Of a DNA stretch of 64,000 nucleotides, positions 1-64,000 are shown in pieces. The translations under genes were made by a program, and so were the position numbers. Origin of the DNA: Candidatus Woesearchaeota archaeon. GTDB taxonomy: Archaea; Nanobdellota; Nanobdellia; Woesearchaeales; JAHWIC01. The stretch is taken from assembly GCA_019322805.1 (NCBI GenBank), contig JAHWIC010000001.1, forward strand, positions 132,150 to 196,149. The letters run 5' to 3'. Every line of letters starts with the position of its first letter. Positions within the stretch are counted from its first letter, which is position 1. Under the pieces are notes generated by a model. That model ran no database searches and was not told the origin of the DNA. It saw only the letters and a list, made by a program, of their open reading frames with translations.

Positions 1-1473
1 GTTCTTTAACTTTATTGTCCTTATAACTATACAGCTGTCAAAATCACCATTAGGAGTTATATAACCAACTGAGCCGCCATAAAAGCCTCGCTTTGTTTTT
101 TCGACCTGTCTTATCAATTTCATAGCTTCTATTTTTGGTGCTCCTGTTAATGTACCCATATTCATTGAAGCTAGGTAAGCATGCAATGCATCAAGGTCTT
201 CTTTTAATTCACCTTTTACTGTTGAGACAAGATGCTGTACATGGCTGTATTTTTCAACTATGAATGGCTCAGTTGTTACCCTTGTTCCTGGTTTGCTTAT
301 TCTGGCTACATCATTCCTTGCTAAATCTATGAGCATTGTGTGCTCTGCAAGCTCTTTTCTGTCTATTTTCAGTTCTGTTTCGTATCTTGAATCGAGCTCC
401 GGATCAATTTTATCGTTGATTATGCCTCTTGGCTTTGTTCCTGCTATAGGTCTTATCTCAACTGTTTTTTGCTCTTCACCCTGAACCCTTAAGTACATCT
501 CCGGGCTGGAGCCAATAAGCATCCCATTCTGCCCGTTTATGTAAAACATATATGGGCTCGGGTTAAGGGTTCTTAGTGTCTGGTAAATATCAAGAGGCTC
601 TGCATTGTAGTTTGTTATTATTGTTCTCGAGGGAACAACCTGGAAAACATCCCCCTGGAGGATGTGGCTTTTCAAAACCCTTACTGTGTCTTCAAATTCC
701 CTTTTTTCTGTGTCTGTTTCAATTACTTGTTTCTTTGGCTTTAGCTTCTTTGCTTTCGGTGGCTTGAGCGTAAGGGCTTTTTCATAATTAGCTATTGTTT
801 TAACGCACCTCTCATATATGTCTTTCCTATTGTTGTCTGTTATTAATGCATTTGCTATAAGGTACATCTTTCCTTGTTTGTGGTCAATAAGGAATAGGTT
901 ATCTAGGAAGTATAATTCATAATCAGGATCCTTTAGAATATCTTGTTCGTTTTGCGGTAAATCTTCGAATTGATCGATGAAATCGTATGAGATTGCTCCA
1001 AACAAACCGCAATAGGGCATGATTGGTTTTGATGTTGGTGTGAATTTTAATGCTACAGTTCTTATAATATCCATATGTGTTTTAAGTTTTAATCTTTTGT
1101 CTTCACTTACAACCTTTCTTGCTGGCTTAAGAATGCCTTTTATTGAATTTTTTTTGTAAACTGCTTTATCGCAAAACTTTAGGTCACCTTTCAATGATTT
1201 GATTGCTTTTTCACCCTGGGAATTTAAGGCTTTAATTTCAAACTCTTCCTTATTTCCTGAAACTACTAAGCAAGGATTTGCAGAGCCTAAGCTTAATTCA
1301 CCATACTTAGCTATTATGTCTGCTGATTCAAGCAGTATTGAGTTAGGTTTTCTGCCATAATTTGAGAGTTTTGAGAAGTATTCAATAGCGTTTTCTGGGG
1401 CTTCAACTACCTTAAACACCGGAATTATGGTGTTTAGCTTAGCTCTTTCTATTAGCTCTTTAAACTGTTCCAT
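1..1473 (-). CDS. trpE: Chorismate-binding enzyme, anthranilate synthase component I-like (TrpE/PabB family). It is partial: the C-terminus runs off the window start. An alternative upstream ATG lies at 1650.
   Basis: The reverse-strand frame stays open from 1650 down to position 1. The translation ends ...DLARNDVARISKPGTRVTTEPFIVEKYSHVQHLVSTVKGEL...GTLTGAPKIEAMKLIRQVEKTKRGFYGGSVGYITPNGDFDSCIVIRT, which carries the classic chorismate-utilising motif (GAPK...RG.Y.G.GY). The N-terminal part (IIPVF...ILLES...G..S) fits TrpE. It is absent from the ORF track because the ORF is truncated at the window edge. Confidence 0.75.
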   Translation of the reverse strand, partial: MEQFKELIERAKLNTIIPVFKVVEAPENAIEYFSKLSNYGRKPNSILLESADIIAKYGELSLGSANPCLVVSGNKEEFEIKALNSQGEKAIKSLKGDLKFCDKAVYKKNSIKGILKPARKVVSEDKRLKLKTHMDIIRTVALKFTPTSKPIMPYCGLFGAISYDFIDQFEDLPQNEQDILKDPDYELYFLDNLFLIDHKQGKMYLIANALITDNNRKDIYERCVKTIANYEKALTLKPPKAKKLKPKKQVIETDTEKREFEDTVRVLKSHILQGDVFQVVPSRTIITNYNAEPLDIYQTLRTLNPSPYMFYINGQNGMLIGSSPEMYLRVQGEEQKTVEIRPIAGTKPRGIINDKIDPELDSRYETELKIDRKELAEHTMLIDLARNDVARISKPGTRVTTEPFIVEKYSHVQHLVSTVKGELKEDLDALHAYLASMNMGTLTGAPKIEAMKLIRQVEKTKRGFYGGSVGYITPNGDFDSCIVIRTIKLKN

Positions 1474-1847
1474 TTTATTGTAAAGTCCTCTATCATCTAT
1501 AAAATGGAACCTACGAACGTTAGTGAGTATGGCTCCATTTTTAATGCGCGAACCCCCTTCCTCTCGTCTAATCCTGGTCTTTATATAAAGTTTTGTGTTT
1601 AATTGCGGGTGGTGAAAGTGGAAATAGGGGTAAATAGGGCTAGATTTCATCCTAAATCACCTAAAAGAGCATATTTTATTAAATAAAGGCTGAATTGTGG
1701 TTTTTTAACTAAATAAATCTTAAAGAAATCTTCAATGTCGCCAAAGACAATCACTTTTCATTTTAAAACCACAATAGAAACTAAGATGAACTTATATTTA
1801 AGGGTGTCGGTTTGGTATATTTGAGTTGTTTATAAAGGCCCAGCCAC

Positions 1848-1905
1848 CAATGGCAGTCGACGGTCACCCGTAGGGGGCAACCCCCGCCTCGCCGGCGCCA
1901 TGGCT
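1848..1905. other. GC-rich compound hairpin in an otherwise AT-rich intergenic region. It is either a terminator-like element for the 1911-2411 gene or a small structured RNA.
   Basis: CCAGCCAccAATGGC ... GCCATGGCTGG forms an outer stem that encloses a GGGGGcaaCCCCC hairpin. TTTATTT follows on the plus strand. Confidence 0.3.
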
Positions 1906-1910
1906 GGACT

Positions 1911-2411
1911 TTATTTAAAGATCTGGTTCACAACTTCTAGTGCCTTTTCCCTTTTAGCTGGGAATGCTGCTATGCTAATCTTTATATGAAAGCAGTTACC
2001 AGAATCAGTTATCCAGATTTCATTATTCAGGAGCTTTTCTTTATCCAATCTTATGAAGAAGTTGCGCTCATTATCAAGCCTTGATTCAGCCTGCTTTAGC
2101 AAAAGTTCTTTTTGTTCCTGGCTTAAGGATTCTTTCAGCTTCTCCAAGAAACCGTTTATGTGCCTGTCTTTTTCCAAAACAATCTCATAGGTTTTGATTT
2201 TTTTATTGTTAAAGCCAATTGCTGTATCTTCATTTAGTTTTATTTTTTCTTCTTTTAGGTTAAAATGAACCAGAGAAAGTAACTTGTTGAAGATTTTTTC
2301 GCGATCTTCCTCTTCATGGATGAATACGCTAACCTTTATTTGGTGGGCGAGTTTCATAGCAAGGTTTTGTTTTTCGTTATTTAATAATCTTTTCATCAAT
2401 TTAAAAATCAA
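1911..2411 (-). CDS. Conserved hypothetical protein; I could not place it confidently in a family.
   Basis: 166-aa ORF with native K/E-rich composition, lying convergent with the upstream hairpin. Confidence 0.45.
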   Translation of the reverse strand: MIFKLMKRLLNNEKQNLAMKLAHQIKVSVFIHEEEDREKIFNKLLSLVHFNLKEEKIKLNEDTAIGFNNKKIKTYEIVLEKDRHINGFLEKLKESLSQEQKELLLKQAESRLDNERNFFIRLDKEKLLNNEIWITDSGNCFHIKISIAAFPAKREKALEVVNQIFK

Positions 2412-2676
2412 TATTAAGGATCAATTTAAAAAAATCAATATCAAAAAAATAAATCTGAGTTTTGCCTTCTTCCTTTGTTTAAAGCAAAACTCATCTGCTC
2501 CCGTTTCTTAATGAAAGGGAATAGGATGAAAATTCCTTTAACATGCGATAAAAAGGAATTTTCAGAATTATTTTTTTATTTCATTGATGATTTTTTTACT
2601 GTTCTTAACCCCAATATTTTCAGATTAATTATAAATTTTAGAAACCTTTTTATAAGCGCTCTTTAGATTACAACTT

Positions 2677-3618
2677 ATGAAACACACTCTAAAGATAACA
2701 CTTATTCTTGTAGCAATATTTCTGATATCGCAGGTTGTAGGCTTGGCAATAACAGGCGAGTACATAAACATAGAAGAAAAGACGGTTATTGATGAAACAG
2801 GGAAAGAGGTTGTAGTAAAAGATCTAAGTTATGTTGAACTGCCGTATATAAGCAGGCCTGTTGTTGAGGAAAGCACTTCATTCCTGTATATAATGAGTGC
2901 TGTGTTGATAGGTACTTTGTTGGTATTGATTCTGATAAAATTCAAAAAAGTAAATATCTGGCGCTTTTGGTTTTTCCTTGCTGTATGGATCTGCCTGACA
3001 GTTGCATTAGGGGCTTTTATTCCAAGCAGGATTGCGGCTATTGTTGGATTTGTGTTTGCTGGCTTAAAGGTTTTAAGGCCAACTGTAGTCATACATAATC
3101 TGACTGAGGTGTTTGTTTATGGCGGCTTAGCTGCAATATTTGTTCCAATAATGAATCTGTTTGCTGCTGCTATGCTGCTTGTGTTAATCTCTATCTATGA
3201 TATGTATGCTGTATGGAAAAGCAAACATATGGTCAAACTTGCAAAGTTTGTGTCTAGCTCTAAGTTATTTGCTGGTTTGGCTATTCCTTACAAAAAACCA
3301 AAAAAAGGCAAAATGGTTAAGGTAAAAGAAAAAGCAAAAGGAATTTTAAAGAGGGGTAAGGTGCGCGTAGCAATCTTAGGCGGAGGAGATATAGGATTTC
3401 CATTATTATTCAGCGGAGTGGTTATGAAAACCCTTATCCTTGACAGCTATCTGGTGGGTTTCTTGAAAACATTGATTGTATCTGTTTTTGCAAGTATTGC
3501 ATTACTATGGCTGCTTATCAAAGGAAAGAAAGAGCATTTTTATCCAGCAATGCCTTTCTTGAGTGCTGGATGTTTTTTAGGGTATGCAGTAGTTTTATTG
3601 GTTAGTCTCTTCTTTTGA
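2677..3618 (+). CDS. Presenilin/signal-peptide-peptidase-like intramembrane aspartyl protease (A22 family homolog).
   Basis: Polytopic membrane protein with a YD motif (LISIYDMYAVW), a GxGD motif (AILGGGDIGFPLLF) and a PAL-like motif (FYPAMPF), in the order seen in archaeal presenilin homologs. Confidence 0.55.
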   Translation: MKHTLKITLILVAIFLISQVVGLAITGEYINIEEKTVIDETGKEVVVKDLSYVELPYISRPVVEESTSFLYIMSAVLIGTLLVLILIKFKKVNIWRFWFFLAVWICLTVALGAFIPSRIAAIVGFVFAGLKVLRPTVVIHNLTEVFVYGGLAAIFVPIMNLFAAAMLLVLISIYDMYAVWKSKHMVKLAKFVSSSKLFAGLAIPYKKPKKGKMVKVKEKAKGILKRGKVRVAILGGGDIGFPLLFSGVVMKTLILDSYLVGFLKTLIVSVFASIALLWLLIKGKKEHFYPAMPFLSAGCFLGYAVVLLVSLFF

Positions 3619-4533
3619 TTCTTCTTGAAGAAATATATCTTTCAGGGTTTTTTCGCTGCCAAGAACCTCCTCTGGTTCTTCTACAGTCTGCTGCTCTTCT
3701 GGTGTTTCCTGCGGCTCAGGTTCTTTTGTTATTTCTTCTTTTGGCTCTGGTTCCTTAGATAACTGAGGTTCAGGTTCTTTTTGTTCTGGCTCGGGCTCTT
3801 TCTGCTTAGATTCTTCTTTCTTAACCTCAGTAATCTCTACTCCCTTCTTCTTAGGAAAAGAAACTAATGTTCTTTGACCTTTATCAATAGCATACGAAAG
3901 CGGATTTATTATCATGCCGTCTTTTGCAGCAATTGTCTGCACGCCTGTTTGTTTTTGTATTTCCCTTACTGTATAAAGAGGATCAGCTTCCAGCATCTTT
4001 ATTCCAAAATGAGTTATTATTGCCAGCCTAGGTTTGACTTCCTTGATTATCTTAGCAGCATCCTCGCAGTTTAGATGATCATTTGAATCTGATTTTTTTG
4101 GGTTTGTTACATTAAGGATTAGTATGTTTGAGCCTTTGTACTGCTCTACTAAATCGAGAGAATATGTTGTGTCAGCAAGGTATGATAAAGTAAATTTTGG
4201 GGTAAAAAATTTAAATCCAATTGTATGTGGATCAGAGTGCCTGCACCTTAAAGCCTGGACTTCAACCTCATTTATCCCTACACGCTGGCCAGCCTCTAAA
4301 ACAATAAACCTTTCCAAACAGCCTTTATAGAAGTCAAATAATCTCTGCTGATAATCATCAGAGCCATTTATTACTGTTTTGTTTGCTACAACAACTCCTT
4401 TTTTATCAAAGCCGCGATAAGTCATTGTATCTATAACTGCATTAAGGTCGTTTGAGTGTATTAAATGAGCATGGCTTACAAAAACAGCAGTGTTTGCCCT
4501 TATATTTACACCGCACTGCCTTGCAAATTGCAA
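3595..4533 (-). CDS. MBL-fold metallo-hydrolase with an acidic PE/KE-rich C-terminal tail. The real N-terminus probably lies upstream, near 4668.
   Basis: HAHLIHSND is a metallo-beta-lactamase-type His motif. The in-frame extension upstream to 4674 encodes IASSIIFLGTAGDSFVVGRQIRNSGGIVLNIGENQFHIDPGPG, the typical MBL N-terminal strand, with no ATG/GTG/TTG. The C-terminus carries EPEPK repeats. Confidence 0.6.
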   Translation of the reverse strand: MQFARQCGVNIRANTAVFVSHAHLIHSNDLNAVIDTMTYRGFDKKGVVVANKTVINGSDDYQQRLFDFYKGCLERFIVLEAGQRVGINEVEVQALRCRHSDPHTIGFKFFTPKFTLSYLADTTYSLDLVEQYKGSNILILNVTNPKKSDSNDHLNCEDAAKIIKEVKPRLAIITHFGIKMLEADPLYTVREIQKQTGVQTIAAKDGMIINPLSYAIDKGQRTLVSFPKKKGVEITEVKKEESKQKEPEPEQKEPEPQLSKEPEPKEEITKEPEPQETPEEQQTVEEPEEVLGSEKTLKDIFLQEESKEETNQ

Positions 4534-4792
4534 TGAACCTGGTCCGGGGTCGATATGAAACTGGTTTTCTCCTATATTTAGGACTATTCCGCCGGAATTG
4601 CGTATCTGTCTGCCTACTACAAACGAATCTCCCGCAGTTCCTAAGAATATTATTGACGAAGCTATTTTAACCCCCTAAGAATGATTATTTCTGTAAAGTT
4701 AATAAAAGTTTCGAAATTGCGAAGCAATTTCAAACCTCAAAAATGCGAAGTATTTTTGTTGTTTGTGATTTTTGACGATTTTTGAGTAAGAT

Positions 4793-4800
4793 TTAAAAAA
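4793..4800 (+). promoter_or_regulatory. TATA-like box (TTTAAAAA) about 22-25 nt upstream of the SRP RNA 5' end.
   Basis: Archaeal box-A-like A/T octamer at the expected spacing from the GGGCAAGC start of the RNA. Confidence 0.4.
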
Positions 4801-4821
4801 TCAGGCATATTCTAGGCCTTT

Positions 4822-5097
4822 GGGCAAGCTAGGCTGGGAGGTTAGCGCTCTCCTGTCACTGTAAACACGCTTTAGACAGAGTCGAAGCCCAGGAAAAGAT
4901 ATAGGCGTAGTATATCAGTCTTGATTTGGACTATGAGGCTTTGTCCTATTGGACTGGTGTCTTAAGGAATTGGGTCAGGCTGGGAACAGAGCAGCCCTAA
5001 CTTCTGATATTGGTGCTTTTAGGGTAGCGGAGCTGAGAAGAAATCGAGGTAACTGGTGTATTATGTTTGTATCGATTTTTGGGCGCGCTTGCCCACT
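4822..5097 (+). ncRNA. ffs: Signal recognition particle RNA (7S/SRP RNA).
   Basis: GC-rich ORF-free block about 275 nt long. The 5' GGGCAAGC pairs with the 3' GCTTGCCC as a terminal helix. The helix-8 motif GGTCAGGCTGGGAACAGAGCAGCC closely matches the conserved GUCAGGUCCGGAAGGAAGCAGCC of 4.5S/7S RNA. Confidence 0.75.
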
Positions 5098-5115
5098 TTA
5101 TTTTTCTGAAAGAAC

Positions 5116-6018
5116 TCACTCTACATAACTCAGCCAATCTTCATACTTAGGATTCTTTCCATGAACAATATCAAGGAATTTCTCTTTCAGTTTTGAAGTG
5201 ATTGGTCCTGCTTTTCCGTCTCCTATTCGCTTGTCATCTAATTGAGCTATAGGAGCAACTTCAGCAGCAGTTCCAGTAAAGAAAGCTTCATCTGCATTCT
5301 TCATGTCTTCTGGAGTTAATGTAGTTTCTTCTACTTCAATTCCTTCGTCTTTAGCTAACTGGATTATTGATTTGCGAGTTATTCCTTGCAGAATATTTCC
5401 CAGTTTTGGTGTAAGAATCTTTCCATCCTTAACTATGAAAAAGTTCTCGCCAGGCCCTTCTGCAATATTGCCTTGGTAATCCAGCAATAAAGCTTCCTTG
5501 AAACCAGCAGCTTTAGCCTCACAACTAGCAAAAATAGAGTTAACATAATGACCACAAATCTTGCATTCTGCATGGGTTGATTTAGGATGGATTCTAGTAA
5601 AACTAGATGTTTTAACCTTAACTGCTCCTTCTCCTAAGTATGAACCCCATAGCCAAACTGCAATTGAGCAATTAACGGGTGCTCCATGAGGATCAAGACC
5701 CATTTTTCCATAGCCGTAAAAGAATATTGGCCTTATGTAGCCTGTTTTTATTTTGTTTACTTTAATGGTCTCTAAAATAGCCTTGCTTATCTCTTCCTTT
5801 GTATAAGGAACTTTCATAAAAGCTTTTTTTGCTCCATCAAATAATCTATCAATATGAGCCTTTAATCTAAAAACAGCTGGTCCTTTAGGTGTTTCATAGA
5901 AACGAATGCCTTCAAAAACTCCTAAGCCATAATGCAATGTATGGCAAAGTACATGAATCTTAGCGTCTTTCCAATCAACTAGTTTTCCATCCATCCAGAT
6001 TTTGTCTACTTCGTCCAT
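5116..6018 (-). CDS. ilvE: Branched-chain amino acid aminotransferase.
   Basis: 300 aa with typical IlvE N-terminus (KIWMDGKLVDWKDAKIHVL.HTLHYG.GVFEGIR.Y) and class IV aminotransferase fold motifs. Confidence 0.9.
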   Translation of the reverse strand: MDEVDKIWMDGKLVDWKDAKIHVLCHTLHYGLGVFEGIRFYETPKGPAVFRLKAHIDRLFDGAKKAFMKVPYTKEEISKAILETIKVNKIKTGYIRPIFFYGYGKMGLDPHGAPVNCSIAVWLWGSYLGEGAVKVKTSSFTRIHPKSTHAECKICGHYVNSIFASCEAKAAGFKEALLLDYQGNIAEGPGENFFIVKDGKILTPKLGNILQGITRKSIIQLAKDEGIEVEETTLTPEDMKNADEAFFTGTAAEVAPIAQLDDKRIGDGKAGPITSKLKEKFLDIVHGKNPKYEDWLSYVE

Positions 6019-6069
6019 AATATCCCCCTTAGTCTGAAAAATAACGGATTTTTATTTAAAAACCTTTTG

Positions 6070-6939
6070 TTACAATAAGGACAAAAATTTAAGAATTAGA
6101 GGTATTGTTATTATTGCTAACACGGTGCTGATAAAGACGGTTGAAGCTACAATATGCTGATCACGTTTGTATTTCTCTGAAAGGATTATGGAGAATAATG
6201 CAGCTGGCATTGTTGATTGCAAAATTATTATATTCCTGGTTATACCTGTAATGCCTAAAATAATTACATACAGAATTGATATCAAAAAACCTAAAGCAAA
6301 CCTAGATAATGCTGCTGTTATGGCAGTCTTATAATGATGTATCTTAACAGAAGACAACCGTATGCCTAAAATAATAAGTTGCAAAGGTATTGCTGCCTGA
6401 CCAAGTAAATGTATTGGTTTAAAGATAGCTTCAGGAACAGGAATTTTGTAAACAGCAAATATGATACCAAGAACAACTGCATAAATCAAAGGCAACTTAA
6501 ATATTTCTTGAAAATGAGTTTTTTTAGCTGCTATGTAAACACCAAGGCTAAAGATAATCAAGGAAACTGTCGCACTATAAAGGATTGCTCTAGACAAACC
6601 TCCATCACCAAAAGCAAAAAGAGCAACAGGAAAGCCGATATTAGCTGTATTCATAAACATGATTGGCAGGTACATGCCGCGCTGCTTGAACTTTCTAGCC
6701 TTAAACACAAAGTATAGAATTAGTCCTGCGCCTAGTATAACAACTGCTGCTGATGAAAACAGATGTAAGAAATCTGATAAGATAAATTCATTCTGCACCA
6801 TTGAAGTGAAAACCAATGCCGGGATTGTAAGGTAAACAGATAGACTAACTAAGGGGTCTAGGCTAATTTTCTTTAGTTTACCGAAGATAAAAGATACTAT
6901 TATTACAAAGAAAACAGGGATTATGACATTTAGTACCAT
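6070..6939 (-). CDS. Polytopic membrane permease, AEC (auxin efflux carrier)-like family.
   Basis: 289 aa with about 9-10 hydrophobic helices in an AEC-like layout. Only weak family assignment. Confidence 0.4.
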   Translation of the reverse strand: MVLNVIIPVFFVIIVSFIFGKLKKISLDPLVSLSVYLTIPALVFTSMVQNEFILSDFLHLFSSAAVVILGAGLILYFVFKARKFKQRGMYLPIMFMNTANIGFPVALFAFGDGGLSRAILYSATVSLIIFSLGVYIAAKKTHFQEIFKLPLIYAVVLGIIFAVYKIPVPEAIFKPIHLLGQAAIPLQLIILGIRLSSVKIHHYKTAITAALSRFALGFLISILYVIILGITGITRNIIILQSTMPAALFSIILSEKYKRDQHIVASTVFISTVLAIITIPLILKFLSLL

Positions 6940-6942
6940 TGT

Positions 6943-8586
6943 TTATTTGCCGTAACAGTTTTTTCCTTCAAACTTCTTTCTATAAGCTTCCATCAAAGGA
7001 GTCATCTTTCTTTTTGGCGGCTTTATTTCTTTCAGCCTTTGTTTCATCTCTTTATCAGTAAGCCTTACATCAAGCTTCCTATTGGGAACATCTATATCAA
7101 TTACATCACCATCTTTTATTGCTCCTATTGCACCGCCATTATAAGCTTCCATCTCAACATGGCCAATACATGGTCCTGATGTTCCGCCTGAGAACCTGCC
7201 GTCAGTAATTAAAGCTACTTTCTCATAGCCAGCTCCTTTTATTGCATCTGTTGGCGTTAACATCTCTGGCATTCCTGGCGCTCCTGCAGGTCCCATGAAG
7301 TTCAGGACAATGACATCTCCTTCCTGTATTTTCTTTTGTTCTATTGCTTTTAACAAATCTGGTTCTGATGTAAATACCTTTGCAGGACCTGAATGAACCA
7401 TCATTTCTTCCTGAACTGCTGTTTGTTTTATTACAGAGCTGTTTGCAATATTTCCTTTCAAAACAGCAATTCCTCCTTGTTTAAAATAAGCATTATCCAA
7501 GGTTCTTATTACATCATCATCTAAAACTTTAGCTTCTTTTGCGATTTGCTTTGTTGATTTTCCAGTAACAGTTGGATTGTCATTAAGCATGTCTCTTATT
7601 CTATTCAAAACAGCTGGAATTCCTCCTGCTTTACCTAAATCAGCCATTTCATGTTTTCCAGCTGGAATAATCTTGCAAATATTTGGTGTTTCTCTAGCTA
7701 TTTTATCAAATGTTGAAACATCAATATCTATGCCAAGCTCGCGAGCAATTGCAGGGATATGCAAAACAGCATTTGTTGAGCCGCCCATTGTCATATCAAC
7801 CCTTACAGCATTCTCAAATGCTCCTTTTGTCATGATCTTAGATGGCTTGACATCCTTCTTTGCAAGCTCAACAATTCTTTTGCCTGTTTCATAAGCTTGT
7901 TTTTTCTTTTTAGGATCTAAAGCAAGTGTAGCTGCACAACCTGAAAGAGACATTCCAAGGGTTTCTGTTACACATGCCATTGTGTTTGCTGTATACAATC
8001 CAACACAAGAACCTGCACCACAAACCATGCATTTTCTCATTTGTGCTTCTGCTTCTTTTTCTGTAATTTTTCCTGCTTTTACCTTGCCTGTTAATCCAAA
8101 ACCCTGGATTGGATGGCCTTTTTCTCCTCCCCCAAGCTCTTTAGCTTTCATTGGTCCGCCAGTTAGAATTATTGCAGGAATATCTAAACGTCCAGCAGCC
8201 ATAAGCATGCCTGGAGTTATCTTATCGCAATTTGTAACACCAACCCAGCCATCCATAGAATGTGATATAGCCATAATTTCAATATTATCAGCAATATGCT
8301 CTCTTGATGGTAAGCTTAAGCGCATCTCAACATACATCGCAATTCCATCACAAACACCAGGCACACCCCATTCAAACGGAACTCCGCCAGCATCTCTAAT
8401 GCCGCGCTTAACTTCTTTTGTTAATTCATTAAGATGTATGTGCCCCGGGATGATGTCATTATAAGAATTAGCTACTCCAATGAATGGCTTGTTTGCATCT
8501 ATATCTCCTGGCTTTACACCAGCTGATATAAGCAAAGCTCTATGAGGTAAAGTCTCAGCACCTTTTTTTAAAACTTCTGAACGCAT
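6943..8586 (-). CDS. ilvD: Dihydroxy-acid dehydratase.
   Basis: 547 aa with IlvD/EDD motifs (CDGIAMYVE..., GGPM, CPGTCSG-like GSCVGLYTANTMA). Confidence 0.95.
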   Translation of the reverse strand: MRSEVLKKGAETLPHRALLISAGVKPGDIDANKPFIGVANSYNDIIPGHIHLNELTKEVKRGIRDAGGVPFEWGVPGVCDGIAMYVEMRLSLPSREHIADNIEIMAISHSMDGWVGVTNCDKITPGMLMAAGRLDIPAIILTGGPMKAKELGGGEKGHPIQGFGLTGKVKAGKITEKEAEAQMRKCMVCGAGSCVGLYTANTMACVTETLGMSLSGCAATLALDPKKKKQAYETGKRIVELAKKDVKPSKIMTKGAFENAVRVDMTMGGSTNAVLHIPAIARELGIDIDVSTFDKIARETPNICKIIPAGKHEMADLGKAGGIPAVLNRIRDMLNDNPTVTGKSTKQIAKEAKVLDDDVIRTLDNAYFKQGGIAVLKGNIANSSVIKQTAVQEEMMVHSGPAKVFTSEPDLLKAIEQKKIQEGDVIVLNFMGPAGAPGMPEMLTPTDAIKGAGYEKVALITDGRFSGGTSGPCIGHVEMEAYNGGAIGAIKDGDVIDIDVPNRKLDVRLTDKEMKQRLKEIKPPKRKMTPLMEAYRKKFEGKNCYGK

Positions 8587-8634
8587 AATATCACCTAGAG
8601 AAACAGTATCCTAGAATATTTAAATAGGTTTGTG

Positions 8635-9261
8635 TTACCTAACAAAATTCTCTAACACCCCTATCCCTTCTATCCTGACTTCTACCTTATCCCCGTTTTT
8701 CATCGGGCCAATCCCAGCTGGAGTGCCTGTTGTCACGATGTCTCCTGGCTCTAAAGTCATTACTTCTGATATAAAAGAAATTAGTTTTTCAACCTTGAAG
8801 ATAAAGTTATTTGTGTTTGAGCTTTGGACTATTTTATCATTCAGCAAACATTCAATTTTAAGATTATGCGGATCAATATCTTTCACAATCTTCGGGCCAA
8901 TTGGGCAGAATGTGTCAAATGATTTTGCTCTGGTCCATTGGCCATCTGATTTTTGCAAATCGCGAGCTGTAACATCATTTAAGCAGGTAAACCCTTCCAG
9001 ATTCTTCATGACAAATCTTGGCTCTAGATTTTTTATTTCATTTTTTACAACACATGCAAGCTCTGCTTCATAATCAACTCTTTTTGACATCTTTGGAATC
9101 AGTATTGTATCTTTTGGACCAATTAATGAGGAAACAGGCTTCATGAATAAAAGGGGTTCTTTTGGAAAAGGCATCTTCATTTCTCGAGCATGGTCTTTGT
9201 AGTTTAGTCCGACAGCTACTATTTTTGTTGGTTTTTGTTTGAGAAAGCCGATGTTGGGCAT
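8635..9261 (-). CDS. Fumarylacetoacetate hydrolase (FAH) family protein (2-keto-4-pentenoate hydratase/oxaloacetate decarboxylase-like).
   Basis: 208 aa, KIVAVGLNYKDHA...DYEAELA motif typical of the FAH family. Confidence 0.8.
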   Translation of the reverse strand: MPNIGFLKQKPTKIVAVGLNYKDHAREMKMPFPKEPLLFMKPVSSLIGPKDTILIPKMSKRVDYEAELACVVKNEIKNLEPRFVMKNLEGFTCLNDVTARDLQKSDGQWTRAKSFDTFCPIGPKIVKDIDPHNLKIECLLNDKIVQSSNTNNFIFKVEKLISFISEVMTLEPGDIVTTGTPAGIGPMKNGDKVEVRIEGIGVLENFVR

Positions 9262-9349
9262 ATAGATTTAGGTTTGATTACTACTATTTATATCTTTTTT
9301 TACAACTATAAAGGAAAGATTTATATAATTTATATAATTTTTTTATTAT

Positions 9350-10513
9350 ATGCATAGGGCGGAAAGTTTAAGGGAGTTCTTATTTGAAGATTTTATAAGA
9401 TTGTTTGCTGAATCAAAAGGCGTAGTTCTTGATAGCAGAGGAGTTATAATTGACCCTGGAACAGATAGAAGATATGCAGGAATTGAGGAAAGTATCATAG
9501 GATTAGTAAAGAGTGTGAAAAGGAGCAGAAAGTTCTTTGGTATTGCTACAGCTGGAAATTCTGCAGAATTGAGGGGTCCCTTGGAGTTAATAGTAAAAGA
9601 TGCTGATTTTTCAAAATCTGAGGAGGTTCAAGAGGAGCCTTTTAGGGTCAGAAGGTATCCTGGAGTAAAGAGTGATGGCTTGGATTTTAGGGGAGTTTAT
9701 GCAGGTGTTTTTGCTTTTTTCAATGGAGTTTACCATGAAATAGACTTGGTCCACCAGGATTCAGTCAGGAAATCTGCTGAATTGGGGAAGCATATCATGG
9801 GTAGCACTGTACTTGTAAGGGCCATCAAAGAAGGGTATAAAACTCCTTACACACCAGGGTTCTTGGTATTCACCTTACCTGATGAAGGGTATGCGCAACA
9901 AGTTGAAGAAGCGCTCTTAAGGGTTCTGGAATTCTATGGGATGCGTAAGGATTTCATAGTAAGAAGAAAACAGCGTAAAGTCTACACTGAACCAGTAACA
10001 ATGGATGATGGAGAAACTGAGGTTAATAAGTATAATGTAATTGTAGAAGGGAGTAAGCGTGCTTCAGAATTTGCAGAAAATGATTATTCTATAGATGGAA
10101 TAACATATGTTACTGACGATCCTGATCATCCTAGCGAAAGGGGCATGGAAAGGAGATCTAATCTAATCTTTCATGTTGACGGAGAACTTGGTCATGATGC
10201 ACATTTCCACGAAAGCATGCCGCCAATAGTGGCTGTTGGTAGCAGTAAAGATGCTTTCTCTAAAATAAGAGATGGTCTGACTATGACTATTCGTCCTGAA
10301 ATTGCAGAACGACTTTATGACTGGTGGAACAGAAGAGAGCAGGAAAAAGTAATGACTGGGATGCCTGCAGAAGAGGCATTAAAGATGATGGGTTTATTTG
10401 ACAGCAGCGGCATTTCACTCAGAGATCATGTTTCCCCAAAAATACTTTGTTCTTACGCTAACCTTGTTGCTGGAAATGGAGCAGAACTAGGAGTGCAATC
10501 AAGGGCACAATAA
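9350..10513 (+). CDS. Hypothetical protein of atypical composition (Arg/Gly/Val/Asp-rich rather than the Lys/Ile/Glu-rich native proteins).
   Basis: 387-aa ORF without recognisable motifs, inserted between the FAH gene and ilvC with a divergent AT-rich promoter region. Confidence 0.5.
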   Translation: MHRAESLREFLFEDFIRLFAESKGVVLDSRGVIIDPGTDRRYAGIEESIIGLVKSVKRSRKFFGIATAGNSAELRGPLELIVKDADFSKSEEVQEEPFRVRRYPGVKSDGLDFRGVYAGVFAFFNGVYHEIDLVHQDSVRKSAELGKHIMGSTVLVRAIKEGYKTPYTPGFLVFTLPDEGYAQQVEEALLRVLEFYGMRKDFIVRRKQRKVYTEPVTMDDGETEVNKYNVIVEGSKRASEFAENDYSIDGITYVTDDPDHPSERGMERRSNLIFHVDGELGHDAHFHESMPPIVAVGSSKDAFSKIRDGLTMTIRPEIAERLYDWWNRREQEKVMTGMPAEEALKMMGLFDSSGISLRDHVSPKILCSYANLVAGNGAELGVQSRAQ

Positions 10514-10531
10514 AAAAGAATAAAATAGAAA

Positions 10532-11533
10532 TTATTTCTTCTCAAACATTGCTCTTATCTTTCTACCAACAATCTCTATTGGATGGTTTCCAAGCTCTTC
10601 TCTTTTCTTGAGCAAGTTAGGTCTGCCTGCTTTGCTTTCTTCAAGCCAGACTTTAGCGAATGTTCCATCCTCTATCTTCTTCAGAGATTCTTTCATCTTT
10701 TCCTTTACTTCGGGACCAATTATCTTAGGGCCATTATAATACTCGCCAAACTCTGCTGTGTTTGAGATAACTGCATTCATCTTTTGGATTCCACCTTCAA
10801 AGATTAAGTCAACAATAAGCTTCAGCTCGTGCAGGCACTCAAAGTATGCCATTTCTGGCGGATAGCCTGCTTCTGTAAGTACCTCAAAGCCGTATTTGAC
10901 TAAATCGACTGTTCCACCGCAAAGAACATTTTGCTCACCAAACAAATCTTCATAAGTTTCCTGCTCAAAAGTGCATTCCAGAACACCAGCTTTTGTAAAA
11001 TGCATTGCTTTTGCCATTGCTAAAGCAATATCGCGGGCTTTTCCAGATGCGTCTTTTCCAACAGCAACTAATCCAGGAACACCAAAGCCTGCTTTGTAAA
11101 CTTTCAATTCTTCTGTTGCAGGTGCTTTTGGAGCTACCATTATAACATCAACACCTTCTGGAGGAATAATCTGTTTATAGACAATATTAAAGCCATGGCT
11201 GCATGAAAGTGCTTTGCCAGGTTTCATTTTAGACTCAATCTGTCCCTTGTAAACAGGGCCGTGGAATTCATCTGGCAATAGCATATGGATAACATCTGCT
11301 TTTTCAGCTGCTTCACCGATTGTCATAACCTCAAAACCATCATCTTTTGCTTTTGTCCAGCTTGGATTTGGTTTTCCTCCAAGTTCTTCAGTCTCTCCAA
11401 CTATAACATTAACACCAGAAAGCTTCATCATCTGTGCTTGTGCACTTCCCTGGCTGCCGTAGCCTATAACAGCGACTGTTTTACCATCAAGTGCAGACAT
11501 ATCTGCATCTTTATCATGTAGGATATTTACCAT
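10532..11533 (-). CDS. ilvC: Ketol-acid reductoisomerase.
   Basis: 333 aa, Rossmann GYGSQG motif and the KARI C-terminal domain. Confidence 0.95.
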   Translation of the reverse strand: MVNILHDKDADMSALDGKTVAVIGYGSQGSAQAQMMKLSGVNVIVGETEELGGKPNPSWTKAKDDGFEVMTIGEAAEKADVIHMLLPDEFHGPVYKGQIESKMKPGKALSCSHGFNIVYKQIIPPEGVDVIMVAPKAPATEELKVYKAGFGVPGLVAVGKDASGKARDIALAMAKAMHFTKAGVLECTFEQETYEDLFGEQNVLCGGTVDLVKYGFEVLTEAGYPPEMAYFECLHELKLIVDLIFEGGIQKMNAVISNTAEFGEYYNGPKIIGPEVKEKMKESLKKIEDGTFAKVWLEESKAGRPNLLKKREELGNHPIEIVGRKIRAMFEKK

Positions 11534-11540
11534 TTTATTA

Positions 11541-11579
11541 CCTCCAAATTTATTTGGAGGCCAGGAAAACTTGTTTTCC
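11541..11579 (-). promoter_or_regulatory. Two leader hairpins immediately upstream of ilvC. The first sequesters the GGAGG Shine-Dalgarno.
   Basis: On the minus strand, CCTCCAAATAAATTTGGAGG forms a perfect 9-bp stem whose 3' arm is the GGAGG 8 nt before the ilvC ATG. It is preceded by GGAAAACaaGTTTTCC. Confidence 0.4.
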
Positions 11580-11627
11580 GCTGCCCCCTATTTTTTATTT
11601 TGTTAATTAAAGAGTATTTATAAGCCT

Positions 11628-11918
11628 TTAGGACATGAGTTCTAAAGCGTCTTGACCAATCATGCCCTCGCTTACTCCAATTTCCTTTGCCTTATTGCTT
11701 ACTTTAACCACTTTTGCTTTTAGCATATCGTCGAATGTTTTAACTCCAGTAACAACTGCCATTACATCATCAAACTTATTTGCGACATTGATATCAAAAT
11801 AACCGCAACCTAGTAATCCATTCTTTGTTTTTATCAACAATATATTGACATTGCCAGTAAAAACATTGACTCCTTCTGCTTCTGTATCATTAATCTTTAT
11901 CTTTTTTGTTGTTATCAT
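11628..11918 (-). CDS. Small conserved hypothetical protein (DUF-type).
   Basis: 96-aa ORF with ATGA-overlap coupling to the downstream Lrp-like gene. Confidence 0.4.
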   Translation of the reverse strand: MITTKKIKINDTEAEGVNVFTGNVNILLIKTKNGLLGCGYFDINVANKFDDVMAVVTGVKTFDDMLKAKVVKVSNKAKEIGVSEGMIGQDALELMS

Positions 11919-12154
11919 TTGATGTATTCAGCAACTATCATTGTTGATGAGTTTTCTATGCCTTCTATGGATCTTATTTTTTCTGTTAATATTCTGTCTA
12001 AATCTTCCAGTTTCTGCAAATCCAGCCTTGAGATGATGTCCCAGTCACCATAAAGCTCATTCACTTCCGCAACTTCTTTGATCAATTCTAAACTGGTTAC
12101 TATACTTCTTTCTGAACCAGCCTTTACCTTTAACAAAACGTATGCTTTTACCAT
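11915..12154 (-). CDS. Stand-alone Lrp/AsnC C-terminal (RAM) ligand-binding domain protein.
   Basis: 79 aa beginning MVKAYVLLKVKAGSERSIVTSLELIKEVAEVNELYGDWDIISRLDL, a typical AsnC-type RAM domain. Confidence 0.65.
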   Translation of the reverse strand: MVKAYVLLKVKAGSERSIVTSLELIKEVAEVNELYGDWDIISRLDLQKLEDLDRILTEKIRSIEGIENSSTMIVAEYIK

Positions 12155-12194
12155 TTTATCACCAACTTAATATATCACTAGGTTAAATTTCATC

Positions 12195-12290
12195 GAGCAC
12201 AATTAGTTGTGCACTTGATTCTTTTTATCAACATTAAATCATCATTTAAAAACAATTAATAAATCTGAAAATTCCTTGCACAACCAGGAT
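12195..12290 (+). repeat. Intergenic repeat family, copy A (GCACAAttagTTGTGC hairpin, then T-run, then AAAAACAATTAATAAAT box).
   Basis: Shares the GCACAATTAGTTGTGCACTTGAT core and the A/T box with copies at 41445 and 55950. Confidence 0.6.
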
Positions 12291-12505
12291 AAAGGTTATA
12301 GTAAGCGAAATTATATAATCAATAGTTTCGCTTACTAAATAGTAAACGCAATCTTTCATAAAATAGTTGCGTTTACTAAATTTTCATCTGCTTTCTTTCC
12401 TTTAAGTCATGGTATAAAGGAACTATGGATGATGATTTTTGCTTTAAAGTAAGGAATAAAGCAAAAATCAGATTTATTATTTTTCTATTGATTCTTTTAA
12501 TTGAT

Positions 12506-13633
12506 TTATTTCCTTATTTTAGCTACAACAGCATCTCCCATATCTGAGGTTGAGGCTTTACCACCTAAGTCTTTTGTTTTGACTTTCCCTTGTTTCAAAA
12601 CCTTTTCTATAGCATCAACTATTTGTTTTGCTGCTTTTGGCTGTCCAATTTCATCAAGCATCATTGCTCCTGCCCATATTGTTGCTAAAGGATTTGCAAC
12701 ATTCATTCCTTTATATTTAGGAGCAGAGCCATGAATAGGCTCAAACATTGAAATTCCACCCGGATTTATATTTCCACCAGGTGCTAAGCCTAGGCCGCCC
12801 TGTATCATTGCGCCTAAATCAGTTATAATATCACCAAACATGTTTGGTGTTACAACAACCTGATACCATTCCGGGTTTTTAACAAACCACATTGTGATCG
12901 CATCTACAAAATTGAATTCATGCTGTATTCTTGGATATTGTTTCGAGACCTTTTCAACTATCTCTCTCCAGAAATTATAGACATCTGACAAAACATTTGC
13001 TTTGTCAACAGCTGTTACCTTGTTTTTCTTCTTTTTCTTTGCAAGCTCAAAAGCATATTTTATAACTCGCTCAGAGCCTTTTTTAGACAAAACTCCTATT
13101 TGATAAGCTATCTCAGAGCCTTCTGATTCAATATCTAAGCCAAACTTAATCTTGTATAAGCTCCTTAATACCTCAAGCTCTTGCTTGTTTTTTCCTGGCT
13201 TCACTTTATTGCCTATCCCAACATAGAAATCCTCAGTATTTTCTCTAACAACATCAAAGTTAATATCCGCTGGACCTTTATCTTTCAATGGACACCAAAC
13301 CCCTTCAAGTAACTTAATTGGCCTTAGGTTTACAAACTGATCAAAATAGAATCTTGTTTTCAATAAAATGCCTTTTTCTAAAACTCCGGGCTTGCATCGC
13401 GGGTCTCCTAAAGCACCCAAGTAGATTGCCTTGCAGGTGTTTTTTATTTCTTTAAGAGTATCCTCACTAATTAATTCCTTTGTCTTAAGATATTTTTCAG
13501 CTCCATTATCATATTCTATCCAGTCAATCTCAAAATTATTTAGTTCTGAAACTGCATCAATTACTTTAACTCCTTCTCTAACTATTTCAGGACCAATACC
13601 ATCTCCAGGTATTTTTGCTATTTTGTATTTCAT
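12506..13633 (-). CDS. leuB: 3-isopropylmalate dehydrogenase.
   Basis: 375 aa, isocitrate/isopropylmalate dehydrogenase family motifs (GDGIGPEI..., NLFGDIITD). Confidence 0.9.
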
Positions 13634-14109
13634 TTCTTGATATAGTTAAGTAAGCCCCCTTCTTTTATTATATCTAAAGCAAATTTAGGAAAAGGCGTGA
13701 ATTTAAATTCTTTTTTGTTTGTTAAGTTTTTTATTGTTCCTTTTTGTACATCAATCTCTAAATTATCTCCGTTTTTAACATTCTTTGCAATATCCTTACA
13801 TTCAATAGCCAAAAAACCATTATTAATCGAATTTCTAAAAAATATCCTAGCAAAACTATTAGCAATTACTGCTTTTACCCCTGCTCCTCTTAGAGCCCAG
13901 ACTGCGTGCTCTCTGCTTGAACCACAGCCAAAGTTCTCTCCAGCTACAATAAAGTCTCCTTTCTTTACTTTTTTAATGAAACCAGCATCTAAATCTTCCA
14001 TTGCGTGCTTTGCTAATTCAGCTTCTTTATCTGTAGTAAGATATCTAGCCGGAATTATTTCATCTGTGTTTATGTGACTCCTCTTGTAAACATGCGCTTC
14101 TCCTCTCAT
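13630..14109 (-). CDS. leuD: 3-isopropylmalate dehydratase small subunit.
   Basis: 159 aa, aconitase swivel domain ([13 protein letters not shown]). Confidence 0.9.
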
Positions 14110-15371
14110 TTTACATACTTCCTTGGATCAGCTATCTTTCCTTCTATCGCTGAAGCAGCGACTGTTGCAGGGCTTGCTAAGTAAACAAAGCTTTTTGGAT
14201 GACCCATTCTTCCTACAAAGTTCCTATTTGTTGATGAAATGCATCTTTCTCCTTCTGCTAATACACCCATATGACCACCCAAGCAAGCACCACATGTTGG
14301 TGTTGATACAGTTGCTCCAAAATCCATGAATATATCCAATAAACCTTCTTTATTTGCTTGTTTCCAGATTTCTGTTGTTGCAGGAACAACTATCATTCTT
14401 GTTCCTTTAGCAATTTTCCTGCCTTTTACAATCGAGGCAGCTATGCGTAAGTCTTCAATTCTTCCATTGGTGCAGCTTCCAAGCCATGCTTGGTCTATTT
14501 TGATGTTTTTTATCTTTGAAATTGGCTTTCCATTTGATGGTAAGTGCGGTAAAGCAACAATTGGCTCAAATTTAGAAGCATCATACTTTTTTACTGCAAT
14601 ATATTTTGCATCTTTATCTGATTTTATTATCTTAAATTTCTTTTTAGTCCTTTTTCTAACATAATCTACGACTTTTTTGTCTGCCTCTATCACTCCTGAT
14701 TTTCCGCCAGCTTCAATCGCCATATTTGTTATTGTCATCCTTGCCTCTACTGACAATGAATCAATTGTTGAACCTGTAAATTCCATTGCCTTGTACAAAG
14801 CTCCATCTACTCCAATATCAGATATTATTTTCAAGATTATGTCCTTTGAATAAACTCCTTTTGGAAGCCTTCCATTTATCACAAACTTAATTGATTCTGG
14901 AACCTTGAACCAAAGCTTTCCTGTTGCTAAAGCTGCAGCTAAATCCGTGCTTCCAACACCTGTTGAGAAAGCTCCAAAAGCTCCATAGGTGCATGTATGA
15001 GAGTCAGCGCCAATAATTAACTCTCCAGGCAGGATATGTCCTTGTTCTGGCAATAAAGCATGACATACGCCATGCCTTCCAACTTCATAATAATTATTAA
15101 TATTGCAGGCCTTAACCCATTCTCTCAATCTTTTTGCAAGTTCTGCTGATTTAATGTCTTTATTAGGAACAAAATGATCCGGAGTTACAACTACCTTGTT
15201 TGGGTCAAATACCTTCTTTATGCCACGCTTATACAACATCTCAATTGCAGGCGGTGTGGTAATGTCGTGACACATGATTATATCTATATCTGCATTAATC
15301 AATTCTCCTGGCTTTACAGATTTTTTACCTGCATGTTTTGCAAGTATTTTTTCAGTTATTGTTTGTGCCAT
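14106..15371 (-). CDS. leuC: 3-isopropylmalate dehydratase large subunit.
   Basis: 421 aa, aconitase family Cys ligands (GSCTNGR..., CGAC). Confidence 0.9.
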
Positions 15372-15412
15372 CTTATGTTTACCTCAGTTCTTAACTATGA
15401 ACATTAATGTCG

Positions 15413-15478
15413 GGGTGGGCCAATCACCCAGTTGTGTAGTATTGGGGAGGTCCAAAATGATTTGCGAAGCAAATCATT
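15413..15478 (-). promoter_or_regulatory. Paired hairpins in the 105-bp spacer between the cupin gene stop and the leuC start.
   Basis: AATGATTTGCgaaGCAAATCATT is a perfect 10-bp stem that overlaps the cupin stop codon. GGGTGggccaatCACCC follows. Confidence 0.35.
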
Positions 15479-15740
15479 ATCCTAAATTGTAATGCTTTCT
15501 TACAGCTTTCTTAATATTCCATTTACATTTCATTCCTTGCGGGAAAACAACCCAGTCACCAGCACCAAAATGGAATTTTTCTCCTTCTTCATTAGTTACT
15601 TCAACATCTCCTTCAAGTATCAGACATGTTTCTTTGTCAGAGTATTCCCATGGAAATTCTGAAGCTTCTTTTTCCCAAATCGGCCATGAGCCTGCTTTTG
15701 ACTTTTCTTCATCAGTTGGTTTTCTTATTTCAATTTCCAT
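15477..15740 (-). CDS. Small cupin-domain protein.
   Basis: 87 aa with G(X)5HXH-less short cupin barrel pattern (GDWVVFPQGMKCKWNI). Confidence 0.6.
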   Translation of the reverse strand: MEIEIRKPTDEEKSKAGSWPIWEKEASEFPWEYSDKETCLILEGDVEVTNEEGEKFHFGAGDWVVFPQGMKCKWNIKKAVRKHYNLG

Positions 15741-16230
15741 TTTGAGTCCTTGAAACAGCAGTTACCCCTGTTCTGCTTATCTCTCTCACACCAAAAGGCT
15801 TCATAAGCTCAATAAATGAATCAATCTTATCAGGACTTCCTACAAGTTCTGCAGTAACATCCTTTGTTGTGATGTCTACTATCTTTGTTTTGTATATCTT
15901 TGTATACCTTAGTATCTCTTCCTTTGCTTTTTTGTCAGGTAAAGCTACCTTAAGCAAACACAGCTCGCGAATTATTGATTTGTCTGCAGGCATCTCTATA
16001 ACCTTTATTGTATCAACAAGCTTATTGATCTGCTTCTCCACCTGCTCTAATGTTCTATCATCGCCAATAACAGTGATAACCATCTTTGAAATGCCTTTCT
16101 TTGTTGTTTTTCCAACTGTAATTGTATCTATGTTAAAGCCTCTTCTAGCGAACATACCTGCTATGCGAGTTAAAACACCCGGCTGGTCTTCAACAAGCAT
16201 TGCTATTACGTGTTTTTGTTCTTTTGCCAT
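15730..16230 (-). CDS. ilvN: Acetolactate synthase small (regulatory) subunit.
   Basis: 166 aa, N-terminal ACT domain (HVIAMLVEDQPGVLTRIAGMFARRGFNI). Confidence 0.9.
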   Translation of the reverse strand: MAKEQKHVIAMLVEDQPGVLTRIAGMFARRGFNIDTITVGKTTKKGISKMVITVIGDDRTLEQVEKQINKLVDTIKVIEMPADKSIIRELCLLKVALPDKKAKEEILRYTKIYKTKIVDITTKDVTAELVGSPDKIDSFIELMKPFGVREISRTGVTAVSRTQNGN

Positions 16231-16240
16231 TTTGATTCAC

Positions 16241-17947
16241 CTAAAAAAACTGCCCCTGTGCTTTTATACAGCCGCCAAATGCTTCTTTCAAATGGCCGCC
16301 TGGAGACAGCATGGGCAATATATTTGATTCCTGTTCAACATGAACATCAATCACTGTTGTAACATCTGATTTAACTGACTCTTTTAGAGCAGGTCCTAAT
16401 TCAGATGGCTTTGTAACCCTTAGTCCTTTTAATCCGTAGGCTTCCGCAACCCTAACAAAGTCAGGTACTTTTCCAAGCCATACTTGTGAGTAGCGCTTAT
16501 GGAAAAATATCTCTAACCATTGTCTAACCATTCCTAAATAAGAGTTGTTCATAATAATAACATTTGTTTTGATGCCTTCTTCTTTTGCTGTACCAAGCTC
16601 TTGTATGTTCATCTGGAATGAGCCATCTCCATCTATGCAAAAGACCCGGTTATTTGGTTTAGCAACCTTTGCTCCTAAAGCGGCGGGCAGACCAAAACCC
16701 ATTGTTCCTGCACCGCCTGAACTAATAAAAGTCCTAGGCTTTGAGCGCTTTATATAATGCATTGCAAACATTTGATGCTGGCCAACCCCTGTTGTAACTA
16801 TATCTTCTGGCTTCAAGATTTTATTTAATTCGTCCATAACCATCTTTGGGTGTATCCCCGATGATTTGAATTTAACGCACTTATCGCATGTTGCTTTAAG
16901 CTCTCTCATCCTTTTTGACCATTCGCTTTCCTGGCTTTTCTTGAGCAATTTCCTTAATGCTGCTGTTAGAGCATTTATTGAATTCTTTGCATCTCCAACT
17001 ATTGGAATGTCTACCTTAACATTTTTTCCTATTTCAGCTGGGTCTATGTCTATATGAATGACTTTTGCATTCTCTGCGTATGTTTTCAGGTTTCCTGTGA
17101 TTCTGTCAGAGAATCTGCAGCCAATAGCAATGATTAGATCTGCGTGAACTGATGCGTAATTGGCTATCTTTCTTCCATGCATTCCTACATTGCCAAGGAT
17201 TAATGGATGTCGTTCATCGACAGCCCCTTTACCCATCATTGTTGTAGCTGCTGGTATTCTTAATAACTCGAGCAATTCGTTGATTTCTTTTGAAGCATTG
17301 GCTATTATAACCCCCCCGCCAACAAGCAACAATGGCCTTTGAGCCTTTAAAATAGCTTCTGCAGCTCTTTTTATCTGCATTGGGTTTGGCTGCAAGGTTG
17401 GCTGGAAGCCTTCTATCATAACTTCCTTTGGTAAATCCCCATTTACTTCTCCAACCTGAGGATCTTTTGGAAGGTCTATGTAAACTGGTCCTGGTCTTCC
17501 TTCTGATGCAATCTTATATGCTTTCATTATCATTGGAACTACATCTTTTTGGCTTCTCATCTGGAAGTTATGCTTTGTAATAGGCAGGGTAATCCCCATC
17601 ATATCTGTTTCCTGGAAGGCGTCATTTCCAATCAAACTAACTGGAACTTGCCCACCAAAAGCTATTATAGGAGATGAATCCATGTAAGCATTCATTATTC
17701 CTGTAACTAGGTTTGTGGCTCCTGGTCCAGAGGTTGCAATGCAAACTCCCACTTTGCCTGATGCACGAGCATAGCCTTCTGCGGCATGGGCTGCTCCTTG
17801 TTCATGCCTAACCAGAACATTCTTGATCTTTCCATGATAATCCAAGAAAGCATCGAATAGTGGTATGACTGAGCCTCCTGGAAATCCAAAGGTTATATCT
17901 GTTCCTTGTTTAAGCAAGGTTTTAACGATTGCTTCTGATCCTTTCAT
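16241..17947 (-). CDS. ilvB: Acetolactate synthase large subunit (ThDP-dependent).
   Basis: 568 aa, ThDP-binding motif GDGSFQMN and an FAD-binding middle domain. Confidence 0.95.
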   Translation of the reverse strand: MKGSEAIVKTLLKQGTDITFGFPGGSVIPLFDAFLDYHGKIKNVLVRHEQGAAHAAEGYARASGKVGVCIATSGPGATNLVTGIMNAYMDSSPIIAFGGQVPVSLIGNDAFQETDMMGITLPITKHNFQMRSQKDVVPMIMKAYKIASEGRPGPVYIDLPKDPQVGEVNGDLPKEVMIEGFQPTLQPNPMQIKRAAEAILKAQRPLLLVGGGVIIANASKEINELLELLRIPAATTMMGKGAVDERHPLILGNVGMHGRKIANYASVHADLIIAIGCRFSDRITGNLKTYAENAKVIHIDIDPAEIGKNVKVDIPIVGDAKNSINALTAALRKLLKKSQESEWSKRMRELKATCDKCVKFKSSGIHPKMVMDELNKILKPEDIVTTGVGQHQMFAMHYIKRSKPRTFISSGGAGTMGFGLPAALGAKVAKPNNRVFCIDGDGSFQMNIQELGTAKEEGIKTNVIIMNNSYLGMVRQWLEIFFHKRYSQVWLGKVPDFVRVAEAYGLKGLRVTKPSELGPALKESVKSDVTTVIDVHVEQESNILPMLSPGGHLKEAFGGCIKAQGQFF

Positions 17948-17955
17948 TTTTACAC

Positions 17956-19524
17956 CTACAAACTCTCCCGTGTTTTCTCTTTTATTTTCTTGAAACTTAA
18001 AGCTTTGTTTATTCCCTTTATTAAAGCTTCTGCTGAAGCCATTATTACATCCTCGTTAACAGCTTCTGCTGAAAAAACATTTCCTTTTTTATCTTCGATC
18101 TTGATTGTTACATCTGCTAATGCGTTTGTTCCTCCTGTGATTGCCTTAAGGTTATATTCCTTTAATGTAACTTCTGGGCCTATTATATTGCCTACAGCAT
18201 GTGAGACAGCGTCAACAGGACCTACGCCTTGACCAGTCCCTGCCCTCTTTTTTCCATTTATTATCAAGGTGACTGTCGCAGTTGGTGTTGTTTTGTTTCC
18301 TGTCTCTACTTTTACTTCATCCAAGACAACATTTTGCTCTTCTTCTGATAAAGTGCCTATAACATCATTAGCTATTGCTATTATATCCTCCCTAACTACT
18401 TCTTTCTGCTTGTCTGCAAGCTCCTTTATCTTAGACATTATCTGATCAATATGCTTTTTTGATAATTCGTAGCCCATATCCTTTAGTACAGCCTCTACAG
18501 CATGTCTGCCTGAGTGTTTGCCTATTACTAGGCCTGTTCCTGTCCAGCCAACATCGCCTGGCTTCATAATCTCATATGTTGCTTTTGCTGAAAGTACACC
18601 ATGCTGATGTATTCCTGCTTCATGGGCAAATGCATTTAAGCCAACAATGGCTTTATTTCTCTGGACTCTTAGGCCAGTTAAGTCTGAAACCATTCTTGAG
18701 GTTTTGTAAATCTCTTTTGTGTTGATTGTTGTTGTAAAGTTCTTGAAAAAGTCCTTTCTTGTCTTTAGGTTCATTACAACTTCTTCTAAGCTACAGTTAC
18801 CTGCACGCTCTCCGATTCCATTTACACAGCACTCTACTTGTGTTGCACCATTCTGTATTCCTGCAAGTGAGTTAGCTACTGCAAGCCCCAAATCATTATG
18901 GCAGTGTACACTTACTGTTATGTTTTTTGCTTCTGGAACCTTTTCAAACAAATACTTGATTCTATAACCAAACTCCTCTGGTTCTGCATAGCCAACTGTG
19001 TCTGGAATGTTAATGGTTGTTGCGCCTGCTTTGATTGCAGCCCTTACAACATCGCACATATAATCAAGGTCAGTCCTAGCAGCATCCTCTGGACTAAATT
19101 CAACATCCTTGCAATATTTGCTAGCGTGTTTGACTCCTTCTGTAACCATCTTGATTATCTCTTTCTTTGATTTTCTTAGTTTCTTTTCTATGTGAATCTG
19201 AGATGTTGCAATAAAGGTATGGATTCTTGGTTTCTTTGCATATCTTACAGCTTTCCAAGCCCTGTCAATATCCTCTTTCATAACCCTGGCTAAGCCGCAG
19301 ATTATGGGTCCTTTTACTTCCCTAGCAATAAGCTTAACAGCCTCAAAATCACCTTCAGAGCTTATAGGAAAACCTGCTTCAATTATATCTACACCAAGCC
19401 TAGCTAGTTGTTTAGCTATGATTAGCTTTTCCTGGATTGTTAAGGAAGCACCAGGTGACTGCTCACCATCTCTAAGTGTAGTATCAAATACCTTGATCTT
19501 TGTTGGTTGTTTTGTTGAAGTCAT
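17956..19524 (-). CDS. leuA: 2-isopropylmalate synthase (or citramalate synthase of the same family).
   Basis: 522 aa, FDTTLRDGEQSPG DRE-TIM barrel N-terminus and C-terminal LeuA-dimer regulatory domain. Confidence 0.9.
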   Translation of the reverse strand: MTSTKQPTKIKVFDTTLRDGEQSPGASLTIQEKLIIAKQLARLGVDIIEAGFPISSEGDFEAVKLIAREVKGPIICGLARVMKEDIDRAWKAVRYAKKPRIHTFIATSQIHIEKKLRKSKKEIIKMVTEGVKHASKYCKDVEFSPEDAARTDLDYMCDVVRAAIKAGATTINIPDTVGYAEPEEFGYRIKYLFEKVPEAKNITVSVHCHNDLGLAVANSLAGIQNGATQVECCVNGIGERAGNCSLEEVVMNLKTRKDFFKNFTTTINTKEIYKTSRMVSDLTGLRVQRNKAIVGLNAFAHEAGIHQHGVLSAKATYEIMKPGDVGWTGTGLVIGKHSGRHAVEAVLKDMGYELSKKHIDQIMSKIKELADKQKEVVREDIIAIANDVIGTLSEEEQNVVLDEVKVETGNKTTPTATVTLIINGKKRAGTGQGVGPVDAVSHAVGNIIGPEVTLKEYNLKAITGGTNALADVTIKIEDKKGNVFSAEAVNEDVIMASAEALIKGINKALSFKKIKEKTRESL

Positions 19525-19712
19525 TTTTTTCTTTCTCCTTGTCTTGTTTTTTTATAGTTTTTGTTTTTTATGGATTTGTAAATAACTTTTAACATTGAAC
19601 ACCTCTAGCCATAAAATAACTAGGGGCTTATAACAGTACCAGAACTAATAGAACTAAGACTAACAAAAGCAAATTCTTACTTCCAGCAATTGTTTGTCCT
19701 TTCATATTGTAT

Positions 19713-20825
19713 TTAGGGATATCTAGGTGGTATATAAATGTATCGATTTTTGTGGTCGATGAAGTTATTTTTTAGGGTGGGTTTAATACAGTCCCGGTAT
19801 ATCTTACATTTAGAACAAGGTATATCCTTTCTTTCTTTCTTCCTACCCAACAACATTTTTTTTGTATAGATGTACTTTTCACTTTTTAAGCAGGTCTCTA
19901 GACCTAACTCAAAAACATTTCCAAAGTCGCCCCAAATATTAGTACAACACCCAAGAAGTTTACCATCCCAATTAATCTGGGGCAAAGACCAAAGCTGGTC
20001 GCAGAACATCAAGTTATCTTTTTTATGTCTTTTTCTAAATTCTTCCCTTGATGCGACATCCAATCCACTTTCTCTTTTAACGAAGTCCTTGTCTTTAACA
20101 GGAGAATAAGAAGGAGTGTGATTTAAAGTTGCTTTGAAGCTCATACCTAAATTTTTAGCTAATTTTTTTGCAATAGGCAATTCGTGCTCATTATGACCGA
20201 ATATTACAAACTGCCAACTTAATTTTGGAAACTTTGTATTATATTTCTTCTTATAATAGTTTATTCTTTTTATATTCTCAATTACTTTATTTAAGTTGCC
20301 TCCCCTTCGGTACATCTGGTATGTCTTATTTGTTGCTCCATCTATAGAGATGCTGAGGTACCTGAATCTATATTTGGTCAAATACCTTATTGTTTCTTCA
20401 CTTACTGTATTTAAATTGACACCATTTTCTGCATCTAACGCAATATTTTTGGCATAGGCATATTTAATGATGGAATTTAATTCTGGATTCAGAAACATTT
20501 CCCCCCAGTTAGACAATTCTATACTCTTTATCCTTGGGTTATCATCTACAAATTTCTTGAAATCTCTAAATTTTAGGTATCCCCACCCAATCACTCCTTT
20601 TCTGAGTTTTCCTTTACTTGTAGGGCATATTGGACACTTAAGTTGGCACATACTTGAGGCTTCTAACCGAACGCTATTTCCAATCATTCCATACTCAGCT
20701 AACTCCTTAATCATCTTAGGAATATCCTTTCTAATTCTAGAATATGGACATGGAACATTAACCATATAATAAAAAATAGAAATCACTTTTATAAAGATTA
20801 TTCTTTTATCAATAAAATAAAACAA
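19713..20825 (-). CDS. Radical SAM enzyme with a C-terminal SPASM/twitch-like Cys-rich domain. The real start is probably the internal Met at about 20765.
   Basis: It carries a CQLKCPIC motif (CxxxCxxC) and a C-terminal cysteine cluster (CDQLW...GCCTN...C...CSKCKIYRDC). The first 20 residues are hydrophobic junk. Confidence 0.7.
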   Translation of the reverse strand: MFYFIDKRIIFIKVISIFYYMVNVPCPYSRIRKDIPKMIKELAEYGMIGNSVRLEASSMCQLKCPICPTSKGKLRKGVIGWGYLKFRDFKKFVDDNPRIKSIELSNWGEMFLNPELNSIIKYAYAKNIALDAENGVNLNTVSEETIRYLTKYRFRYLSISIDGATNKTYQMYRRGGNLNKVIENIKRINYYKKKYNTKFPKLSWQFVIFGHNEHELPIAKKLAKNLGMSFKATLNHTPSYSPVKDKDFVKRESGLDVASREEFRKRHKKDNLMFCDQLWSLPQINWDGKLLGCCTNIWGDFGNVFELGLETCLKSEKYIYTKKMLLGRKKERKDIPCSKCKIYRDCIKPTLKNNFIDHKNRYIYIPPRYP

Positions 20826-20828
20826 AAA

Positions 20829-21314
20829 TCAACCAAATATCTTCCTTATCGCTCCCATCAAGCCTTTTCTTTCTGGCTGTTTTGGTTCTGTGGCAATAGG
20901 CTCATTGTAGATTGTTATATCGCGGTTGATTTGCTCTATCTTGCTGTTCAAGCGGCGCATATCTACTCTAAGAAGCCTTCTGTTTGTCAGCAATAACAGC
21001 ATTTTCTTATCTTTGCTTATTAGAATGTTGTCGAATTTGCTTGGTTCTGTGCCTGGCAGAATAAACTTGTTAATGTAATATTTCCAGTCTGTATTATATT
21101 CTTCATCCATTTTTACTAATTCGAGGATAATTCCGACATCACGGTAATTGCTCATGCTTTTTTCCATTTTTTCCCTGGTTAATCCGAAATCATTGTAGAG
21201 CTTTATCACGTCTATATCCCTTATACTTTGGTCGAACATAATTACCTGTTTTACATTTTTATTAATAGAGCTAAACTCCTTTATTCTAGATATCATTTCA
21301 TCCATTAAAACCAC
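20829..21314 (-). CDS. Hypothetical protein co-oriented with and adjoining the radical SAM gene (4-nt gap).
   Basis: 161-aa ORF with native composition and no recognisable motifs. Confidence 0.45.
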   Translation of the reverse strand: MVLMDEMISRIKEFSSINKNVKQVIMFDQSIRDIDVIKLYNDFGLTREKMEKSMSNYRDVGIILELVKMDEEYNTDWKYYINKFILPGTEPSKFDNILISKDKKMLLLLTNRRLLRVDMRRLNSKIEQINRDITIYNEPIATEPKQPERKGLMGAIRKIFG

Positions 21315-21423
21315 CTTTTTTTATGATGATATTAATAATGCATAATTAGTATTTAAAGGTTTTTACTTATTTGCGTTGTTTAGAAAGATAGCTATTTAAA
21401 AGGCATAATATTCTAAAGATAAA

Positions 21424-21738
21424 ATGCCAGAATTAAGATATGTTGAAGTCAAATATAGAAGCTCAGATGGTAAAGTTCCAGAAGCAGTAGCTGAAATATT
21501 GATACAACATATTGGAAATATACCTCCCGGACACAGGGTAGGAGGCGAAATGGGTACCTATAGGACTATGTTCCCTTTATACGAACCTGATGCAAAAGAA
21601 GTTGCTGAAGCTTGTGAAGGATTAGACGGTGTTGTTGGTATTGAAGTTAAGAAAGAAAAAGATGTTTCTGAGAGAGAGCGATGGGAAGCTATTATAGGAA
21701 CAGCAGATTTGAGGAGCCAGAGACCCCCAGAGAAGTAA
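21424..21738 (+). CDS. Hypothetical small protein of atypical composition.
   Basis: 104 aa, Gly/Val/Glu/Arg-rich (EGLDGVVGIEV...), unlike neighbouring genes. Confidence 0.45.
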   Translation: MPELRYVEVKYRSSDGKVPEAVAEILIQHIGNIPPGHRVGGEMGTYRTMFPLYEPDAKEVAEACEGLDGVVGIEVKKEKDVSERERWEAIIGTADLRSQRPPEK

Positions 21739-21783
21739 TATTTCTACAAAAATTTATTAAATAAGCATTAACATATTATCCTT

Positions 21784-21921
21784 ATGTACCGCAGATATAT
21801 TGAATCTGAAACGAGCAAATGCCCAAAATGCGGGCATCAGATTAAGTCATGGGAGTATAAATGCCCTAAGTGCGGCACAGAAAGAAAAGAGGAAAAAAAA
21901 GAAATTAGTCTATCAGAATAG
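21784..21921 (+). CDS. Small CPxCG zinc-ribbon protein (45 aa), missing from the ORF track.
   Basis: MYRRYIESETSKCPKCGHQIKSWEYKCPKCGTERKEEKKEISLSE has two CPKCG knuckles. It overlaps the leuS 3' end on the opposite strand. Confidence 0.45.
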   Translation: MYRRYIESETSKCPKCGHQIKSWEYKCPKCGTERKEEKKEISLSE

Positions 21922-24556
21922 CAGGCTTTCCAGGGCTTGCGTTTCTTGCTTTTGCTTCTTTGCTGTCTTCTGATTTAACAATCTCAACATCGCAGTTAAA
22001 TTCTTTCTTAATAAAATCCTTAGCTTCCTCTAATGTTTTAAGCTCTGTTTCCTGGTCAAGAACCACCTGAGGGATCTTGGTGGTGTCTTTAATTAATGAA
22101 GGGACTAATTTTGAAATGTCAGAACCATGCGGCTTTAAGTCCTTTTCAGCCATGCATACTGAGATTAGCGCTTTTGCATCTCTAGTTTTTTCTATTTCTT
22201 TCTTTATGATGCTCATAAACAGATATTTCCAAGCTGGCGATATAATTAAAGTAATCTTTCCTGGTTTATCCACCTTGATTAGCTTTAAAACGCGATTAAT
22301 ATCAGATATTGTAGTATGAATCATATCTTCCGAAGCTTCTGCTTTGTCATCTATTTTTTTCTCGTCATATTCTGGCCAGCTAGCAAGAGAAACGAATGGC
22401 TTATTTCCAAGCCTTTCCCACATCTCCTCGCAAGTATGAGGAACAAAAACACTCATTAGCTTAACTAATCTTTCAAGCACAGACTTATTTACAGTTTCTT
22501 TAGAATAAAGATAATTCGTAAGCTCCATAAGGCTGATTACAGCCATATTGAATTTCATTCCTTCGATATATTCTGTAACCTCTTTTATTGTCTTGTTTAT
22601 CTTGCTTTCCTGTTTTGCATCAACTTCATCAACCAATTTCTTATCAACTAAACTATAAAGTTTATTTAAGAATCTAAAGCTGCCTTCAACTCCTTCATCA
22701 TTCCATTCCATATCCTTGTCAGGACCTGCAACAAACAGCAAAAACAGCCTGCCTGTATCAATTCCATATTTATTGGAGACTTCCTCAGGCAAAACAACAT
22801 TTCCTTTTGATTTTGACATTACTACTCCATTTTTATGCAGCATTCCTTGATTGAATAATGTTTTAGCCGGCTCATCAAAGTCTAATAGACCCAAATCGCG
22901 AAGGAATTTTGTATAGAATCTAAAATAGATAAGATGCATACAAGCATGCTCTTTTCCGCCTATATACATGTCAACAGGCATCCAATACTTTACTTTTTTA
23001 GGGTCAAAGATTTTTTTGTCATTATGTGCATCACAATACCTTAAGAAATACCACGAACTGTTAACAAAGGTGTCCATTGTGTCTGTCTCGCGCTTTGCAT
23101 TTCCGCCACATTTAGGACATTTAACATTAACAAAAGGTTTGTAGCCAACTAATGGATTTTTTGCACTTGTGAATTTTATGTCTTCTGGCAGTTTAACAGG
23201 CAAATCCTTCTCAGGAACAGGCATGATGCCGCACTCATCGCAATAGATTATTGGTATTGGTGTTCCCCAGAAACGCTGCCTTGAAACTAACCAATCTCTC
23301 AGCTTGTATTGTGTGGTAAACCTGCCACACTTACGCTTCTCTAAGAACTTTGTAATTTCTTCGATTGCATCACGGTTATTCATCCCGTCAAACTGCTGAG
23401 AATTGACCATATTGCCGTCTCCCATATATGCACGAGACATCTTTTTTGGGTCTAGCTCATAATCGGGGGGGTTTAATATAACTTTAATAGGTATATTATA
23501 CTTCTTTGCAAACTCAAAATCACGCTGGTCATGTGCAGGCACAGCAATTATAGCTCCAGTACCATACTCATAAAGAACAAAATTAGCAATATAGATAGGG
23601 ACCTTTTCCTTGGTTATAGGATTTATTGCATATCTGCCAATAAACATCCCTTCTTTTTCCTTGTCTTCTGCAGTACGCTCAAACTTATCTTCCATTATAA
23701 CTTTTTTCACAAATTCTGTGACTGCTTTTTCCTGCTCAGTTCCTTTAACTAACTCTGCAACATCAGGATGCTCAGGAGCATAAACAAGGAATGTTATGCC
23801 AAAAAAGGTATCTGCTCTTGTTGTGAAAACAGTTAATTTCTTGTCAGAACCTTCAATCTCAAAATCCATCAAGGTTCCGCGACTTTTTCCTATCCAGTTT
23901 GTCTGCATTATCTTTACATCTTCGCTCCAGTCAAGCTTAGCAGTATCCTTCAATAACTCCTCAGCGTAATCGGTTATTTTAAGGAACCATTGATTAAGCT
24001 CTTTTAATTCAACCAGTGTATCAGTATGTCTCCAGCATTTGCCATCATGTACTTGCTCATTAGCTAAAACGGTGTTACACTTAGGGCACCAATTTGCAAA
24101 AGCCTTTCTTTTGTAAGCAAGACCTTTCTCGTACATCTTAAGAAATATCCATTGATCCCATTTATAGTAATCCGGCTTATGCGTTTCAACCATGCGATCC
24201 CAATCATAACTTAAGCCAAGGCTCTTTTGCTGTTTTATGAAAGTAGCAATAGATTTCTCTGTAAAGATCTTTGGATGGCTCTTTTCCTTAATAGCAGCGT
24301 TCTCTGCAGGCAATCCTAATGAATCATAGCCCATTGGATAAAGAACATTAAAGCCCTGCATACGCTTGAATCTTGCAAACGCGTCACCAATGCAGTAATT
24401 CCTTGCATGGCCCATATGCAATCCCGACCCACTTGGATAAGGATACATCTCTAGAACATAATACTTCTTTTTCTTGGGGTCTTCCTTTACCTTGAATATT
24501 CCCTTGTCTGCCCATTTCTTCTGCCATTTTTGGGCTATTTTATTGAAGTCTGTCAT
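21905..24556 (-). CDS. leuS: Leucyl-tRNA synthetase.
   Basis: 883 aa, HMGHARNY (HIGH-type) and KMSKS (VMSKSKGN) class I motifs, CP1 editing domain. Confidence 0.95.
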   Translation of the reverse strand: MTDFNKIAQKWQKKWADKGIFKVKEDPKKKKYYVLEMYPYPSGSGLHMGHARNYCIGDAFARFKRMQGFNVLYPMGYDSLGLPAENAAIKEKSHPKIFTEKSIATFIKQQKSLGLSYDWDRMVETHKPDYYKWDQWIFLKMYEKGLAYKRKAFANWCPKCNTVLANEQVHDGKCWRHTDTLVELKELNQWFLKITDYAEELLKDTAKLDWSEDVKIMQTNWIGKSRGTLMDFEIEGSDKKLTVFTTRADTFFGITFLVYAPEHPDVAELVKGTEQEKAVTEFVKKVIMEDKFERTAEDKEKEGMFIGRYAINPITKEKVPIYIANFVLYEYGTGAIIAVPAHDQRDFEFAKKYNIPIKVILNPPDYELDPKKMSRAYMGDGNMVNSQQFDGMNNRDAIEEITKFLEKRKCGRFTTQYKLRDWLVSRQRFWGTPIPIIYCDECGIMPVPEKDLPVKLPEDIKFTSAKNPLVGYKPFVNVKCPKCGGNAKRETDTMDTFVNSSWYFLRYCDAHNDKKIFDPKKVKYWMPVDMYIGGKEHACMHLIYFRFYTKFLRDLGLLDFDEPAKTLFNQGMLHKNGVVMSKSKGNVVLPEEVSNKYGIDTGRLFLLFVAGPDKDMEWNDEGVEGSFRFLNKLYSLVDKKLVDEVDAKQESKINKTIKEVTEYIEGMKFNMAVISLMELTNYLYSKETVNKSVLERLVKLMSVFVPHTCEEMWERLGNKPFVSLASWPEYDEKKIDDKAEASEDMIHTTISDINRVLKLIKVDKPGKITLIISPAWKYLFMSIIKKEIEKTRDAKALISVCMAEKDLKPHGSDISKLVPSLIKDTTKIPQVVLDQETELKTLEEAKDFIKKEFNCDVEIVKSEDSKEAKARNASPGKPAILID

Positions 24557-24609
24557 AAGAGTTAGAAAATAGCAGGTTTATTTAAAGTTTTAGAAAAAGA
24601 AAAAATAAT

Positions 24610-24807
24610 TTAGAATTTCTTAAACTGCGCAGCAGTATCGATTAAATCAACATGGCCCATGAACATTGCTCTGCAGCAATAACGTTCTAAGCCAAGTTCG
24701 TCCATTACCTTTTTGCGCTCTTCGCCATTTGCGGTCTTTTCCTTATAAGGCTCCCATAAATGGCCTATTGGTTTTCCGCAACTCCAGCATCTGATTGGTA
24801 TTATCAT
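24610..24807 (-). CDS. rpoN: DNA-directed RNA polymerase subunit N (Rpb10 homolog).
   Basis: MIIPIRCWSCGKPIGHLWEPY...ELGLERYCCRAMFMGHVDLID is the canonical RpoN sequence. The track's upstream extension (to 24858) is probably not translated. Confidence 0.85.
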   Translation of the reverse strand: MIIPIRCWSCGKPIGHLWEPYKEKTANGEERKKVMDELGLERYCCRAMFMGHVDLIDTAAQFKKF

Positions 24808-24817
24808 TTTTACCTCT

Positions 24818-25213
24818 CTACCTGTATGATTTTTGTTTTTTTGCTCGTGCTTTACCACGGCAATTTGGCTTATGTGTTTCCTTCCTTCTCACATCAGCAA
24901 CCAAAAAATTACGATCATAATTCAAAAATGCCTTTTCAAGCTTTTTATCATAAGCAACCAAAGCTCTTGCTGCAGCAAGCCTTGCTGCTTCTGCCTGTGA
25001 GTTAATTCCCCCACCCATTACATCAATGCTGATGTCGACTTTGCTTAAAGTAACTCCGGCTAAAAGTAATGGCTCACGAAGCTTTAATCTTGATAACTTA
25101 GGCTTGTATTCATCCAACACTATATTATTTATTTTCACGATTCCCTTGCCTTCTTTTAAAGTAGCGCGTGCAATAGCTGTCTTTCTTTTTCCTGATTTAT
25201 GGATTATTTTCAT
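24818..25213 (-). CDS. rps9: 30S ribosomal protein S9 (uS9).
   Basis: 131 aa ending ...ARAKKQKSYR, typical uS9 C-terminus. Confidence 0.9.
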   Translation of the reverse strand: MKIIHKSGKRKTAIARATLKEGKGIVKINNIVLDEYKPKLSRLKLREPLLLAGVTLSKVDISIDVMGGGINSQAEAARLAAARALVAYDKKLEKAFLNYDRNFLVADVRRKETHKPNCRGKARAKKQKSYR

Positions 25214-25623
25214 TTGGACCTCATTAATCTGCAGATATCTCCTGCTGTTTTGTACTTTAGATAAGGTAATTTCGAAACATTAGCTTGCTTAATTGTATCT
25301 GCCTTTTGGTCTTTAAGCTTTGCAGGAACACCGATCCAGCACTTTATATTTCTGAATGCCTTTTTTCCTCGCTCTGTTTTGTATGGAATCATCCCTCTTA
25401 TTGTCCTTCTTACAAGCATGTCTGGCATTCTTGGAAAATAAGGGCCTTGAAGTGGAATTCCACGCTGTATTTTTCTTAGATAATCTTTATAGACCTGGTC
25501 TTTCTTGCCTGAGATAACTGATTTTTCGCTATTTATAATTTCTATTTTCTCACCTAGCAAAGCCTTTTTTGCAGCGAATGATGCAAGCCTTCCTAAAATC
25601 AAGTCTGTTGCGTCTATGATCAT
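25210..25623 (-). CDS. rpl13: 50S ribosomal protein L13 (uL13).
   Basis: 137 aa, MIIDATDLILGRLAS... uL13 N-terminus. Confidence 0.9.
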   Translation of the reverse strand: MIIDATDLILGRLASFAAKKALLGEKIEIINSEKSVISGKKDQVYKDYLRKIQRGIPLQGPYFPRMPDMLVRRTIRGMIPYKTERGKKAFRNIKCWIGVPAKLKDQKADTIKQANVSKLPYLKYKTAGDICRLMRSK

Positions 25624-25624
25624 T

Positions 25625-25987
25625 TTAACCGATTATCCTTATCTTTTTGCCTTTAGGGTCTTCCTTAAGCAATTCTGATATCTGGACTATTTTCGAGCCT
25701 GATTTCTGGATCTTGTCTTTGGCTGCGCCTGAAAACTTAAAAGCTGCTATCGTGAGTTTTTGATTCAGGTCTCCACCAGCAAGGACTTTTCCTGGCACAA
25801 CGACTGTTTCATTCTCCTTTGCATACCTATCTATTCTTGAAAGATTTACTATTCTTCTGTCCCTTGTAGGTCTCTCTAGATCTGTAGCTATTCTTTTCCA
25901 TAAAGGAATCTTTTTCTCTATTGATTGTTTCTTCAATTCACTTATTAAACCCAAAAGACTTGGGTTTGTTGGTCCTGTTGTCTTCAT
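25625..25987 (-). CDS. rpl18e: 50S ribosomal protein L18e (eL18).
   Basis: 120 aa. Its position upstream of L13-S9-rpoN matches the conserved archaeal operon. Confidence 0.8.
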   Translation of the reverse strand: MKTTGPTNPSLLGLISELKKQSIEKKIPLWKRIATDLERPTRDRRIVNLSRIDRYAKENETVVVPGKVLAGGDLNQKLTIAAFKFSGAAKDKIQKSGSKIVQISELLKEDPKGKKIRIIG

Positions 25988-26005
25988 TTTGATTTATTTT
26001 TATAA

Positions 26006-26060
26006 TGCGGGAGACGGGTCTTACGAGCCATAATTCCTCCGGAATTAACGGCATTCGAAG
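26006..26060 (-). repeat. 55-nt direct duplicate of the 3' portion of the adjacent tRNA-Leu(GAG) gene (T-loop + T-arm intron + acceptor 3' strand + discriminator).
   Basis: Identical to 26135-26189. Homology extends degenerately about 10 nt further (GCTGCG-TCGGC vs GCTGCGCGGG). Confidence 0.7.
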
Positions 26061-26135
26061 CCGACGCAGCTGAAAAGTCAGCTGGCACCTTCGTGGGTTT
26101 CCTCGCTTCGCTCGTCAAGCCCACTTAACTATGAT

Positions 26136-26281
26136 GCGGGAGACGGGTCTTACGAGCCATAATTCCTCCGGAATTAACGGCATTCGAACCCGCGCAGCCA
26201 CTAAGGCACAAGGCCCTCAACCTTGCTCATTTGACCATTACAGCCTTAAGCAAATGCTCAAAGGTCTCTGACACCCCCGCA
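26136..26281 (-). tRNA. tRNA-Leu(GAG) (class II) interrupted by two non-canonical introns. Intron 1 is in the D-loop (about 26239-26263, 25 nt). Intron 2 lies between the T-loop and the T-stem 3' strand (about 26148-26182, 34 nt).
   Basis: Minus strand: acceptor GCGGGGG/CTCCCGC + A73; D-stem TCA/TGA; D-loop GAGACC[intron]TGGTCAAA; anticodon arm CAAGG-TTGAGGG-CCTTG; variable arm GCC-TTAGT-GGC; T-arm GCGGG-TTCGAAT-[intron]-CCCGT. The mature length is 87 nt. Confidence 0.7.
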
Positions 26282-26292
26282 TAAGCAGGAGT

Positions 26293-27078
26293 TTATTTTG
26301 CAATATTTGTGGCTAACTCGTCAAGCTGCTCCTTGAAAACCTTTGCAGCTTCTAAGACCATTTTCTTAGGGTCAAGCTGACCCCATGACTCTATATAAAA
26401 AACAAATTCTGTATTATCACAGTTGAGTTTTATGCCTTCATCTGCATCAGAGCATGCTTCGCATAGATGGCAGTTAAGCAATTTATCCTTGTTTATTACA
26501 AGCTTTCCTTCTTTTAGCTCAAATATGTTTACTGGGCAAGCTTCTACAACAGCCTCAGGATTTTTCACATGCCCAATCTCAATTGATGGCCTATATTTGT
26601 AATAAACCAAGCCTGGGCTCCACTTCATATGTTCCTTGCCTTGACCTAGCACTGCTGTTGCCTCTATTTCTATATCCTGTCCCTTAAGCAGCTTCACTAT
26701 AGGAAGCTTAGGATGAACTGGCTTTATTGCTGAATCCTTTGACTTTATGTCTGAAGCGTAAACCACAGCAGGACCTTTTGCCTTCAAGGTCATCTTAAGC
26801 TGGCATCTTGCACAGCCTTCACCCTTGCACTTGCATTTTTCTGGTAGATTGTATGACTTAATGTCTGTTGTTAGAGGTATCAAGCCAAGCCTATGCGCTA
26901 CCATCTCGTCGTATAGGATTGAGTTGTTTTTTCTTAACTCAACATTCTCAATCGCCATTACAGGCACTTCTTCTGATGTCAACCTACGTAAAGCATTCGC
27001 AAAGGCTGGTGTTGATCCCTTTAAAATAAAAGATAATTTTCCAGCTTCTTTGTCCTTTTCGAGCATTCGTATTTCCAT
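26293..27078 (-). CDS. rpoD: DNA-directed RNA polymerase subunit D (Rpb3 homolog) with an Fe-S (ferredoxin-like) insert.
   Basis: 261 aa, cysteine clusters CKCKGEGCARC and CHLCEACS, conserved position before S11-S4-S13. Confidence 0.9.
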   Translation of the reverse strand: MEIRMLEKDKEAGKLSFILKGSTPAFANALRRLTSEEVPVMAIENVELRKNNSILYDEMVAHRLGLIPLTTDIKSYNLPEKCKCKGEGCARCQLKMTLKAKGPAVVYASDIKSKDSAIKPVHPKLPIVKLLKGQDIEIEATAVLGQGKEHMKWSPGLVYYKYRPSIEIGHVKNPEAVVEACPVNIFELKEGKLVINKDKLLNCHLCEACSDADEGIKLNCDNTEFVFYIESWGQLDPKKMVLEAAKVFKEQLDELATNIAK

Positions 27079-27479
27079 TATACCCTTCTACCCCTCCTTG
27101 CATCTTTTTTTCTGCAACCATCATGAGGTACAGGAGTGACATCCTCTATTATGCCGATGCGCAAGCCCATTCTTGATAAAGCCCTCACAGCAGCTTGAGC
27201 GCCAGGTCCTGGGTTATTTGGGCCGTTATGGCCGCCAGGAGCCCTTATCTTAACATGAATTGCATTGATCCCTTTTTCAAGAGCTGTTTCTGCAGCCCTT
27301 TTTGCAGCAGTCATTGCAGCTGTTGGTGATGATTCCATTCTATCTGATTTTACAACCATTCCTCCAGAAGCCATTGCAAGGGTTTCTGTTCCAGTGATAT
27401 CAGTAATATGGATTATTGTGTTATTGTAAGAGGCATATATGTGTGCAATACCCCATCTAGCTCCTTCATACCTTGGCAT
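27078..27479 (-). CDS. rps11: 30S ribosomal protein S11 (uS11).
   Basis: 133 aa, [18 protein letters not shown]... uS11. Confidence 0.9.
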
Positions 27480-27481
27480 TC

Positions 27482-28159
27482 TTATTTCTCCTCCTTAGTT
27501 TCTTCCTTCTTCTCTTTTGGTTTTTTCTCTTCTTTTGATTCCTTTTTCTCTTCCTTCTTTTTTTCACTCTTAGCCCTTCTCTTCCTTCCTTGTTTCTTCT
27601 TTGGAGATTTCTTTTTTTCTTCTTCTTTTTTGGCTGGCTTTTTTTCTTCAACAGCCCTTTCTGGATGATCAGGATTTGATAGTGCAGATCCAGTTCCAAA
27701 ATTTATTGAAGCTTCTTCATCCCTTGATACAAGATAAGAAGGTGAGGTGATGTTCTTACCACCAACGTAGACGTGGTTATGGCTTATGAATTGTCTTGCT
27801 TGCTTTACTGATCTTGCCAGGTTTCTCTTGAAAACCAATGTCTGTAGTCTTCTGTTCATTATATCCTTAAGGGTTATTGTCAATACATCCTCAAGTTTTG
27901 AATCCTTTTCAAGCAAAGCCAATGAATATAATTTTGCTAAGAGTTGAGCTCTTTCAATCTCAGACTGTTTTGTTTGAATGGTGGTTAGTTTCTTTGCTTG
28001 CTCATAGAATTTCTTTAGGATGGAATTCATCTTCCATATCTCACGCTTATTCTTCAGGCCATATTCTTTAAAAAGGGTCTTTTCCTCGTCTATCCTGCTC
28101 TTCTGCCAGGGGTGAGTTGGAGGATAGAACTTCTTTTTCTGTTTCTTTATATCTCCCAT
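27482..28159 (-). CDS. rps4: 30S ribosomal protein S4 (uS4) with a lysine/glutamate-rich C-terminal extension.
   Basis: 225 aa. The S4 domain is followed by [14 protein letters not shown]...KEEK. Confidence 0.9.
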
Positions 28160-28161
28160 TT

Positions 28162-28644
28162 TTATACCCTACCTGCCTTTGTTCCTGCTTTCTTCTTTAC
28201 GCCAAGAGATACCTTGCCCTTGTTTTTCCTGAAGTTTGATTTTGTACGCTGGCCTCTTACCGGCAATCCGTAAGCATGCCTCATTCCTCTGTAGCATCTT
28301 ATCTTCTTAAGGATCTTTATGTCTGTTTCATGCTGGAATTTCAGGTTGCCAGTAAGCAAATGCTTTGATGTACCGTCATCAAGGTCTTTCCTTCTATTGA
28401 GCAGCCATTCAGGCAAATTAAATTTTGATGGGCTGTCTATTATGTCACTTAGTTTTTTTATCTCTGAGTCATTTAGGTTGCCTGCTTTTTTAGTATGACT
28501 GATGCCTGATACATTGCATACAGCATTTGAGAACATGAAGCTAACTCCTTTTATCTTTCTAAGAGCCTGCAAAATAGGTTTATTTCCATCTAGGTCTGTG
28601 TTTGCAATACGTATTATGTGCTTGAAATCCTTTTCTTCTGGCAT
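28162..28644 (-). CDS. rps13: 30S ribosomal protein S13 (uS13).
   Basis: 160 aa, IRIANTDLDGNKPILQAL... uS13. Confidence 0.9.
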   Translation of the reverse strand: MPEEKDFKHIIRIANTDLDGNKPILQALRKIKGVSFMFSNAVCNVSGISHTKKAGNLNDSEIKKLSDIIDSPSKFNLPEWLLNRRKDLDDGTSKHLLTGNLKFQHETDIKILKKIRCYRGMRHAYGLPVRGQRTKSNFRKNKGKVSLGVKKKAGTKAGRV

Positions 28645-28768
28645 TTTGTTATTATGGCTTATAGAATTCTAAGAGAACCCTACAAGCGCTATTCACTCGG
28701 GTTTTATGTTGGGAACTCTGGGCGATTTATAAAGGTTATGATTAATCAGAGTTGACGCTGTTAATTAA

Positions 28769-28851
28769 AATACATACATTGTGTGTAAAAGAAGGTTATA
28801 TAAGATTACATACACTGTGTGTATTGGTGACTTGTATGAGTAAAATTTATA
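28769..28851 (+). promoter_or_regulatory. tRNA promoter region: two copies of the quasi-palindromic motif ACATACAyTGTGTGTA (28769-28786 and 28805-28825), then a TATA box AAATTTATAA (28842-28851) about 21 nt before the tRNA.
   Basis: Same motif as at 41615-41634 and 56104-56123. Confidence 0.5.
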
Positions 28852-28871
28852 AGGTACCTAAGAACACTTAA

Positions 28872-28979
28872 CTGTTATGGTGGCCATGGTGTAGCTCGGC
28901 AGCACTGGAGACACGTTTTAAACGCTTCAATGTGGTATGCCATGCAGAAATCTCCTAGGGCGAGTTCAAATCTCGCTGG
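28872..28979 (+). tRNA. Intron-containing tRNA (Glu/Gln-like D-arm). A 39-nt insert lies between anticodon stem halves GGAGA/TCTCC, i.e. a 32-nt intron plus the loop. The anticodon is unresolved and CCA is encoded.
   Basis: Acceptor GTGGCCA/TGGCCAC + C73 + CCA; D-arm GTGT-AGCTCGGCA-GCAC; T-arm GCGAG-TTCAAAT-CTCGC; 4-nt variable loop; T-rich stretch after the 3' end. No placement of the intron yields a loop with U33. Confidence 0.55.
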
Positions 28980-28988
28980 CCACCCCAT

Positions 28989-29492
28989 TTATTTCTTAAT
29001 GCTCATAATCTTTGTTGACAGATAAGGGAGAAGTAAAGCAACAGTATAAACAATTGCAATTGTTAATGGCTGCTGCTGTGTTTTTAGTCCTGCTGCTATG
29101 ATCAAATTCTTAGTGAACATTGTCATATAAACAATAGATACTACAGCAAGGGATAGTATAGAAAAGATAGCAAACACGTGGTGTTTAGTTACAATATGCT
29201 CTATATCGTGAATAATATGGTCTATGAAAAGGCCTAAAGCTATACCTAAGATTGCTGCGACTGAATACAAGGCAAATCCAGTAAAAAAGAACATAAATGG
29301 AACCAGGATTACTGAGGCAACAAGATTGCCGATAATTGCTATTGCAAGAAAAAGCCAGTAGACAGATCTATCAAGGAATTTTACAAAAGGAGTTTTTTTC
29401 TCTTTTGCTTCTTTTGTTATTTTGGATAACCTCTCTATCTCTTCTAAGGTCCACCCCTTTTTCAGCAGTTTGTGGTGAAGATGTTTAGTCAT
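28989..29492 (-). CDS. Membrane protein (4-5 TM helices), last gene of the MinD-like operon.
   Basis: 167 aa, hydrophobic helices, 8-nt overlap with the upstream ATPase gene. Confidence 0.5.
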   Translation of the reverse strand: MTKHLHHKLLKKGWTLEEIERLSKITKEAKEKKTPFVKFLDRSVYWLFLAIAIIGNLVASVILVPFMFFFTGFALYSVAAILGIALGLFIDHIIHDIEHIVTKHHVFAIFSILSLAVVSIVYMTMFTKNLIIAAGLKTQQQPLTIAIVYTVALLLPYLSTKIMSIKK

Positions 29493-30201
29493 TTTGTAAA
29501 AGCTCTGCTAATCTTTTAAACTCAAGAGAAGCTGGGCTGTCTGGATGCGTGAATACAACTGGATTTTTCGTTAGCAAGGATTCTCTAACATTCTTGTCTT
29601 CCGGTACTATGCTGATTATGGGCCTGTTCATTATGGATTTTATCCTGCTTAATGGGATGTCCTGTTTATTTCCTGTAACTTTATTTAGGACCACACCAGT
29701 AACAACTGAGCCAAGCTGTTCAGCAAGAGCAGCTGTCCTTATGGCTTCGTTAATTGCGCCATGGTCAGGATTTGTTACTATGAGTGTTTCATCGGCACTT
29801 TTCAGGACAGACCTTACTTCATTTCCAAGACCAGCCCCAAGGTCAATTATAACCACCTCAGCCTTGCCAATAAGCTTAATCATGGCATTTCCAATATTCC
29901 TTGAAAGACCTGCATCTAAATGTAAAGAACCATTTGAAGGGATTAACCCCATTCCACTTGGATGCAGATAGATTGTGTCTGCTATATTTTTAGTTCCATT
30001 TAGCACTTCAGTAAGGCCATGAAGCTCTTGAGGAAAACCAAGGTACAGGCTGACGTTTGGCTGCGTAAGATTGCCGTCAACAACCAGAACCTTTAAGCCA
30101 AGATTATTTAATGCAATCCCAAGATTAATGGCTGTAGTTGTTTTTCCTGTACCGCCTTTTCCAGAAGCAATAGCTATGAACCTAGTCATCTTTTTTTCCA
30201 A
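29485..30201 (-). CDS. MinD/ParA-family P-loop ATPase (archaeal MinD-like).
   Basis: Deviant Walker A IASGKGGTGKTT, Walker B VVIIDLGAG. Confidence 0.85.
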   Translation of the reverse strand: MEKKMTRFIAIASGKGGTGKTTTAINLGIALNNLGLKVLVVDGNLTQPNVSLYLGFPQELHGLTEVLNGTKNIADTIYLHPSGMGLIPSNGSLHLDAGLSRNIGNAMIKLIGKAEVVIIDLGAGLGNEVRSVLKSADETLIVTNPDHGAINEAIRTAALAEQLGSVVTGVVLNKVTGNKQDIPLSRIKSIMNRPIISIVPEDKNVRESLLTKNPVVFTHPDSPASLEFKRLAELLQND

Positions 30202-30667
30202 TAATCAAATCAGTTATATAGTTTATAAATTCTTTTGTTTCTTTATAGTATTCTTCCAATTTGTCTATATCTATTTCAAGATTTGTATTATTATCAAAGA
30301 TTGTTGTCATAGTGACATGTCGCCTGTACTCCTCTCTTTTTGTATAATCTGTTTTCATCACTCTTCTCAATAATAGATAAAATTCAAGGCCTTTTTTCAG
30401 ATAGTCATCAGCAAATTTCTTTTCCAGGAGTTCTACCTTCATTCCTGGGTTTGATGGATAATCCTTGATCTTTTTCTTTGATTTCAAGTGCATAAGAAGC
30501 GCCAATACTCCGCAGTCATATGTGTTTATTATCCGCGCAACTGTATTTCTAATCACATCTACTGTCCTTGTATATTTCAGGCTTACATATATCAGATGGT
30601 CTACTCTTCTTAATTCGCTTCTTGCGGCATGCAGTTGTTCTTCCACATCCGGGTCTATTTTTGCCAT
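30182..30667 (-). CDS. Helical hypothetical protein, paralog of the upstream gene.
   Basis: 161 aa. Same length and N-terminal pattern (A..L...DHL...S) as the 30669-31151 product. Confidence 0.45.
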   Translation of the reverse strand: MAKIDPDVEEQLHAARSELRRVDHLIYVSLKYTRTVDVIRNTVARIINTYDCGVLALLMHLKSKKKIKDYPSNPGMKVELLEKKFADDYLKKGLEFYLLLRRVMKTDYTKREEYRRHVTMTTIFDNNTNLEIDIDKLEEYYKETKEFINYITDLIIGKKDD

Positions 30668-30668
30668 T

Positions 30669-31151
30669 TTAGTTTGTTGCTGGTTTGTTTTTTACTAATT
30701 TTGATATTGCATCCAGAAAAGACTTTGCTCCTGTGAGGTATTTGTTTATCTTATCTGCTGAGATTGCTTTCATGTCATAATTATCTGAGCATATAACAAA
30801 GCAGCCCTTTCTTGTAAATTCAACAGGGCTTTTCCTATGCTCTACAATTATATCCTTAACTTCCTCTAAAATGCTTACATGCTCTTTTTTTATTTTGTAT
30901 TTGTCTACAAGTCTTGATCTGAACATGTTAAACTTTGATGCAAAGTTATCATGGAACGGAGGAATACTCTTTAATGCTCTCTCATAGTAAAGCAGAGATG
31001 CCATAGCATTTGTCATGCCAAGGAATATATTATCCATAACAGCTAAAAGAAGTTTTGTGTCTTTGACAAGAGGGTATGATTGTGTTAATATATGATCTGC
31101 GGTTTTAAGCTTTTTTGCTGCCTCCTCTTTTAACTCCAGAAACTTCTCCAT
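30669..31151 (-). CDS. Helical hypothetical protein (paralog pair with 30182-30667), first gene of the MinD-like operon.
   Basis: 160-aa ORF, 1-nt spacing to the next gene. Confidence 0.45.
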   Translation of the reverse strand: MEKFLELKEEAAKKLKTADHILTQSYPLVKDTKLLLAVMDNIFLGMTNAMASLLYYERALKSIPPFHDNFASKFNMFRSRLVDKYKIKKEHVSILEEVKDIIVEHRKSPVEFTRKGCFVICSDNYDMKAISADKINKYLTGAKSFLDAISKLVKNKPATN

Positions 31152-31213
31152 ATAAGTATAGTAGATGTAAAGTATAAAAAGTTTTTCTTGAAAAGGGCGT
31201 CAATTCCGAGAAT

Positions 31214-31552
31214 TTACTTCTTAAGCTCCATTATTGCTGCAGCAAGGTCTCCATCATGCTTTTCTATCGCTTCTTTAGCTGCATTTTCATCAACGCCTGT
31301 TTGTTCCATCACTGTTTTTATGTCATCCTCATTTATTTCCGGCTTTGTAGAAATTGATTCCTCGCGAGCTTCACCAGCAACCTGGTATGTTTGCTGGCCC
31401 ATCATGTTTACTTTTGAAACTGATGGATTTTCTATGATTATGTTTTTGTCTTCGCATTTTATTATGACTTCTGTTGCAGGGATTTCTACCTGTTGTATGC
31501 CCATTCTTTTCATGGCCTGCTGCATTTTCCTTGGATTCATTCCTGGGAACAT
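31214..31552 (-). CDS. nac: Nascent polypeptide-associated complex protein (NAC alpha, archaeal).
   Basis: MFPGMNPRKMQQAMKRMGIQQVEI... NAC domain plus a C-terminal UBA-like segment (DIKTVMEQTGVDENAAKEAIEKHDGDLAAAIMEL). The track's upstream extension (to 31588) is probably not translated. Confidence 0.8.
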   Translation of the reverse strand: MFPGMNPRKMQQAMKRMGIQQVEIPATEVIIKCEDKNIIIENPSVSKVNMMGQQTYQVAGEAREESISTKPEINEDDIKTVMEQTGVDENAAKEAIEKHDGDLAAAIMELKK

Positions 31553-31562
31553 AAGAAACACC

Positions 31563-31745
31563 TTATAATCCAAACATTGCGGCACCAAATGTATAAAGAA
31601 TTGCCATTAGAATTATAACTGCTATAATAAGAACAACTATATGGCCTGGCTTGAATTCCAGCTTTGATTTATACTCGTCAAAATATCTTACTAAGCCCCC
31701 CATTCCGGATGGCATTCGCATTTTTTCTTGTCCCATTATCATCAC
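31563..31745 (-). CDS. secG: Preprotein translocase subunit Sec61beta (SecG, archaeal).
   Basis: 60 aa, conserved GLVRYFDE motif followed by a single TM helix. Confidence 0.75.
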   Translation of the reverse strand: MMIMGQEKMRMPSGMGGLVRYFDEYKSKLEFKPGHIVVLIIAVIILMAILYTFGAAMFGL

Positions 31746-31749
31746 GTAA

Positions 31750-32142
31750 AAAAGTTAGTAGGGTTAGAATAAGCCACCTTTTGTAGGAACCTTAGTAACC
31801 GCAACTTGTGCGATTGATGCTCCTTCTTAGCATTTAACTAAGCGTCTTTGCGTGCCATAAATGCTCTTCGAGCATTTAACGGTGCTTGACTTGCACAGAC
31901 AAGGACTATCCGTTTCACCCGTTCTTATTAAAACGTCTGCCTGTTAGCTTGTTCTTGTCACCAAAAACTTCAAAGGCATCATCCTCTTAATAAGAGGTCT
32001 CGTTTCTGTGATGTTGCCGCCCATTTCTGGACCTTACTTCCGTAAGTTGCCACAATAAGTGGGTGGACTTTCCTCAGTCAAACAACATGGTTGCCTGCGG
32101 ATTTAACCGCTTGACCGTTAGCTAAGTACTAACCCTACTGCT
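31750..32142 (-). ncRNA. rnpB: RNase P RNA (archaeal type).
   Basis: Minus strand: CR-I GAGGAAAGUCCACCC, CR-II-like GGGUGAAACGGAUAGUCC, CR-V ACAAAAGGUGGCUUAU (P4 pairing AAGUCCACC/GGUGGCUU). The P1 helix pairs GUAGGGUUAG (32127-32139) with CUAACCCUAC (31757-31767). An oligo-U stretch follows the 3' end. Confidence 0.75.
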
Positions 32143-32181
32143 ATTGGGTAATATACCCCTATTTATAAATTTAATGGTAGT

Positions 32182-33339
32182 TTAAGACGAGAACACAATA
32201 ACCTTACTTTCCTGCTTTCCAAGCCATATAGGCTTTTCATCAACAACCTTGAACTTATGCTTTTCAGCTGCTTTCTTTAGTTCTTCAGGAGATTTTGCAA
32301 TCACAGCTATCTTTCCTTTCTTTTTCAGAACAAACTCTGCCTGATAAAAGAATTCATTGTACAGCTTTTCAATATCCTTAGGGTTTGTGTGCTTTGATAT
32401 TGCTGGCGGGGTTGTGATGATTTTATCAATGCTGTTCTTATCCACCTTAGTGTCGAGCCATTCTATTTCCATTCTTGAGAAATTGATTATTTTGTCAACA
32501 GCAGCTATCTTTGCGTTCTTTTTTGTTGCATCAACATGTCTAAACTGAGCATCAAATGCGTTTATCATTGGTTTCTTGACTAGTTTCTTTTCTTTGTCAA
32601 TTTTATCAAAGAAATCATCAAAATTGATATCATTAAAACATTTTAATTTTAAAAATGAAAATCTGTCCTTTCTGAAGTGATTTACTGAGATATTTGAGGA
32701 ATACAAAGCAGCTTCTATCGGAATCGTTCCTGAGCCTGTGAAAGGGTCCAATAAAATTTCATCTTTCTTGTAATCTGCAATTCTTAACATGGCATAAGCA
32801 ACTGTTCCTTTTAATGCAGTCGGGTGTGAAAAAACCTTATATTCCCGTTTGCTTAAGTCAATTCCTGCAAAATCAATGCCAAAAAAACAATCATTGTCAG
32901 AAATAAAAACATAAAATATAATATCAGGGTTATCGAGATTTACCTTTGGCTCGTATTTGTTTTTCTTCTTAACATTATCAATTATAAACCCGCCAACTTC
33001 TGCGTTTATTTCCTCGCTTGAGATAGAATCGTTATCAACCTTAGAGCAGCTGACCCTGAATGTTTTATCCTTATCCAGCCAATCATCAAGGTTTATTTTA
33101 TCGACTATAATTTTTATCAATTTAAAAAATTCATCATTATCTTTAAATTTAAAAGAGTCAAATGATGAAAGAACTCGCGTGATTGATTGTGATTTATAGC
33201 AGAGCGTACACAACTCAATTAATTCAGCATCAAAAACAAGGCAAGAATTCTTTATTTCAGACTTTTTATTTAATATCTCGTTTATTTCTTTAGAAGTTAT
33301 ATCTTCAATGCCTTTTGAGGTTATTGCTAGGGCTTTCAT
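32182..33339 (-). CDS. THUMP-domain class I SAM-dependent RNA methyltransferase (tRNA m2G-type, Trm14/TrmN-like).
   Basis: 385 aa, N-terminal THUMP domain, motif I LLDPFTGSGTIPIEAA, motif IV-like TTPP. Confidence 0.7.
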   Translation of the reverse strand: MKALAITSKGIEDITSKEINEILNKKSEIKNSCLVFDAELIELCTLCYKSQSITRVLSSFDSFKFKDNDEFFKLIKIIVDKINLDDWLDKDKTFRVSCSKVDNDSISSEEINAEVGGFIIDNVKKKNKYEPKVNLDNPDIIFYVFISDNDCFFGIDFAGIDLSKREYKVFSHPTALKGTVAYAMLRIADYKKDEILLDPFTGSGTIPIEAALYSSNISVNHFRKDRFSFLKLKCFNDINFDDFFDKIDKEKKLVKKPMINAFDAQFRHVDATKKNAKIAAVDKIINFSRMEIEWLDTKVDKNSIDKIITTPPAISKHTNPKDIEKLYNEFFYQAEFVLKKKGKIAVIAKSPEELKKAAEKHKFKVVDEKPIWLGKQESKVIVFSS

Positions 33340-35766
33340 TTAATCTTCTTTTACTATTTTAGCAGCAGCAACTACCTTATCCTCAGGAGAAATTCTCATT
33401 AATCTTACCCCCTGTGTATTTCTGCCGATCACTGAGATTCCTCCTGCATTTGTCCTTATCGCTATTCCGTGCTTGCTGATAAGCATGATATCGTCTTGGT
33501 CAGTAACTGATTTGATTTCAACAACCTTGCCGTTTCTCTCCGAGCAGATTATATTTCTAACTCCAGAGCCACCCCTGTTAATCAGCCTGTATTCAGAAAT
33601 CTTTGTTCTCTTACCATAGCCATTTTCTGTTATTGTCAGCAGGGTTTTTTCATCTTTGCCTATAACAGTCCCAATTACTTCGTCATTTCTTAGCCGTATG
33701 CCGCGAACTCCTTTTGCTGTTCTTCCCATCGACCTTACATCCTTTTCATTAAATTTAACAGCAATGCCGTTTTTAGTAGCTATTATTATCTGCTTTGAGC
33801 CGTCTGTTAATTTAACCCCTATAAGCTTATCATTTGGTTCAAGCTCTAATGCCCTTATTCCCGCACTTCGGGGCCTTGAGAACTCTGCCAGATTTGTTTT
33901 CTTTACTAAGCCGTTTTTTGTGACCATTAAAAGGTATTTTTGAGGGTCAAACTCTTTAACCAGTATGGAGGCTGTTACTTTTTCGTCCTTATCGAGCTTC
34001 AATAAGTTAACAATGGCTTTTCCTTTTGCTTGTCTTGAGGTTTCTGGGATATAATAAACCTTTAGCCAATAAACCTGGCCTTTATCTGTAAAGAATAGGA
34101 CATAGCTATGTGTATTTGCAACAAAGATATCTTCAACAAAATCTTCTTCTTTTGTTGTAGCTGCAATTACGCCTTTTCCTCCACGATGCTGCTGTTTGTA
34201 AGCCTTGATCGGAATCCTTTTTATGTAGCCGGAATGGGTTATTGTAACAACCATATCTTCTTCTTTGATCAGGTCCTCCATATTAAGCTCTGTTGTCTCT
34301 ACATCAACTATTTGTGTGCGACGCGCATCTGAATATTTCTCCTTTAATTCCAAAAGCTCATTTTTTATTATATCAAGGATTTTTTGCTCAGAGCCTAAGA
34401 CTGACTTTAATTCCTCGATTAATTTTAACAGCTCAGAATGCTCATTCTTTATCTTGTCCTGCTCCATAGAAGCCAGCCTTTGCAATTTCATATCGAGGAT
34501 TGCTGTTGCTTGTTTTTCTGTAACATTATAATTGGTCATTAATGCTGATCTTGCTTGTGCAACTTCACGGCTTTCCTTGATCAATTTGATAACAGGATCG
34601 ATGTTGTTTATTGCGATTATTAATCCCTCGAGAATATGGGCTTTATCCTGTGCTTCTTGAAGCTCAAACTCTGTTCTTTTTCTTACAATTAATCTTCTGT
34701 AATCAATGTAATTCTGTATCAATGCTTTAAGATTCAGCACTCTTGGCTGGTTATCAACCAATGCAAGCATTATTACTCCAAATGTTGTCTGCAGCTTTGA
34801 ATGTTTATACAGTTGGTTAAGAACAACAGTCTGGTTTGCGTCTTTTCTAAGCTCTATCACTATGCGCATTCCTTCCCTATCACTTTCATCACGAATGTCT
34901 GAAATTCCATCAATTTTCTTGTCATGCACTAAATCTGCTATCTCTTCTATTGCCAATGCTTTGTTCACCATGTAAGGTATTTCTGTTATGATTATCCTGC
35001 GCTCTTCTGTGGTTATTTTTGCCCTTATAGTTATTTTTCCACGACCGGTATTGTATGCATTTACTATCCCATTTCTTCCACAAATCAAAGCGCCTGTAGG
35101 AAAATCAGGACCTTGTATATATTGTATTAATTCTTTTATTGTTATCTCAGGATTGTTGATTTGAGCTATTGTTGCATCTACTATTTCACCCATATTATGC
35201 GGAGGGATGTTTGTTGCCATACCTACAGCAATGCCAGAACTTCCATTTACAAGCAGATTGGGTATTTTTGATGGAAGGACAGATGGCTCTTTAAGGCTTC
35301 CATCAAAGTTGTCAACAAACCTTACTGTTTTCTTATCAATGTCCTGCAGCATCTCTTCTGCAATTTTGTTTAAACGAGCTTCTGTATAACGCATTGCAGC
35401 TGCGTTATCGCCATCTACTGAGCCAAAATTACCCTGGCCTTGTATTAAAGGGTATCTTAATGAAAAAGGCTGTGTGAGCCTAACCATTGAATCATAAACA
35501 GCTGTATCACCATGGGGATGGTATTTTCCTAAGCACTCACCCACAATTCTTGCAGATTTCTTGAAAGGCTTGTTGTGGAACATGCCCATCTGCTGCATTG
35601 CATAAAGAATTCTTCTGTGTACAGGCTTTAATCCGTCCCTTACATCTGGCAAAGCTCTTCCCACAATAATTGACATAGAATAATCTAGATAAGACTGCTT
35701 CATCTCATCTTCAATCAACTTTTGGACTACTTTTTGCTCTGTTTCTTGTTGTTTTTCTTCTTCCAT
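33340..35766 (-). CDS. gyrA: DNA gyrase subunit A.
   Basis: 808 aa, [20 protein letters not shown], catalytic [10 protein letters not shown] Tyr motif, C-terminal beta-pinwheel repeats. Confidence 0.95.
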
Positions 35767-35884
35767 TTGAGAAACCTAGAGTTCTTTCGTCTAGGGTTTA
35801 TGATAGGATTTTATTTATAAGTCTTTTGCTTATAAAATGGCGTTAGGGGGGCTGTATCCCTAGAATTTTGGGGTTTTGGCAAAA

Positions 35885-36028
35885 TCAGAGCTTCTTAATT
35901 ATTGACTTGTTAACACTCATGCTAAAACCGCAATAAACACATCTCTTCCTTTTTCCTGTTAGAACTTGACCTCTAGAATCATACTTCATCTTATTGCCAC
36001 ATTTAGGGCACTTAAGCAAGAACATCAT
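35885..36028 (-). CDS. Small CPxCG zinc-ribbon protein (47 aa), missing from the ORF track.
   Basis: MMFLLKCPKCGNKMKYDSRGQVLTGKRKRCVYCGFSMSVNKSIIKKL. Its ATG overlaps the scpB TGA stop (ATGA coupling). Confidence 0.5.
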   Translation of the reverse strand: MMFLLKCPKCGNKMKYDSRGQVLTGKRKRCVYCGFSMSVNKSIIKKL

Positions 36029-37572
36029 TTTTTGCTTTTCTTTTTCTCTGCTTGTTCCTTCCTTAACTGTATAATATCCTTTGGTCCTTCTTCTGATGGT
36101 TCTGCAAACTTTATTTTTTCCTCACCAGCAGTTTCAACCATCTCTTCAACTTCTTCTTCAAAATCTGGTTTCTCTGGCATTGGTTTTTTTGCTTTCTTCT
36201 TTGGTTTTTCTACTTTCTCTTCTATTTTTGTCTCAGGAGCTTTCGGCTTTATTGGTAGGGCTTCTTTTTTTTCTTCTGGTTTCTCAGCTTCTTCTTTTGG
36301 TGCTTCTCCAGGCTCAACCTCTTTCTCCTCCGGAGCCTCTTCTTTTTCTTCCTCTGGTTTCTCTTCTTCAGCTTCTTCTTTTTCTCCTGCTGGCTTTTCT
36401 TCTGGATGCAGCATTGATTCAAGCTCTGCTTCTACTTCTGGAGTCATTTCTTCTTCCTTTGTAGGATGTAAAATTTCTTCAGACCTTTTCTCTGCTCTTT
36501 TTTCAAAATCTATCTCCTCTTCACTTGGTGGCTTTTCTTCTTCCTTTGGTTCTTTTGGCTCTTCTTTTTTCTCTTCTTCTATTTCTTCCAAAGCCTCTTC
36601 AATCTCTTCTTCCTCCTCTTTTTTCTTTGGCTCTTCTTTTGGTTTTTCCTCTTCTTCAAGAGCTTCTTTAGGTATTTCCAGAACTGTTTCTTCCTCTGGA
36701 GCTTTAGGTTTTTCTGGTTTTGCTTCTGGCTTTATAGGTGGCGGGATTACTTCTTTTTCCGGTTTAGGTGGTTCTTTGGGTGCTTCTGGTTTTTCAGGAG
36801 CTTCCTCCTTTGGTTTTTCTGGTTTAGGAACCTCTTCTGGCTTTTCTTCAGGTTTTTCAGCCTCTTCAACAACCTCTAAGTCACCAAGCTTTTCTGCTGG
36901 CTGCAACTGTGGTTTTTCTTCCTTAAGCGCTTTCTTTTTCTGCTCTTCTGATAACTCATATTCCTCAAGCTTTACCTTATGGCCTGTTTTATCAATCATA
37001 TCTACTTCTTTATGTCTTGCTTTTTCTTTCTGTTCTTTTTTAATGGCCTCTATTTCTGCCTCTTTCCCCTCAATTGCCTTTGCCATTTCGTCAACATTCT
37101 TGAATTTCTCTTTTAATTTGTCTTCGGGGATATCAAAGTATTCAAAGAATTTCTGGGCTAATTTGATTAGTTTTGTCCTGCCATGCTTTTCCCTTGTTAT
37201 GTAACCAGCTTCTTCAAGCTCTTTTAGGTGATCATAAGCTTTATTTGTACGTATCTTAATAACATCTGACTGTTTTACAGGCGCTTTCCATGCAACTACT
37301 GCAAGGGTTTCTGTAATTGTCTTGCTTAGTTCTGTTGCAGTTACGATCTTTCTAACTAAGTTAAGGTATTTTTCACGTACAGTAAGCTTCCAGAAATCAC
37401 CTTCCTGCACAACCATCAATGACTCTTCTTTTGTATCATACCAATCCTTTAGCTCATTTAATGCTTTTATGACATCTTCTTTTTTTGCATGACACAGCCT
37501 TGTTAATTCATCTATATGCACCTTTTTTCCTGCAGAAAATAGAACAGATTCAACCTTGTTCCTAAGTTCCAT
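36025..37572 (-). CDS. scpB: Segregation and condensation protein B (ScpB) with a roughly 350-aa Glu/Lys/Pro-rich (PEKP-repeat) disordered C-terminal tail.
   Basis: N-terminal tandem winged helices (ESVLFSAGKKVHIDELTRL...). The tail is a low-complexity EEKPEEVPKPEKPKEEAPEKPE... stretch. The plus-strand 35966-37204 ORF is its antisense shadow. Confidence 0.7.
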   Translation of the reverse strand: MELRNKVESVLFSAGKKVHIDELTRLCHAKKEDVIKALNELKDWYDTKEESLMVVQEGDFWKLTVREKYLNLVRKIVTATELSKTITETLAVVAWKAPVKQSDVIKIRTNKAYDHLKELEEAGYITREKHGRTKLIKLAQKFFEYFDIPEDKLKEKFKNVDEMAKAIEGKEAEIEAIKKEQKEKARHKEVDMIDKTGHKVKLEEYELSEEQKKKALKEEKPQLQPAEKLGDLEVVEEAEKPEEKPEEVPKPEKPKEEAPEKPEAPKEPPKPEKEVIPPPIKPEAKPEKPKAPEEETVLEIPKEALEEEEKPKEEPKKKEEEEEIEEALEEIEEEKKEEPKEPKEEEKPPSEEEIDFEKRAEKRSEEILHPTKEEEMTPEVEAELESMLHPEEKPAGEKEEAEEEKPEEEKEEAPEEKEVEPGEAPKEEAEKPEEKKEALPIKPKAPETKIEEKVEKPKKKAKKPMPEKPDFEEEVEEMVETAGEEKIKFAEPSEEGPKDIIQLRKEQAEKKKSKK

Positions 37573-37582
37573 TTTACCCCTT

Positions 37583-38155
37583 TTATGTTAAGCTATAAAG
37601 TCCTTCTTCTTTTTTTATTTTATTATCATTAATTAATTTTTCCAGGAATGGTTCAAGTTCTTTCTCATTAATGCCAGTAAACTTTGATAGATTCTGTAAG
37701 TTAAGTTTTCTTGATTTTAACAGCAACATTACAAGATTCGTTGTTAATAAGTTCATGTTTTTCTTAACAAAATCGTTCTCTGCCTTGAAGCTTTTTGCTA
37801 CCATATCTACCTTATGCAGTCTTGCCTGTAAATCAGTTAGCAAACTAGATATATCATTCATCTTTAATTTTAGCTCTTCTGGCTTGATTATCTCCATTGT
37901 AGAAGGCATGTAGTCAAAGCAAAAGCCAATCATTGCTGGCAGGCTTTTTGATATCATCTCGACTTCAACAAACTTGCTAAAGAGCTTGTCCTGAGGCTTT
38001 GTTTCAGCATAATCCTCTTTTAGAATCATGAAATTATCATCTTCTTTAATCTGCTCGATATATTTTACAAGAGCTTTTTCAATATGCTCTTTTGGTTTTC
38101 CAAGTATCTCAATTATTGTCCTAAACCTTATTTGCTGCTCATTTGGGTTGTCCAT
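37583..38155 (-). CDS. scpA: Probable segregation and condensation protein A (ScpA, kleisin), upstream of scpB.
   Basis: 190-aa helical protein with a C-terminal winged-helix-like segment, in the operon position expected for scpA. Confidence 0.45.
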   Translation of the reverse strand: MDNPNEQQIRFRTIIEILGKPKEHIEKALVKYIEQIKEDDNFMILKEDYAETKPQDKLFSKFVEVEMISKSLPAMIGFCFDYMPSTMEIIKPEELKLKMNDISSLLTDLQARLHKVDMVAKSFKAENDFVKKNMNLLTTNLVMLLLKSRKLNLQNLSKFTGINEKELEPFLEKLINDNKIKKEEGLYSLT

Positions 38156-38178
38156 AGTTGGCTGTATTTTGTCTTTGT

Positions 38179-39927
38179 TTAAAAATTTTTGTTATTTTTT
38201 AGTATTAAAATTATATTTAACAATATAGCTAAGACAAGCAGGAAGTAGATTATGAGTTGCTTTACCCTAATATTTGTTGATTCATAGATTGTAACCGGCG
38301 TCTTTAATATCCTTACATTGCTGTTAGGGTCTATGAGCCCCAAAAACTCGCTAGAAGAAATTTGTTGGTCATCGGCTTCAGCCAGCGATGATGTGACTGT
38401 TATGCCCTGTGTTATTTCCTTTATTGTTTTTTGGTCATCTCTTTTGATTCTTATTTTAAGATTATAGTCGCCAGGCTCAGCCTCATCAACAATATTTTTC
38501 AACTCAACAGTGTCTACATCACTAGGGGCAATTTCTATCTTTTCTCTGTTGGCTTCCCTCTCTCCAGAATAGCTTTTAGAGCCTCTGTACACATAAGACC
38601 AAACCTCAAATTCATGGGGCATGTTATCATTATTCTTTATCTTTACATCAACATCAAACTCGTTTCTTAAGTTAATCTCCTGCGGAGCTTCATTTAGCTC
38701 ATATGAATATGTTGATTTCTTTTCTTTATCGCAAAGGTCCTCAGTAATGCCCTCAATGTCCATCTTTTTTGTGTCATCCTCACCAAGGCCTTCAGCATAG
38801 ATCACGTATACGCCATCTTCATATTCATAATCGCAGTTTGGGTAGAGCTGGATTGGCAGGGTAAGAGAATAATCCTGATATTTTGTATAAACATTTGTCT
38901 TTGATTGCTTGCTTATAGGCTCATCATCATCTTCGTCAGCTACCCATAGCTTTATGCTGTCTTTTGTTGTCTTTCCTTTGTATACATTAAGCTTTACTCT
39001 TATTGTCTGGCCAAAAGCTCCTTTACCATCTGAACCAAGGTCATATATCTCTTCAATTCCGATTGATGAATCTTCCTCTATAGGGCTTCCTTTCATTGTT
39101 ACAAGTTTTTCAGCGTGATTATTTTGAAGGTTTGTTTCTTCACAAGTTACAAGGATATCTGCTTTTATCCAATATGATCTATCCTCGATGTTCGGTGTCC
39201 AAGTGTTAGATGTTTTATGGTATGTTGATGGCTCGTTTGTCCAGGGGGTGTATGATTTTACTGTGTTGCCAAACAAGTCCTCTATCCTAACGATCCCAGT
39301 TAACAAGGTAGAATTGCCAAATAATTTTGTGGCTTTTACTCTAAAAGTGAAGTCTTCTCCAGATTCAAATACTGTATCAGCCAGTATCTCAACAAACCAG
39401 TCACAGCCAGTTGTTGCGTATAGAATGCTTCCATCATTTGCATAGCCAGGAGTTGGCTCTGCTATGTTCCATGTTGAGTTAAGGAATGCATTGCTTTTTC
39501 CTTTTTCTGTGGTTGTATAGGTTACTTCATCAATTAGTTGATTTCCGTCATATATGTAGAGCGTGTCGCCATCGTTCTTTAGCCCATTACCAATAGATGC
39601 GTCATCAACATACAGCCTTATTGCAGATGGGTCTGTGTCAAAGTTATTGTAAACCCTTGTTGCATCATCTGTGATTATAGCATAGCCATAAGCTGGTATG
39701 ACTGTACCTCCTCCATTATATAAGCCCCCCTCAATTGTGTCATTGCTATTATCATCTCTGATCATATAACCAGAAACGTCAATTTCAGAATTACCATCAT
39801 TGTATAGCTCTACCCATTCATTATAGGTATCATCTTCTGTATTTGCCATTATTTCATTTATGATTAAAGCAGAAATTGGTTTAGCCAATATTATTGCTAC
39901 AAGAGCAAAAAGTATGGTCTTTTTCAA
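38179..39927 (-). CDS. Secreted/surface protein with an N-terminal lamin-tail domain (LTD), a signal peptide and a C-terminal membrane anchor.
   Basis: Signal peptide MKKTILFALVAIILAKPISA, LTD pattern LIINEIMANT...EWVELYN...GDTLYIYDGNQLIDEVTY, C-terminal hydrophobic helix + KNNKNF. Confidence 0.6.
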   Translation of the reverse strand: MKKTILFALVAIILAKPISALIINEIMANTEDDTYNEWVELYNDGNSEIDVSGYMIRDDNSNDTIEGGLYNGGGTVIPAYGYAIITDDATRVYNNFDTDPSAIRLYVDDASIGNGLKNDGDTLYIYDGNQLIDEVTYTTTEKGKSNAFLNSTWNIAEPTPGYANDGSILYATTGCDWFVEILADTVFESGEDFTFRVKATKLFGNSTLLTGIVRIEDLFGNTVKSYTPWTNEPSTYHKTSNTWTPNIEDRSYWIKADILVTCEETNLQNNHAEKLVTMKGSPIEEDSSIGIEEIYDLGSDGKGAFGQTIRVKLNVYKGKTTKDSIKLWVADEDDDEPISKQSKTNVYTKYQDYSLTLPIQLYPNCDYEYEDGVYVIYAEGLGEDDTKKMDIEGITEDLCDKEKKSTYSYELNEAPQEINLRNEFDVDVKIKNNDNMPHEFEVWSYVYRGSKSYSGEREANREKIEIAPSDVDTVELKNIVDEAEPGDYNLKIRIKRDDQKTIKEITQGITVTSSLAEADDQQISSSEFLGLIDPNSNVRILKTPVTIYESTNIRVKQLIIYFLLVLAILLNIILILKNNKNF

Positions 39928-40037
39928 TTTATCTTAGTTAAATAGCAGATATTTAAAAGTGTAACTATTTTAGAATGCTCCTAAATCTTTTTAACTTAAG
40001 TTAATTCTCAACAGACATTGTTAGGGGGTGTTATATC

Positions 40038-40760
40038 GTGGGTCTGTTTGGTAAAAAGAAAAAGGTTGTTTCTGGATTGGATATCCCGCCTGCTCCGCCT
40101 CCAGTTAAGATTAGTGAAGAGGTTTCTGCTCCTCCAGAAGCTATTGAGCTTCCAGAGTTCCCTAGTTTACCAGAATTTCCTCCTCCGCCTGGAAAGGGGT
40201 TGCCTACTTTTGAGGAAGGGTTAAAGAGGGGAGGGAAGGCTCCTCCTGTAAAAGAGGCTATTGAAAAAGAGATTCCACCACCAATGGAAGAGATTCCTCC
40301 TCCACCTACAGAAGAAATGGAGATGCCCCCACCGCCTATGAAAGCGCCGCTGCCAGTAAAAGCCAAAGGAGATATTCCAGAAGCTCCACCAGCCCCAGGG
40401 ATTCCGCCGCCGCCTATGAAAGCGCCTGAAGAAGAACTTCCAGAGGCTCCTCCAAGACCTGAAGAAGCAGCACCTGAGATGCCGTCATTTGAGGCTGTAG
40501 AAGAGGAGATTGGCGAGGAAGAAAAGGTTGGTATGAGGGTCACAGAAGGTCCTATCTTTATAAGAGCTGATAATTACAGATATGTCCTGGATGAGTTAAG
40601 TGTTGCAAGAAACATTGTAAAAGAGTCTGGTGAATTATTTGCAGGGATTGAGAACATAAGCTCGAGCAGTGAACAGGCATATGAAAATTGGCGTTTGTGT
40701 TTAGAGGATGTAGAAAGAAAGTTGCTGTATGTTGATAAATCATTATTTGGAGGAGGGTGA
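40038..40760 (+). CDS. Hypothetical protein with a poly-proline N-terminal half (PPPP/PPAPPP repeats) and a conserved about 65-aa C-terminal domain shared with the next two genes.
   Basis: N-terminal MGLFGKKKK then Pro-rich repeats. C-terminal PIFIRADNYRYVLDEL...ENWRLCLEDVERKLLYVDKSLF. The antisense 40031-40543 ORF is a shadow. Confidence 0.6.
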   Translation: MGLFGKKKKVVSGLDIPPAPPPVKISEEVSAPPEAIELPEFPSLPEFPPPPGKGLPTFEEGLKRGGKAPPVKEAIEKEIPPPMEEIPPPPTEEMEMPPPPMKAPLPVKAKGDIPEAPPAPGIPPPPMKAPEEELPEAPPRPEEAAPEMPSFEAVEEEIGEEEKVGMRVTEGPIFIRADNYRYVLDELSVARNIVKESGELFAGIENISSSSEQAYENWRLCLEDVERKLLYVDKSLFGGG

Positions 40761-40766
40761 TTTGAT

Positions 40767-41006
40767 ATGGAAGAAGTAAAAGCTGGAAGTCCTGTTTTTG
40801 TAAAAATTGATGAATATAAAGACGTGCTGGAAATAATTGGTGTTGTAAAAGATAAGATAGAAGAAGCCAGAAATACATTAGGAAGGATAAATGAACTAAA
40901 GAATGATGAAGACGGTGAATTAGAGATGTGGAATTCAAAGCTTGAAGAGATTGAGGAAAAGATTGAATTTATTGACAAATCGTTGTTTCAACCTGAAACC
41001 TTATAG
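40767..41006 (+). CDS. Stand-alone copy of the same about 65-aa domain (paralog of the C-terminus of 40038-40760).
   Basis: PVFVKIDEYKDVLEII...EMWNSKLEEIEEKIEFIDKSLF aligns colinearly with the upstream gene's C-terminus. Confidence 0.6.
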   Translation: MEEVKAGSPVFVKIDEYKDVLEIIGVVKDKIEEARNTLGRINELKNDEDGELEMWNSKLEEIEEKIEFIDKSLFQPETL

Positions 41007-41014
41007 GTGATTAG

Positions 41015-41401
41015 ATGGCTAAAGGAGAGAATGTCTTTTTTGTAGGAATAAAAGATCCAGATGATCTGAGAAGAAATGTTCTTGAGACTGCTAGAGGAGC
41101 AATTCAAACACTGCAGCTGTTTGAGAAGTTCAGGAATATAAGAGATGAGAAGATAAAGGCCATTAACCAGCTTAAAAGTGATTTAAGGGAAGTTACAAGG
41201 CTGGTCTCGAAACTAAAGACTGCTTTGCCTAAGGCGAAGTTAAGGGTAAAGCTCCATGAGCATGAAAGATTAAAAGGCGGGAAAGCAAAGAGAAAGAAGA
41301 AACCAAAAGAAGTTGTAGTAGAGGGGGCTGCAAAGGGCGAACTTGAAAAGCTCGAGGAAGAGCTGTCTGCTATTGAAGGTAAATTAGGCGGTTTGGGTTA
41401 A
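41015..41401 (+). CDS. Third member of the tandem family: related N-terminal segment (NVFFVGIKDPDDLRRNVLE) followed by a coiled-coil and Lys-rich tail.
   Basis: 128 aa, 8-nt spacing from the upstream gene. Confidence 0.55.
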   Translation: MAKGENVFFVGIKDPDDLRRNVLETARGAIQTLQLFEKFRNIRDEKIKAINQLKSDLREVTRLVSKLKTALPKAKLRVKLHEHERLKGGKAKRKKKPKEVVVEGAAKGELEKLEEELSAIEGKLGGLG

Positions 41402-41444
41402 GGTTTATTTCTATTATTTTATCATTATTAAATTTATCACTTGG

Positions 41445-41634
41445 TGCACTTTTAGCATGCACAAATAGTTGTGCACTTGGTTGAGTTTTTTATTATTTAA
41501 TTTTAAAAATTTAAAACAATTAAAAATAAATAAGGTTGAACTTCGTAGTTTAGACAAACATTGTTTGGCTTCTTCTGTTTCTGCACCTAATGGTTAATTT
41601 TGTTGATGGTGGCTATACATACAATGTGTGTATT
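41445..41634 (+). repeat. Intergenic repeat family, copy B (GTGCAC palindromes / GCACAAatagTTGTGC hairpin, T-run, AACAATTAAAAATAAATAAGG box, CAAACattGTTTG hairpin, ACATACAATGTGTGTATT motif).
   Basis: About 80% identical over about 170 nt to copy C (55950-56123). It lies between the tandem-domain genes and the tRNA-Leu(CAA) promoter. Confidence 0.65.
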
Positions 41635-41686
41635 AAGAAGTTTGATAGTAAACTATAAATAAAACAATATTTTTCGCTCTCTCTAT

Positions 41687-41853
41687 GCGGGGATGCCGGA
41701 GACCTAAAGGCATATGCCCTAAGGCCGGATTGGCCAAACGGGATAGACTCAAGGCATTTGAGTGTTGAGTGCTCGTCAGAGTGCGATGAAAGAATCATTT
41801 GTAAGTCATCTATTGGCTTAGTGCCTACCGGGGTTCGAATCCTCGTCCCCGCA
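41687..41853 (+). tRNA. tRNA-Leu(CAA) (class II) with two introns: a D-loop intron (about 41705-41730, 26 nt) and a canonical 37/38 anticodon-loop intron (41754-41807, 54 nt).
   Basis: Acceptor GCGGGGA/TCCCCGC + A73; D-arm CCG-GAGACC[intron]TGGCCAAA-CGG; anticodon arm ATAGA-CUCAAG[intron]A-TCTAT (mature loop CUCAAGA); variable arm GGC-TTAGT-GCC; T-arm CGGGG-TTCGAAT-CCTCG. A TATA box AACTATAAATAAAAC lies about 25 nt upstream. Confidence 0.75.
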
Positions 41854-41869
41854 TTTAATTTATAGAATT

Positions 41870-44542
41870 TTAACGGCTAACATCAAATAATTTTTCTGTC
41901 ATCCATCTAAAGCCTAATGTCTGTTTTGTGTAAGGTATTTTAACTGACCAGTACAGGTGCCCTACCAGCCTCTCAGCCAATGACCTATGCCCTGGCCTCT
42001 TATGATATTCTTCTATTTCTTCTGCAGGGCCTATCTTGTGTTTGTGTTTGAGTTCTTTTTTATGTGCTCTCACAGCTAACTGATAAGCGTGTAGATGTTT
42101 TGCCCAGAACCTTTTTTGTTCTTTCGCATCTGCAGGTTGATTTGGCTGCTCAGGTTTGTTCATCGCTTTTCTAGCAAAACTCATTGCGTAGTCATGAACC
42201 CAGTAAAAGTGTTCAGGTGGTGGACGTTCATCCCCAAAGCCCCGCCAGAACTCGACATAAACTATCGGATAAACATGTTCAAGGACTTCCTGTAAGGTAG
42301 CCGCGCCTGCCCGTCTTGCTTGTTCTCCAATTAGTGCTTCATGCCTGTATAATTTTTTATAATCATGGATTAATTGTTTAATGCCTTTTGGACCCCGGTA
42401 TTTTGTTTCCAGTGATGAGGCAACTCCTGGCATTAAAACGCTTGCTTTTTCAACGGCAATATGTAATGCTGACCTTAGCTCGTTTTGTGTGGGCTCTCTT
42501 CCACCAGCTTGTGTCTGAAGCATATTCTCAAACTCGTTCAAGACATCATCAAATAATAATGCATGAGCTAGTTCATCTTCTCTTAATCCCTGAAGGATGT
42601 TCCATGATTCTGTTGCTCGTTCTCTTGTTATATCTCCATCAAGATAACGCCTGCAGGTTTCTTGTGCAGCATAGTCACGGTCTGCTCTGATAGGATTTCT
42701 TGGTTGTCTAATTTTTGCAGCAAGCCCTTCAGGATCAGGCAGCGCGTCTCCTAGAAATGCATAATACCTGTACCTCCCATCAAATCCCTCTGAGTTTCCG
42801 CTGGATAGATATATCTCCTGTAACCCCTGCCTTGTATGGTCTATTGACTTCTTGAACACTGCTTCTGTGATAAAATCTCTTATCTTCCAATAGTTAGCTA
42901 CGGCTTTGATATGATCATCAGCAGTTTGGATAAATGAATTTGCCGCAGTAGCTGGTTCTCTTCCTGTTATAGACGCGTCATTGCTGCTTTCCCCAAGAAA
43001 TTGAAGCCCCCTACATAAAGGTGAGAAAACATCCCATATTTCTTCTGCTGGATGGGCCTGCATTCTGTATGCCTTTCCTATTTCATCAATGCCTTGTGCC
43101 TCCAAATAATCAGCTGCACCAGGCCCAAAAAGAGTAGTTATCTCACTTACTGCCTTTTTACGTACTCCTTCAAGCTGTTCAATAGTTGGCTCTGGAACAG
43201 GATCATCAAGCTGGGCTTCTAAATTACTTATTTGAGCTGATATACCGGCTAGTTCCGGGTCTGTTGGATCTGGAACAGCATCAAGTTTGGCTTGTAAAGT
43301 GGCTATTTGGGCTGGTAAAATGGCTAGTTCTGCTTCTCTTGCTTTACGAATCTCTGCGGTAACATTATCAGGTATGTTAGATTTTATGTATTCCTGATAT
43401 AGCTGCTCCCCTTGTTTTGCTTGCTCAAGCCTTTGCTTTAAAAACTGCATTTGTGATTCCAGCTCTAACCCAAGCAACAATGAATGATAGATTCTTTCCT
43501 TTACTTTTTGTTTTTGTTCATCACTGCCATTGTATTCTGTTTTAAGCCATGTTGTACATATATTATCCCTAATGTTTCTCATGGCTTTTCTAAATCTTTC
43601 ACGGATTTTTTCAGGATTCTGATTTGATCCAAGTACGCTTTCCCTCAGATTAGTAATTTCCGAAACTTCTGCTTCCAAAAGCTGCGGATTCAAGTGTCTA
43701 ACGCCCTTATACCAGGCTTTCAGAGCTTGAAGTGGGGTATAAATTACTCTAGAGCGCTCCAGTAGCCACTTATGTATTCCTTCATCAATGCCTGCTTTAC
43801 GCCTGGCTTCATATGTTTCCCTGTGAGGTAAGAGGACATGAGCAAGACCTAATGCTTTCTCATAGTACGGAAGGAAATCCTGCATTGTAGGGTCGGCTAT
43901 GTCAGGGTTCTTTACTTCGCTACCTTCCTGTTCCCTACGCCTTTGTTCAGTTTTCTTATTATATAGGCCACGCAATTCCTTAACAAGTATCCTTCTTAGC
44001 AGTTCATCAAAATCTGCTGCACTATCCTGATTGCGTTCTTCTGGAGGAATATATTTTGCTGATATCTCATCTTCTCCTAGTTTTTCAAATTCTTTGCGAA
44101 CAAGCAAATGAAGCTTATCCTCTTCTCCTTTTAATACAGCCACTTGCATATCCAGAAACCTTCGAACATGCATATCGACAACAGGCACTACCCTTCCCAT
44201 AAACATTTCATATAAAACCTCTCCAAGCGGCTTGCCTGATTGTTCAAGAGCAGTTTTAACCCACTCAAAGGTATGGGGTATTGCTTTTATCTGCCAGTTA
44301 TGTTTAGGATGGTAGCTATCGCTTAGAATAGTGGCAGCCACAAAACCAAGCTGTCCAGCTACTCTTGAAGCATTGGCTATTGCATCATCATCATCCTGCC
44401 CATATGCCTTAAAACCTTTAAATGATTTAATGTGTTTTCGCGCCTCTTCAGGGTCTACTCCTGCGTCATTAAATTCTCTTAGAAAATCCTCTAACCTATC
44501 ATATGTAATTTCAGCTTCGAATGACATTTTTCTATAATGCAA
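41870..44542 (-). CDS. Large hypothetical protein (890 aa) of atypical Arg/Glu/Ala/Leu-rich composition, immediately 3' of tRNA-Leu(CAA).
   Basis: Long uninterrupted ORF with no recognisable catalytic motifs and coiled-coil-like central region (LEAQLDDP..., LQAKLDAVPDP). Confidence 0.5.
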   Translation of the reverse strand: MHYRKMSFEAEITYDRLEDFLREFNDAGVDPEEARKHIKSFKGFKAYGQDDDDAIANASRVAGQLGFVAATILSDSYHPKHNWQIKAIPHTFEWVKTALEQSGKPLGEVLYEMFMGRVVPVVDMHVRRFLDMQVAVLKGEEDKLHLLVRKEFEKLGEDEISAKYIPPEERNQDSAADFDELLRRILVKELRGLYNKKTEQRRREQEGSEVKNPDIADPTMQDFLPYYEKALGLAHVLLPHRETYEARRKAGIDEGIHKWLLERSRVIYTPLQALKAWYKGVRHLNPQLLEAEVSEITNLRESVLGSNQNPEKIRERFRKAMRNIRDNICTTWLKTEYNGSDEQKQKVKERIYHSLLLGLELESQMQFLKQRLEQAKQGEQLYQEYIKSNIPDNVTAEIRKAREAELAILPAQIATLQAKLDAVPDPTDPELAGISAQISNLEAQLDDPVPEPTIEQLEGVRKKAVSEITTLFGPGAADYLEAQGIDEIGKAYRMQAHPAEEIWDVFSPLCRGLQFLGESSNDASITGREPATAANSFIQTADDHIKAVANYWKIRDFITEAVFKKSIDHTRQGLQEIYLSSGNSEGFDGRYRYYAFLGDALPDPEGLAAKIRQPRNPIRADRDYAAQETCRRYLDGDITRERATESWNILQGLREDELAHALLFDDVLNEFENMLQTQAGGREPTQNELRSALHIAVEKASVLMPGVASSLETKYRGPKGIKQLIHDYKKLYRHEALIGEQARRAGAATLQEVLEHVYPIVYVEFWRGFGDERPPPEHFYWVHDYAMSFARKAMNKPEQPNQPADAKEQKRFWAKHLHAYQLAVRAHKKELKHKHKIGPAEEIEEYHKRPGHRSLAERLVGHLYWSVKIPYTKQTLGFRWMTEKLFDVSR

Positions 44543-44637
44543 ATATTATATAATTTATAAATCTTTACATTGTTATCACTATATAATAGAGATTTTAGTA
44601 AATTTAGGCAAAATATATATAATAGTAGCTAATAAAG

Positions 44638-45984
44638 GTGGGTAAAATGATAGAAATACGCGCAGTTGGAGGCTATAATGAGGTTGGCAAGAATATGACT
44701 GCCATTAAGATAGATGATGAGGTTGTTATCATAGATATGGGCCTTCATATGGAGAGTTACATTAAGTACACTGAAGAAGATGAAGATATACGCAATATAA
44801 GCGCTGCTGAGCTGTTAAAAGTAGGAGCAATACCTGATGATTCTGTAATCAAGGACTGGAAAGGTTCTGTTAAAGCAATTATCCCAACGCATGCGCATCT
44901 TGACCATGTTGGTGCACTTATCTTTCTTGCTAATAAGTATAAGGCTCCGATAGTCTGCACGCCTTTTACAAGAGAGGTTATAAGAAGCATAAGCAAGGAT
45001 GAAGGAATAAAACTAAAGAACAATATCAAAACACTTAATGTGAACTCCAGCTATAATATTTCTAAAAACATTAAGATTGAATTCATAAATATGACCCATT
45101 CTACACCTCAGACAGTTATGGTTGCTTTGCATACAAGGCATGGAATTGTCCTGTACGCAAATGATTTCAAATTTGACAATCATCCGATTATTGGGAAAAA
45201 GCCAAATTACAAGAGGTTAAAGGAGTTAGGCAAAGAGGGTGTTTTGTGTGCAATAGTTGACTGCACAAGAGCAAAAAGATCAGTTAAAACCCCAAGCGAG
45301 ACTGTTGCAAAAGAAATGCTCAGGGATGTTATGCTTGGAACAGATTCAACAAACAAAGCAGTTATTATCACTACATTCTCTTCACATCTTGCAAGGCTAA
45401 AGTCAATTGTAGAGTTTGGCAAGAAGATGAACAGAAAGATTGTCTTCTTAGGGAGATCATTGGCAAAATATACTAAAGCAGGAGAAAATATTGGCTTAGT
45501 GAAGTTCTCCAAGGAAGTTGAAATCGTGAAGTTTGGAAAGCAGATAAAGAAGAAGCTAAAAAAGATAGAAACTGATGGACGCGAGAAATATCTTATGGTT
45601 GTTACAGGCCACCAGGGAGAGCCTAAAGCAACCCTGTCAAAGATCGCAGATAAAGTTTTGCCGTTTAAGCTTTACTCAGAAGACCATATAATCTTTTCAT
45701 GTACGGTTATTCCATCTCCTACGAATATTGAGAACAGAAAAATTCTTGAAGATAAATTAAAAAGGTATGGTGTGAGGATTTTTAGGGATATACATGTAAG
45801 CGGGCATGCTGCAAGAGAAGATTTGAGAGACTTGATAAACCTGGTTGAGCCAAAGAACCTTATTCCTGCTCACGGTGATTACTCAATGAAAGACGCATTT
45901 GTTGAGCTGGCAATGGATAAAGGATATAAAGTCGGAAAGAATATCCATATACTCAAAGATGGTGGTAAATTAAAGCTTGCTTAG
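44638..45984 (+). CDS. rnj: Archaeal ribonuclease J (beta-CASP MBL-fold RNase).
   Basis: 448 aa, MBL motifs IIPTHAHLDHVGAL, beta-CASP region and C-terminal HVSGHAAREDL. Confidence 0.85.
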   Translation: MGKMIEIRAVGGYNEVGKNMTAIKIDDEVVIIDMGLHMESYIKYTEEDEDIRNISAAELLKVGAIPDDSVIKDWKGSVKAIIPTHAHLDHVGALIFLANKYKAPIVCTPFTREVIRSISKDEGIKLKNNIKTLNVNSSYNISKNIKIEFINMTHSTPQTVMVALHTRHGIVLYANDFKFDNHPIIGKKPNYKRLKELGKEGVLCAIVDCTRAKRSVKTPSETVAKEMLRDVMLGTDSTNKAVIITTFSSHLARLKSIVEFGKKMNRKIVFLGRSLAKYTKAGENIGLVKFSKEVEIVKFGKQIKKKLKKIETDGREKYLMVVTGHQGEPKATLSKIADKVLPFKLYSEDHIIFSCTVIPSPTNIENRKILEDKLKRYGVRIFRDIHVSGHAAREDLRDLINLVEPKNLIPAHGDYSMKDAFVELAMDKGYKVGKNIHILKDGGKLKLA

Positions 45985-46035
45985 AACGCAAAAATATATA
46001 AATAGGTAGGATATACTTTTTTTGGGGGTGTTGAT

Positions 46036-46779
46036 ATGAAACTCGCTTTAGCTGAACCAAGGTATCTAAAGGAAAGTGTTTCTATAATTTCTGATCTAGT
46101 TAATGAAGCTCGCTTCAAGATAAACAAGGACGCTGTTGAGCTTGTTGCAATGGATCCTGCTAATGTTGCTATGGTTGATTTTAAATTGCTGTCAAGCTGT
46201 TTTACTGAATATGATGTAAAGGATGAGGTCAAGATAGCAATAAATCTGAGCAATTTAAAGCAGATATTGCGAAGAGCAAATCCAAGTGATATGTTAAGCC
46301 TTGAATTAAATGAAGGTAAATTAAAGATACAGCTTAAGGGAGCTTCTGTAAGAACATTTAATCTTCCGATTATTGAGCTTGAGGAAAAAGAGCAAAAGAT
46401 ACCTGAATTAAAATTCCAGGCTAAGGTAACAACTCCTGCAAGTGTTTTGAATGAAGCTGTTGAGGATGCAGATATTGTAGCTGAGGCTGTTTCTTTCCAG
46501 GCAGAGCCAAAGAAGTTTACTGTTCATGCTGAAGGAGACCTAAGCCAGGCTAAGATAGAGATAGGAGAAAGTGATAATGTAAAGATAAATGTTGAAGGGA
46601 ATGAGAAGATAAAATCAAAGTATAGTGTCGAGTATCTGAAGAAGATGATGAGTGCATCAAAGCTTGCTGATAATGTAACAATGCAGTTTAATAAAGACTA
46701 TCCATTAAAGCTTGAGTATGCTGCTGTGGATAAGGTGATGCTCAGCTTTATTCTTGCTCCAAGGGTTGAGAATGAGTAA
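46036..46779 (+). CDS. pcn: DNA polymerase sliding clamp PCNA.
   Basis: 247 aa, two-domain PCNA fold pattern (ISDLVNEARFKINKDAVELVAMDPANVAMVDFKL...), interdomain connector loop. Confidence 0.85.
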   Translation: MKLALAEPRYLKESVSIISDLVNEARFKINKDAVELVAMDPANVAMVDFKLLSSCFTEYDVKDEVKIAINLSNLKQILRRANPSDMLSLELNEGKLKIQLKGASVRTFNLPIIELEEKEQKIPELKFQAKVTTPASVLNEAVEDADIVAEAVSFQAEPKKFTVHAEGDLSQAKIEIGESDNVKINVEGNEKIKSKYSVEYLKKMMSASKLADNVTMQFNKDYPLKLEYAAVDKVMLSFILAPRVENE

Positions 46780-46826
46780 TTTTTTCTTTAGAAAAATTTT
46801 TATATTCATTATTTCTGTTTAGGGGT

Positions 46827-47291
46827 ATGGTTGATAAAGCTAAAGAATTTCTTGTCGATTGGATTAGAAACCATCTTAAGAATAGGGATATTATGACCAG
46901 GAGTATTGAGAGTATAGGGTATAACAAAACGGGTTTTGATGTTTATGTAAAATTCAAGGATAAGGAACAATTTATTATTATTGCGCCGATTATTGAGGGT
47001 ATGGGTGGCATCTTGTCAAAACTAAAGGATAAAGAAGCTTGTTATACAATTGTGACATTTAACAATCATAAGAATTTTAAGGAGATTATAAATAATTGGA
47101 ATAAGCTTGCTGAATTTAAATCTTTGAATATATTCTTTGTTAATCCTTTTTCTCAGCTTGATAAAAGATGGATTATCTATCCTCATACCCATAATAAGAT
47201 TTGCGACAAGAGCTCATTAGAGAAAGGTTTAAAGGCAATGTTTGAGATGGTGGAACCTATAAGTGAGGAAGCTATCAAGAATAAGTTCTAG
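46827..47291 (+). CDS. Hypothetical protein.
   Basis: 154-aa ORF of native composition with no motifs I can assign. Confidence 0.4.
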   Translation: MVDKAKEFLVDWIRNHLKNRDIMTRSIESIGYNKTGFDVYVKFKDKEQFIIIAPIIEGMGGILSKLKDKEACYTIVTFNNHKNFKEIINNWNKLAEFKSLNIFFVNPFSQLDKRWIIYPHTHNKICDKSSLEKGLKAMFEMVEPISEEAIKNKF

Positions 47292-47869
47292 ATTAATATT
47301 ACCATTAATTGGCCAACAAATCCTGCAAATAACGGCCCTAATAGATTATCATCAAGTTCGTCTATTAGGATTTCTACTAATGTTGCTGTAAATGCCATTG
47401 CTATTATGACATATACGTTTGTCAAAATTAAAAACCCAATTATCAGATTGATTACCAACTCTGCTACAGAACCTTTTAGTGTCTTGTTTCTGAATATCAA
47501 GGTTAAGCCATATTTTCTTCCAATCATAGCTGCAGCCATATCCCCAAAGGTTGTCATTAACAAAGCTGCTAGAGCTACCCTTTTATCGAATATTGCAAGG
47601 CATATTACTGTTGCTGTCAGAAAGTGTATAACGCTCGATAAGCGATCTTTTTCCTGAGGCGTTATCATCTTTGAATAAAATGGAACTGTTATGTCGCGCT
47701 CAATCCTGAAGTATTCTAAGATCAAGAAGAAAAGTAAAACGCTTACTAAGGTCAACATTGCTGCTTTTTGACCAATGCCTAAGTCTATTATTGAGTAGGC
47801 TATCAGCGTTACAAGTATTAGAAAATGCACTATCCTTCTGCTAACTTCATTTGGAGATGTCCAAACCAT
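47288..47869 (-). CDS. CTP-dependent membrane transferase of the CarS/dolichol-kinase/CDS superfamily.
   Basis: 193 aa, 5-6 TM helices, signature FGDMAAAMIGRKYG (GDxxAxxxGxxxG). Confidence 0.5.
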   Translation of the reverse strand: MVWTSPNEVSRRIVHFLILVTLIAYSIIDLGIGQKAAMLTLVSVLLFFLILEYFRIERDITVPFYSKMITPQEKDRLSSVIHFLTATVICLAIFDKRVALAALLMTTFGDMAAAMIGRKYGLTLIFRNKTLKGSVAELVINLIIGFLILTNVYVIIAMAFTATLVEILIDELDDNLLGPLFAGFVGQLMVILI

Positions 47870-47889
47870 AGTGTTTTAAGAAGAATATG

Positions 47890-48340
47890 AGATTTAAATA
47901 GTTTTCTAACGACTGGTTACGCTCGCCTTGTCCGCGAGCTTGCTCGTGGACTCGCAAGCAAATTGACACGCAATGAGGGTTTCCTCGCGGATAACGCCAT
48001 AAACGCTTCGCGTTTAATTTCACCGCTCGTCAAGCCCTCCAACTGCAACTGGATGTTTTACATTTTGTATACGCTACATTCACATAGCCTCTAAAGGAAT
48101 ATACGGCTGCCGGGACTTCCGAACATTGGAACGACAACGTCATTCCGGGCTTGGGTCCTCTTGCGAGAACTGTGGGCCGCACCTTTCGAACCCGGGTAGC
48201 AAGCTTATTCCAGCTTTATGGGAAGCTCGAATCATACCGCTAGATCACAGCCGTATAATTGGAAGGTATTCTCTTTATGATTTAAAATTTTGTATGTCTG
48301 GATTATCACTGCACGATAGGAACTTTTAAATAATATTATA
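47890..48340. ncRNA. GC-rich, ORF-poor structured block: candidate ncRNA of unknown class (strand undetermined).
   Basis: GC content is far above the genome background and the block has multiple stem-forming segments. A bipartite motif GGGCTTGACGAGCG...CGAGGAAACCC is shared with 26081-26125. The 67-aa ORF at 48126-48329 is probably spurious. Confidence 0.35.
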
Positions 48341-48356
48341 AATTCCCCAGCAGGCT

Positions 48357-49691
48357 ATGGCAAGGAAAGCAAAGAAAGGGAAAGGAGGAAGGGCCTTAAT
48401 TCCATTTTTATATGGAATTTTAGCAAAGAGTGAGGAAGGAACTAGGCTTAGGGAAAGTCCAAGAAAGCTAGGAACTTACCAGGCTTTTTCCGTTGCTAGA
48501 GCAGCTGAAGCTGTAATAGGTCTTTGGACAAGGGAAGAAATAAAAGGCGAGCTAGAGAAAATTGTGGACAGGGATGACTTGTTTTATGCTCCTAGATTTC
48601 ATGTTTGGTTAGAAAGAGAAGGCCGCATAGGCATAACAAAAATGGACAGAGCAGTTAAAAAGCCTCCAAAAAAGCTTGTTGATGAAATTAGTGATGCTGG
48701 AAAAAGAAGAACAAAAAACCTTACAATGCTTCCTGCTTACGACTCTGAAAATTCAAGATATGGCGGAACTTTATCACACAATATCCAACTAACAATGGGT
48801 GTGAAGTCGAGGTCTAGGGGAAATTATCAGGATACACCCCCAGTAAGGCAAGGCTCAATTCACAGGCCGTTATTTGCTAGAGGGCATATGCTACACCCTA
48901 ATATGGCTATTGGAAGTTGTTGCCAAGATTCTGGGGAGCACTCACAAAAAATAAGAGATTACTTTACTTATGTCTGGTGCTATCATTCCCTTGCAAGATT
49001 GACAAGAGCTTATTGGGAAGCAAATGGGAAAGCTGATCTTACCATAGCAGGCCTTAAACTTGGAGCAAGGGTTGCTCTTCCTTTTGATTTCCTAAAAGTG
49101 CCTGAAATGGCGTTTGACCAATTTGCGAGGAGATATGTTGATGGCCAGTCTTTATGGGAGATAAGTTTCGAGATGGCTGAGCATTATGAGAGATTTACCA
49201 CGCAAGAGTTTACTTCTATGCTTCGTGAAGGGGGATGTTTTTTTGGGTTGATTCCATATGCCAGAAATTTCTCTGCTATTGCTGATTCTGTGAAAGAAGC
49301 AGCTATAAGGGCTTTATGGAAAAGGGATGATTATTATTTCCTAGGCCATGGTATTGAAAGGGTTCGTGAGGAAACTAATGGTTTGTGGGACAAACCAATT
49401 GAAAGTTTCATATATATGAAGAAAGAGGGTCATAGGGATTTACCTCAAAGAAAAAGAGTTCATATTGTTGTTAATTCTGATACTGATGGTGTTTATTATG
49501 TTATTAAGGTTCCACAGAATATGGCAGACGGAGTTTTTACATCCACTGCAAAGCCATTAGCAAAATTTGAAGAAGCAGATACCGCCTTTAGAAATGATGT
49601 TGTTTGTGCTGTTTACGAGATACCTGATAAAATACTAGGACCAAAACTAGCTAGAGAATACAGGGAAATTAAAGAAAATGAACAAGCTTAA
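48357..49691 (+). CDS. Hypothetical protein (444 aa) of atypical Arg/Gly/Ala-rich composition.
   Basis: Long ORF directly downstream of the GC-rich noncoding block. No assignable motifs apart from a Cys pair (GSCCQDSGEH). Confidence 0.5.
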   Translation: MARKAKKGKGGRALIPFLYGILAKSEEGTRLRESPRKLGTYQAFSVARAAEAVIGLWTREEIKGELEKIVDRDDLFYAPRFHVWLEREGRIGITKMDRAVKKPPKKLVDEISDAGKRRTKNLTMLPAYDSENSRYGGTLSHNIQLTMGVKSRSRGNYQDTPPVRQGSIHRPLFARGHMLHPNMAIGSCCQDSGEHSQKIRDYFTYVWCYHSLARLTRAYWEANGKADLTIAGLKLGARVALPFDFLKVPEMAFDQFARRYVDGQSLWEISFEMAEHYERFTTQEFTSMLREGGCFFGLIPYARNFSAIADSVKEAAIRALWKRDDYYFLGHGIERVREETNGLWDKPIESFIYMKKEGHRDLPQRKRVHIVVNSDTDGVYYVIKVPQNMADGVFTSTAKPLAKFEEADTAFRNDVVCAVYEIPDKILGPKLAREYREIKENEQA

Positions 49692-49972
49692 GCCTCAGCA
49701 CTACTTTCTTCTTCCTCAGCACTGTAGCTTGGAACTGCTGCTTTGCTTATTATCATTACATCACCAATGCTTTTAACAAGCTGGTGTGGAACAATAACCC
49801 CTTTTGCTGAGCCCAGCACTTTGTTTAAGAAAGATGCTTTTGTTGCTCTAACTCTCCAGCCAAATATCTTTGTTTGTGTAAGAATTGACTCTTCAACATC
49901 GCCAAAATAGTCCCCTGTATCTGTATACACCTTCATATCGAATGTTTCAGAGATTTTTTTCATCTTCAGCAT
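49688..49972 (-). CDS. PRC-barrel domain protein.
   Basis: 94 aa, MKVYTDTGDYFGDVEESIL...GVIVPHQLVKSIGDVMII, typical archaeal PRC barrel. Confidence 0.6.
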   Translation of the reverse strand: MLKMKKISETFDMKVYTDTGDYFGDVEESILTQTKIFGWRVRATKASFLNKVLGSAKGVIVPHQLVKSIGDVMIISKAAVPSYSAEEEESSAEA

Positions 49973-50082
49973 TATAAACCACCTTTTTTATTAGTGAATG
50001 ATAAAAATATGTTCAGATATTTAAAGTATTCGGTTTGATTGTATCACTAGATTTAAATAAAATATCATAATAATGATGCCTT

Positions 50083-50775
50083 ATGAAGTACAAGAACCTT
50101 ACGATAATAGGCACTTCACATATAGCTAAGCAAAGCCTAAAGGAAGTAGAGGGATTTATAGAAGAAAAAAAGCCGGATATTATTGCTTTAGAGCTTGATG
50201 CAAAGAGATTTTATGCATTAATGCATAAGCCAAAAGGCAGGATTAGAATATATGATATAAGAAGGGTCGGAGTTAAAGGGTTCATTTTTTCGTTAATTGG
50301 CGCCTGGGTTGAGCGCAAGCTCGGCCAGATAGTAAAGGTTGAGCCTGGCTCTGAGATGAAATTGGCTATTAAGCTGGCTAAAAAGCACAAGCTTGAGCTT
50401 GCTTTGATTGACCAGGATATTGAGGTTACTTTAAGGAAATTCTCCAGGTCATTAAGCATGAAGGAAAGGTGGCATTTTTTTGTGGACCTTTTTAAGGCAT
50501 TTGTTCTGAGAAAGAAAGAAGCAGAATTTGACCTTACAAAAGTGCCAGAAAAGAAGCTCATAAAGAAACTGGTTGGTCAGGTTAAAAAAAGATACCCCAA
50601 TATACACAATGTTCTGGTTGAGGAGAGGAATAAGATAATGGCTGATAAGCTAAAGCAGCTTATGGATAAATATCCGGAGAAGAGCATACTGGCTATTGTT
50701 GGTGCAGGTCATGAAGAAGATATCGTTAAACTGATAAAAAAGCCCCAGGTAACTTACACCATATCTTTCGGCTAG
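50083..50775 (+). CDS. TraB/GumN-family protein.
   Basis: 230 aa, N-terminal LTIIGTSHIA motif and C-terminal ...AIVGAGHE motif characteristic of the TraB family. Confidence 0.65.
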   Translation: MKYKNLTIIGTSHIAKQSLKEVEGFIEEKKPDIIALELDAKRFYALMHKPKGRIRIYDIRRVGVKGFIFSLIGAWVERKLGQIVKVEPGSEMKLAIKLAKKHKLELALIDQDIEVTLRKFSRSLSMKERWHFFVDLFKAFVLRKKEAEFDLTKVPEKKLIKKLVGQVKKRYPNIHNVLVEERNKIMADKLKQLMDKYPEKSILAIVGAGHEEDIVKLIKKPQVTYTISFG

Positions 50776-50820
50776 AAAACAACAATATTTATATAGATAA
50801 AAAGTGGAATTAAACATAGG

Positions 50821-51573
50821 ATGGGAGAGATTGTAGATTTAATTGACAAGATAAAAAGGTATTATAAATTCACTCCAAATGAGGCTGTTAATGTAGTTGC
50901 TTCTATCCTGATTGTTGCATTTGTCATTTCTTTTAATGATTGGGAAGTTGGCAATCTGGCTGTTGGCTTAAGAAATCTTTTCAATGCCATACTTATTGTT
51001 ACACTTACATTTATCGTCCATTTGTCAGCACAAAGGATAGCTGCTCTGCAGATTGGTTTTAGGGCTGAGTATAAGATGTTTACTTTCGGTTTATTGCTGA
51101 GCCTTGTGATAGTGTTTGTGTCCAGGGGAAAGGTGTGGTGGATTATCCTGCCTGGAGGAATACTAGTACACCATCTTGCTGGCCACCGCCTTGGCTGGTG
51201 GAGATATGGGCTTACTGCTTTTGGACAGGGCTTTACAGCGCTGATGGGGCCTGTAGCAACAATGTTCCTGGCATTATTCTTCAGGATGATGAAAGGCATA
51301 ATTGCAAGCCCATTAGTACATAAAGCAATGGTATTTAATATCGTATTCGCTATATGCACTATGCTTCCGATCCCTCCTTTAGATGGAACCAGGGTTTTCT
51401 GGGGCTCCAGGCTTACCTATGTATTTAGCTATTGTGCAATAATTGGGGCTGCTTTACTGTTACTAAGCAGCCTTCCTGGCTGGATTGTTATTATTGGCGC
51501 ATTACTTATAGGAGTTATAGGCTGGCTAGCTTATTATGTGTTTTTTGAAAGGCTTTACAGAGGTCATCCATAA
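50821..51573 (+). CDS. Polytopic membrane protein with a site-2-protease-like LPIPPLDG motif but no evident HExxH.
   Basis: 250-aa ORF with 6-7 TM helices. M50-type LDG motif present, zinc-binding HExxH absent. Confidence 0.4.
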   Translation: MGEIVDLIDKIKRYYKFTPNEAVNVVASILIVAFVISFNDWEVGNLAVGLRNLFNAILIVTLTFIVHLSAQRIAALQIGFRAEYKMFTFGLLLSLVIVFVSRGKVWWIILPGGILVHHLAGHRLGWWRYGLTAFGQGFTALMGPVATMFLALFFRMMKGIIASPLVHKAMVFNIVFAICTMLPIPPLDGTRVFWGSRLTYVFSYCAIIGAALLLLSSLPGWIVIIGALLIGVIGWLAYYVFFERLYRGHP

Positions 51574-51905
51574 TGGTCGGTGGAGAATATTTTTTCAGAA
51601 AGTGGGCAGAGGTTGTTTTCATTATCATATTAGTTATAGGTTTTGTTATTGCTTTAGTCTCTCCTAGTGCAGCTATAAGCTACATTGTAATTTTTATATG
51701 CGGCCTGTTTGCAGGCAGAGTGATCTATGAAAGGAAAGGCAGAGGAATGTTCCCTTATTTTCTTATAATAATCGGTTTTTTTATAGGCTATCTTATTGGT
51801 GCTTACCGTGGTGAACGCGAGGTAATGGCTGTATTGTTTGTGTTAGGGGGTTTGATTGGTTATTATATATATGACAAAGGAATTCTAAGAGATATAAGAT
51901 TCTAG
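51573..51905 (+). CDS. Small membrane protein (3 TM).
   Basis: 110 aa, overlapping start/stop (ATAATG) with the upstream membrane protein. Confidence 0.45.
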   Translation: MVGGEYFFRKWAEVVFIIILVIGFVIALVSPSAAISYIVIFICGLFAGRVIYERKGRGMFPYFLIIIGFFIGYLIGAYRGEREVMAVLFVLGGLIGYYIYDKGILRDIRF

Positions 51906-51906
51906 G

Positions 51907-52464
51907 ATGATAAAGAAAATTTCTGATAAGATATGGAAAATACCAAGTGAGGGAAATGTTTATTTCCTTGATTTTGAGGAGAAAATCATAATTGATACAA
52001 GCGCAAGGATTAACAGGCATATAATTGAGCAATTCTTAGGCAAGGTTGTTGATTTTGATAAAATCAATAAAGTAATCTTTACGCACCTGCATCTTGACCA
52101 TATTGGAAATTTTGATTTGTTCAGAAATGCTAAGTTTTTTGCTTCTCAAGAGGAAATTGAGGATTTCAAGAAAAATCCTGCAGGAGCTACTCTTGATCCA
52201 TTTATTGCCAAGAATTTTAATGTAAAGTTAAATCCCATCAAGGATTTTGAGGGATTTAAGATAGTCAAAACACCAGGCCATACAAGGGGAAGTATTTGCC
52301 TATGGTATGGCCACAAAAAGATTTTGTTTAGCGGAGATACCTTATTTATGAACGGCTATGGCCGTATTGATTTGCCAACTTCTGTTCCAGGAAAGATGGA
52401 AGAAAGCCTGAACAAACTTAAGGCATATGATTATGAGATTCTTTGCCCTGGGCATGATTATTGA
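51907..52464 (+). CDS. MBL-fold metallo-hydrolase (glyoxalase II-like).
   Basis: 185 aa, FTHLHLDHIGN and PGHTRGSICLW motifs. Confidence 0.75.
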   Translation: MIKKISDKIWKIPSEGNVYFLDFEEKIIIDTSARINRHIIEQFLGKVVDFDKINKVIFTHLHLDHIGNFDLFRNAKFFASQEEIEDFKKNPAGATLDPFIAKNFNVKLNPIKDFEGFKIVKTPGHTRGSICLWYGHKKILFSGDTLFMNGYGRIDLPTSVPGKMEESLNKLKAYDYEILCPGHDY

Positions 52465-52504
52465 GTAGGCAAATTATATAAAGACAGTTTAATTTGCCTT
52501 TTCT

Positions 52505-54724
52505 ATGATTAAAGACTTTACGCCTCGTTTGTATCAGGAGACAATCCTTGCAACCTGTGTCAGATATAATACATTGGTTGTTCTTCCAACTGGAATGGGC
52601 AAGACAAATATCTTCCTTATGCTAGCTGCCCATAGGCTTAAGAATTATCCTAGCTCCAAGATATTGTTCATTGGTCCAACAAAGCCATTAATTGACCAAT
52701 ATCTAGAGGTTTTCAAGAAATATTTTGAGATTGAGGAAGATAAGTTTGCTGTTTTTACAGGAATGGTAAAGCCTGAGAAGCGTGAAGAGCTTTGGAAAAC
52801 AGCTAAAGTAATTTTTTCAACACCTCAGGGCTTAGAGAATGATATTATCTCCAGTCGCATTAATCTTGAGGAGGTATCCTTGCTTGGTGTTGATGAAGCA
52901 CATCGTGCTGTTGGTGACTATGCTTATGTTTTTGTTGCAAAACAATACCAGAAAAAAGCAAAGTATGCTCGTATAATTGCTTTAACTGCTTCGCCTGGCT
53001 CTGACCTAGAGAAGATAAAAGAGGTTTGCGGGAATTTATACATAGATGAGATAGAGGTTAGAACTGATGAAGATCCTGATGTTAAGCCTTATATCCAGGA
53101 GGTTGAGCTTGATTGGGTTAAGGTTACTTTACCAGAACCATTTTTACAGATACAGAAGTTTTTGAAGGGTTTTCTTAAAGAAAGACTACAGAAACTAAAG
53201 AAATGGGGAATTTTGCGCAGAACTGATATTAACTTTGTTTCTAAAAAGGATTTGCTTACTCTGCAAGGTCAGCTCAGAGGTCGCGCATCTAAGGCTGGAA
53301 AGGATTTTGTTCTCTGGAATGCAATTTCTGTTCTTGCTGAGGTTATGAAGATGTATCATGCTTTGGAATTGCTTGAAACGCAAGGAAGCATTGCTTTATA
53401 CAAATATTTGAAGAAAATGCAGGATGAATCCTTTACTACCAAGGTTAAAGCTGTTAAGAATGTCGTTGCTGACCTGAACTTTAGGTCTGCTCTGATAAAA
53501 ACAGGTAAGCTTGTTGAAGAGAAAGTTGAGCATCCTAAGCTAGTTGAACTGCAGAAGATTATTGAAAAAGAAGCCAGCAACAAAGACGTTAAGATAATTG
53601 TTTTTAATCAATATCGCGATAATGCCTCTGATATTGAGGAAAAATTGAATAGAATTGAGGGTATAAAGGCAAGAATCTTTGTTGGACAAGCTAAAAAAAG
53701 CGGAACAGGTTTATCGCAAAAAGAGCAGAAAGAGATTCTTGATAAATTCAGAGAAGGGGAGTTTAATGTTTTGGTTGCAACCTCTATTGGTGAGGAAGGC
53801 CTTGATATTCCTAAGGTTGATTTTGTTATCTTTTATGAGCCAATTCCTTCTGCAATCCGCACAATACAGCGTAAAGGCAGAACTGGTCGCTTAGAGAAAG
53901 GTAGAGTTACTGTTTTGATGACAGAGGGAACTAGAGATGAAGGTTATAGGTGGTCTGCACATCACAAGCAGAAAAGGATGTATCGCAATTTGGATAATTT
54001 GAAGAAGAAAGTTTCTTTTGAGTTAAAGCGGAAAAAGGATGAGAGTCTTGACAAGTACAAGGCTGATGCTGAGAAGATAAAGATTTTTGCTGATTATCGT
54101 GAAAAAGGCTCTGGAACAATAAAAGAGCTTGTTGAGCTAGGTGCTGATTTAAAGCTTGAAAAACTTGAAAATGCTGATTATTTGTTAAGCTCAAGAGTTG
54201 GTATTGAGGTTAAGACAACTGAGGATTTTGTTAATTCAATTATTGACGGCAGATTATTGCAACAGATAAAAGAGCTTAGGAGAAACTTTGAAAGGCCTGT
54301 TGTTTTGATTGAAGGTACTGATGATATTTATTCTGTAAGAAATGTCCATGCAAATGCAATTAGAGGTATGCTAGCTACTATTGCAGTTAGCTATGGAATT
54401 CCTATTTTACACAGCAGTAATCCAAAAGAGACTGCTGCTTTGTTGAATATTATTGCTAAGCGTGAGCAAGAAGTAACTGGAAAAGACTTTACTTTGCACG
54501 GCGAGAAGCGAGCTTTTAGCATGAAAGACATGCAGGAGTATATTGTTTCTGCTTTACCTGGTGTTGGTGCAACACTTGCAAAGCCTTTGTTGAAAGCTTT
54601 AGGAAGTGTTAAGAATGTTGTTAATGCTTCTGTTGATGAATTAAAAGAAGTTGAGAAGATTGGCCCTAAAAAAGCCAAGCAGATAAGGGATGTTGTTGAT
54701 TCTGATTACTCAGAAACTTCTTGA
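52505..54724 (+). CDS. hef: Hef/FANCM-like helicase-nuclease (SF2 helicase + ERCC4/XPF nuclease + HhH2).
   Basis: 739 aa, helicase motif I LPTGMGKT, DEAH box DEAHRAV, helicase motif VI QRKGRTGR, ERCC4 nuclease core (ERPVVLIEG), C-terminal HhH (LPGVGATLAKPLL). Confidence 0.85.
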   Translation: MIKDFTPRLYQETILATCVRYNTLVVLPTGMGKTNIFLMLAAHRLKNYPSSKILFIGPTKPLIDQYLEVFKKYFEIEEDKFAVFTGMVKPEKREELWKTAKVIFSTPQGLENDIISSRINLEEVSLLGVDEAHRAVGDYAYVFVAKQYQKKAKYARIIALTASPGSDLEKIKEVCGNLYIDEIEVRTDEDPDVKPYIQEVELDWVKVTLPEPFLQIQKFLKGFLKERLQKLKKWGILRRTDINFVSKKDLLTLQGQLRGRASKAGKDFVLWNAISVLAEVMKMYHALELLETQGSIALYKYLKKMQDESFTTKVKAVKNVVADLNFRSALIKTGKLVEEKVEHPKLVELQKIIEKEASNKDVKIIVFNQYRDNASDIEEKLNRIEGIKARIFVGQAKKSGTGLSQKEQKEILDKFREGEFNVLVATSIGEEGLDIPKVDFVIFYEPIPSAIRTIQRKGRTGRLEKGRVTVLMTEGTRDEGYRWSAHHKQKRMYRNLDNLKKKVSFELKRKKDESLDKYKADAEKIKIFADYREKGSGTIKELVELGADLKLEKLENADYLLSSRVGIEVKTTEDFVNSIIDGRLLQQIKELRRNFERPVVLIEGTDDIYSVRNVHANAIRGMLATIAVSYGIPILHSSNPKETAALLNIIAKREQEVTGKDFTLHGEKRAFSMKDMQEYIVSALPGVGATLAKPLLKALGSVKNVVNASVDELKEVEKIGPKKAKQIRDVVDSDYSETS

Positions 54725-55567
54725 TCTCAATCTCTTAACTCTTTCTTTTATTGGCGGATGTGTTGAAAACAAAGTAAAAAATCCTCTTCCACGGAAAGGT
54801 GAAGCTATCATCAAATGAGCAGTTGTTTCTGTTGTTGAGCATGGCCTTAAAGGTGCGTGATGTATTCCTGTTTCTAGTTTTTCCAAAGCACTTGCTAAAC
54901 CATGGCCATTATGAAGTACTTTAGCAGCTGATTCATCAGCTTGGTACTCTCGGTTTCTTGAGATTGCAAGCCTTATGATTGTTGCGAGTATTGGTGTAAG
55001 AATTGCTAAAACTAAGAGCTCTAAACCAGAACCACCCCTGCGGTCTCTTCCACCATAGCCAGCAAACATTGCACCCCATCTTGCAATCATTGCAACATAA
55101 GAAATGACTCCTGCGATTGTTGCTGCAACTGCTTGTATCAGTGTATCGCGATTCTTGATATGGCTCATTTCATGAGCAATAACCCCTTTTAATTCTTCTT
55201 CATCAAGTAATTTGAGTATGCCTGCGGTAGCTGCAACTGCTGCATGTTTTGGGTTTCTTCCTGTTGCAAAAGCATTTGGATTATGGCTAGGAACAATATA
55301 CACCTTAGGCATTGGAATGTTAGCTAAATGTGCAACATCATGAACAATTTTATGCAGTTTAGGTGCTTCTGCTTCTGTAACTGGTTTTGCACGGTAAATT
55401 GCCAAAACAAGCTTGTCAGAGTACCAGTAAGCACCAAAGTTCATAATAACTGCAAAGATAATAGCAAAAGTCATTCCATCAACTCCCCAGAATGAGCCTA
55501 CCCATAAGAATATACCTGTAAGTGCTGCGAGCAAGACTAATGTTCTGAATTGATTTTGAAATGACAT
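54710..55567 (-). CDS. htpX: Zinc metalloprotease HtpX (M48).
   Basis: 285 aa, HEMSHIKNRD HExxH motif, N-terminal TM helices. Confidence 0.85.
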   Translation of the reverse strand: MSFQNQFRTLVLLAALTGIFLWVGSFWGVDGMTFAIIFAVIMNFGAYWYSDKLVLAIYRAKPVTEAEAPKLHKIVHDVAHLANIPMPKVYIVPSHNPNAFATGRNPKHAAVAATAGILKLLDEEELKGVIAHEMSHIKNRDTLIQAVAATIAGVISYVAMIARWGAMFAGYGGRDRRGGSGLELLVLAILTPILATIIRLAISRNREYQADESAAKVLHNGHGLASALEKLETGIHHAPLRPCSTTETTAHLMIASPFRGRGFFTLFSTHPPIKERVKRLRSRSF

Positions 55568-55573
55568 GCTATT

Positions 55574-55936
55574 TTATAATTCAATTTTATTTAAATAGCT
55601 TACTAGTCCTTCTATATGGCTAAGTTTTGTGTTTTTCTGTAGAAACTCGCGAAATCTGTTATCAACCTTAACTCCATGCCTTTGCAAGCCAGAATTTAAC
55701 CTTCCATAAAGTTGTTTTCCTTTTTTGTCAAAGTCAGTAAGAATTGTTATCGTTTTGTTTTTCTTCGATAGTTCCTCGATGATTTGAAACATTGGTTTTT
55801 TGCTGAGCGTAACAATGTTTTTTAGCCCTAAATAATTTAGTGCTTTTTTGTCTTTTATTCCTTCAACAATTATTATATTTTCAGAATTCTTTAGTCTTTC
55901 AATCTCTTCTTCAATTTCATCAGTGTTTTTTATCAT
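55574..55936 (-). CDS. Small stand-alone Toprim-domain protein.
   Basis: 120 aa, IIIVEGIKDKKALNYLG and TILTDFDKKGK Toprim acidic motifs. Confidence 0.6.
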   Translation of the reverse strand: MIKNTDEIEEEIERLKNSENIIIVEGIKDKKALNYLGLKNIVTLSKKPMFQIIEELSKKNKTITILTDFDKKGKQLYGRLNSGLQRHGVKVDNRFREFLQKNTKLSHIEGLVSYLNKIEL

Positions 55937-55949
55937 TAGGTGTTGTTAC

Positions 55950-56123
55950 ACATGCACAATTAGTTGTGCACTTGATCCAGTTTTTTATTTTTTAATTTTT
56001 TATAATTATAACAATTAAAAATAAATAAGGTGGAACTTCGTACCTCTGTCAAACTTTGTTTGGCTGCAGTATTTGTGAACCGGGTGATTTATTTCTAATG
56101 ATAATACATACATTGTGTGTATT
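55950..56123 (+). repeat. Intergenic repeat family, copy C.
   Basis: GCACAAttagTTGTGC hairpin + T-run + AACAATTAAAAATAAATAAGGTGGAACTTCGTA + CAAACtttGTTTG + ATACATACATTGTGTGTATT. No tRNA follows this copy. Confidence 0.65.
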
Positions 56124-56572
56124 CAATATCTCTTACTGAAAAAATCCTTTAGTATTTTCTTATGATCAAAGGCAAGCTTAGGCAGTTTTTTCTTTGTAAA
56201 TACTTTAGCTTCAACTGCATCGTCTTTTCCTTTTAATTTTCCAGAACCTTTTGCAATAAATATAACTCCAATTGTATGTCCGCGAGGATCTCGTTTAGGG
56301 TCAGAATAAGCATGGAACTGCCTGAGCAGCTTAACTTTCAAATTGGTTTCTTCTTTTGCCTCGCGAACAGCTGCTTTTTCTAAAGTCTCTCCATAATCAA
56401 CAAAGCCGCCAGGTATTGCCCAGCCATAAGGATGGTTTTTTCTTTTAATAAGAACTATTCCTCCTTGATACTTTATGATTATGTCAACAGCTATTCCAGG
56501 TAATTTTTTCATAATAATCTCTAATTTATTTTTATTTAAATAATTATTGTAGAAACAATTAAATATTCTCAT
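56123..56572 (-). CDS. Nudix hydrolase.
   Basis: Nudix box [24 protein letters not shown]. The probable real start is the internal MKKLPG. Confidence 0.8.
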
Positions 56573-56594
56573 AAATTACTTTTGTGGGGGTTAA

Positions 56595-58154
56595 ATGATA
56601 GGCTTATCTACAACCTTAAGGTATTACAAAAGAGAGGACATACAGAACGAAATAGTCAGAAATGCAAAAGACAGAGAAGTCGCAGTTAAGTTTGGAGATA
56701 AAGGCTTTGGAAAAAGGCCAGACATCTTAAATTATCCTGCTGATATCCTAGAGCTTACAAAACAAGGTGCTACCTCCTTTCATGCTTCTGAAGAGCTTTG
56801 GAGTAATCCACTAAGGCTTGACCCGAATATGAGGAAAAAGGATATTGAAGAATTAAGAATTGGCTGGGATTTGGTTATTGATATTGACTGCCCTATTTGG
56901 GATATATCAAAGATAACTGCGTGGTTGATTATAAAAGCGTTAAAAGCTCAGGGTATTACATCAATTTCAGTAAAATTTTCTGGGAATAAAGGTTTCCATA
57001 TAGGAGTTCCATTTGAGGTTTTTCCTAAAAGGGTAGGAAATGAAGAAATAAAGAGCAGGTTTCCAGAGGCTACAAGAAAAATTGCTATGTATTTGTTAGA
57101 TTTCGTTGGTAGGGAATATACTAAAGTTGAGTCTGGTAAGATAATATTTGGAAATAGGTTTAAGGTCGCTGTAGATAAATTAAGCAAACTTGTAGGAAAA
57201 AATTTTGATGAATTGACCTATCTGATATGTAAAAATTGTAAGAAAAAAGTTGAAAGAAAAGAGGAAAAACATGAAGAAACTGTTGTGAGCAGTGATGATA
57301 TAGACTTTATGAATGAAGTATCATACGAAGGAAAACTCAAAAAAGGTTCTTTCAAAAAGAAATCATGTGGTTGTAACAAGCCTGATTACGAAAGTAAATT
57401 TAATCCTTTATCTGTAATAGACGTAGATACAATTTTAATTTCTTCGAGACATCTTTACAGAATGCCATATTCATTGCATGAAAAGTCAAAGTTGGTATCT
57501 ACACCATTCAATCCTGAAAAGGTTATGGACTTCAAAAAAGAGTTCGCCGAGCCAGATAATGTAAAGATATCCAGATTTAGGTTTCTTGACAAAGAAAATG
57601 TAAAGGCTGGTGAGGGGCTGCAATTACTTGATAGGGCTCTTACCTTTGGTTTAGAAGAAGAAAAAGAAGAAGTGCAGATAAAGAAAGAATATGAAATGCC
57701 AAAATCGGCTTTACCGATAGATTATTTCCCGCCATGTATTAAAAAAATCCTGAATGGCCTGGAAGATGGAAGAAAAAGATCACTATTCACCTTAGTAAAT
57801 TTCCTAACGTGCGTTGGCTGGGACCATGACAAGATTGAAAAGCTCTTAAGAGAGTGGAACAAGAAAAACCAAGAGCCATTAAGAGAGGTGTTATTGGTGG
57901 GCCAATTAAGATACCACAAGCAGCAGAAAAAGAGAATCTTGCCTCCAAACTGCGCAAATAAGATGTATTACCAGGACATAGGTTGCTGTATACCTGATAA
58001 TCTATGCCAAAAGATAAAAAATCCTGTTAATTATGCCCGAAGAAAGGTTGGGGTAAGAGAAAAAGCAGAAAAACCAAAGAGACGGCAACTAACAGAAGAA
58101 CAGAAAGAAATGCGTAGAAAGTACAGAGAAAAGCTAAAAAAAGAGGATAAATAG
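56595..58154 (+). CDS. priS: DNA primase: PriS catalytic domain fused to a C-terminal PriL-CTD-like four-cysteine domain.
   Basis: 519 aa. Archaeo-eukaryotic primase motifs LVIDIDCP (DxD) and SGNKGFHIGVPF, plus a C-terminal 170 aa with C...C...CC...C (CVGW...CANK...GCCIPDNLC). Confidence 0.65.
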   Translation: MIGLSTTLRYYKREDIQNEIVRNAKDREVAVKFGDKGFGKRPDILNYPADILELTKQGATSFHASEELWSNPLRLDPNMRKKDIEELRIGWDLVIDIDCPIWDISKITAWLIIKALKAQGITSISVKFSGNKGFHIGVPFEVFPKRVGNEEIKSRFPEATRKIAMYLLDFVGREYTKVESGKIIFGNRFKVAVDKLSKLVGKNFDELTYLICKNCKKKVERKEEKHEETVVSSDDIDFMNEVSYEGKLKKGSFKKKSCGCNKPDYESKFNPLSVIDVDTILISSRHLYRMPYSLHEKSKLVSTPFNPEKVMDFKKEFAEPDNVKISRFRFLDKENVKAGEGLQLLDRALTFGLEEEKEEVQIKKEYEMPKSALPIDYFPPCIKKILNGLEDGRKRSLFTLVNFLTCVGWDHDKIEKLLREWNKKNQEPLREVLLVGQLRYHKQQKKRILPPNCANKMYYQDIGCCIPDNLCQKIKNPVNYARRKVGVREKAEKPKRRQLTEEQKEMRRKYREKLKKEDK

Positions 58155-58381
58155 GGCAAAAAACAATAATCTTTATAAAGGGTCATTTATTCCACAGCAT
58201 GTCAGTATTTAAATTGAATTTAAATACAAAATAAGTGTAAGATTGAGCCTGAAAAGAAGTCTTTTCAGTACAAAGTTACTGGGTTCTATATAAGGCTTCA
58301 ATAAAAGGCTGTTTCACTTCAAGTTATCAGTAAGGTTTACTTATCTAATTTTGAGGTGAAGAAAGCAACACATAAACACAA

Positions 58382-59356
58382 ATGCCAAAAACAAGAAGAC
58401 CACATTACGGAAGTCTGCAGTTTTGGCCTAGAAAGAGGGCCAAACGAATTTATGCTAGAGTAAGGTCTAAGATTTCTTCAAAAGAGGCTAAGCCACTAGA
58501 ATTTGCTGGTTATAAGGTGGGTATGACACACTTAGCAGTTACTGACAACAGACCAAAATCAACAACTAAGGGAGAAGAAATCATCTATCCCGTAACAATC
58601 ATTGAGTGTCCGCCAATAAAGACTTCTTCAATAAGATTCTACAAAAATACAACTGCTGGTTCAAAACTTTGTTCTGAGGTTTTTTCTGAAAAACTTGATA
58701 AGGAGCTTGAGAGAAAACTAAGAGTAAAGAGTGTCAAAAAGAAGGTTGATGATGTAAAAGATTTTGATGATATAAAAGTTAGCGTACATACGAACCCAAA
58801 ATTAACTACGATTGGAAAAAAGAAGCCAGAATTCTTTGAAATCTGCATCGGCGGCTCAAAAGAAGACAAGCTGAAATGGGCTAAGGAAAATCTAGGCAAA
58901 GAAATAAACATTAATGATGTTTTTCAGGGAGGCCAACAGATTGATGTTCATGCTGTAACAAAAGGAAAAGGGTACCAAGGCCCAGTAAAAAGGTTTGGTA
59001 TCGGTCTAAAGCATCATAAGTCGGAAAAGGGTGTAAGGCGTGTTGGCAGCCTAGGTGGCTGGAAGGCCCAAGGGCATTTTATGTGGAAGGTTGCTCATGC
59101 AGGGCAAATGGGCTATCATCAAAGAACAGAATATAACAAGTGGATCCTTAAAATAGGAACAAAACCAGAGGAGATAAACACAAAGAGCGGATTTGTAAGA
59201 TACGGCCTCATTAAAAATCCATATATAATTGTTAAGGGTTCTATTCTAGGACCGTCTAAAAGGCTTATCAGGTTTAATTCTGCTATAAGGGGCAATAGAT
59301 TAGTGCCAAAAGAAGCTCCTTCAATCACCTACATAAATCTCGACCTAAAGAAGTAA
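58382..59356 (+). CDS. rpl3: 50S ribosomal protein L3 (uL3).
   Basis: 324 aa, HGSLQFWPRKRA... start of the conserved L3-L4-L23-L2 operon. Confidence 0.9.
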   Translation: MPKTRRPHYGSLQFWPRKRAKRIYARVRSKISSKEAKPLEFAGYKVGMTHLAVTDNRPKSTTKGEEIIYPVTIIECPPIKTSSIRFYKNTTAGSKLCSEVFSEKLDKELERKLRVKSVKKKVDDVKDFDDIKVSVHTNPKLTTIGKKKPEFFEICIGGSKEDKLKWAKENLGKEININDVFQGGQQIDVHAVTKGKGYQGPVKRFGIGLKHHKSEKGVRRVGSLGGWKAQGHFMWKVAHAGQMGYHQRTEYNKWILKIGTKPEEINTKSGFVRYGLIKNPYIIVKGSILGPSKRLIRFNSAIRGNRLVPKEAPSITYINLDLKK

Positions 59357-59466
59357 AATGGACTTAAAAATACAAAGCATTTTTGGTCCGCTGAGCAATC
59401 GAAGATTGCTGGCGTCCCAGAAATGCATAGCATTTCTAAGGACATTACAAATCCAGAGGATTTGAA

Positions 59467-60273
59467 ATGAAAGTAAGCGTAATATCAGCATCAAAGGAAA
59501 AGAAAAAGGAAATTGAATTACCCAGTCAGTTTAATGAAGAGGTAAGAGCAGATATAATTTTAAGGGCTGTACTAGCTATTCAAAGTAATAGAAGGCAAAG
59601 ATATGGAGCATCGCCGGAAGCTGGTAAGAGAGCTTCCGCAGTAATCTCCAGAAGAAGGCATGATTATCGTGGTGCATATGGCCATGGTATCTCAAGAGTT
59701 CCAAGAAAGATCCTAACTAGAAGAGGAACAAGAATGTACTGGGTTGGTGCGTTTGCGCCAGGAACTGTTGGCGGCAGAAGAGCGCATCCTCCAAAGGCTT
59801 CAAAGGTTTATTCACAAAAGATAAACAAGAAAGAGCGAAGAAAGGCTATAAGAAGTGCTATTGCTGCTTCGATTATAAAAGAATTGGTTGAGCAAAGAGG
59901 GCATAAAGTTCCTAATGATTATCCTTTTGTGTTAGAATCAAAGATTGAAGATATAAAGAAAACAAAAGATATCAAGAGCACTCTGGAAAAGATTGGGCTA
60001 AAAGAAGAATTGAAAAGAGCCTCAATTAAAACCATAAGGGCTGGAAAAGGAAAATCCCGTGGCAGAAAATATAAAAAAAGAGCTGGACCATTACTTGTTG
60101 TTTCAAAAGAATGCAGCTTAATGAGTTCTGCAAGTAATATTCCTGGTATTAACATTGTTGAAGTAAAAAACATCAATGCAGAGCTATTAGCCCCCGGAGC
60201 TGTTCCAGGCAGATTAACCCTTTGGAGTGAGGCTGCTATAGAAAAACTAGGCAAGGAAAAGCTGTTTATGTGA
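59467..60273 (+). CDS. rpl4: 50S ribosomal protein L4 (uL4).
   Basis: 268 aa in the conserved position after L3. Confidence 0.9.
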   Translation: MKVSVISASKEKKKEIELPSQFNEEVRADIILRAVLAIQSNRRQRYGASPEAGKRASAVISRRRHDYRGAYGHGISRVPRKILTRRGTRMYWVGAFAPGTVGGRRAHPPKASKVYSQKINKKERRKAIRSAIAASIIKELVEQRGHKVPNDYPFVLESKIEDIKKTKDIKSTLEKIGLKEELKRASIKTIRAGKGKSRGRKYKKRAGPLLVVSKECSLMSSASNIPGINIVEVKNINAELLAPGAVPGRLTLWSEAAIEKLGKEKLFM

Positions 60274-60539
60274 TCAAAATGGAACCTTATGACGTTATCA
60301 AATATCCATTATCAACTGAGAAGTCAATAAGATTGATGGAGTCGGAGAATAAGCTTATCTTTGTAGTTGATAAGAGTGCAAAAAAGAAAGAAATCAAGGA
60401 AGCAATAGAAAAAGCATTTAAGGTAAAGGTTGACACGGTGAACACATTCATTGACATAAAGGGCAGGAAAAAAGCATACATCAAATTTTCAAAAGAAACT
60501 CCTGCAATTGATATAGCTACTCAATTAGGATTGATGTAA
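60270..60539 (+). CDS. rpl23: 50S ribosomal protein L23 (uL23).
   Basis: 89 aa, overlapping stop/start with L4. Confidence 0.85.
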   Translation: MIKMEPYDVIKYPLSTEKSIRLMESENKLIFVVDKSAKKKEIKEAIEKAFKVKVDTVNTFIDIKGRKKAYIKFSKETPAIDIATQLGLM

Positions 60540-60540
60540 A

Positions 60541-61254
60541 ATGGGTAAGAATCTAGTTCAGCAAGCAAGAGGGAAAGGAAGCCCGACATACAAATCACCT
60601 AGTTTTAGGTATAAAGGAGCTGCAAAGCACATACCAATCTACGATAAGGATATGAAGGGAGAGATTATAGACTTGGTGCATTGCCAGGGTCATTCCGCAC
60701 CTTTGGCTGTTATAATGTACGGCAAAGAAAAATGTATTATACAAGCGCCTGAAGGGGTAAGGGTTGGTGATGTTATTGAAGCTGGTAATGATGTAAAACC
60801 AAAGGTAGGCAATACCTTGCCTTTAAGCAATGTACCAGAAGGAACACAGATTTATAACATAGAAAACAGCCCAGGCGATGGTGGTAAATTTTGCCGCTCC
60901 TCAGGATCATTTGCTAAGATAATAACAAAATTGCCTACCGGGATTTCAGTTTTGCTGCCATCAGGAAAAAGAAAATTATTCAGGCATGACTGCAGGGCAA
61001 CGATTGGTGTAGTTGCAGGCAGTGGCAGAACAGAGAAACCATTCTTAAAAGCAGGAAAGATGTATCATAAGATGAGAGCCAAAAACAAACTGTGGCCTAT
61101 AACCTCAGGAACCTCAATGAATGCTGTTGACCATCCTTTTGGAAGCGGAGGTTCATCAACTAAAGGAAGGCCAACACAAGCATCAAGAAATGCTCCACCA
61201 GGAAGAAAGGTTGGAAAGATTGCTCCAAGAATAACTGGCAAGAGGAAGAAGTAA
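60541..61254 (+). CDS. rpl2: 50S ribosomal protein L2 (uL2).
   Basis: 237 aa, conserved GSGGSSTKGRPTQ C-terminus. Confidence 0.9.
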   Translation: MGKNLVQQARGKGSPTYKSPSFRYKGAAKHIPIYDKDMKGEIIDLVHCQGHSAPLAVIMYGKEKCIIQAPEGVRVGDVIEAGNDVKPKVGNTLPLSNVPEGTQIYNIENSPGDGGKFCRSSGSFAKIITKLPTGISVLLPSGKRKLFRHDCRATIGVVAGSGRTEKPFLKAGKMYHKMRAKNKLWPITSGTSMNAVDHPFGSGGSSTKGRPTQASRNAPPGRKVGKIAPRITGKRKK

Positions 61255-61293
61255 AAACCCCAGAGGGGTGCCAAAAACCGGAGGTTTTTAAGC

Positions 61294-61677
61294 ATGGCTA
61301 AGAAAGAATTTACCTACAGAGGAAAGACATCGGATGAGTTAAAAACAATGAGTATGAATGATTTTGCTATTTTGCTTCCTGCTAGACAAAGAAGGTGCAT
61401 AAAGAGGGGGTTTAGTGACCAAGAAAAGACCTTGCTCAACAACATCAAAAAAGGAGCGAAGGATATCAAAACACACTGCAGGAATATGGTTGTCTTGCCA
61501 ATAATGGTAGGAACCACCCTAAGGGTATACAATGGAAAAGAATTTGTCCAGATAGTTATTCAACCAGAGATGCTTGGCCATTATTTGGGTGAGTTTGCGC
61601 TTACAAGGAAAAGGATAGAACACTCTGCTCCAGGTATTGGTGCTACAAGATCAAGTGCGAGTTTATCAGTGAAATAA
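61294..61677 (+). CDS. rps19: 30S ribosomal protein S19 (uS19).
   Basis: 127 aa, [12 protein letters not shown] motif. Confidence 0.9.
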
Positions 61678-61678
61678 A

Positions 61679-62284
61679 ATGCCTTACAAATATGCTAATA
61701 AGAAGTATGAACCAGAACACATGGCTAAGGCAGTTGGTACTTCATTATCAATATCCACAAAACATGCGATAGAGATATGCACCTTACTAAGATGCAAAGA
61801 GCTTTCATATGCAAAGGAATTGTTGAAGAAAGCCATAGAAAAAAAACAAGCCATACCATTTACAAGATTTAACAAGGATGTCGGCCACAAGCCAGGCATA
61901 GGGCCTGGAAGATACCCAAAAAAAGCGTCAGGAGAGATACTCAAATTATTGGAATGTGTAGAAGCAAATGCTCAGTTCAAGGGTCTTAACACATCAGAGC
62001 TGGTAATAAATCATATTTGTGCACATAAAGCAGGAAAAGCAATGCGTTATGGCAGGCAGCGTGGCAGAACCTCAAAAAGGACTCATGTTGAAGTGATGGT
62101 AAAAGAAACTGCTAAGAAAAAGGCTGAAGAAAAAGGCAAGGAAGCGAAACCAAAGGAGACTAAAAAGGCTGAAAAAAAACCTACTGAGAAGCCAAAGGAA
62201 GTAAAAAAGCCTGAAGTACCAAATGAAGCCAAGCCAGAAAAGAGAAAAGAGGAAGCAAAGCCAAAACAAGAGGATAAAAAATGA
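61679..62284 (+). CDS. rpl22: 50S ribosomal protein L22 (uL22) with a Lys/Glu-rich C-terminal extension.
   Basis: 201 aa. The L22 core is followed by KKAEEKGKEAKPKETKKAEKKPTEKPKEVKKPE... Confidence 0.85.
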   Translation: MPYKYANKKYEPEHMAKAVGTSLSISTKHAIEICTLLRCKELSYAKELLKKAIEKKQAIPFTRFNKDVGHKPGIGPGRYPKKASGEILKLLECVEANAQFKGLNTSELVINHICAHKAGKAMRYGRQRGRTSKRTHVEVMVKETAKKKAEEKGKEAKPKETKKAEKKPTEKPKEVKKPEVPNEAKPEKRKEEAKPKQEDKK

Positions 62285-63036
62285 TCGAGAGAAAGTTCGT
62301 TGCGCAGAAGATTAAGGAATTTCAGATAGAGGAATTTGTTAATCAGAATTTAAGTAATGTTGGCCATAGCCATACAAAGATGCTGAAGACTCCTCTAGGA
62401 GAGAAGATAGTTATCTATGCTTCAAGACCTGGCTTAGTAATCGGAAGAAAAGGCCAGAATATAAGGCAGTTGACAAAGACCTTAAAAAAGAAATTTAACT
62501 TAGAGAATCCGCAGATAGAGATAAGTGAAATTGAGAATATAAATCTAGATGCGCAAGTAATGGCTGAAAGGATTGTTGATTCATTAGAAAGGTTTGGAAC
62601 ACAGAAATTCAAAGGCATTGGTCATAGGGTAATGAGTGATGTGATGGGTGCTGGCGCTTTAGGTATTGAGATACTGATATCAGGAAAGGTTCCAAGCTCA
62701 AGAGCAAAATCATGGAGGTTTTACTCTGGCTATTTAAAAAAATGTGGAGATATAGCTTTAGTTGGTGTTAACAAAGCATATGCTACAGCCCAATTAAAAA
62801 CTGGGGTTATAGGAATAAAATTATCCATTATGCCTCCTGACATAAAGCTTCCTGATGATATTCACCTTATTGAAGAAAAAGAAGAGGTCATTGAAGAGGT
62901 AAAAGAAGGTAGCGAGACAACAAAAGAAGGGAAACTCAAGAAAGGTGAGGAAAAAGAGACAAAAGAAGCAGAGGAAAAAGAAACTGAAGGTAAAGAAACG
63001 AAGAAGGAAGTAAAGGGAGAAGAAAAGAAGGAGTAA
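62281..63036 (+). CDS. rps3: 30S ribosomal protein S3 (uS3) with a Lys/Glu-rich C-terminal extension.
   Basis: 251 aa, KH domain region (GLVIGRKGQNIRQL). Confidence 0.9.
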   Translation: MIERKFVAQKIKEFQIEEFVNQNLSNVGHSHTKMLKTPLGEKIVIYASRPGLVIGRKGQNIRQLTKTLKKKFNLENPQIEISEIENINLDAQVMAERIVDSLERFGTQKFKGIGHRVMSDVMGAGALGIEILISGKVPSSRAKSWRFYSGYLKKCGDIALVGVNKAYATAQLKTGVIGIKLSIMPPDIKLPDDIHLIEEKEEVIEEVKEGSETTKEGKLKKGEEKETKEAEEKETEGKETKKEVKGEEKKE

Positions 63037-63037
63037 A

Positions 63038-63241
63038 ATGAAGCTTAGAGTCAAAGAAATGAAATCAATGGCTGTTGAGGATTTGAAAACCAGATTAGAA
63101 GAGCTTAGAAAGGATTTGGTTAAACAGAATGCCCAGATTGCAACCGGGACAACTCCAAAGAGTCCTGGGCAAATAAAACAGATGAAAAAAACAATTGCAA
63201 GAATATTAACGGTTATGAAAAACAAGGAGAGTAAGCAATGA
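63038..63241 (+). CDS. rpl29: 50S ribosomal protein L29 (uL29).
   Basis: 67 aa helical protein in the conserved position. Confidence 0.85.
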
Positions 63242-63546
63242 GTGAGATTTGCACTACGTGCGGACTGCCAAAAGAGCTTTGTGTTTGTGAAACAATAGCA
63301 AAAGAAAGTCAGCGTATAAGTGTATACATAGATAAGAAAAAATTCGGAAAAGTCTACACAGTGATTGAAGGAATAGACAGCAAGGAAATTGACATGAAGG
63401 AGCTGACAAAAAAACTCAAAAGCAAATTTGCATGCGGCGGTACTGCTAAGGAAGGCAAAATAGAGCTACAAGGTGACCACAAGCAAAAAGTGAAAGATGT
63501 TTTGATCGAATCTGGCTTTTCGCCAGATAGCATCGACATAAAGTAG
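63238..63546 (+). CDS. sui1: Translation initiation factor SUI1 (aSUI1/eIF1 homolog).
   Basis: 102 aa, conserved position between L29 and the RNase P protein, SUI1 fold signature ([14 protein letters not shown]). Confidence 0.8.
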
Positions 63547-63547
63547 G

Positions 63548-63781
63548 ATGGATAAATCAGCTTTATTGAAAAGCGAACTCATTGGGCTCAAAGTAAAGGT
63601 ACTGGGAACAAGAATAGAAGGAGGGATAGTTGACGAAACGAAAAATATGCTCATAATCGAGCACAAAGGCCGGAAAAAGAGGATAATAAAGAGTAACAAT
63701 GTGTTCGAATTCAAAGGAATAAAGATTGATGGAAAATCATTGATTGGAAGATCAGAGGAGAGGATAAAGAAAACATGGTAA
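63548..63781 (+). CDS. rnp1: RNase P protein component 1 (Rpp29/Pop4 homolog).
   Basis: 77 aa, LIGLKVKVLGTRIEGGIVDETKNMLIIE Sm-like barrel, conserved position before S17. Confidence 0.75.
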   Translation: MDKSALLKSELIGLKVKVLGTRIEGGIVDETKNMLIIEHKGRKKRIIKSNNVFEFKGIKIDGKSLIGRSEERIKKTW

Positions 63782-63783
63782 AA

Positions 63784-64000
63784 ATGGCTGAAAGAAAATG
63801 TGATGATAAAAATTGCCCAATTCATGGTAGCTTGAAGTGTAGAGGCATGGGCTTTGTTGGTACTATCATATCCACAAAGATGCACCGAACTGCTATTTTG
63901 GAATGGGAATGGAAACATTTCCTGCCAAAATATGAAAGATACGAAAAAAGAAGAACAAGGATCAAGGTGCATAATCCTGCATGCATAGATGCAAAAGACG
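63784..64000 (+). CDS. rps17: 30S ribosomal protein S17 (uS17), partial (3' end beyond the window).
   Basis: MAERKCDDKNCPIHGSLKCRGMGFVGTIISTKMHRTAILEWEW... is open to the window end. Not in the ORF track because it is truncated. Confidence 0.8.
   Translation, partial: MAERKCDDKNCPIHGSLKCRGMGFVGTIISTKMHRTAILEWEWKHFLPKYERYEKRRTRIKVHNPACIDAKD

What the first reader, a model, noticed from the sequence alone, without database searches (positions are those of the whole stretch)
26006..26281. tRNA-Leu(GAG) split by two non-canonical introns (D-loop and T-arm) with a 55-nt duplicate of its 3' end nearby
On the minus strand a complete class-II tRNA-Leu is recovered only after removing a 25-nt insert inside the D-loop (between GAGACC and TGGTCAAA) and a 34-nt insert between the T-loop (TTCGAAT) and the T-stem 3' strand (CCCGT). 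With those removed, acceptor, D, anticodon (loop UUGAGGG), variable (GCC-TTAGT-GGC) and T arms all pair and A73 is present. Introns at these positions are known only from a few archaeal lineages (Thermoproteales, some DPANN). About 75 nt downstream of the gene on the minus strand, the last 55 nt of the gene (T-loop, T-arm intron, T-stem 3' strand, acceptor 3' strand, discriminator) are repeated exactly. That pattern is the footprint expected from integrase-mediated insertion/excision into a tRNA 3' end. Alternatively the copy could be a relic split-tRNA 3' half.
Basis: seen in the sequence. Interest (0 to 1): 0.8.

Follow-up and report, generated by a model that had tools for sequence, protein, structure and literature searches.

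The report
Twice-interrupted tRNA-Leu with duplicated tail
A leucine tRNA gene of a tiny (Woesearchaeota/DPANN) archaeon is split by two introns, and its duplicated 3' end flanks a 74-base insertion of a hairpin element that forms tRNA introns in related genomes, which bears on how archaeal tRNA introns spread.

Summary
On the minus strand, 26280..26135 is a tRNA-Leu(GAG) gene interrupted twice. It lies between rpoD and rpl18e, where relatives carry the same tRNA, intact or differently interrupted.

The D-loop intron is 28 nt at position 15/16, not 25 nt. The T-loop intron is 34 nt at 59/60. The mature tRNA is 84 nt. It is found by ARAGORN at default settings, matches intron-free orthologues, and its cloverleaf is backed by covariation. 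Both junctions have relaxed bulge-helix-bulge (BHB) geometry.

Multi-intron tRNAs are already described for DPANN archaea. All four tRNA genes I recognised in the window are interrupted.

The 55-nt exact repeat (63 nt at 97%) is also real and is absent from four close relatives. The 74 nt between the copies is not filler. It holds two hairpins that recur in related genomes inside tRNA introns. They also recur in short inserts flanked by 12-68-nt duplications of a gene end.

The best reading is that a small intron-type hairpin element was inserted and the target was duplicated. No integrase is present, and a split-tRNA half is not supported. The insertion mechanism is inferred, not shown.

The parts
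26135..26280 (-). tRNA-Leu(GAG) gene: three exons and two introns, 146 nt; mature tRNA 84 nt
   Evidence: In-silico spliced sequence is found by ARAGORN at default. The syntenic orthologues are tRNA-Leu(GAG). Cloverleaf covariation supports it.
26266..26280 (-). Exon 1 (positions 1-15: acceptor 5' strand, U8 G9, D-stem 5' strand, A14 G15)
   Evidence: Matches L024, L046 and L051 intron-free sequence GCGGGGGTGTCAGAG|TGG.
26238..26265 (-). D-loop intron, 28 nt, position 15/16, relaxed HBh' motif. H = UCAG/CUGU (3 of 4 pairs); bulges AG|A and AA|U; h' is an 8-bp hairpin; there is no exonic outer helix.
   Evidence: The same BHB register is best in the window, L002 and L011. The same intron in L044 and L048 carries a U->C change that turns a G.U pair into G-C in h'. 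The site is uninterrupted in L046 and L051.
26183..26237 (-). Exon 2 (rest of D-loop, anticodon arm with GAG, variable arm GCC-UUAGU-GGC, T-stem 5' strand, T-loop 54-59)
26149..26182 (-). T-loop intron, 34 nt, position 59/60, hBHBh'-like. h = T-stem (5 bp); H = UUCG/CGUA (3 of 4 pairs); bulges AA|U and AG|A; inner hairpin UAAUUCC-GGA-GGAAUUA.
   Evidence: The same register, with h = 5 and H = 3-4 of 4, holds in all six T-loop introns analysed. L051 has the uninterrupted T-arm GCGGG UUCGAAA CCCGU. Homologous introns occur in L002, L045 and L048.
26135..26148 (-). Exon 3 (A60, T-stem 3' strand, acceptor 3' strand, discriminator A73)
26134..26188 (-). Repeat copy 1 (55 nt exact; 26130-26192 at 97%). 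It is part of the functional gene: T-loop, intron, exon 3 and the first trailer base.
26060..26133 (-). 74-nt insert between the exact repeats; G+C 57% against 37% for the window
   Evidence: It is absent from L048, L045, L002 and L046.
26093..26124 (-). Core hairpin GUGGG-CUUGACGAGC-GAA-GCGAGGAAA-CCCAC (two tandem G.A positions, GNA triloop)
   Evidence: A second copy lies at 47975-48039 (0.08 expected by chance). Eight metagenome copies were found. The outer stem covaries: GA/UC, GU/AC, GG/CC (alignment).
26067..26089 (-). Terminal hairpin GGUGCCAGCUGACUUUUCAGCUG, lying 3-7 nt from repeat copy 2
   Evidence: It matches 21/23 the 5' end of the tRNA-Gly(CCC) canonical intron in L042. It matches 22/23 the end of the insert between S11 and rpoD in L026.
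26005..26059 (-). Repeat copy 2 (55 nt exact; 26001-26063 at 97%), a non-functional duplicate. It carries G53->C, and its upstream sequence GCUGCGUCGGC compares with the native GCUGCGCGGG.
26293..27078 (-). rpoD (RNA polymerase subunit D). Its stop codon lies 12 nt before the tRNA.
25625..25987 (-). rpl18e. Its start codon lies 18 nt after the tRNA-like 3' end of repeat copy 2 (26006); L13, S9 and RpoN follow.
47975..48039 (-). Second, longer copy of the core hairpin, inside a G+C-rich element about 170 nt long, 62 nt downstream of tRNA-Gly(CCC)
   Evidence: Its flank resembles the L046 tRNA-Leu T-loop intron (p = 0.01).

Best explanation
**The tRNA gene (shown by sequence and comparison).** 26280..26135 (minus strand) is the single-copy, syntenic tRNA-Leu(GAG) gene of a Woesearchaeota-type archaeon. 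It sits inside the S13-S4-S11-RpoD-[tRNA]-L18e-L13-S9-RpoN operon. It is interrupted by a 28-nt intron at 15/16 and a 34-nt intron at 59/60.

**Splicing (inferred from established archaeal tRNA splicing).** The precursor folds so that each exon-intron junction forms a relaxed bulge-helix-bulge motif. At the D-loop the D-stem 5' strand pairs with the intron's 3' end. At the T-loop, U54-G57 pairs with the intron's 3' end on top of the T-stem. A broad-specificity splicing endonuclease (EndA) would cut after the second base of each 3-nt bulge, and RtcB would join the exons. The product is an 84-nt tRNA to which CCA is added.

**The insertion (part shown, part inferred).** After the lineage split from L048-like relatives, a hairpin element about 66-74 nt long was inserted directly 3' of the gene. 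The element has a core G.A-rich hairpin and a terminal CAGCUG hairpin. It belongs to a modular family that serves as BHB introns in tRNA genes of related genomes. The event duplicated the 55-66 nt of target running from the T-stem to just past the discriminator. As a result both the tRNA and the rpl18e upstream region stayed intact. Absence of the insert from relatives and homology of the insert are shown. The insertion chemistry is inferred. It could be a staggered break with fill-in, or break repair with template switching at the GCUG microhomology.

**Copy 2.** It is a by-product with no demonstrated function. If transcription reads through, either copy of the 3' splice site plus exon 3 would give the same mature tRNA.
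For: **tRNA**
- ARAGORN finds the corrected spliced sequence at default.
- Exons are identical or nearly identical to intron-free orthologues L024, L046 and L051.
- tRNA-Leu(GAG) occupies the same rpoD-L18e spacer in 22 of the 27 genome loci; in four others the spacer holds no tRNA, and L010 has a fragment, an insert and a complete gene. It also occupies that spacer in relatives fetched later.
- Covariation: 99.6% paired, 13 of 23 pairs with double changes, 0 of 500 shuffles reach the observed value.

**Introns**
- The BHB rule was validated on canonical introns of relatives: H 4 of 4, h = 6, shift 0.
- The same rule picks one register for all three 15/16 introns and for all six 59/60 introns.
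- One substitution in the inner intron helix (h') turns a G.U pair into G-C in L044 and L048.
- Close relatives form an allelic series with the same exons but different intron sets.
- Three further interrupted tRNAs lie in the window, and all are detected after splicing.
- The literature reports that DPANN EndA types carrying the L3 loop go with more disrupted tRNA genes, and that some DPANN tRNA sets are incomplete (PMC5829648).

**Insertion**
- The repeat is real.
- Empty sites exist in L048 (same two introns), L045, L002 and L046.
- Independent unitigs break at the repeat borders.
- The insert's core hairpin occurs again in the window and in 8 DPANN-like metagenome loci. Five of these are inside tRNA introns.
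- The terminal hairpin matches the L042 tRNA-Gly intron end 21/23 and the L026 insert end 22/23. These regions were not forced by the search pattern.
- Analogous short inserts flanked by duplicated gene ends occur in five other loci:
  - L035: 19 nt of a tRNA 3' end, 112-nt insert.
  - L025: 12 nt of the tRNA-Leu 3' end, 50-nt insert.
  - L026: about 24 nt of the S11 3' end.
  - L030: 17-25 nt of a tRNA 5' end.
  - L038: 57-68 nt of a protein gene's 5' end.
  - Sources.
Against: - There are no transcript data, so splicing and read-through are untested.
- Both BHB motifs are imperfect. Each H helix has one mismatch, and the D-loop site has no outer helix.
- No EndA gene lies in the 64-kb window, so the enzyme type is unknown here.
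- For the insertion, the number of flanked inserts is small (six). Duplication lengths vary from 12 to 68 nt, unlike classical transposons. No terminal inverted repeats were noticed by eye at the insert ends (not searched formally), and no transposase was found.
- The second window copy (48 kb) has no flanking duplication.
- The metagenome search forced 26 core positions, so core conservation cannot be taken as evidence.
- Similarity among the non-core parts of some inserts is weak (p about 0.01-0.02).
- The window's copies are in the opposite orientation, relative to the neighbouring tRNA, to the intron copies.
Confidence: 0.6

Rival explanations
1. Integrase footprint. A virus or plasmid whose attP carried the 3' part of tRNA-Leu (including the T-loop intron) integrated by site-specific recombination, giving attL and attR. 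Nearly all of the element was later deleted, leaving 74 nt.
For: A direct repeat of a tRNA 3' part that reconstitutes the gene is the classical att signature; SSV1 (44 bp) and the pNOB8 type are described in PMC3293823. The site is empty in relatives. The same locus in L010 holds a tRNA-Leu 5' fragment, a 0.9-kb element with a LAGLIDADG ORF, and a complete tRNA-Leu. This shows that larger mobile DNA does target this locus.
Against: No integrase or recombinase lies between the repeats or among the window ORFs scanned. The 74 nt is homologous to tRNA-intron hairpin modules, not to coding remnants. All six comparable flanked inserts are 50-112 nt, which is not expected from random decay of kilobase-sized elements. 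No copy of the repeat or of the insert was found in viral contigs.
Confidence: 0.17
2. Break-repair artefact with no dedicated mobile element. A double-strand break or stalled fork at the tRNA 3' end was repaired by microhomology-mediated template switching. This copied about 70 nt from an intron elsewhere in the genome and then re-copied the target.
For: There is microhomology at the right junction: the element ends CAGCUG and the target reads GGCUGCG. Two changes cluster within 7 nt of that junction, while the next 55 nt are identical. L026 has a similar junction (CAGCTGGA against target GGTGGA). Duplication lengths vary from 12 to 68 nt.
Against: The same hairpin modules recur at the same end of independent inserts in different genomes (window, L026, L042). 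Core-bearing inserts recur in L030 and L038. This points to an element-specific process rather than random filler DNA.
Confidence: 0.15
3. Functional second 3' half. Copy 2 is a split-tRNA 3' half or an alternative 3' exon, used in trans or in cis to build a tRNA.
For: Copy 2 keeps H5' (UUCG), both bulges, the intron hairpin and exon 3 unchanged. A transcript spanning both copies could therefore be spliced from the first 5' site to the second 3' site and give the same tRNA (inference).
Against: A complete gene lies directly upstream. Copy 2 lacks a T-stem 5' strand, because G53->C breaks the first pair. No cloverleaf can be built from the insert plus copy 2: ARAGORN finds nothing in the raw region, and the insert shows no significant similarity to the tRNA 5' part (p = 0.25). 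L048 has the same two introns and only one copy. I saw no leader complementary to another locus.
Confidence: 0.04
4. Assembly artefact. The duplication arose from a mis-join of strain variants in a metagenome assembly.
For: The source is a MAG contig (longest contig 261 kb). Repeats shorter than the read length can be mis-resolved.
Against: Logan k=31 unitigs from SRR14699988 end and start exactly at the repeat borders. This requires both left contexts (G+R, C+R) and both right contexts (R+C, R+T) in the reads. The 74-nt insert must be joined to the repeat on both sides. Similar structures occur in unrelated assemblies: L035, L038, L030 and L026.
Confidence: 0.04

Closest known systems
Multi-intron archaeal tRNA genes with non-canonical BHB introns. 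Examples: Thermoproteales; ARMAN/Micrarchaeota; DPANN lineages including Woesearchaeota RBG_13_36_6 in Kaneta et al. 2018 (PMC5829648).
   Same: Short protein-spliced introns lie outside position 37/38, here at 15/16 and 59/60. Junction motifs are relaxed (HBh', hBH). One gene carries several introns. Standard tRNA finders miss the genes.
   Different: Nothing is different in kind. This is a further example, with an unusually clear allelic series (0-3 introns on identical exons) among close relatives. The EndA of this genome was not seen in the window.
tRNA fragments left by integrating elements. Examples: SSV1 and pNOB8-type att duplications; tRNA-Thr-F plus a 1.8-kb recombinase element in Caldiarchaeum (Sugahara et al. 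2012, PMC3293823).
   Same: A direct repeat of a tRNA end flanks inserted DNA. The gene is kept intact. The site is empty in relatives. Intron sequence lies inside the repeated segment.
   Different: The insert is only 74 nt and has no ORF or recombinase. It is homologous to tRNA-intron hairpins. Repeat length varies widely among the analogous cases (12-68 nt), and those cases include ends of protein-coding genes.
tRNA intron transposition in Thermoproteales (Fujishima et al. 2010, as summarised in PMC4090602)
   Same: Related intron sequences are found in different tRNAs and at different positions: the core hairpin occurs in tRNA genes I read as Thr, Arg, Gly and Ala (L037, L043, L042, L033; these assignments are by eye and were not run through ARAGORN). 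D-loop introns are similar in Leu(GAG) and Leu(CAA).
   Different: Here copies of the intron modules also lie outside tRNA genes and are flanked by target duplications. I did not find this reported in the papers read. The mechanism of transposition is stated there to be unknown.
Split and permuted tRNA genes (Nanoarchaeum, Caldivirga, Thermofilum; PMC3218864)
   Same: A separate piece of DNA carries a tRNA 3' portion together with BHB-forming sequence.
   Different: A full gene is present. There is no complementary leader or trailer pair, and no evidence that copy 2 is needed.
Miniature non-autonomous elements and retroposon-like inserts with target-site duplications
   Same: [quoted passage not shown] Filled and empty sites both exist.
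   Different: No terminal inverted repeats were noticed by eye. Duplication length is variable and unusually long. No transposase, integrase or reverse transcriptase was identified.

Membership tests
Archaeal protein-spliced (BHB) tRNA intron | Removing the insert restores a canonical cloverleaf with conserved tRNA positions. | tested here: met
   ARAGORN finds the 84-nt product at default. Covariation across 23 orthologues supports the cloverleaf.
Archaeal protein-spliced (BHB) tRNA intron | Orthologous genes lack the insert at exactly that site. | tested here: met
   The 15/16 site is uninterrupted in L024, L046 and L051. The 59/60 site is uninterrupted in L051 and L024.
Archaeal protein-spliced (BHB) tRNA intron | There is a bulge-helix-bulge at the junctions: a 4-bp central helix with 3-nt bulges cut after base 2. 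| tested here: inconclusive
   The geometry and register are conserved across relatives. However, H has 3 of 4 pairs at both window sites, and the D-loop site lacks the outer helix. These are relaxed forms, as known for broad-specificity enzymes.
Archaeal protein-spliced (BHB) tRNA intron | The genome encodes a splicing endonuclease able to cut relaxed motifs. | not testable with these tools
   No tRNA_int_endo hit was found among about 55 window ORFs, and the rest of the genome is not available. The literature reports alpha4 EndA with the L3 loop in DPANN (PMC5829648).
Archaeal protein-spliced (BHB) tRNA intron | Spliced mature tRNA and a circular intron are observed. | not testable with these tools
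   No transcript data are available.
Integrase-mediated att duplication at a tRNA gene | [quoted passage not shown] | tested here: met
Integrase-mediated att duplication at a tRNA gene | An integrase or recombinase gene, or its remnant, lies between or next to the repeats. | tested here: not met
   The 74-nt insert has no ORF. Pfam scans of the window ORFs found no recombinase.
Integrase-mediated att duplication at a tRNA gene | A matching attP exists on a virus or plasmid. | tested here: not met
   The repeat pattern and the insert hairpins gave 0 hits in viral contigs. The collection may simply lack DPANN viruses.
Split tRNA 3' half | No intact gene exists for that tRNA, and the half carries a leader complementary to the trailer of the 5' half. 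| tested here: not met
   An intact gene lies directly upstream. The insert shows no significant similarity or complementarity to the 5' part. L048 has a single copy.
Transposable element of MITE type | There are multiple dispersed copies, with both filled and empty sites. | tested here: met
   Two copies lie in the window and eight in metagenome loci. Empty sites are shown.
Transposable element of MITE type | The element has terminal inverted repeats and a target-site duplication of fixed length. | tested here: not met
   No terminal inverted repeats were seen by eye at the insert ends (not searched formally). Duplications measure 12, 17-25, 19, about 24, 55-66 and 57-68 nt.

The most novel reading that the evidence does not exclude
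The two-hairpin modules (a G.A-rich core plus a terminal CAGCUG-type hairpin) may define a previously undescribed class of small mobile DNA in Woesearchaeota/DPANN archaea. On this reading they insert with long target duplications of variable length. When they land in a tRNA gene at a site that can form a BHB, they persist as tRNA introns. The window would then show an off-target landing caught in the act. That would give a concrete, testable mechanism for archaeal tRNA intron gain and transposition, whose mechanism the literature calls unknown.
Probability: 0.3. Interest if true: 0.8.

Novelty: new variant of a known kind. Interest (0 to 1): 0.5.

Why it matters
**The tRNA itself is ordinary.** A multi-intron tRNA is a routine example of a known DPANN peculiarity. 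It still matters for annotation: all four tRNA genes I recognised in this 64-kb window are invisible to standard finders, so tRNA complements of such genomes are undercounted.

**The wider point is intron mobility.** Close relatives carry 0 to 3 introns, of different sequence families, on identical tRNA-Leu exons. Modules of those introns also occur outside tRNA genes, flanked by duplicated target sequence. How archaeal tRNA introns are gained and move between genes is an open question; reviews state that the mechanism is unknown and presumed to act on DNA. If the flanked inserts are fresh insertion products, they show what an insertion event looks like. The question could then be tested by comparative genomics and by experiment.

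Tried and rejected
**Detection on raw or reader-spliced sequence**
- ARAGORN and Rfam on the raw sequence found nothing.

**A second tRNA in the insert plus copy 2**
- No cloverleaf could be built.
- Similarity of the insert to the tRNA 5' part is not significant (p = 0.25).

**Collection searches**
- An exact or degenerate search for the repeat found no hits in viral or JGI metagenome contigs.
- The insert hairpins found no hits in viral contigs.

**Naming the core hairpin**
- It has no Rfam family, even at E<=10.
- By eye I considered and dropped three identities: a C/D box sRNA (no CUGA D box in register), a hammerhead (C3 is missing and the stem topology is wrong), and a canonical K-turn (two extra A between the G.A pair and the C-stem).
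- It contains GCGAAGC. From memory, this is a very stable DNA mini-hairpin. That is a lead only.

**Other checks that led nowhere**
- The second window copy has no flanking duplication.
- Similarity between the window insert and the L025 insert is marginal (p = 0.016).
- Pfam scans of about 55 window ORFs for EndA, integrase, transposase or reverse transcriptase found none.
- nhmmer with the core alignment against all fetched loci found no further copies.
- Metagenome hits L031, L032, L034, L036, L040 and L041 (G+C 0.43-0.66, apparently coding) were judged to be chance matches.
Full report
**Setting**

The window is AT-rich (37% G+C). It carries archaeal RNase P and SRP RNAs. RpoD relatives are Woesearchaeota/Nanoarchaeota MAGs. 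The identical L18e protein cluster is named Candidatus Woesearchaeota archaeon, with a longest contig of 261 kb.

The finding lies on the minus strand inside the conserved operon S13-S4-S11-RpoD-[26280..26001]-L18e-L13-S9-RpoN-LeuRS.

**Checking the observation**

The repeat is real. It is 63 nt at 97% identity (26001-26063 and 26130-26192). The exact core is 55 nt (26005-26059 and 26134-26188).

ARAGORN finds no tRNA anywhere in the window. Rfam finds nothing in the region, even at E<=10.

Comparison with relatives resolves this. In 22 of the 27 genome loci fetched with RpoD, the spacer between rpoD and rpl18e holds tRNA-Leu(GAG). It is intron-free and ARAGORN-detected in seven loci and interrupted in 15. 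Four other loci have no tRNA in that spacer, and L010 is a special case described under side observations.

With that correction, and the T-loop insert in the 59/60 register, the 84-nt product is detected at default settings.

Closer relatives fetched through protein look-ups settle both borders. L046 and L051 have GTCAGAGTGGTCAAA uninterrupted. L051 has GCGGGTTCGAAACCCGT uninterrupted, on otherwise identical exons.

An alignment of 23 spliced or intact orthologues fits the class-II cloverleaf. It gives 99.6% paired cells and compensatory changes in 13 of 23 pairs. No shuffle reaches the observed values, and slid controls reach 37-56%.

**Intron anatomy**

I used the standard archaeal rule: a 4-bp central helix flanked by 3-nt bulges, each cut after its second base. 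The rule reproduces the canonical 37/38 introns of relatives perfectly (H 4 of 4, outer helix 6 bp, shift 0).

The same rule selects a single register for the three 15/16 introns:
- window: H = UCAG/CUGU
- L002: H = UCAG/CUGC
- L011: H = CCGG/CCGG

It also selects a single register for all six T-loop introns analysed. In these, H5' is U54-R57, the T-stem serves as the outer helix, and the intron ends ..RAAG|N or similar.

In the window each H helix has one mismatch, and the D-loop site has no exonic outer helix. These are relaxed motifs. The inner helix of the D-loop intron is supported by a G.U to G-C change in L044 and L048. The minimum-free-energy fold of the 146-nt precursor keeps the acceptor, anticodon and variable arms (z = -3.0).

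**How ordinary the interrupted tRNA is**

Kaneta et al. 2018 (PMC5829648) report three relevant points. DPANN lineages carry EndA variants with an extra loop. These variants go with a marked increase in disrupted tRNA genes. tRNA sets of some DPANN genomes, which included a Woesearchaeote, could not be completed.

The window agrees. Three more interrupted genes were found by looking at G+C-rich islands and T-loop motifs:
- tRNA-His(GTG), 28879-28984 (+), introns at 32/33 and 37/38
- tRNA-Leu(CAA), 41687-41853 (+), introns at 15/16 and 37/38
- tRNA-Gly(CCC), 48254..48102 (-), introns at 37/38 and 59/60

All three are detected by ARAGORN after in-silico splicing.

Among close relatives the tRNA-Leu(GAG) exons are constant, while the introns differ:

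| Locus | 15/16 intron | 37/38 intron | 59/60 intron | 3' insert and duplication |
|---|---|---|---|---|
| L051 | none | present | none | none |
| L046 | none | none | 81 nt, a different family | none |
| L045 | 39 nt (a second sequence type) | none | present | none |
| L002 | 39 nt (as L045) | present | present | none |
| L044 | 28 nt (as window) | 32 nt | present (contig ends inside it) | not visible |
| L048 | 28 nt (as window) | none | 34 nt (as window) | none |
| window | 28 nt | none | 34 nt | present |

Sources.

**The duplication**

Four close relatives, including L048 with the same two introns, run straight from the discriminator into the rpl18e start region. The window therefore gained 129 nt: a 74-nt insert plus a second copy of the 55-mer.

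Independent k=31 unitigs from SRR14699988 terminate exactly at the borders of the 55-mer on both sides. This argues against an assembly artefact.

The insert has 57% G+C and folds into two hairpins. It is not similar to the 5' part of the tRNA.

The first hairpin is GUGGG CUUGACGAGC GAA GCGAGGAAA CCCAC. It occurs once more in the window, in a longer form, 62 nt downstream of tRNA-Gly (47975-48039; 0.08 expected by chance).

A degenerate pattern of this hairpin found 14 metagenome loci. Eight are AT-rich, DPANN-like contigs. In five of these (L033, L037, L039, L042, L043) the hairpin lies inside a tRNA intron. By eye I read four of the host genes as Thr, Arg, Gly (37/38 introns) and Ala (D-arm intron); L039's was not assigned. 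These assignments were not run through ARAGORN.

Because the pattern fixed 26 core bases, core conservation is not evidence. Three independent features support homology and structure:
- The closing pairs outside the pattern covary (GA/UC, GU/AC, GG/CC; alignment).
- The apical extension covaries between the window's long copy and L030 (AAACGC/GCGUUU against AAAUGC/GCAUUU).
- The insert's second hairpin, which was not in the pattern, matches the 5' end of the L042 tRNA-Gly intron 21/23 and an insert in L026 22/23. It has no other match in 346 kb of fetched DNA.

**A recurring pattern**

In L026 the second hairpin ends an insert of about 80 nt between the S11 stop codon and the rpoD start codon. 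That insert is flanked by a direct repeat of about 24 nt of the S11 3' end.

Four further cases are similar:
- L035: a 112-nt insert ending ..AAGCUG, flanked by an exact 19-nt repeat of a tRNA 3' end.
- L025: a 50-nt insert after tRNA-Leu(GAG), flanked by CCUUC(U/C)CCCGCA.
- L030: a core-bearing insert flanked by 17-25 nt of a tRNA 5' end.
- L038: a core-bearing insert flanked by 57-68 nt of the 5' end of a protein gene.

In every case one complete copy of the gene is preserved. Together with the window, that makes six short (50-112 nt), ORF-less, hairpin-rich inserts with duplicated target ends. Several share modules with tRNA introns.

**Interpretation of the duplication**

The simplest reading is that the window's duplication is the footprint of the insertion of such an element. 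The chemistry is not shown.

A classical integrase event is disfavoured. There is no recombinase, no viral attP, and all six inserts are uniformly small.

Template switching during break repair remains possible and may even be the insertion route. The evidence is the microhomology (GCUG) and the two clustered changes at the right junction.

Copy 2 keeps all the intron-proximal BHB parts but has lost the first T-stem pair (G53->C). I found no sign that it is needed.

**Comparison with known systems**

The tRNA is a further member of the known class of multi-intron archaeal tRNAs.

The duplication resembles att-type tRNA fragments, and the Caldiarchaeum case of a tRNA fragment, an element and an intron-bearing tRNA (PMC3293823). 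It differs in the tiny, intron-like insert and in the variable length of the repeats.

It also connects to the proposed tRNA intron transposition, whose mechanism is stated to be unknown and presumed to act on DNA (PMC4090602). In the papers I read I did not find a report of intron modules outside tRNA genes flanked by target duplications. My literature search was limited.

**Side observations**

- L010 has, at the same locus, a 19-nt tRNA-Leu 5' fragment, a 0.9-kb insert encoding a LAGLIDADG-type protein (Pfam E = 7e-13), and then a complete tRNA-Leu(GAG).
- The window carries an ilv/leu biosynthesis cluster. From memory, this is unusual for DPANN.

**Verdict**

- The tRNA itself is an ordinary example for this lineage.
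- The duplicated tail with an intron-type hairpin insert is a new variant worth a systematic census.

Confidence:
- about 0.9 for the tRNA and its introns
- about 0.6 for the insertion-with-duplication reading
- low for any specific insertion chemistry

Noticed in passing
window 28879-28984 (+): tRNA-His(GTG) gene with G-1 and an encoded CCA. It is interrupted by an 18-nt intron at 32/33 (28913-28930) and a 14-nt intron at 37/38 (28936-28949). The canonical BHB helix is complete only after the first intron is removed. ARAGORN and Rfam miss the gene, and ARAGORN finds it after in-silico splicing.
   Followed up: partly
window 41687-41853 (+): tRNA-Leu(CAA) with a 29-nt D-loop intron at 15/16 (41702-41730) and a 54-nt anticodon-loop intron (41754-41807). 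The D-loop intron (ACCTAAAGGCATATGCCCTAAGGCCGGAT) resembles that of tRNA-Leu(GAG) (ACCTTTGAGCATTTGCTTAAGGCTGTAA).
   Followed up: partly
window 48102-48254 (-): tRNA-Gly(CCC) with a 13-nt canonical intron (48206-48218) and a 69-nt T-loop intron at 59/60 (48116-48184). Its orthologue in metagenome locus L042 has instead an 87-nt canonical intron that carries both hairpins of the insert studied here.
   Followed up: partly
window about 47900-48075 (-): A G+C-rich, non-coding element of about 170 nt lies downstream of tRNA-Gly. It holds the long form of the core hairpin (47975-48039). It has no Rfam match and no flanking duplication. Its far end resembles the 5' end of the 81-nt T-loop intron of tRNA-Leu in L046 (ACGACTGGTTACGC / ACAACTGGTTACGC; p = 0.01).
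   Followed up: partly
L010 4842-5856: At the same rpoD-L18e locus there is a 19-nt tRNA-Leu 5' fragment (GCGAGGGTGTCGGAGTGGC). It is followed by an insert of about 0.9 kb encoding a LAGLIDADG-type protein (Pfam LAGLIDADG_3, E = 7e-13). A complete tRNA-Leu(GAG) with a canonical intron follows at 5755-5856.
   Followed up: partly
L027 and L049 (tRNA-Leu(GAG) orthologues): The anticodon loop reads UCGAGGG, with C instead of the near-universal U at position 33, in two independent loci.
   Followed up: no
window 5116-19524 (-): A cluster for branched-chain amino-acid synthesis: class IV aminotransferase, ilvD, ilvC, leuB, leuD, leuC, ilvN, ilvB and leuA by Pfam. From memory, DPANN archaea usually lack such pathways. 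LeuRS (21905-24556) lies next to the operon that holds tRNA-Leu.
   Followed up: no
L020 1284-1500: A tandem array of units about 50 nt long (TTGCATTTTAGAAACCAACAAGACTGTCGTCTTGAGGTTCC...), 96-100% identical to each other, lies upstream of the ribosomal operon in a Woesearchaeota MAG. Its nature is unknown.
   Followed up: no
window 27482-28159 (-): Ribosomal protein S4 has a C-terminal tail of about 60 residues made almost only of K and E (…[55 protein letters not shown]).
   Followed up: no
window 56595-58154 (+): A single 519-aa ORF matches both the small and the large primase subunit families (PF01896 and PF04104). This suggests a fused PriS-PriL.
   Followed up: no

What the first reader, a model, noticed from the sequence alone, without database searches (positions are those of the whole stretch)
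28872..28979. Intron-containing tRNA whose anticodon loop cannot be reconciled with a canonical U33
Acceptor (GTGGCCA/TGGCCAC), D-arm (GTGT/GCAC, D-loop with GG), T-arm (GCGAG-TTCAAAT-CTCGC), discriminator and encoded CCA are all clean. A 39-nt stretch separates the only possible anticodon-stem halves (GGAGA/TCTCC). No way of removing a 32-nt intron leaves a 7-nt loop with U at position 33, so either the intron is at an unusual place (e.g. within the stem or after position 32) or the tRNA has a nonstandard loop. The D-arm (TGGTGTAGC...) resembles Glu/Gln/Asp tRNAs.
Basis: seen in the sequence. Interest (0 to 1): 0.55.

Follow-up and report, generated by a model that had tools for sequence, protein, structure and literature searches.

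The report
Two-intron histidine tRNA gene, Woesearchaeota
This is an ordinary histidine tRNA gene of a tiny DPANN archaeon, interrupted by two short introns inside its anticodon loop rather than one; cutting both out gives a standard loop, so it belongs to a known class of multi-intron archaeal tRNAs that standard gene finders miss.

Summary
The tRNA is real, at 28879/28880-28987 (+). The answer is two bulge-helix-bulge (BHB) introns. Intron 1 is 28913-28930 (18 nt, between positions 32/33, relaxed HBh' type). Intron 2 is 28936-28949 (14 nt, canonical 37/38). Removing both gives tRNA-His(GUG) with loop C-U-G-U-G-G-A, encoded G-1 paired to C73, a 4-nt variable loop and encoded CCA. This is the only 1- or 2-intron solution with U33 and valid BHBs; 2 of 5000 shuffled inserts give a GTG solution. 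A covariance model built only from relatives' tRNA-His hits the locus at 75.8 bits. Syntenic orthologues in related Woesearchaeota have the same mature sequence, but with introns at 59/60, at 53/54, or none. Intron 2's full BHB forms only after intron 1 is removed, a dependency already described for archaeal multi-intron tRNAs. Verdict: a new member of a known kind and modestly interesting. Its value lies in annotating DPANN genomes and in showing fast intron turnover. A second two-intron tRNA, Leu(CAA), lies at 41687-41852.

The parts
28846..28852 (+). TATA box (TTTATAA, within AAATTTATAAGG 28843-28854), 33 nt upstream of G-1; predicted archaeal promoter of the tRNA gene
   Evidence: Read from the sequence. 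A TTTATAA/TTTATAT box lies at the same distance upstream of tRNA-His in the relatives L001, L004, L007, L016-L020 and L022. Promoter function is inferred, not shown.
28879..28879 (+). Genome-encoded G-1, pairing with C73 (28984); the hallmark identity element of tRNA-His
   Evidence: G-1 and C73 are invariant in all 15 related tRNA-His genes. Model R1 and the weak Rfam tRNA-Sec hit both start at 28879 and include this extra pair.
28880..28912 (+). Exon 1: tRNA positions 1-32 (acceptor 5' strand, D-arm with a 9-nt D-loop, anticodon-stem 5' strand GGAGA, C32)
   Evidence: ARAGORN cloverleaf of the spliced product; gap-free alignment with orthologues; CM alignment through C32.
28913..28930 (+). 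Intron 1, 18 nt (ACGTTTTAAACGCTTCAA), between positions 32/33. The central 4-bp helix pairs G27-G30 (GGAG) with the intron's CTTC. 5' bulge A31-C32|A; inner helix CGTT/AACG (4 bp); 3' bulge A-A|U33; only 1 bp of outer helix. This is the relaxed HBh' type.
   Evidence: It is the top-scoring BHB in the whole precursor: central 4/4, inner 4. It belongs to the unique valid solution.
28931..28935 (+). Exon 2, 5 nt (TGTGG): U33, anticodon G34-U35-G36, G37
   Evidence: U33, GUG and G37 are invariant in the orthologue alignments.
28936..28949 (+). Intron 2, 14 nt (TATGCCATGCAGAA), at the canonical 37/38 position. Central helix C32-U33-G34-U35 with the intron's GCAG. 5' bulge G36-G37|U; 3' bulge A-A|A38; the outer helix is the 5-bp anticodon stem; inner helix AU/AU (2 bp).
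   Evidence: In the intermediate the BHB scores central 4/4, outer 5, inner 2; in the unspliced precursor it scores only 3/4. Canonical tRNA-His introns in L005 and L006 share the -6..-3 GCAG motif; L006's also ends GCAGAA.
28950..28984 (+). Exon 3: positions 38-73 (A38, anticodon-stem 3' strand TCTCC, 4-nt variable loop TAGG, T-arm GCGAG-TTCAAAT-CTCGC, acceptor 3' strand, discriminator C73)
28985..28987 (+). Genome-encoded CCA, followed by a T-rich tract (TTTATTTCTT, 28988-28997) that probably acts as terminator
   Evidence: CCA is also encoded in the closest relatives L016 and L017 but not in L018-L023.

Best explanation
The locus is the tRNA-His(GUG) gene of a Woesearchaeota (DPANN) archaeon, interrupted by two short protein-spliced (bulge-helix-bulge) introns that both lie inside the 7-nt anticodon loop. 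Shown from sequence: intron 1 (28913-28930, between positions 32/33) forms a BHB. Its 3' part (CUUC) pairs with the 5' strand of the anticodon stem (G27-G30) in place of the stem's own 3' strand, and each splice site sits in a 3-nt bulge. Intron 2 (28936-28949, between 37/38) forms the classical hBHBh' motif on top of the anticodon stem, but its central helix needs C32 and U33 to be adjacent. Inferred mechanism: the precursor is transcribed from the TATA box at 28846-28852. The archaeal splicing endonuclease EndA cuts both bulges of intron 1, which requires a form that accepts relaxed BHBs. RtcB-type ligase joins C32 to U33. The RNA then refolds so that GGAGA pairs with UCUCC, which completes the BHB of intron 2. 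EndA and ligase act again, joining G37 to A38. RNase P leaves G-1 in place. The product is a 77-nt tRNA-His (G-1 to CCA) with loop C-U-G-U-G-G-A. The splice junctions and the product are well supported. The order (1 then 2) is inferred from pairing geometry only, and the enzymes are inferred from the literature because they are not encoded in this window.
For: (1) An exhaustive search of all 1- and 2-intron excisions of the 39-nt insert gives exactly one solution with U33 and a valid BHB at every junction. In 5000 shuffles of the insert, 69 give any such solution and 2 give one with anticodon GTG. (2) Intron 1 is the best BHB in the precursor (central 4/4, inner 4). Intron 2 becomes a full hBHBh' (4/4, outer 5, inner 2) once intron 1 is removed. 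(3) ARAGORN calls the spliced product tRNA-His(gtg) with a perfect cloverleaf. (4) G-1:C73 is encoded. (5) CM R1, built from 15 relatives without the window, hits 28879-28984 at 75.8 bits, E = 4.5e-17, with 32 extra nt placed after C32. (6) The predicted product aligns gap-free with intronless tRNA-His genes that have the identical anticodon arm GGAGA-CTGTGGA-TCTCC: L001-L003, L007, L008, L010. (7) Syntenic orthologues (167-aa ORF | tRNA-His | rps13) exist in 7 related Woesearchaeota contigs. (8) Relatives carry verified BHB introns at 59/60, 53/54 and 37/38, so the lineage clearly processes non-canonical introns. The other tRNA in the window, Leu(CAA), also has two BHB introns. (9) The sequence is identical in 5 independent assemblies. 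(10) Literature: DPANN lineages including Woesearchaeota have EndA variants associated with many disrupted and multi-intron tRNAs (PMC5829648). Closely spaced introns in which one must be removed before the second BHB can form are described in PMC8450103.
Against: There is no expression or splicing data. No EndA or RtcB was found among 30 window ORFs scanned against Pfam, so the enzyme type in this genome is unknown. Intron 1's 3' bulge is closed by only one G.U pair, so cleavage depends on a broad-specificity enzyme. Neither BHB conformer is the thermodynamic MFE of the naked precursor. No relative found carries the 32/33 intron, so there is no covariation support for its helices. The rest of the genome was not available, so a second, intronless tRNA-His copy cannot be excluded.
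Confidence: 0.88

Rival explanations
1. One 32-nt intron is removed and the tRNA works with a non-standard anticodon loop lacking U33. This is the reader's alternative, and ARAGORN's forced call of tRNA-Ser(AGA) with intron 28913-28944.
For: ARAGORN -i reports tRNA-Ser(aga) i(34,32).
Against: None of the 8 single excisions has a BHB: the central helix is at most 2/4. A Ser tRNA would need a long variable arm, whereas this one has a 4-nt variable loop, C73 and G-1. The two-intron solution is unique and yields a product identical in its anticodon arm to intronless relatives.
Confidence: 0.02
2. The locus is a decaying or unexpressed pseudogene of tRNA-His whose anticodon loop acquired junk insertions, and a functional copy lies elsewhere in the genome.
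For: There is no expression data. The closest relative by S13 (L016, 91%) lacks both anticodon-loop introns. The rest of the genome was not examined.
Against: All stems are perfect and G-1:C73 is kept. The TATA box is at the conserved distance. The gene occupies the syntenic slot of tRNA-His in 7 relatives. Both insertions satisfy BHB geometry, with a probability of about 4e-4 under shuffling. The sequence is identical across 5 assemblies. Small DPANN genomes normally carry single-copy tRNA genes (general knowledge).
Confidence: 0.05
3. The same two introns are present, but they are removed in the opposite order or independently (intron 2 first), from a conformer with the anticodon stem formed and intron 1 as a side hairpin.
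For: In the unspliced precursor intron 2 still has 3 of 4 central pairs, both 3-nt bulges and the 2-bp inner helix. Intron 1's BHB is unchanged after intron 2 is removed: scores (3,2,1) then (4,4,1). The two hand-built conformers are nearly isoenergetic, -23.6 versus -22.3 kcal/mol.
Against: Only the order 1 then 2 gives 4/4 central helices at both steps and lets the 5-bp anticodon stem act as outer helix for intron 2. With intron 1 present, the 19 nt between A31 and U33 interrupt the helix stack that the endonuclease measures (inference).
Confidence: 0.3

Closest known systems
[quoted passage not shown]
   Same: Short introns bounded by bulge-helix-bulge motifs, up to three per gene. One intron can lie so close to another that it must be removed before the second BHB can form (PMC8450103). 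Relaxed HBh'/hBH motifs occur at non-canonical sites (PMC3239211, PMC5829648, PMC4090602).
   Different: The host is a Woesearchaeota (DPANN) archaeon rather than TACK. Both introns lie inside the 7-nt anticodon loop, leaving a 5-nt middle exon (U33-G37). I could not verify in the papers I could access whether the 32/33 + 37/38 combination has been catalogued. From memory, 32/33 is among reported non-canonical sites, but that is unchecked.
ARMAN-2 (Ca. Micrarchaeum) disrupted tRNAs, e.g. pre-tRNA-Pro(GGG) with adjacent introns at 53/54 and 59/60 (Fujishima et al. 2011, PMC3239211)
   Same: A DPANN organism with two closely spaced BHB introns in one loop of a tRNA, and an endonuclease with broadened specificity. 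The relatives of this window use exactly those 53/54 and 59/60 sites in the orthologous tRNA-His.
   Different: There the two introns are in the T-loop; here they are in the anticodon loop. The ARMAN-2 enzyme is the epsilon2 type, and the enzyme of this organism is unknown.
Nanoarchaeum equitans split tRNA-His(GUG), whose halves are joined at 37/38 through a BHB-like motif (PMC4090602)
   Same: The same isoacceptor in a DPANN archaeon, disrupted at 37/38 and repaired by the BHB endonuclease/ligase pathway.
   Different: That gene is split into two separately transcribed halves; here the gene is contiguous and cis-spliced.
tRNA intron gain, loss and 'transposition' in Thermoproteales (Fujishima et al. 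2010, as summarised in PMC4090602 and PMC4033280)
   Same: The orthologous tRNA carries introns at different positions in close relatives (32/33+37/38, 59/60, 53/54 or none), which implies rapid turnover.
   Different: No sequence similarity between introns at different sites could be shown here because they are too short. Only the shared grammar is seen: the intron's -6..-3 nucleotides complement the four exon bases upstream of the 5' bulge.

Membership tests
Archaeal BHB (EndA-spliced) tRNA intron | Two 3-nt bulges on opposite strands separated by a 4-bp helix, with cleavage after the 2nd bulge nucleotide - intron 1 (28913-28930) | tested here: met
   Central helix GGAG/CUUC 4/4 (one G.U). 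5' bulge A-C|A closed by the 4-bp inner helix CGUU/AACG. 3' bulge A-A|U followed by only 1 bp, so this is the relaxed HBh' form.
Archaeal BHB (EndA-spliced) tRNA intron | Strict hBHBh' at the canonical 37/38 position - intron 2 (28936-28949) | tested here: met
   After in-silico removal of intron 1: central CUGU/GCAG 4/4, outer helix 5 bp (the anticodon stem), inner helix 2 bp. Before removal the central helix is only 3/4.
Archaeal BHB (EndA-spliced) tRNA intron | Excision restores a canonical cloverleaf with a 7-nt anticodon loop and U33 | tested here: met
   ARAGORN calls tRNA-His(gtg) with loop CUGUGGA. The product aligns gap-free with 11 orthologues.
Archaeal BHB (EndA-spliced) tRNA intron | The genome encodes a splicing endonuclease (EndA) able to cut relaxed BHBs, and an RtcB ligase | not testable with these tools
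   Neither was found among 30 window ORFs scanned with Pfam, and the rest of the genome is not available. The literature reports EndA variants with specificity loops in DPANN, including a Woesearchaeota genome (PMC5829648).
Archaeal BHB (EndA-spliced) tRNA intron | Introns are actually excised in vivo or in vitro | not testable with these tools
   No RNA data available.
tRNA-His | Extra G-1 paired with discriminator C73 | tested here: met
   G at 28879 and C at 28984. Invariant in all relatives. Included in the full-length CM hit.
tRNA-His | Anticodon GUG | tested here: met
   G34-U35-G36 = 28932-28934 after BHB-defined splicing.
tRNA-His | Sequence and structure similarity to bona fide tRNA-His of related organisms, in the orthologous genomic position | tested here: met
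   CM R1 gives 75.8 bits, E = 4.5e-17. The gene order 167-aa ORF | tRNA-His | rps13-rps4-rps11-rpoD is conserved in L016-L020, L022 and L023.
Multi-intron tRNA with interdependent BHBs (as handled iteratively by tRNAscan-SE 2.0) | The second BHB is complete only after the first intron is removed | tested here: met
   Intron 2 scores (3,2,1) in the precursor and (4,2,5) in the intermediate. C32 and U33 lie in the two bulges of BHB 1, so the two motifs exclude each other.
Split or permuted tRNA gene | The halves are encoded separately or in reversed order | tested here: not met
   The gene is contiguous and collinear over 28879-28987.
Self-splicing group I / group II intron | A catalytic RNA core of hundreds of nucleotides | tested here: not met
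   The introns are 18 and 14 nt, and there are no Rfam intron hits.

The most novel reading that the evidence does not exclude
tRNA introns are being gained, lost or moved very quickly in this Woesearchaeota clade. The same single-copy tRNA-His gene carries introns at 32/33+37/38, at 59/60, at 53/54 or none in species whose S13 proteins are 75-91% identical. The 32/33 intron works by mimicking the anticodon stem's 3' strand, which forces an obligatory two-step, refold-between-steps splicing pathway with a 5-nt middle exon. If intron mobility is still active here, the clade could be a natural system for working out how archaeal BHB introns are inserted, which is still unknown.
Probability: 0.3. 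Interest if true: 0.55.

Novelty: new member of a known kind. Interest (0 to 1): 0.3.

Why it matters
The practical value is in annotation. Both tRNA genes in this 64-kb window carry two introns, and ARAGORN and Rfam miss both. This fits the published remark that DPANN genomes appear to lack complete tRNA sets because disrupted genes go undetected (PMC5829648). Annotating such genomes without BHB-aware, iterative splicing would wrongly suggest missing tRNA-His and tRNA-Leu(CAA). For evolution, the orthologue series (introns at four different sites, or none, in one syntenic gene) is a compact example of rapid intron turnover outside the TACK archaea. It does not reveal a new mechanism.

Tried and rejected
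(1) ARAGORN default finds nothing. With -i it forces tRNA-Ser(aga) with one 32-nt intron, and on the intermediate it calls tRNA-Tyr(gta) with the intron at 36/37. I rejected these because there is no BHB at those junctions and the identity elements are wrong: G-1, C73 and a short variable loop. (2) Rfam at gathering threshold gives no tRNA hit. In E-value mode it gives only a weak tRNA-Sec hit (21.4 bits), caused by the 8-bp acceptor stem that includes G-1. (3) All other two-intron splices with U33, for example loop CUUCAAU (anticodon UCA), lack valid BHBs. (4) The genome contigs and metagenome contigs pattern scans, allowing 0-30 nt at both intron sites, found no other gene with a 32/33 intron. 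I therefore have no covariation test for intron 1's helices. The window's own contig is not in those two collections. (5) The thermodynamic MFE of the precursor does not show either BHB. That is uninformative, because BHBs are enzyme-recognised motifs with bulges that MFE folding penalises. (6) A Pfam scan of 30 ORFs for EndA/RtcB found neither. (7) I could not check the literature for '32/33' because the slash cannot be searched, and Marck & Grosjean 2003 and Sugahara 2007 are not held. (8) An automated two-intron search on the second tRNA (41687-41852) gave many weak combinations. I resolved it by hand as Leu(CAA). (9) Model R1 treats the loop as a local-end replacement, so it confirms where the insert is but not the exact junctions.

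Full report
OBSERVATION. The window is archaeal, with RNase P RNA at 31759-32137 (-) and SRP RNA at 4822-5094 (+). Homologues of the neighbouring S13 protein place it in Woesearchaeota (DPANN). Default ARAGORN finds no tRNA in the whole window, and Rfam at gathering threshold finds none either. With introns allowed, ARAGORN forces a tRNA-Ser(aga) call with one 32-nt intron.

I enumerated all eight ways of removing a single 32-nt block from the 39-nt insert. None leaves T at position 33, and none has a bulge-helix-bulge motif at its junctions.

WHAT IS REALLY THERE. I scanned the precursor for the archaeal splicing motif: two 3-nt bulges separated by a 4-bp helix, with cleavage after the second bulge nucleotide. 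The best hit anywhere in the precursor is an 18-nt intron at 28913-28930, between tRNA positions 32 and 33. Its central helix pairs G27-G30 (GGAG) with the intron's CUUC (4/4). The 5' bulge is A31-C32|A, the inner helix is CGUU/AACG (4 bp), and the 3' bulge is A-A|U33. Only one pair closes the 3' bulge on the exon side, so this is the relaxed HBh' form. After removing this intron in silico, the best BHB in the intermediate is a 14-nt intron at 28936-28949, at the canonical 37/38 position. Its central helix pairs C32-U33-G34-U35 with GCAG (4/4), the 5-bp anticodon stem serves as outer helix, and the inner helix is 2 bp. Removing both gives a 77-nt RNA (G-1 to CCA) that ARAGORN folds as a perfect tRNA-His(gtg) with loop C-U-G-U-G-G-A.

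IS IT MORE THAN CHANCE? I searched exhaustively over all one- and two-intron excisions (each intron at least 11 nt, 32 nt removed in total), requiring U33 and a valid BHB at every junction. The real sequence has exactly one solution, the one above. Among 5000 shuffles of the 39-nt insert, 69 give any solution and only 2 give one with anticodon GTG, which is the anticodon that the independently encoded G-1:C73 identity pair demands.

INDEPENDENT AND COMPARATIVE EVIDENCE.
- Pattern scans of genome and metagenome collections, allowing 0-30 nt at the two intron sites, returned intronless tRNA-His genes with the same anticodon arm GGAGA-CTGTGGA-TCTCC, G-1 and C73. One of these is in a Woesearchaeota MAG.
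- Two genes (L005, L006) have a canonical 37/38 intron with the same -6..-3 GCAG motif as the window's intron 2, and L006's ends GCAGAA as well. That motif pairs with C32-U35.
- Contigs encoding S13 proteins 69-91% identical to the window's keep the gene order 167-aa ORF | tRNA-His | rps13-rps4-rps11-rpoD. In that slot L020, L022 and L023 have intronless tRNA-His. L016, L017 and L019 have a BHB intron at 59/60 (central 4/4, outer 5). L018 has one at 53/54 (central 4/4, inner 6).
- The window's predicted mature sequence aligns gap-free with these (mean column identity 85%). G-1, U33, GUG, G37 and C73 are invariant.
- A covariance model built from 15 relatives, excluding the window, hits 28879-28984 over the full model, including G-1:C73, at 75.8 bits (E = 4.5e-17). 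It places 38 nt where six loop positions are expected after C32.
- The locus is base-for-base identical in four other independent assemblies, so it is not an assembly artefact.
- A TTTATAA box lies 33 nt upstream of G-1 here and at the same distance in the relatives, which argues for an active gene.

MECHANISM. Shown: the two BHB geometries and the product. Inferred: EndA cuts, an RtcB-type ligase joins, and RNase P leaves G-1 in place. The two BHBs exclude each other. C32 and U33 sit in the two bulges of BHB 1, and G27-G30 pair with the intron instead of with U39-C43. BHB 2 needs C32-U33 contiguous and the anticodon stem formed. In the unspliced precursor intron 2 has only 3/4 central pairs. 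The simplest pathway is therefore: excise intron 1, ligate, refold, then excise intron 2. I give the opposite order a probability of about 0.3, because intron 2 retains a partial motif and hand-built conformers are nearly isoenergetic. [quoted passage not shown] The enzyme could not be examined, because no EndA or RtcB is among the 30 window ORFs scanned. Kaneta et al. 2018 report that DPANN lineages, including a Woesearchaeota genome, have EndA variants associated with many disrupted and multi-intron tRNAs, and that their predicted tRNA sets are incomplete (PMC5829648). Positions 53/54 and 59/60 are documented sites in ARMAN-2 (PMC3239211).

COMPARISON AND NOVELTY. This is a new member of a known kind: a multi-intron archaeal tRNA with one relaxed non-canonical intron and one canonical intron. 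What is specific to it is that both introns sit inside the anticodon loop with a 5-nt middle exon, that the host is Woesearchaeota, and that the orthologous gene in close relatives carries introns at completely different sites or none. The closest relative by S13 (91%) has the 59/60 intron and neither anticodon-loop intron. That implies fast intron turnover, as reported for Thermoproteales (summarised in PMC4090602 and PMC4033280). I could not verify from the accessible papers whether the 32/33 + 37/38 pair has been catalogued before.

REJECTED READINGS.
- A single intron with a non-standard loop is rejected because there is no BHB and the identity elements are wrong.
- A pseudogene is unlikely given the perfect stems, the conserved promoter, the syntenic position and the non-random BHBs, but it cannot be strictly excluded without the full genome or RNA data.
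- A split or permuted gene and a self-splicing intron are both excluded by the anatomy.

SIDE FINDINGS.
- A second hidden tRNA, Leu(CAA), lies at 41687-41852 (+). It has introns at 15/16 (29 nt) and 37/38 (54 nt).
- A 17-nt palindrome, TACATACANTGTGTGTA, occurs four times (0 expected), each time in an intergenic region just upstream of a TATA-like box.
- The rps13 leader contains a conserved 13-bp hairpin with four covarying pairs.

VERDICT. Interest is 0.3.

Noticed in passing
window 41687-41852 (+): A second tRNA gene that ARAGORN and Rfam both miss. It is a class II tRNA-Leu(CAA) with A73, a 29-nt D-loop intron (41702-41730, position 15/16; BHB central 4/4, inner 3) and a 54-nt canonical intron (41754-41807; central 3/4 with a C34.A mismatch, outer 6). 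The spliced product is called tRNA-Leu(caa), 84 nt, by ARAGORN. So both tRNA genes in this window carry two introns.
   Followed up: yes
window 28771-28787, 28807-28823, 41616-41632, 56105-56121: The 17-nt palindrome TACATACANTGTGTGTA occurs 4 times (0 expected in 100 shuffles). Two copies lie between the divergent rps13 and tRNA-His promoters, one lies about 20 nt upstream of the tRNA-Leu TATA box, and one lies in the intergenic region upstream of a Toprim-domain ORF (55574-55936, -). Similar palindromes occupy the same rps13/tRNA-His spacer in the relatives L016-L020 and L022. It may be an operator for a transcription factor controlling translation-machinery genes.
   Followed up: partly
window 28657-28687 (-), within the rps13 leader 28645-28723 (-): The ~80-nt leader between the rps13 TATA box (28724-28735, -) and the start codon is strongly conserved in 9 Woesearchaeota loci. 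It contains a predicted 13-bp hairpin (GCUUGUAGGGUUC...GAAUUCUAUAAGC), and 4 of its pairs keep pairing through changes on both sides (RNAalifold). There is no Rfam match. It could be a ribosomal-protein autoregulatory leader for the S13-S4-S11-RpoD operon, analogous in role to the bacterial alpha-operon leader bound by S4; that comparison is from memory and untested.
   Followed up: partly
L016, L017, L019 (59/60), L018 (53/54), L020, L022, L023 (none): syntenic tRNA-His: The orthologous tRNA-His gene carries BHB introns at different positions, or none, in species whose S13 proteins are 69-91% identical to the window's. The intron complement has therefore changed several times within one clade. 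The 59/60 introns of L016, L017 and L019 share their ends (TATCCCAG...GGATTTGRRAG), which suggests common descent.
   Followed up: partly
L024 1861-2501 (minus-strand reading): In a more distant relative (S13 68%) the slot upstream of rps13 holds two other tRNAs instead: a tRNA-Val(TAC)-like gene with an insert in the T-loop, and a longer gene with several inserts. A LAGLIDADG-domain ORF is next to them.
   Followed up: no
L005 ~1700-1800 (tRNA-His, metagenome contig Ga0209541_10110493): This tRNA-His has a 13-nt canonical intron plus an insert of about 20 nt in the D-loop. My BHB-plus-ARAGORN screen did not resolve it.
   Followed up: no
window 27482-28159 (-) and 3595-4425 (-): Ribosomal protein S4 has a long Lys/Glu-rich C-terminal tail (about 60 aa of KKEEK repeats), and another ORF has a Glu/Pro/Lys-rich tail. 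The relatives' S4 proteins are of similar length (218-231 aa), so the extension appears to be conserved in the clade.
   Followed up: no
window 32182-33339 (-), 31759-32137 (-), 44647-45984 (+): Several tRNA/RNA-processing genes lie near the tRNA-His: a THUMP-domain methyltransferase (PF02926 + PF01170), the RNase P RNA, and an RNase J-like beta-CASP nuclease. No EndA or RtcB is present in the window.
   Followed up: partly

Follow-up and report, generated by a model that had tools for sequence, protein, structure and literature searches.

The intergenic repeats A, B and C, found in a 64,000-nucleotide stretch of the genome of a Candidatus Woesearchaeota archaeon (hereafter the window), are assemblies of discrete modules that are independently present or absent at orthologous sites. 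We hold, with middling confidence, that they represent lineage-restricted, transposase-free hairpin modules which have accumulated in the gene-start regions of some Woesearchaeota, and which might move by means of a hairpin and secondarily function as promoters. The best reading of the comparisons presented below is that these modules are nested, most closely resemble the PATE/SMR elements of haloarchaea, and possibly supply promoters to the genes near them. They are not terminators, nor can they be shown to be genes for small RNAs, although they could be mistaken for either.

DPANN archaea are usually described as possessing streamlined genomes with little repetitive DNA. Here, a woesearchaeote with compact and mostly leaderless genes nevertheless contains nested hairpin repeats, which are gained or lost between close relatives at the boundary between promoter and start codon. 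Movement of the modules along a hairpin-dependent single-strand route, if real, would extend the range of PATE/SMR-like elements from the haloarchaea to the DPANN archaea and would point to a still unseen transposase partner. If the modules donate promoters, they would offer a concrete route for the splitting and rewiring of operons in these organisms.

Identification and extent of the repeat family

A palindrome-bearing 21-mer, GCACAAWTAGTTGTGCACTTG, has exact matches at positions 12197, 41459 and 55954 of the window, where the chance expectation, even with up to 3 mismatches allowed, is 0.17 matches. The three-copy family with a shared inverted repeat, first perceived in an earlier note on this DNA, is hence real. 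Copies B and C are homologous across 41434-41634 and 55930-56123, with alignments of 75.2% identity over 226 nt and 76.7% over 202 nt (E ~1e-37 to 1e-39) and an ungapped stretch of 115 nt with 85% identity; in light of these values (75-77% over ~200 nt and 85% over the ungapped part), the initial estimate of about 80% over about 170 nt was a fair one. The segment AACAATTAAAAATAAATAAGGTKGAACTTCGTA is restricted to B (41515) and C (56010), with an expectation of 0. Copy A retains just AACAATTAA of this segment, and its similarity to B and C (~70% identity) is restricted to 92-128 nt, the shared part amounting to ~70-95 nt. The CAAAC-N3-GTTTG hairpin (41555-41567 and 56050-56062) and the distal motif ATACATACAWTGTGTGTAT (41615-41633 and 56104-56122) are both present in B and C, as had been reported. 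What was not borne out is the conception of the repeat as a single piece, in place of which we recovered three or more modules that can be separated from one another and form a mosaic. The possibility that the palindrome is a reflection of restriction-site biology was discarded, since GTGCAC occurs 7 times against an expectation of 6.4.

Beyond the window, a scan of a genome collection (metagenomes) with the exact 21-mer recovered only the three window copies and two further ones, D and E, and the metagenome assembly containing A, B and C yielded no more than one further exact 21-mer. Such exact-word scans undercount the family, because a copy with one base different (G, see below) was missed by the metagenome scan. 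Among the GTDB species representatives, the one exact match of the 21-mer lies in a long ORF (radical-SAM-like by eye) and was treated as a chance occurrence. Viral scans returned no match to the palindrome; the viral matches of the ATACATACAWTGTGTGTAT 19-mer, on ten contigs of which nine belong to one unrelated phage family (~50% G+C, iteron-like context), were dismissed.

Anatomy and distribution of the palindrome core

The unit common to A, B and C is a 68-71-nt core containing a 20-bp palindrome. On the plus strand of the window its layout comprises a (T)TATCA flank, 16-18 nt, the palindrome ATGCACAA-WTAG-TTGTGCAC, ~30 nt of T-rich sequence and a TTAWAACAAT flank. An eight-copy alignment and the nhmmer core model place core copy B at 41440-41510 of the minus strand (E=6e-20), flanked by TTATCA (41434-41439) and by TTAAAACAA (from 41511); its palindrome, ATGCACAA-ATAG-TTGTGCAC (41457-41476, 20 bp), has its foot 17 nt from the TTATCA junction. 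The minus strand likewise carries core copy C (55936-56005, E=8e-19; palindrome 55952-55971) and core copy A (12178-12246, E=6e-17), in which the palindrome reads GAGCACAA-TTAG-TTGTGCAC (12195-12214). Altogether, nine core copies, namely eight full versions and one remnant, were found in at least three lineages of Woesearchaeota. Other than those in the window, these include copy G on the same contig, 5.7 kb to the left of the window, D and F on L006, E on L007, one on L030 and the remnant on L033.

Terminal inverted repeats are absent from the core, the terminal 14-mers of six cores agreeing with their reverse complements at just 4-6 of 14 positions, the level of AT-rich background. Likewise, no junction repeats indicative of a target-site duplication were seen in six core copies, and none at the filled/empty pair of the TYW3 locus (see below). 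The sequences adjoining the core are conserved: the plus-strand flank is TTATCA in 6 of the 9 copies and ends in ATCA in 8 of them, the opposite flank is TTAWAACAAT, and the identical flank pair surrounds the core wherever both junctions are readable (A, B, C, D, F, G and the L030 copy). The far end of the core is devoid of a conserved terminal oligonucleotide, and the adjoining TTAWAACAAT is conserved in its place, so that this border of the core is only putative, or might be a recombination junction.

Type I and type II modules and the distal motif

B and C are two copies of a ~190-nt composite, in which the core is followed by a type II module and then by the ATACATACAWTGTGTGTAT hairpin. 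The type II module of B (41511-41586, minus strand) consists of the A/T box TTAAAACAATTAAAAATAAATAAGG, GGTTGAACTTCGTA and the hairpin CAAAC-ATT-GTTTG, with the A/T box being promoter-like on the plus strand and a T-rich run on the minus strand. That of C (56006-56082, minus strand) has its A/T box at 56010-56042 and the hairpin CAAAC-TTT-GTTTG. Matches to the type II model are limited to B, C and L030 (three-way alignment), and in the last of these the composite of core and type II module recurs in another lineage at a non-orthologous site.

The distal part of B, CTAATGGTTAATTTTGTTGATGGTGGCT followed by ATACATACAATGTGTGTAT(T) (41587-41634, plus strand), is common to the upstream regions of tRNA-Leu in L031 and L033, and represents either the native flank of the tRNA gene or the right-terminal hairpin of the ~190-nt element. 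Its equivalent in C, GGTGATTTATTTCTAATGATA followed by ATACATACATTGTGTGTAT (56083-56122, plus strand), reaches precisely to the codon (56123-56125) with which the minus-strand NUDIX gene stops. The ATACATACAWTGTGTGTAT motif precedes tRNA genes, and two extra copies of it lie on the plus strand of the window (28770-28788 and 28806-28824; 0.01 expected), the second ending 55 nt before an intron-containing tRNA gene (28880-28987). The gene for tRNA-Leu(CAA) with two introns (41687-41853, plus strand), identified by ARAGORN on the orthologues L031 and L033, is a neighbour of repeat B and not a part of it, and possesses its own promoter-like site, TAAACTATAAATAAAA, from 41649 (promoter matrix score 13.0).

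Unlike in B and C, the core in A, D, F and G is joined to a two-hairpin module of type I. The version adjoining copy A (12258-12482, minus strand), delineated by matches to the type I model, comprises a closing stem and the hairpins F1 and F2, and an uninterrupted version with no core attached is found at 2442-2577 of the plus strand (nhmmer E=1e-35). The type I structure, a three-helix module, shows 5 compensatory pairs across lineages. Beside copy A, the 5' arm of F2 is split by an 83-nt insert of two hairpins (12296-12378), which D and G share at this position and which has inverted ends (TAGTAA...TTACTA) with no target duplication. Interpretation of this insert as a bulge-helix-bulge intron was dropped, as the exon flanks appear by eye to be unable to pair beside the junctions.

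Presence and absence of modules at orthologous loci

At four orthologous loci, the modules present vary from one lineage to another. At the TYW3 locus, exactly 69 nt separate TGTTATAA from TGATAA in L006, and these two sequences are contiguous in L029, with both flanks aligning. The internal 69-nt gap emerged in a global alignment with cheap gap extension, and MAFFT placed the gap at the end of the alignment. This is the one clean filled/empty pair, the comparison at the Toprim locus being ambiguous in AT-rich sequence. At the latter locus each lineage is different: the window has the NUDIX gene and copy C, the upstream gene overlaps the Toprim start in L018, and only a type I module is present in L020 and L023. 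At the methyltransferase locus, L029 has a gap of 10 nt, L030 a type II module with a core, and L006 a type I module with a core. At the tRNA-Leu locus, we found nothing in L034, a short remnant in L033, a type I module in L031, and the core with a type II module in the window. The palindrome itself is not kept at the orthologous sites of the Toprim, methyltransferase (L029), TYW3 (L029) and tRNA-Leu (L031, L034) loci. The proposal of a MITE-like mobile element can be retained in that discrete units, present or absent at orthologous sites, favour a mobile or propagating entity located in promoter regions; it fails with respect to a classical MITE, because both terminal inverted repeats and a target duplication are missing from the core.

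Gene context and the terminator interpretation

The gene contexts originally assigned to A, B and C were upheld, with Toprim, NUDIX, Iso_dh (leuB-type) and a 79-aa stand-alone AsnC/RAM-domain gene confirmed as neighbours, and tRNA-Leu(CAA) by way of its orthologues. A gene start is faced by 7 of the 8 full cores, the sole exception being copy B. In six of these (A, C, D, F, G and L030) the distance from core end to ATG is 0-30 nt, and the opposite-strand gene starts 17-50 nt downstream of the hairpin (37-50 nt except in C). Core copy A precedes the RAM-domain gene (11915-12154) by 23 nt, counted to its GGTGAT-led start, and the final base of core copy C is the A of the Toprim start codon (55934-55936). 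The distances are larger in copy E, with ~120 nt between hairpin and gene start and ~100 nt from the core end.

This arrangement bears on the assertion of the earlier note that the palindrome and the following T-run look like a terminator, which would end a plus-strand transcript. In B a plus-strand gene does end 39 nt before the core, with a T6 run after the palindrome. However, a plus-strand gene lies upstream in only two of the nine copies, B and the L033 remnant, and these occupy the same locus. The palindrome and T-run of A and C are not located 3' of a plus-strand gene, because the adjacent gene is on the minus strand and starts there; furthermore, the T-run begins 9-10 nt past the stem of the palindrome, and termination in archaea requires oligo-T only. 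A variant of this explanation would have the type II module (the CAAAC hairpin with TTATTTATTTTT, on the minus strand) terminate an upstream co-directional gene, as its position directly after a co-directional stop codon in C and L030 and its T-richness on that strand might suggest, but there are only three type II copies, and one of these, B, has no co-directional gene upstream. A function in termination, in either form, seems to us very unlikely.

Promoter signals and the small-RNA interpretation

The description of the A/T box as BRE/TATA-like is supported by a promoter weight matrix built from the window's own promoters: on the plus strand the box scores 11.3 in B, 9.6 in C and 9.7 in A, as against a training median of 12.9, and the predicted start in B is at ~41549. 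These scores would allow the repeats to be small-RNA genes, with the box AAACAATTAAAAATAA acting as the BRE/TATA of a ~90-125-nt plus-strand transcript that begins at ~41549 in B and ~56044 in C and includes the CAAAC and ATACATACAWTGTGTGTAT hairpins. A similar box, AAACAATTAAATATTC (score 11.0), is present 42 nt before the start of the primase gene, and in C no plus-strand gene follows the A/T box. Furthermore, a U-G wobble in ATACAUACA/UGUGUGUAU works on the plus strand only, where the CAAAC hairpin also gains three pairs.

The folding results are at odds with such a gene: the putative transcripts have z-scores between +0.7 and -1.3, longer stretches between -0.2 and -1.6, and single-sequence folds of either strand are not significantly stable. 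The consensus fold of the three homologues has an energy of -7.2 or -2.0 kcal/mol by strand, with an unfavourable covariation term of +1.11 or +0.33 kcal/mol, respectively, and the sole structure conserved among them is the 5-bp CAAAC hairpin. Searches of Rfam, covering the window (gathering thresholds; E up to 1) and seven small loci (E up to 10), recovered RNase P RNA and SRP RNA only, with no family matching the repeats. Moreover, the best-conserved part of the repeat lies upstream of the predicted start and outside the transcript, the box is degraded in L030, where the 'transcript' would enter the 3' end of a gene, and the distal hairpin is common to upstream regions of tRNA genes that have no A/T box. 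We therefore judge small-RNA genes to be a highly improbable explanation. A C/D-box small RNA, considered on account of UGAUG-like strings in B and C, was also rejected, as the two boxes do not occur together in the required order.

Host regulatory cassette or mobile module

The promoter matrix also has gene-ward matches inside the core of B (10.5), C (11.6) and E (9.7), with predicted starts at or within the palindrome; no gene-ward match scoring 7 or more was found in A, D, F and G. Starts on the palindrome would be in keeping with the usual place of an archaeal repressor, and suggest a different explanation, namely a regulatory cassette of the host, which we regard as possible if somewhat doubtful. 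In such a cassette the palindrome, situated over or just after the transcription start, would either serve a dimeric transcription factor as its operator or form a hairpin at the 5' terminus of the mRNA. It would have arisen by duplication of promoter regions ('putative mobile promoters'), giving rise to a small regulon that includes the RAM-DUF1805-ilvC genes, the rpe-trpFBA genes, the Toprim gene, the methyltransferase and TYW3.

Several features of the core are consistent with this. The core copies are old and divergent, with pairwise identities of 56-80% among the full versions (80% for C vs D, 78% for A vs G and 56-75% for the remaining pairs), and the palindrome, intact in 7 of the 8, is conserved far better than the remaining core, a difference for which selection by the host on an operator would be a further explanation. 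The palindrome is at a fixed spacing, 36-38 nt from the TTAATTGTT box and 15-17 nt from ACCNARTGAT, and the facing of gene starts by all full cores other than B fits as well. The gene-ward strand of the palindrome pairs in 96.4% of cells versus 87.5% on the other strand, and its outer pair is G-U in five copies, with one compensatory pair in F. In outline, the core also fits the definition of putative mobile promoters (PMC3488235).

The comparative evidence, however, argues against a cassette maintained by the host. At TYW3 the unit has been inserted or deleted as a discrete block of 69 nt, and close relatives lack it at their orthologous promoters. The L030 copy retains the remaining core but has a decayed right arm in its palindrome, and in the L033 remnant the palindrome is wholly gone. 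Covariation in the palindrome is not significant, the observed score being reached by 73 of 500 shuffles. The genes concerned share no function, and B faces no gene at all. Most core pairs fall under the 80% identity by which putative mobile promoters are defined (PMC3488235); the only clear pass is B vs C (85% over 115 nt), with B having no downstream coding sequence.

Under the preferred interpretation as mobile hairpin modules, the palindrome would be the structure by which a hairpin-recognising single-strand machinery (IS200/IS605-type 'peel and paste'), or a related one, moves or copies the unit. Secondarily, the core may provide the gene that it faces with a portable promoter or 5' leader, because the unit lands just 5' of TGATAA near start codons and its A/T-rich half resembles the BRE/TATA of this genome. 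Neither TnpA nor TnpB nor any further transposase came to light in the window and the related loci, the latter partly screened for protein families. A replication-linked orientation, as expected for IS200/IS605 elements, was also considered: the four copies on the contig have the same orientation, but C, which lies beyond the GC-skew switch, retains that of the local genes, indicating that orientation follows the local genes, with no sign of a link to replication.

A more far-reaching version of the mobile interpretation, which we consider unlikely, holds that the 70-nt core is a self-propagating 'plug-in promoter or leader', moved as single-stranded DNA via its hairpin and homing to TGATAA 5' of BRE/TATA elements, Shine-Dalgarno sequences or start codons. 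Insertion of such a core would divide translationally coupled genes, as well as biosynthetic operons, into separately controlled units, for example NUDIX|Toprim, leuB|RAM-ilvC and trpC|rpe-trpFBA. If true, this would amount to a class of mobile regulatory element that is not described in DPANN archaea, and the neighbouring type I module, with its five compensatory pairs, could then constitute a second new structured element of this system.

Comparison with known repeat systems

The closest parallels to mobile hairpin modules of this kind are seen in the PATEs (palindrome-associated transposable elements) of Haloquadratum walsbyi, which are derived from IS200/IS605 elements, lack inverted terminal repeats and target duplication, have near-terminal palindromes and heterogeneous sequences, and include mobile 52-bp 'terminal-only' forms (PMC3119063). 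Similarly, the core is too short for a transposase, has its palindrome near one terminus, is heterogeneous outside it, and displays neither inverted terminal repeats nor target duplication. Its insertions are lineage-specific, with flanks contiguous in a relative (one clean pair), and elements nest within elements. The differences are also considerable. No IS605-type transposon with ends matching the core was found in the window and the partly screened related loci, the far end of the core has no conserved terminal oligonucleotide, and there is a single palindrome, at distances of 16-18 and ~30 nt from the two ends of the core. Palindromes at both ends, as in PATEs, would be present in the ~190-nt composite of B and C only if the ATACATACA motif belongs to it. 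Furthermore, the present family is small, with nine copies found as against tens to hundreds, and the host is a DPANN archaeon with 37% G+C, in which the copies are strikingly tied to start-codon-proximal sites.

IS200/IS605 elements themselves have ends with two palindromes, in contrast to the one of the core. At the left end of IS608, 19 nt separate the conserved TTAC from the foot of the hairpin (PMC3201880), and the core is comparable in having a short conserved outside sequence, (T)TATCA, at 16-18 nt 5' of the hairpin foot, and in its insertion with no gain or loss of target bases. It differs in having no right end of the IS608 type (hairpin, 10 nt, cleavage tetranucleotide), and no tnpA gene was found. 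When inspected by eye for guide-target complementarity as in IS608, the copies gave no consistent pairing of (T)ATCA with the four bases on the 5' side of the hairpin foot, and this possibility was set aside. Bacterial REP/BIME and MITE families, such as ERIC and Correia, are similarly short palindromic extragenic repeats that sometimes occur within operons and can carry promoter parts; the present repeats differ from these in their low copy number, archaeal host, absence of a GTAG-type REP head and the lack of any RAYT transposase among the genes seen.

The SMR-A small mobile repeats of Haloquadratum, ~110 bp in length, insert into the palindromes of PATEs (PMC3119063), and the 83-nt insert in F2 of A, D and G offers a parallel, given its inverted ends, absence of target duplication and identical position inside the F2 arm in three copies. 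It is shorter than SMR-A (83 vs ~110 nt), has no sequence relationship to it, consists of two tandem hairpins, and is found beside A and not beside B or C. Repeats of the present kind also break metagenome assemblies, with the contigs L004 and L006 ending inside them.

Copies of the repeat and anatomy of the core

The palindrome that an earlier note described from three intergenic sites of the window (copies A, B and C, at about 12195, 41445 and 55950) is genuinely shared, the 21-mer GCACAAWTAGTTGTGCACTTG being exact at 12197, 41459 and 55954, with 0.17 matches expected at up to three mismatches. B and C are 75–77% identical over 202–226 nt, with an ungapped 115 nt at 85% identity; A resembles them (~70%) over 92–128 nt only, and a 33-nt A/T box is limited to B and C. 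Inspection of the gene context upheld the neighbours named in that note, and orthologues showed the tRNA beside B to be Leu(CAA). The interpretation of the repeat is decided by one correction, namely that minus-strand genes start at the palindrome: a RAM-domain gene at 12154 (A) and a Toprim gene at 55936 (C), each adjoining it.

The core of the repeat is a unit of 68–71 nt with a 20-bp palindrome. In the gene-ward direction (window minus strand) every copy reads ATTGTTWTAA, ~30 A-rich nt ending in AATAAAAAAC, AAYCAAGTGCACAACTAWTTGTGCATG, ~11 variable nt, ACCNAR and TGAT(A), and the spacing of these elements is constant across copies. Of the eight full cores, all but B point towards a gene start. 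The core ends 0–30 nt from the ATG before the RAM-DUF1805-ilvC genes (A), Toprim (C), a methyltransferase (D on contig L006, and the copy on contig L030), TYW3 (F, L006) and the rpe-trpFBA genes (G, locus L025), and ~100 nt from it before a ribosomal protein L10e gene identified by eye (E, contig L007). At C, exactly the 186–187 inserted bases separate the stop codon of NUDIX from the start codon of Toprim, and the last base of the core serves as the A of the Toprim ATG.

In the eight-pair stem, 96.4% of cells pair on the gene-ward strand versus 87.5% on the other; read gene-ward, five copies have G-U as their outer pair, and a single compensatory pair is seen in F. Covariation, proposed in the earlier note as a check of the two hairpins, bore out neither. 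The observed palindrome score was reached in 73 of 500 shuffle trials, so that the gene-ward strand is only hinted at as the hairpin strand; for the CAAAC-N3-GTTTG hairpin, only 5 bp are kept among three homologues and the covariation term is unfavourable. Copy E is accompanied by two more degenerate palindromes, CACAATCAGTTGTGC and GCACAATTATTTGTGG (region L007:1400-1600), and GGTTGTG (CACAACC) occurs in the loop of F2, a hairpin of the type I module; the half-site CACAAC thus recurs outside the full palindrome.

A scan of species-representative genomes yielded nothing but a chance match inside a gene, and a metagenome scan returned the three window copies together with D and E. A profile of the aligned copies detected no additional copy within the window; it gave F, G (same contig, 5.7 kb to the left of the window) and the L030 copy. 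L033 has a remnant of the core. D, F, G and the L030 copy share with A to C the plus-strand flanks (T)TATCA and TTAWAACAAT. Full cores are pairwise 56–80% identical, with the palindrome intact in seven of eight. The L006 methyltransferase is on no other contig, the L006 locus is syntenic with GCA_019322485.1, and L006 comes from a different organism than the window. The core family is small, yet present in at least three lineages.

Type I and type II modules

On its far side the core is joined to either of two modules that are unrelated to each other. In B, C and L030 this is type II, which comprises the A/T box and the CAAAC-N3-GTTTG hairpin. Type I, found at several loci in several Woesearchaeota lineages, is joined to the core in A, D, F and G, and stands without it at window 2442-2577 and on L020, L023, L029 and L031. 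It spans ~130 nt, with a closing stem (TAAATCY/RGATTTA), two 12–13-bp hairpins (GATTTTTGCCTT..AAAGCAAAAATC and GAAAATTCCTTT..AAAGGAATTTTC) and a third, variable helix between them, and shows five compensatory base-pair changes among six sequences (window 2442-2577, plus strand, and 12258-12482, minus strand; L006:1974-2107; L020:4586-4716; L029:12325-12454; L031:1316-1461). Type I could be a two-palindrome element like the PATEs of Haloquadratum, or a structured RNA.

In A, D and G the 5' arm of F2 is split at the same position by an 83-nt insert, whose three copies (window 12296-12378, L025:4509-4591, L006:4752-4838) are 96–100% identical. It consists of tandem hairpins, AGTAAGCGAAA-15 nt-TTTCGCTTACT and AGTAAACGCAA-15 nt-TTGCGTTTACT, distinguished from each other by compensatory changes, and has inverted ends (TAGTAA..TTACTA). 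The metagenome contigs L004 and L006 terminate inside this insert, and L007:1150-1400 holds similar hairpins.

Presence and absence at orthologous sites

At TYW3, exactly 69 nt (copy F) separate TGTTATAA from TGATAA on L006; on L029 the two are contiguous and both flanks align, giving the one clean filled/empty pair. At Toprim, the window has the NUDIX gene and C, L020 and L023 have the type I module only, and on L018 the Toprim ATG is overlapped by the upstream gene. At the methyltransferase, L029 has a gap of 10 nt, L030 has type II and a core whose palindrome has decayed in its right arm, and L006 has type I and a core. At tRNA-Leu, L034 has nothing, L033 a ~40-nt remnant (it retains TTATCA and the 18 nt that precede the palindrome in full copies, but not the palindrome itself), L031 an inverted type I module, and the window a core with type II. 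Taken with the lack of terminal inverted repeats and target duplication at the cores, this picture is one of discrete units undergoing insertion, deletion and nesting, and not one of a conserved regulatory site. Presence of the modules is lineage-specific; they are modular, and their flanks are conserved. Lacking terminal inverted repeats and target duplication, the core is not a MITE, one of the options raised in the earlier note.

Origin and possible function of the modules

To evaluate promoters, we trained a weight matrix on 31 window promoters. Its consensus is AAAnnTTTAWATA, which in about half of the cases begins 34–37 nt ahead of the ATG or the 5' end of the RNA; most genes that have a promoter of their own thus look leaderless. 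As a plus-strand promoter the A/T box scores 11.3 in B and 9.6 in C. Otherwise the small-RNA genes suggested earlier find no support: the putative transcripts fold no better than shuffles, and an Rfam search of them returned no family match. The palindrome had also been likened to a terminator, but a plus-strand gene lies upstream only at B and at the L033 remnant, which are the same locus.

We give about even chances to the cores being mobile modules. The palindrome would then be the signal for a hairpin-dependent copying route, and the A/T-rich half of the core might provide a promoter. In the gene-ward direction the matrix gives 10.5 for B, 11.6 for C and 9.7 for E, with predicted starts falling on the palindrome; in C and the L030 copy the core directly adjoins the start codon or Shine-Dalgarno sequence, so that an internal promoter or read-through is required. 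Against mobility stand the one palindrome per core instead of two, the uncertain far boundary of the core and the single clean filled/empty pair; no transposase partner was seen in the protein-family screen of the window or the gene tables of related loci. Duplication of a host operator or promoter would also suit high conservation in the palindrome and low conservation elsewhere, but the presence/absence pattern at orthologous sites makes us regard it as rather unlikely. The two explanations are not mutually exclusive.

Among published elements, the PATE/SMR set of Haloquadratum comes closest (PMC3119063). PATEs are heterogeneous in sequence, with near-terminal palindromes, no inverted terminal repeats and no target duplication; their 52-bp terminal-only forms still seem to move, and small repeats insert into their palindromes (PMC3119063). 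The hairpin foot lies 16–18 nt from the conserved outside sequence (T)TATCA, a distance reminiscent of the IS608 left end with its 19 nt (PMC3201880). A literature search on palindromic intergenic repeats in Woesearchaeota found nothing. This kind of element is already known from haloarchaea and bacteria; the present one would be a variant that has a single palindrome, lies close to start codons and occurs in a DPANN host. Small selfish repeats are the simplest reading, nothing points to a new class of function, and the finding is modest but real.

The distal motif and tRNA genes

The distal motif ATACATACAWTGTGTGTAT occurs in B and C, and twice more (28770-28788, 28806-28824) before another tRNA gene. 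The window, L031 and L033 all have it upstream of tRNA-Leu, together with the preceding 20–28 nt and at an unvarying distance from the TATA box of the tRNA. In the window it precedes two intron-containing tRNA genes by 53–55 nt; before tRNA-Leu(CAA) it is conserved at L031:1491 and L033:5479 and absent in L034. It may be an upstream box of tRNA promoters that possibly travelled with a B-like segment whose copying gave rise to C. Alternatively, the motif could be the hairpin at the right terminus of a two-palindrome element ~190 nt long, the L033 remnant being a terminal-only form of it; this reading stays alive because part of the pre-motif sequence, as read from the sequences, also ends the type II module of L030, where there is no tRNA.

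Default ARAGORN and Rfam found no tRNA in the whole 64 kb, because the tRNA genes (41687-41853, 28880-28987, 26001-26290) have introns at unusual positions. tRNA-Leu(CAA) has a 29-nt D-loop insertion that its orthologues lack, and a 43-nt intron after the anticodon. A 63-nt direct repeat, 97% identical (26001-26063 and 26130-26192), appears to be the 3' portions that two tRNA-like genes of the minus strand, with an insertion in the T-arm, have in common. Nine related phage contigs of ~50% G+C (L008, L010-L017) each contain a single occurrence of the 19-mer ATACATACATTGTGTGTAT, adjoining GTGTGTATG and gaattatccaaa repeats; a tenth viral match (L009) has a different context, and these phage contigs are unrelated to the window.

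Genomic setting

The window is archaeal, with archaeal RNase P RNA and SRP RNA, and has 37% G+C. It corresponds to bases 132066-196065 of the 261-kb JGI contig Ga0309836_1000003, and the Toprim protein beside C shares 100% identity with one from a Candidatus Woesearchaeota archaeon. GC skew changes sign at ~40000-44000 (cumulative minimum near 42 kb), where gene orientation also turns from mostly minus to mostly plus; this point of divergence, where copy B and tRNA-Leu lie, could be close to a replication origin. The ilv/leu and trp biosynthesis clusters (window 5116-19524 and L025:1-9000) are large and unusual for DPANN, and contain copies A (leuB|RAM-DUF1805-ilvC) and G (trpC|rpe-trpF). The primase (window 56595-58154; 519 aa) fuses the small and large subunits; at L020:2942-4495 it is called as two pieces, which could reflect a frameshift or assembly error. 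Contig L003 is 99.9% identical to window 54983-56711, and its first 212 nt (L003:1-212), which have no match to the window, suggest that a rearrangement at the strain level lies immediately past the promoter region of NUDIX/primase.
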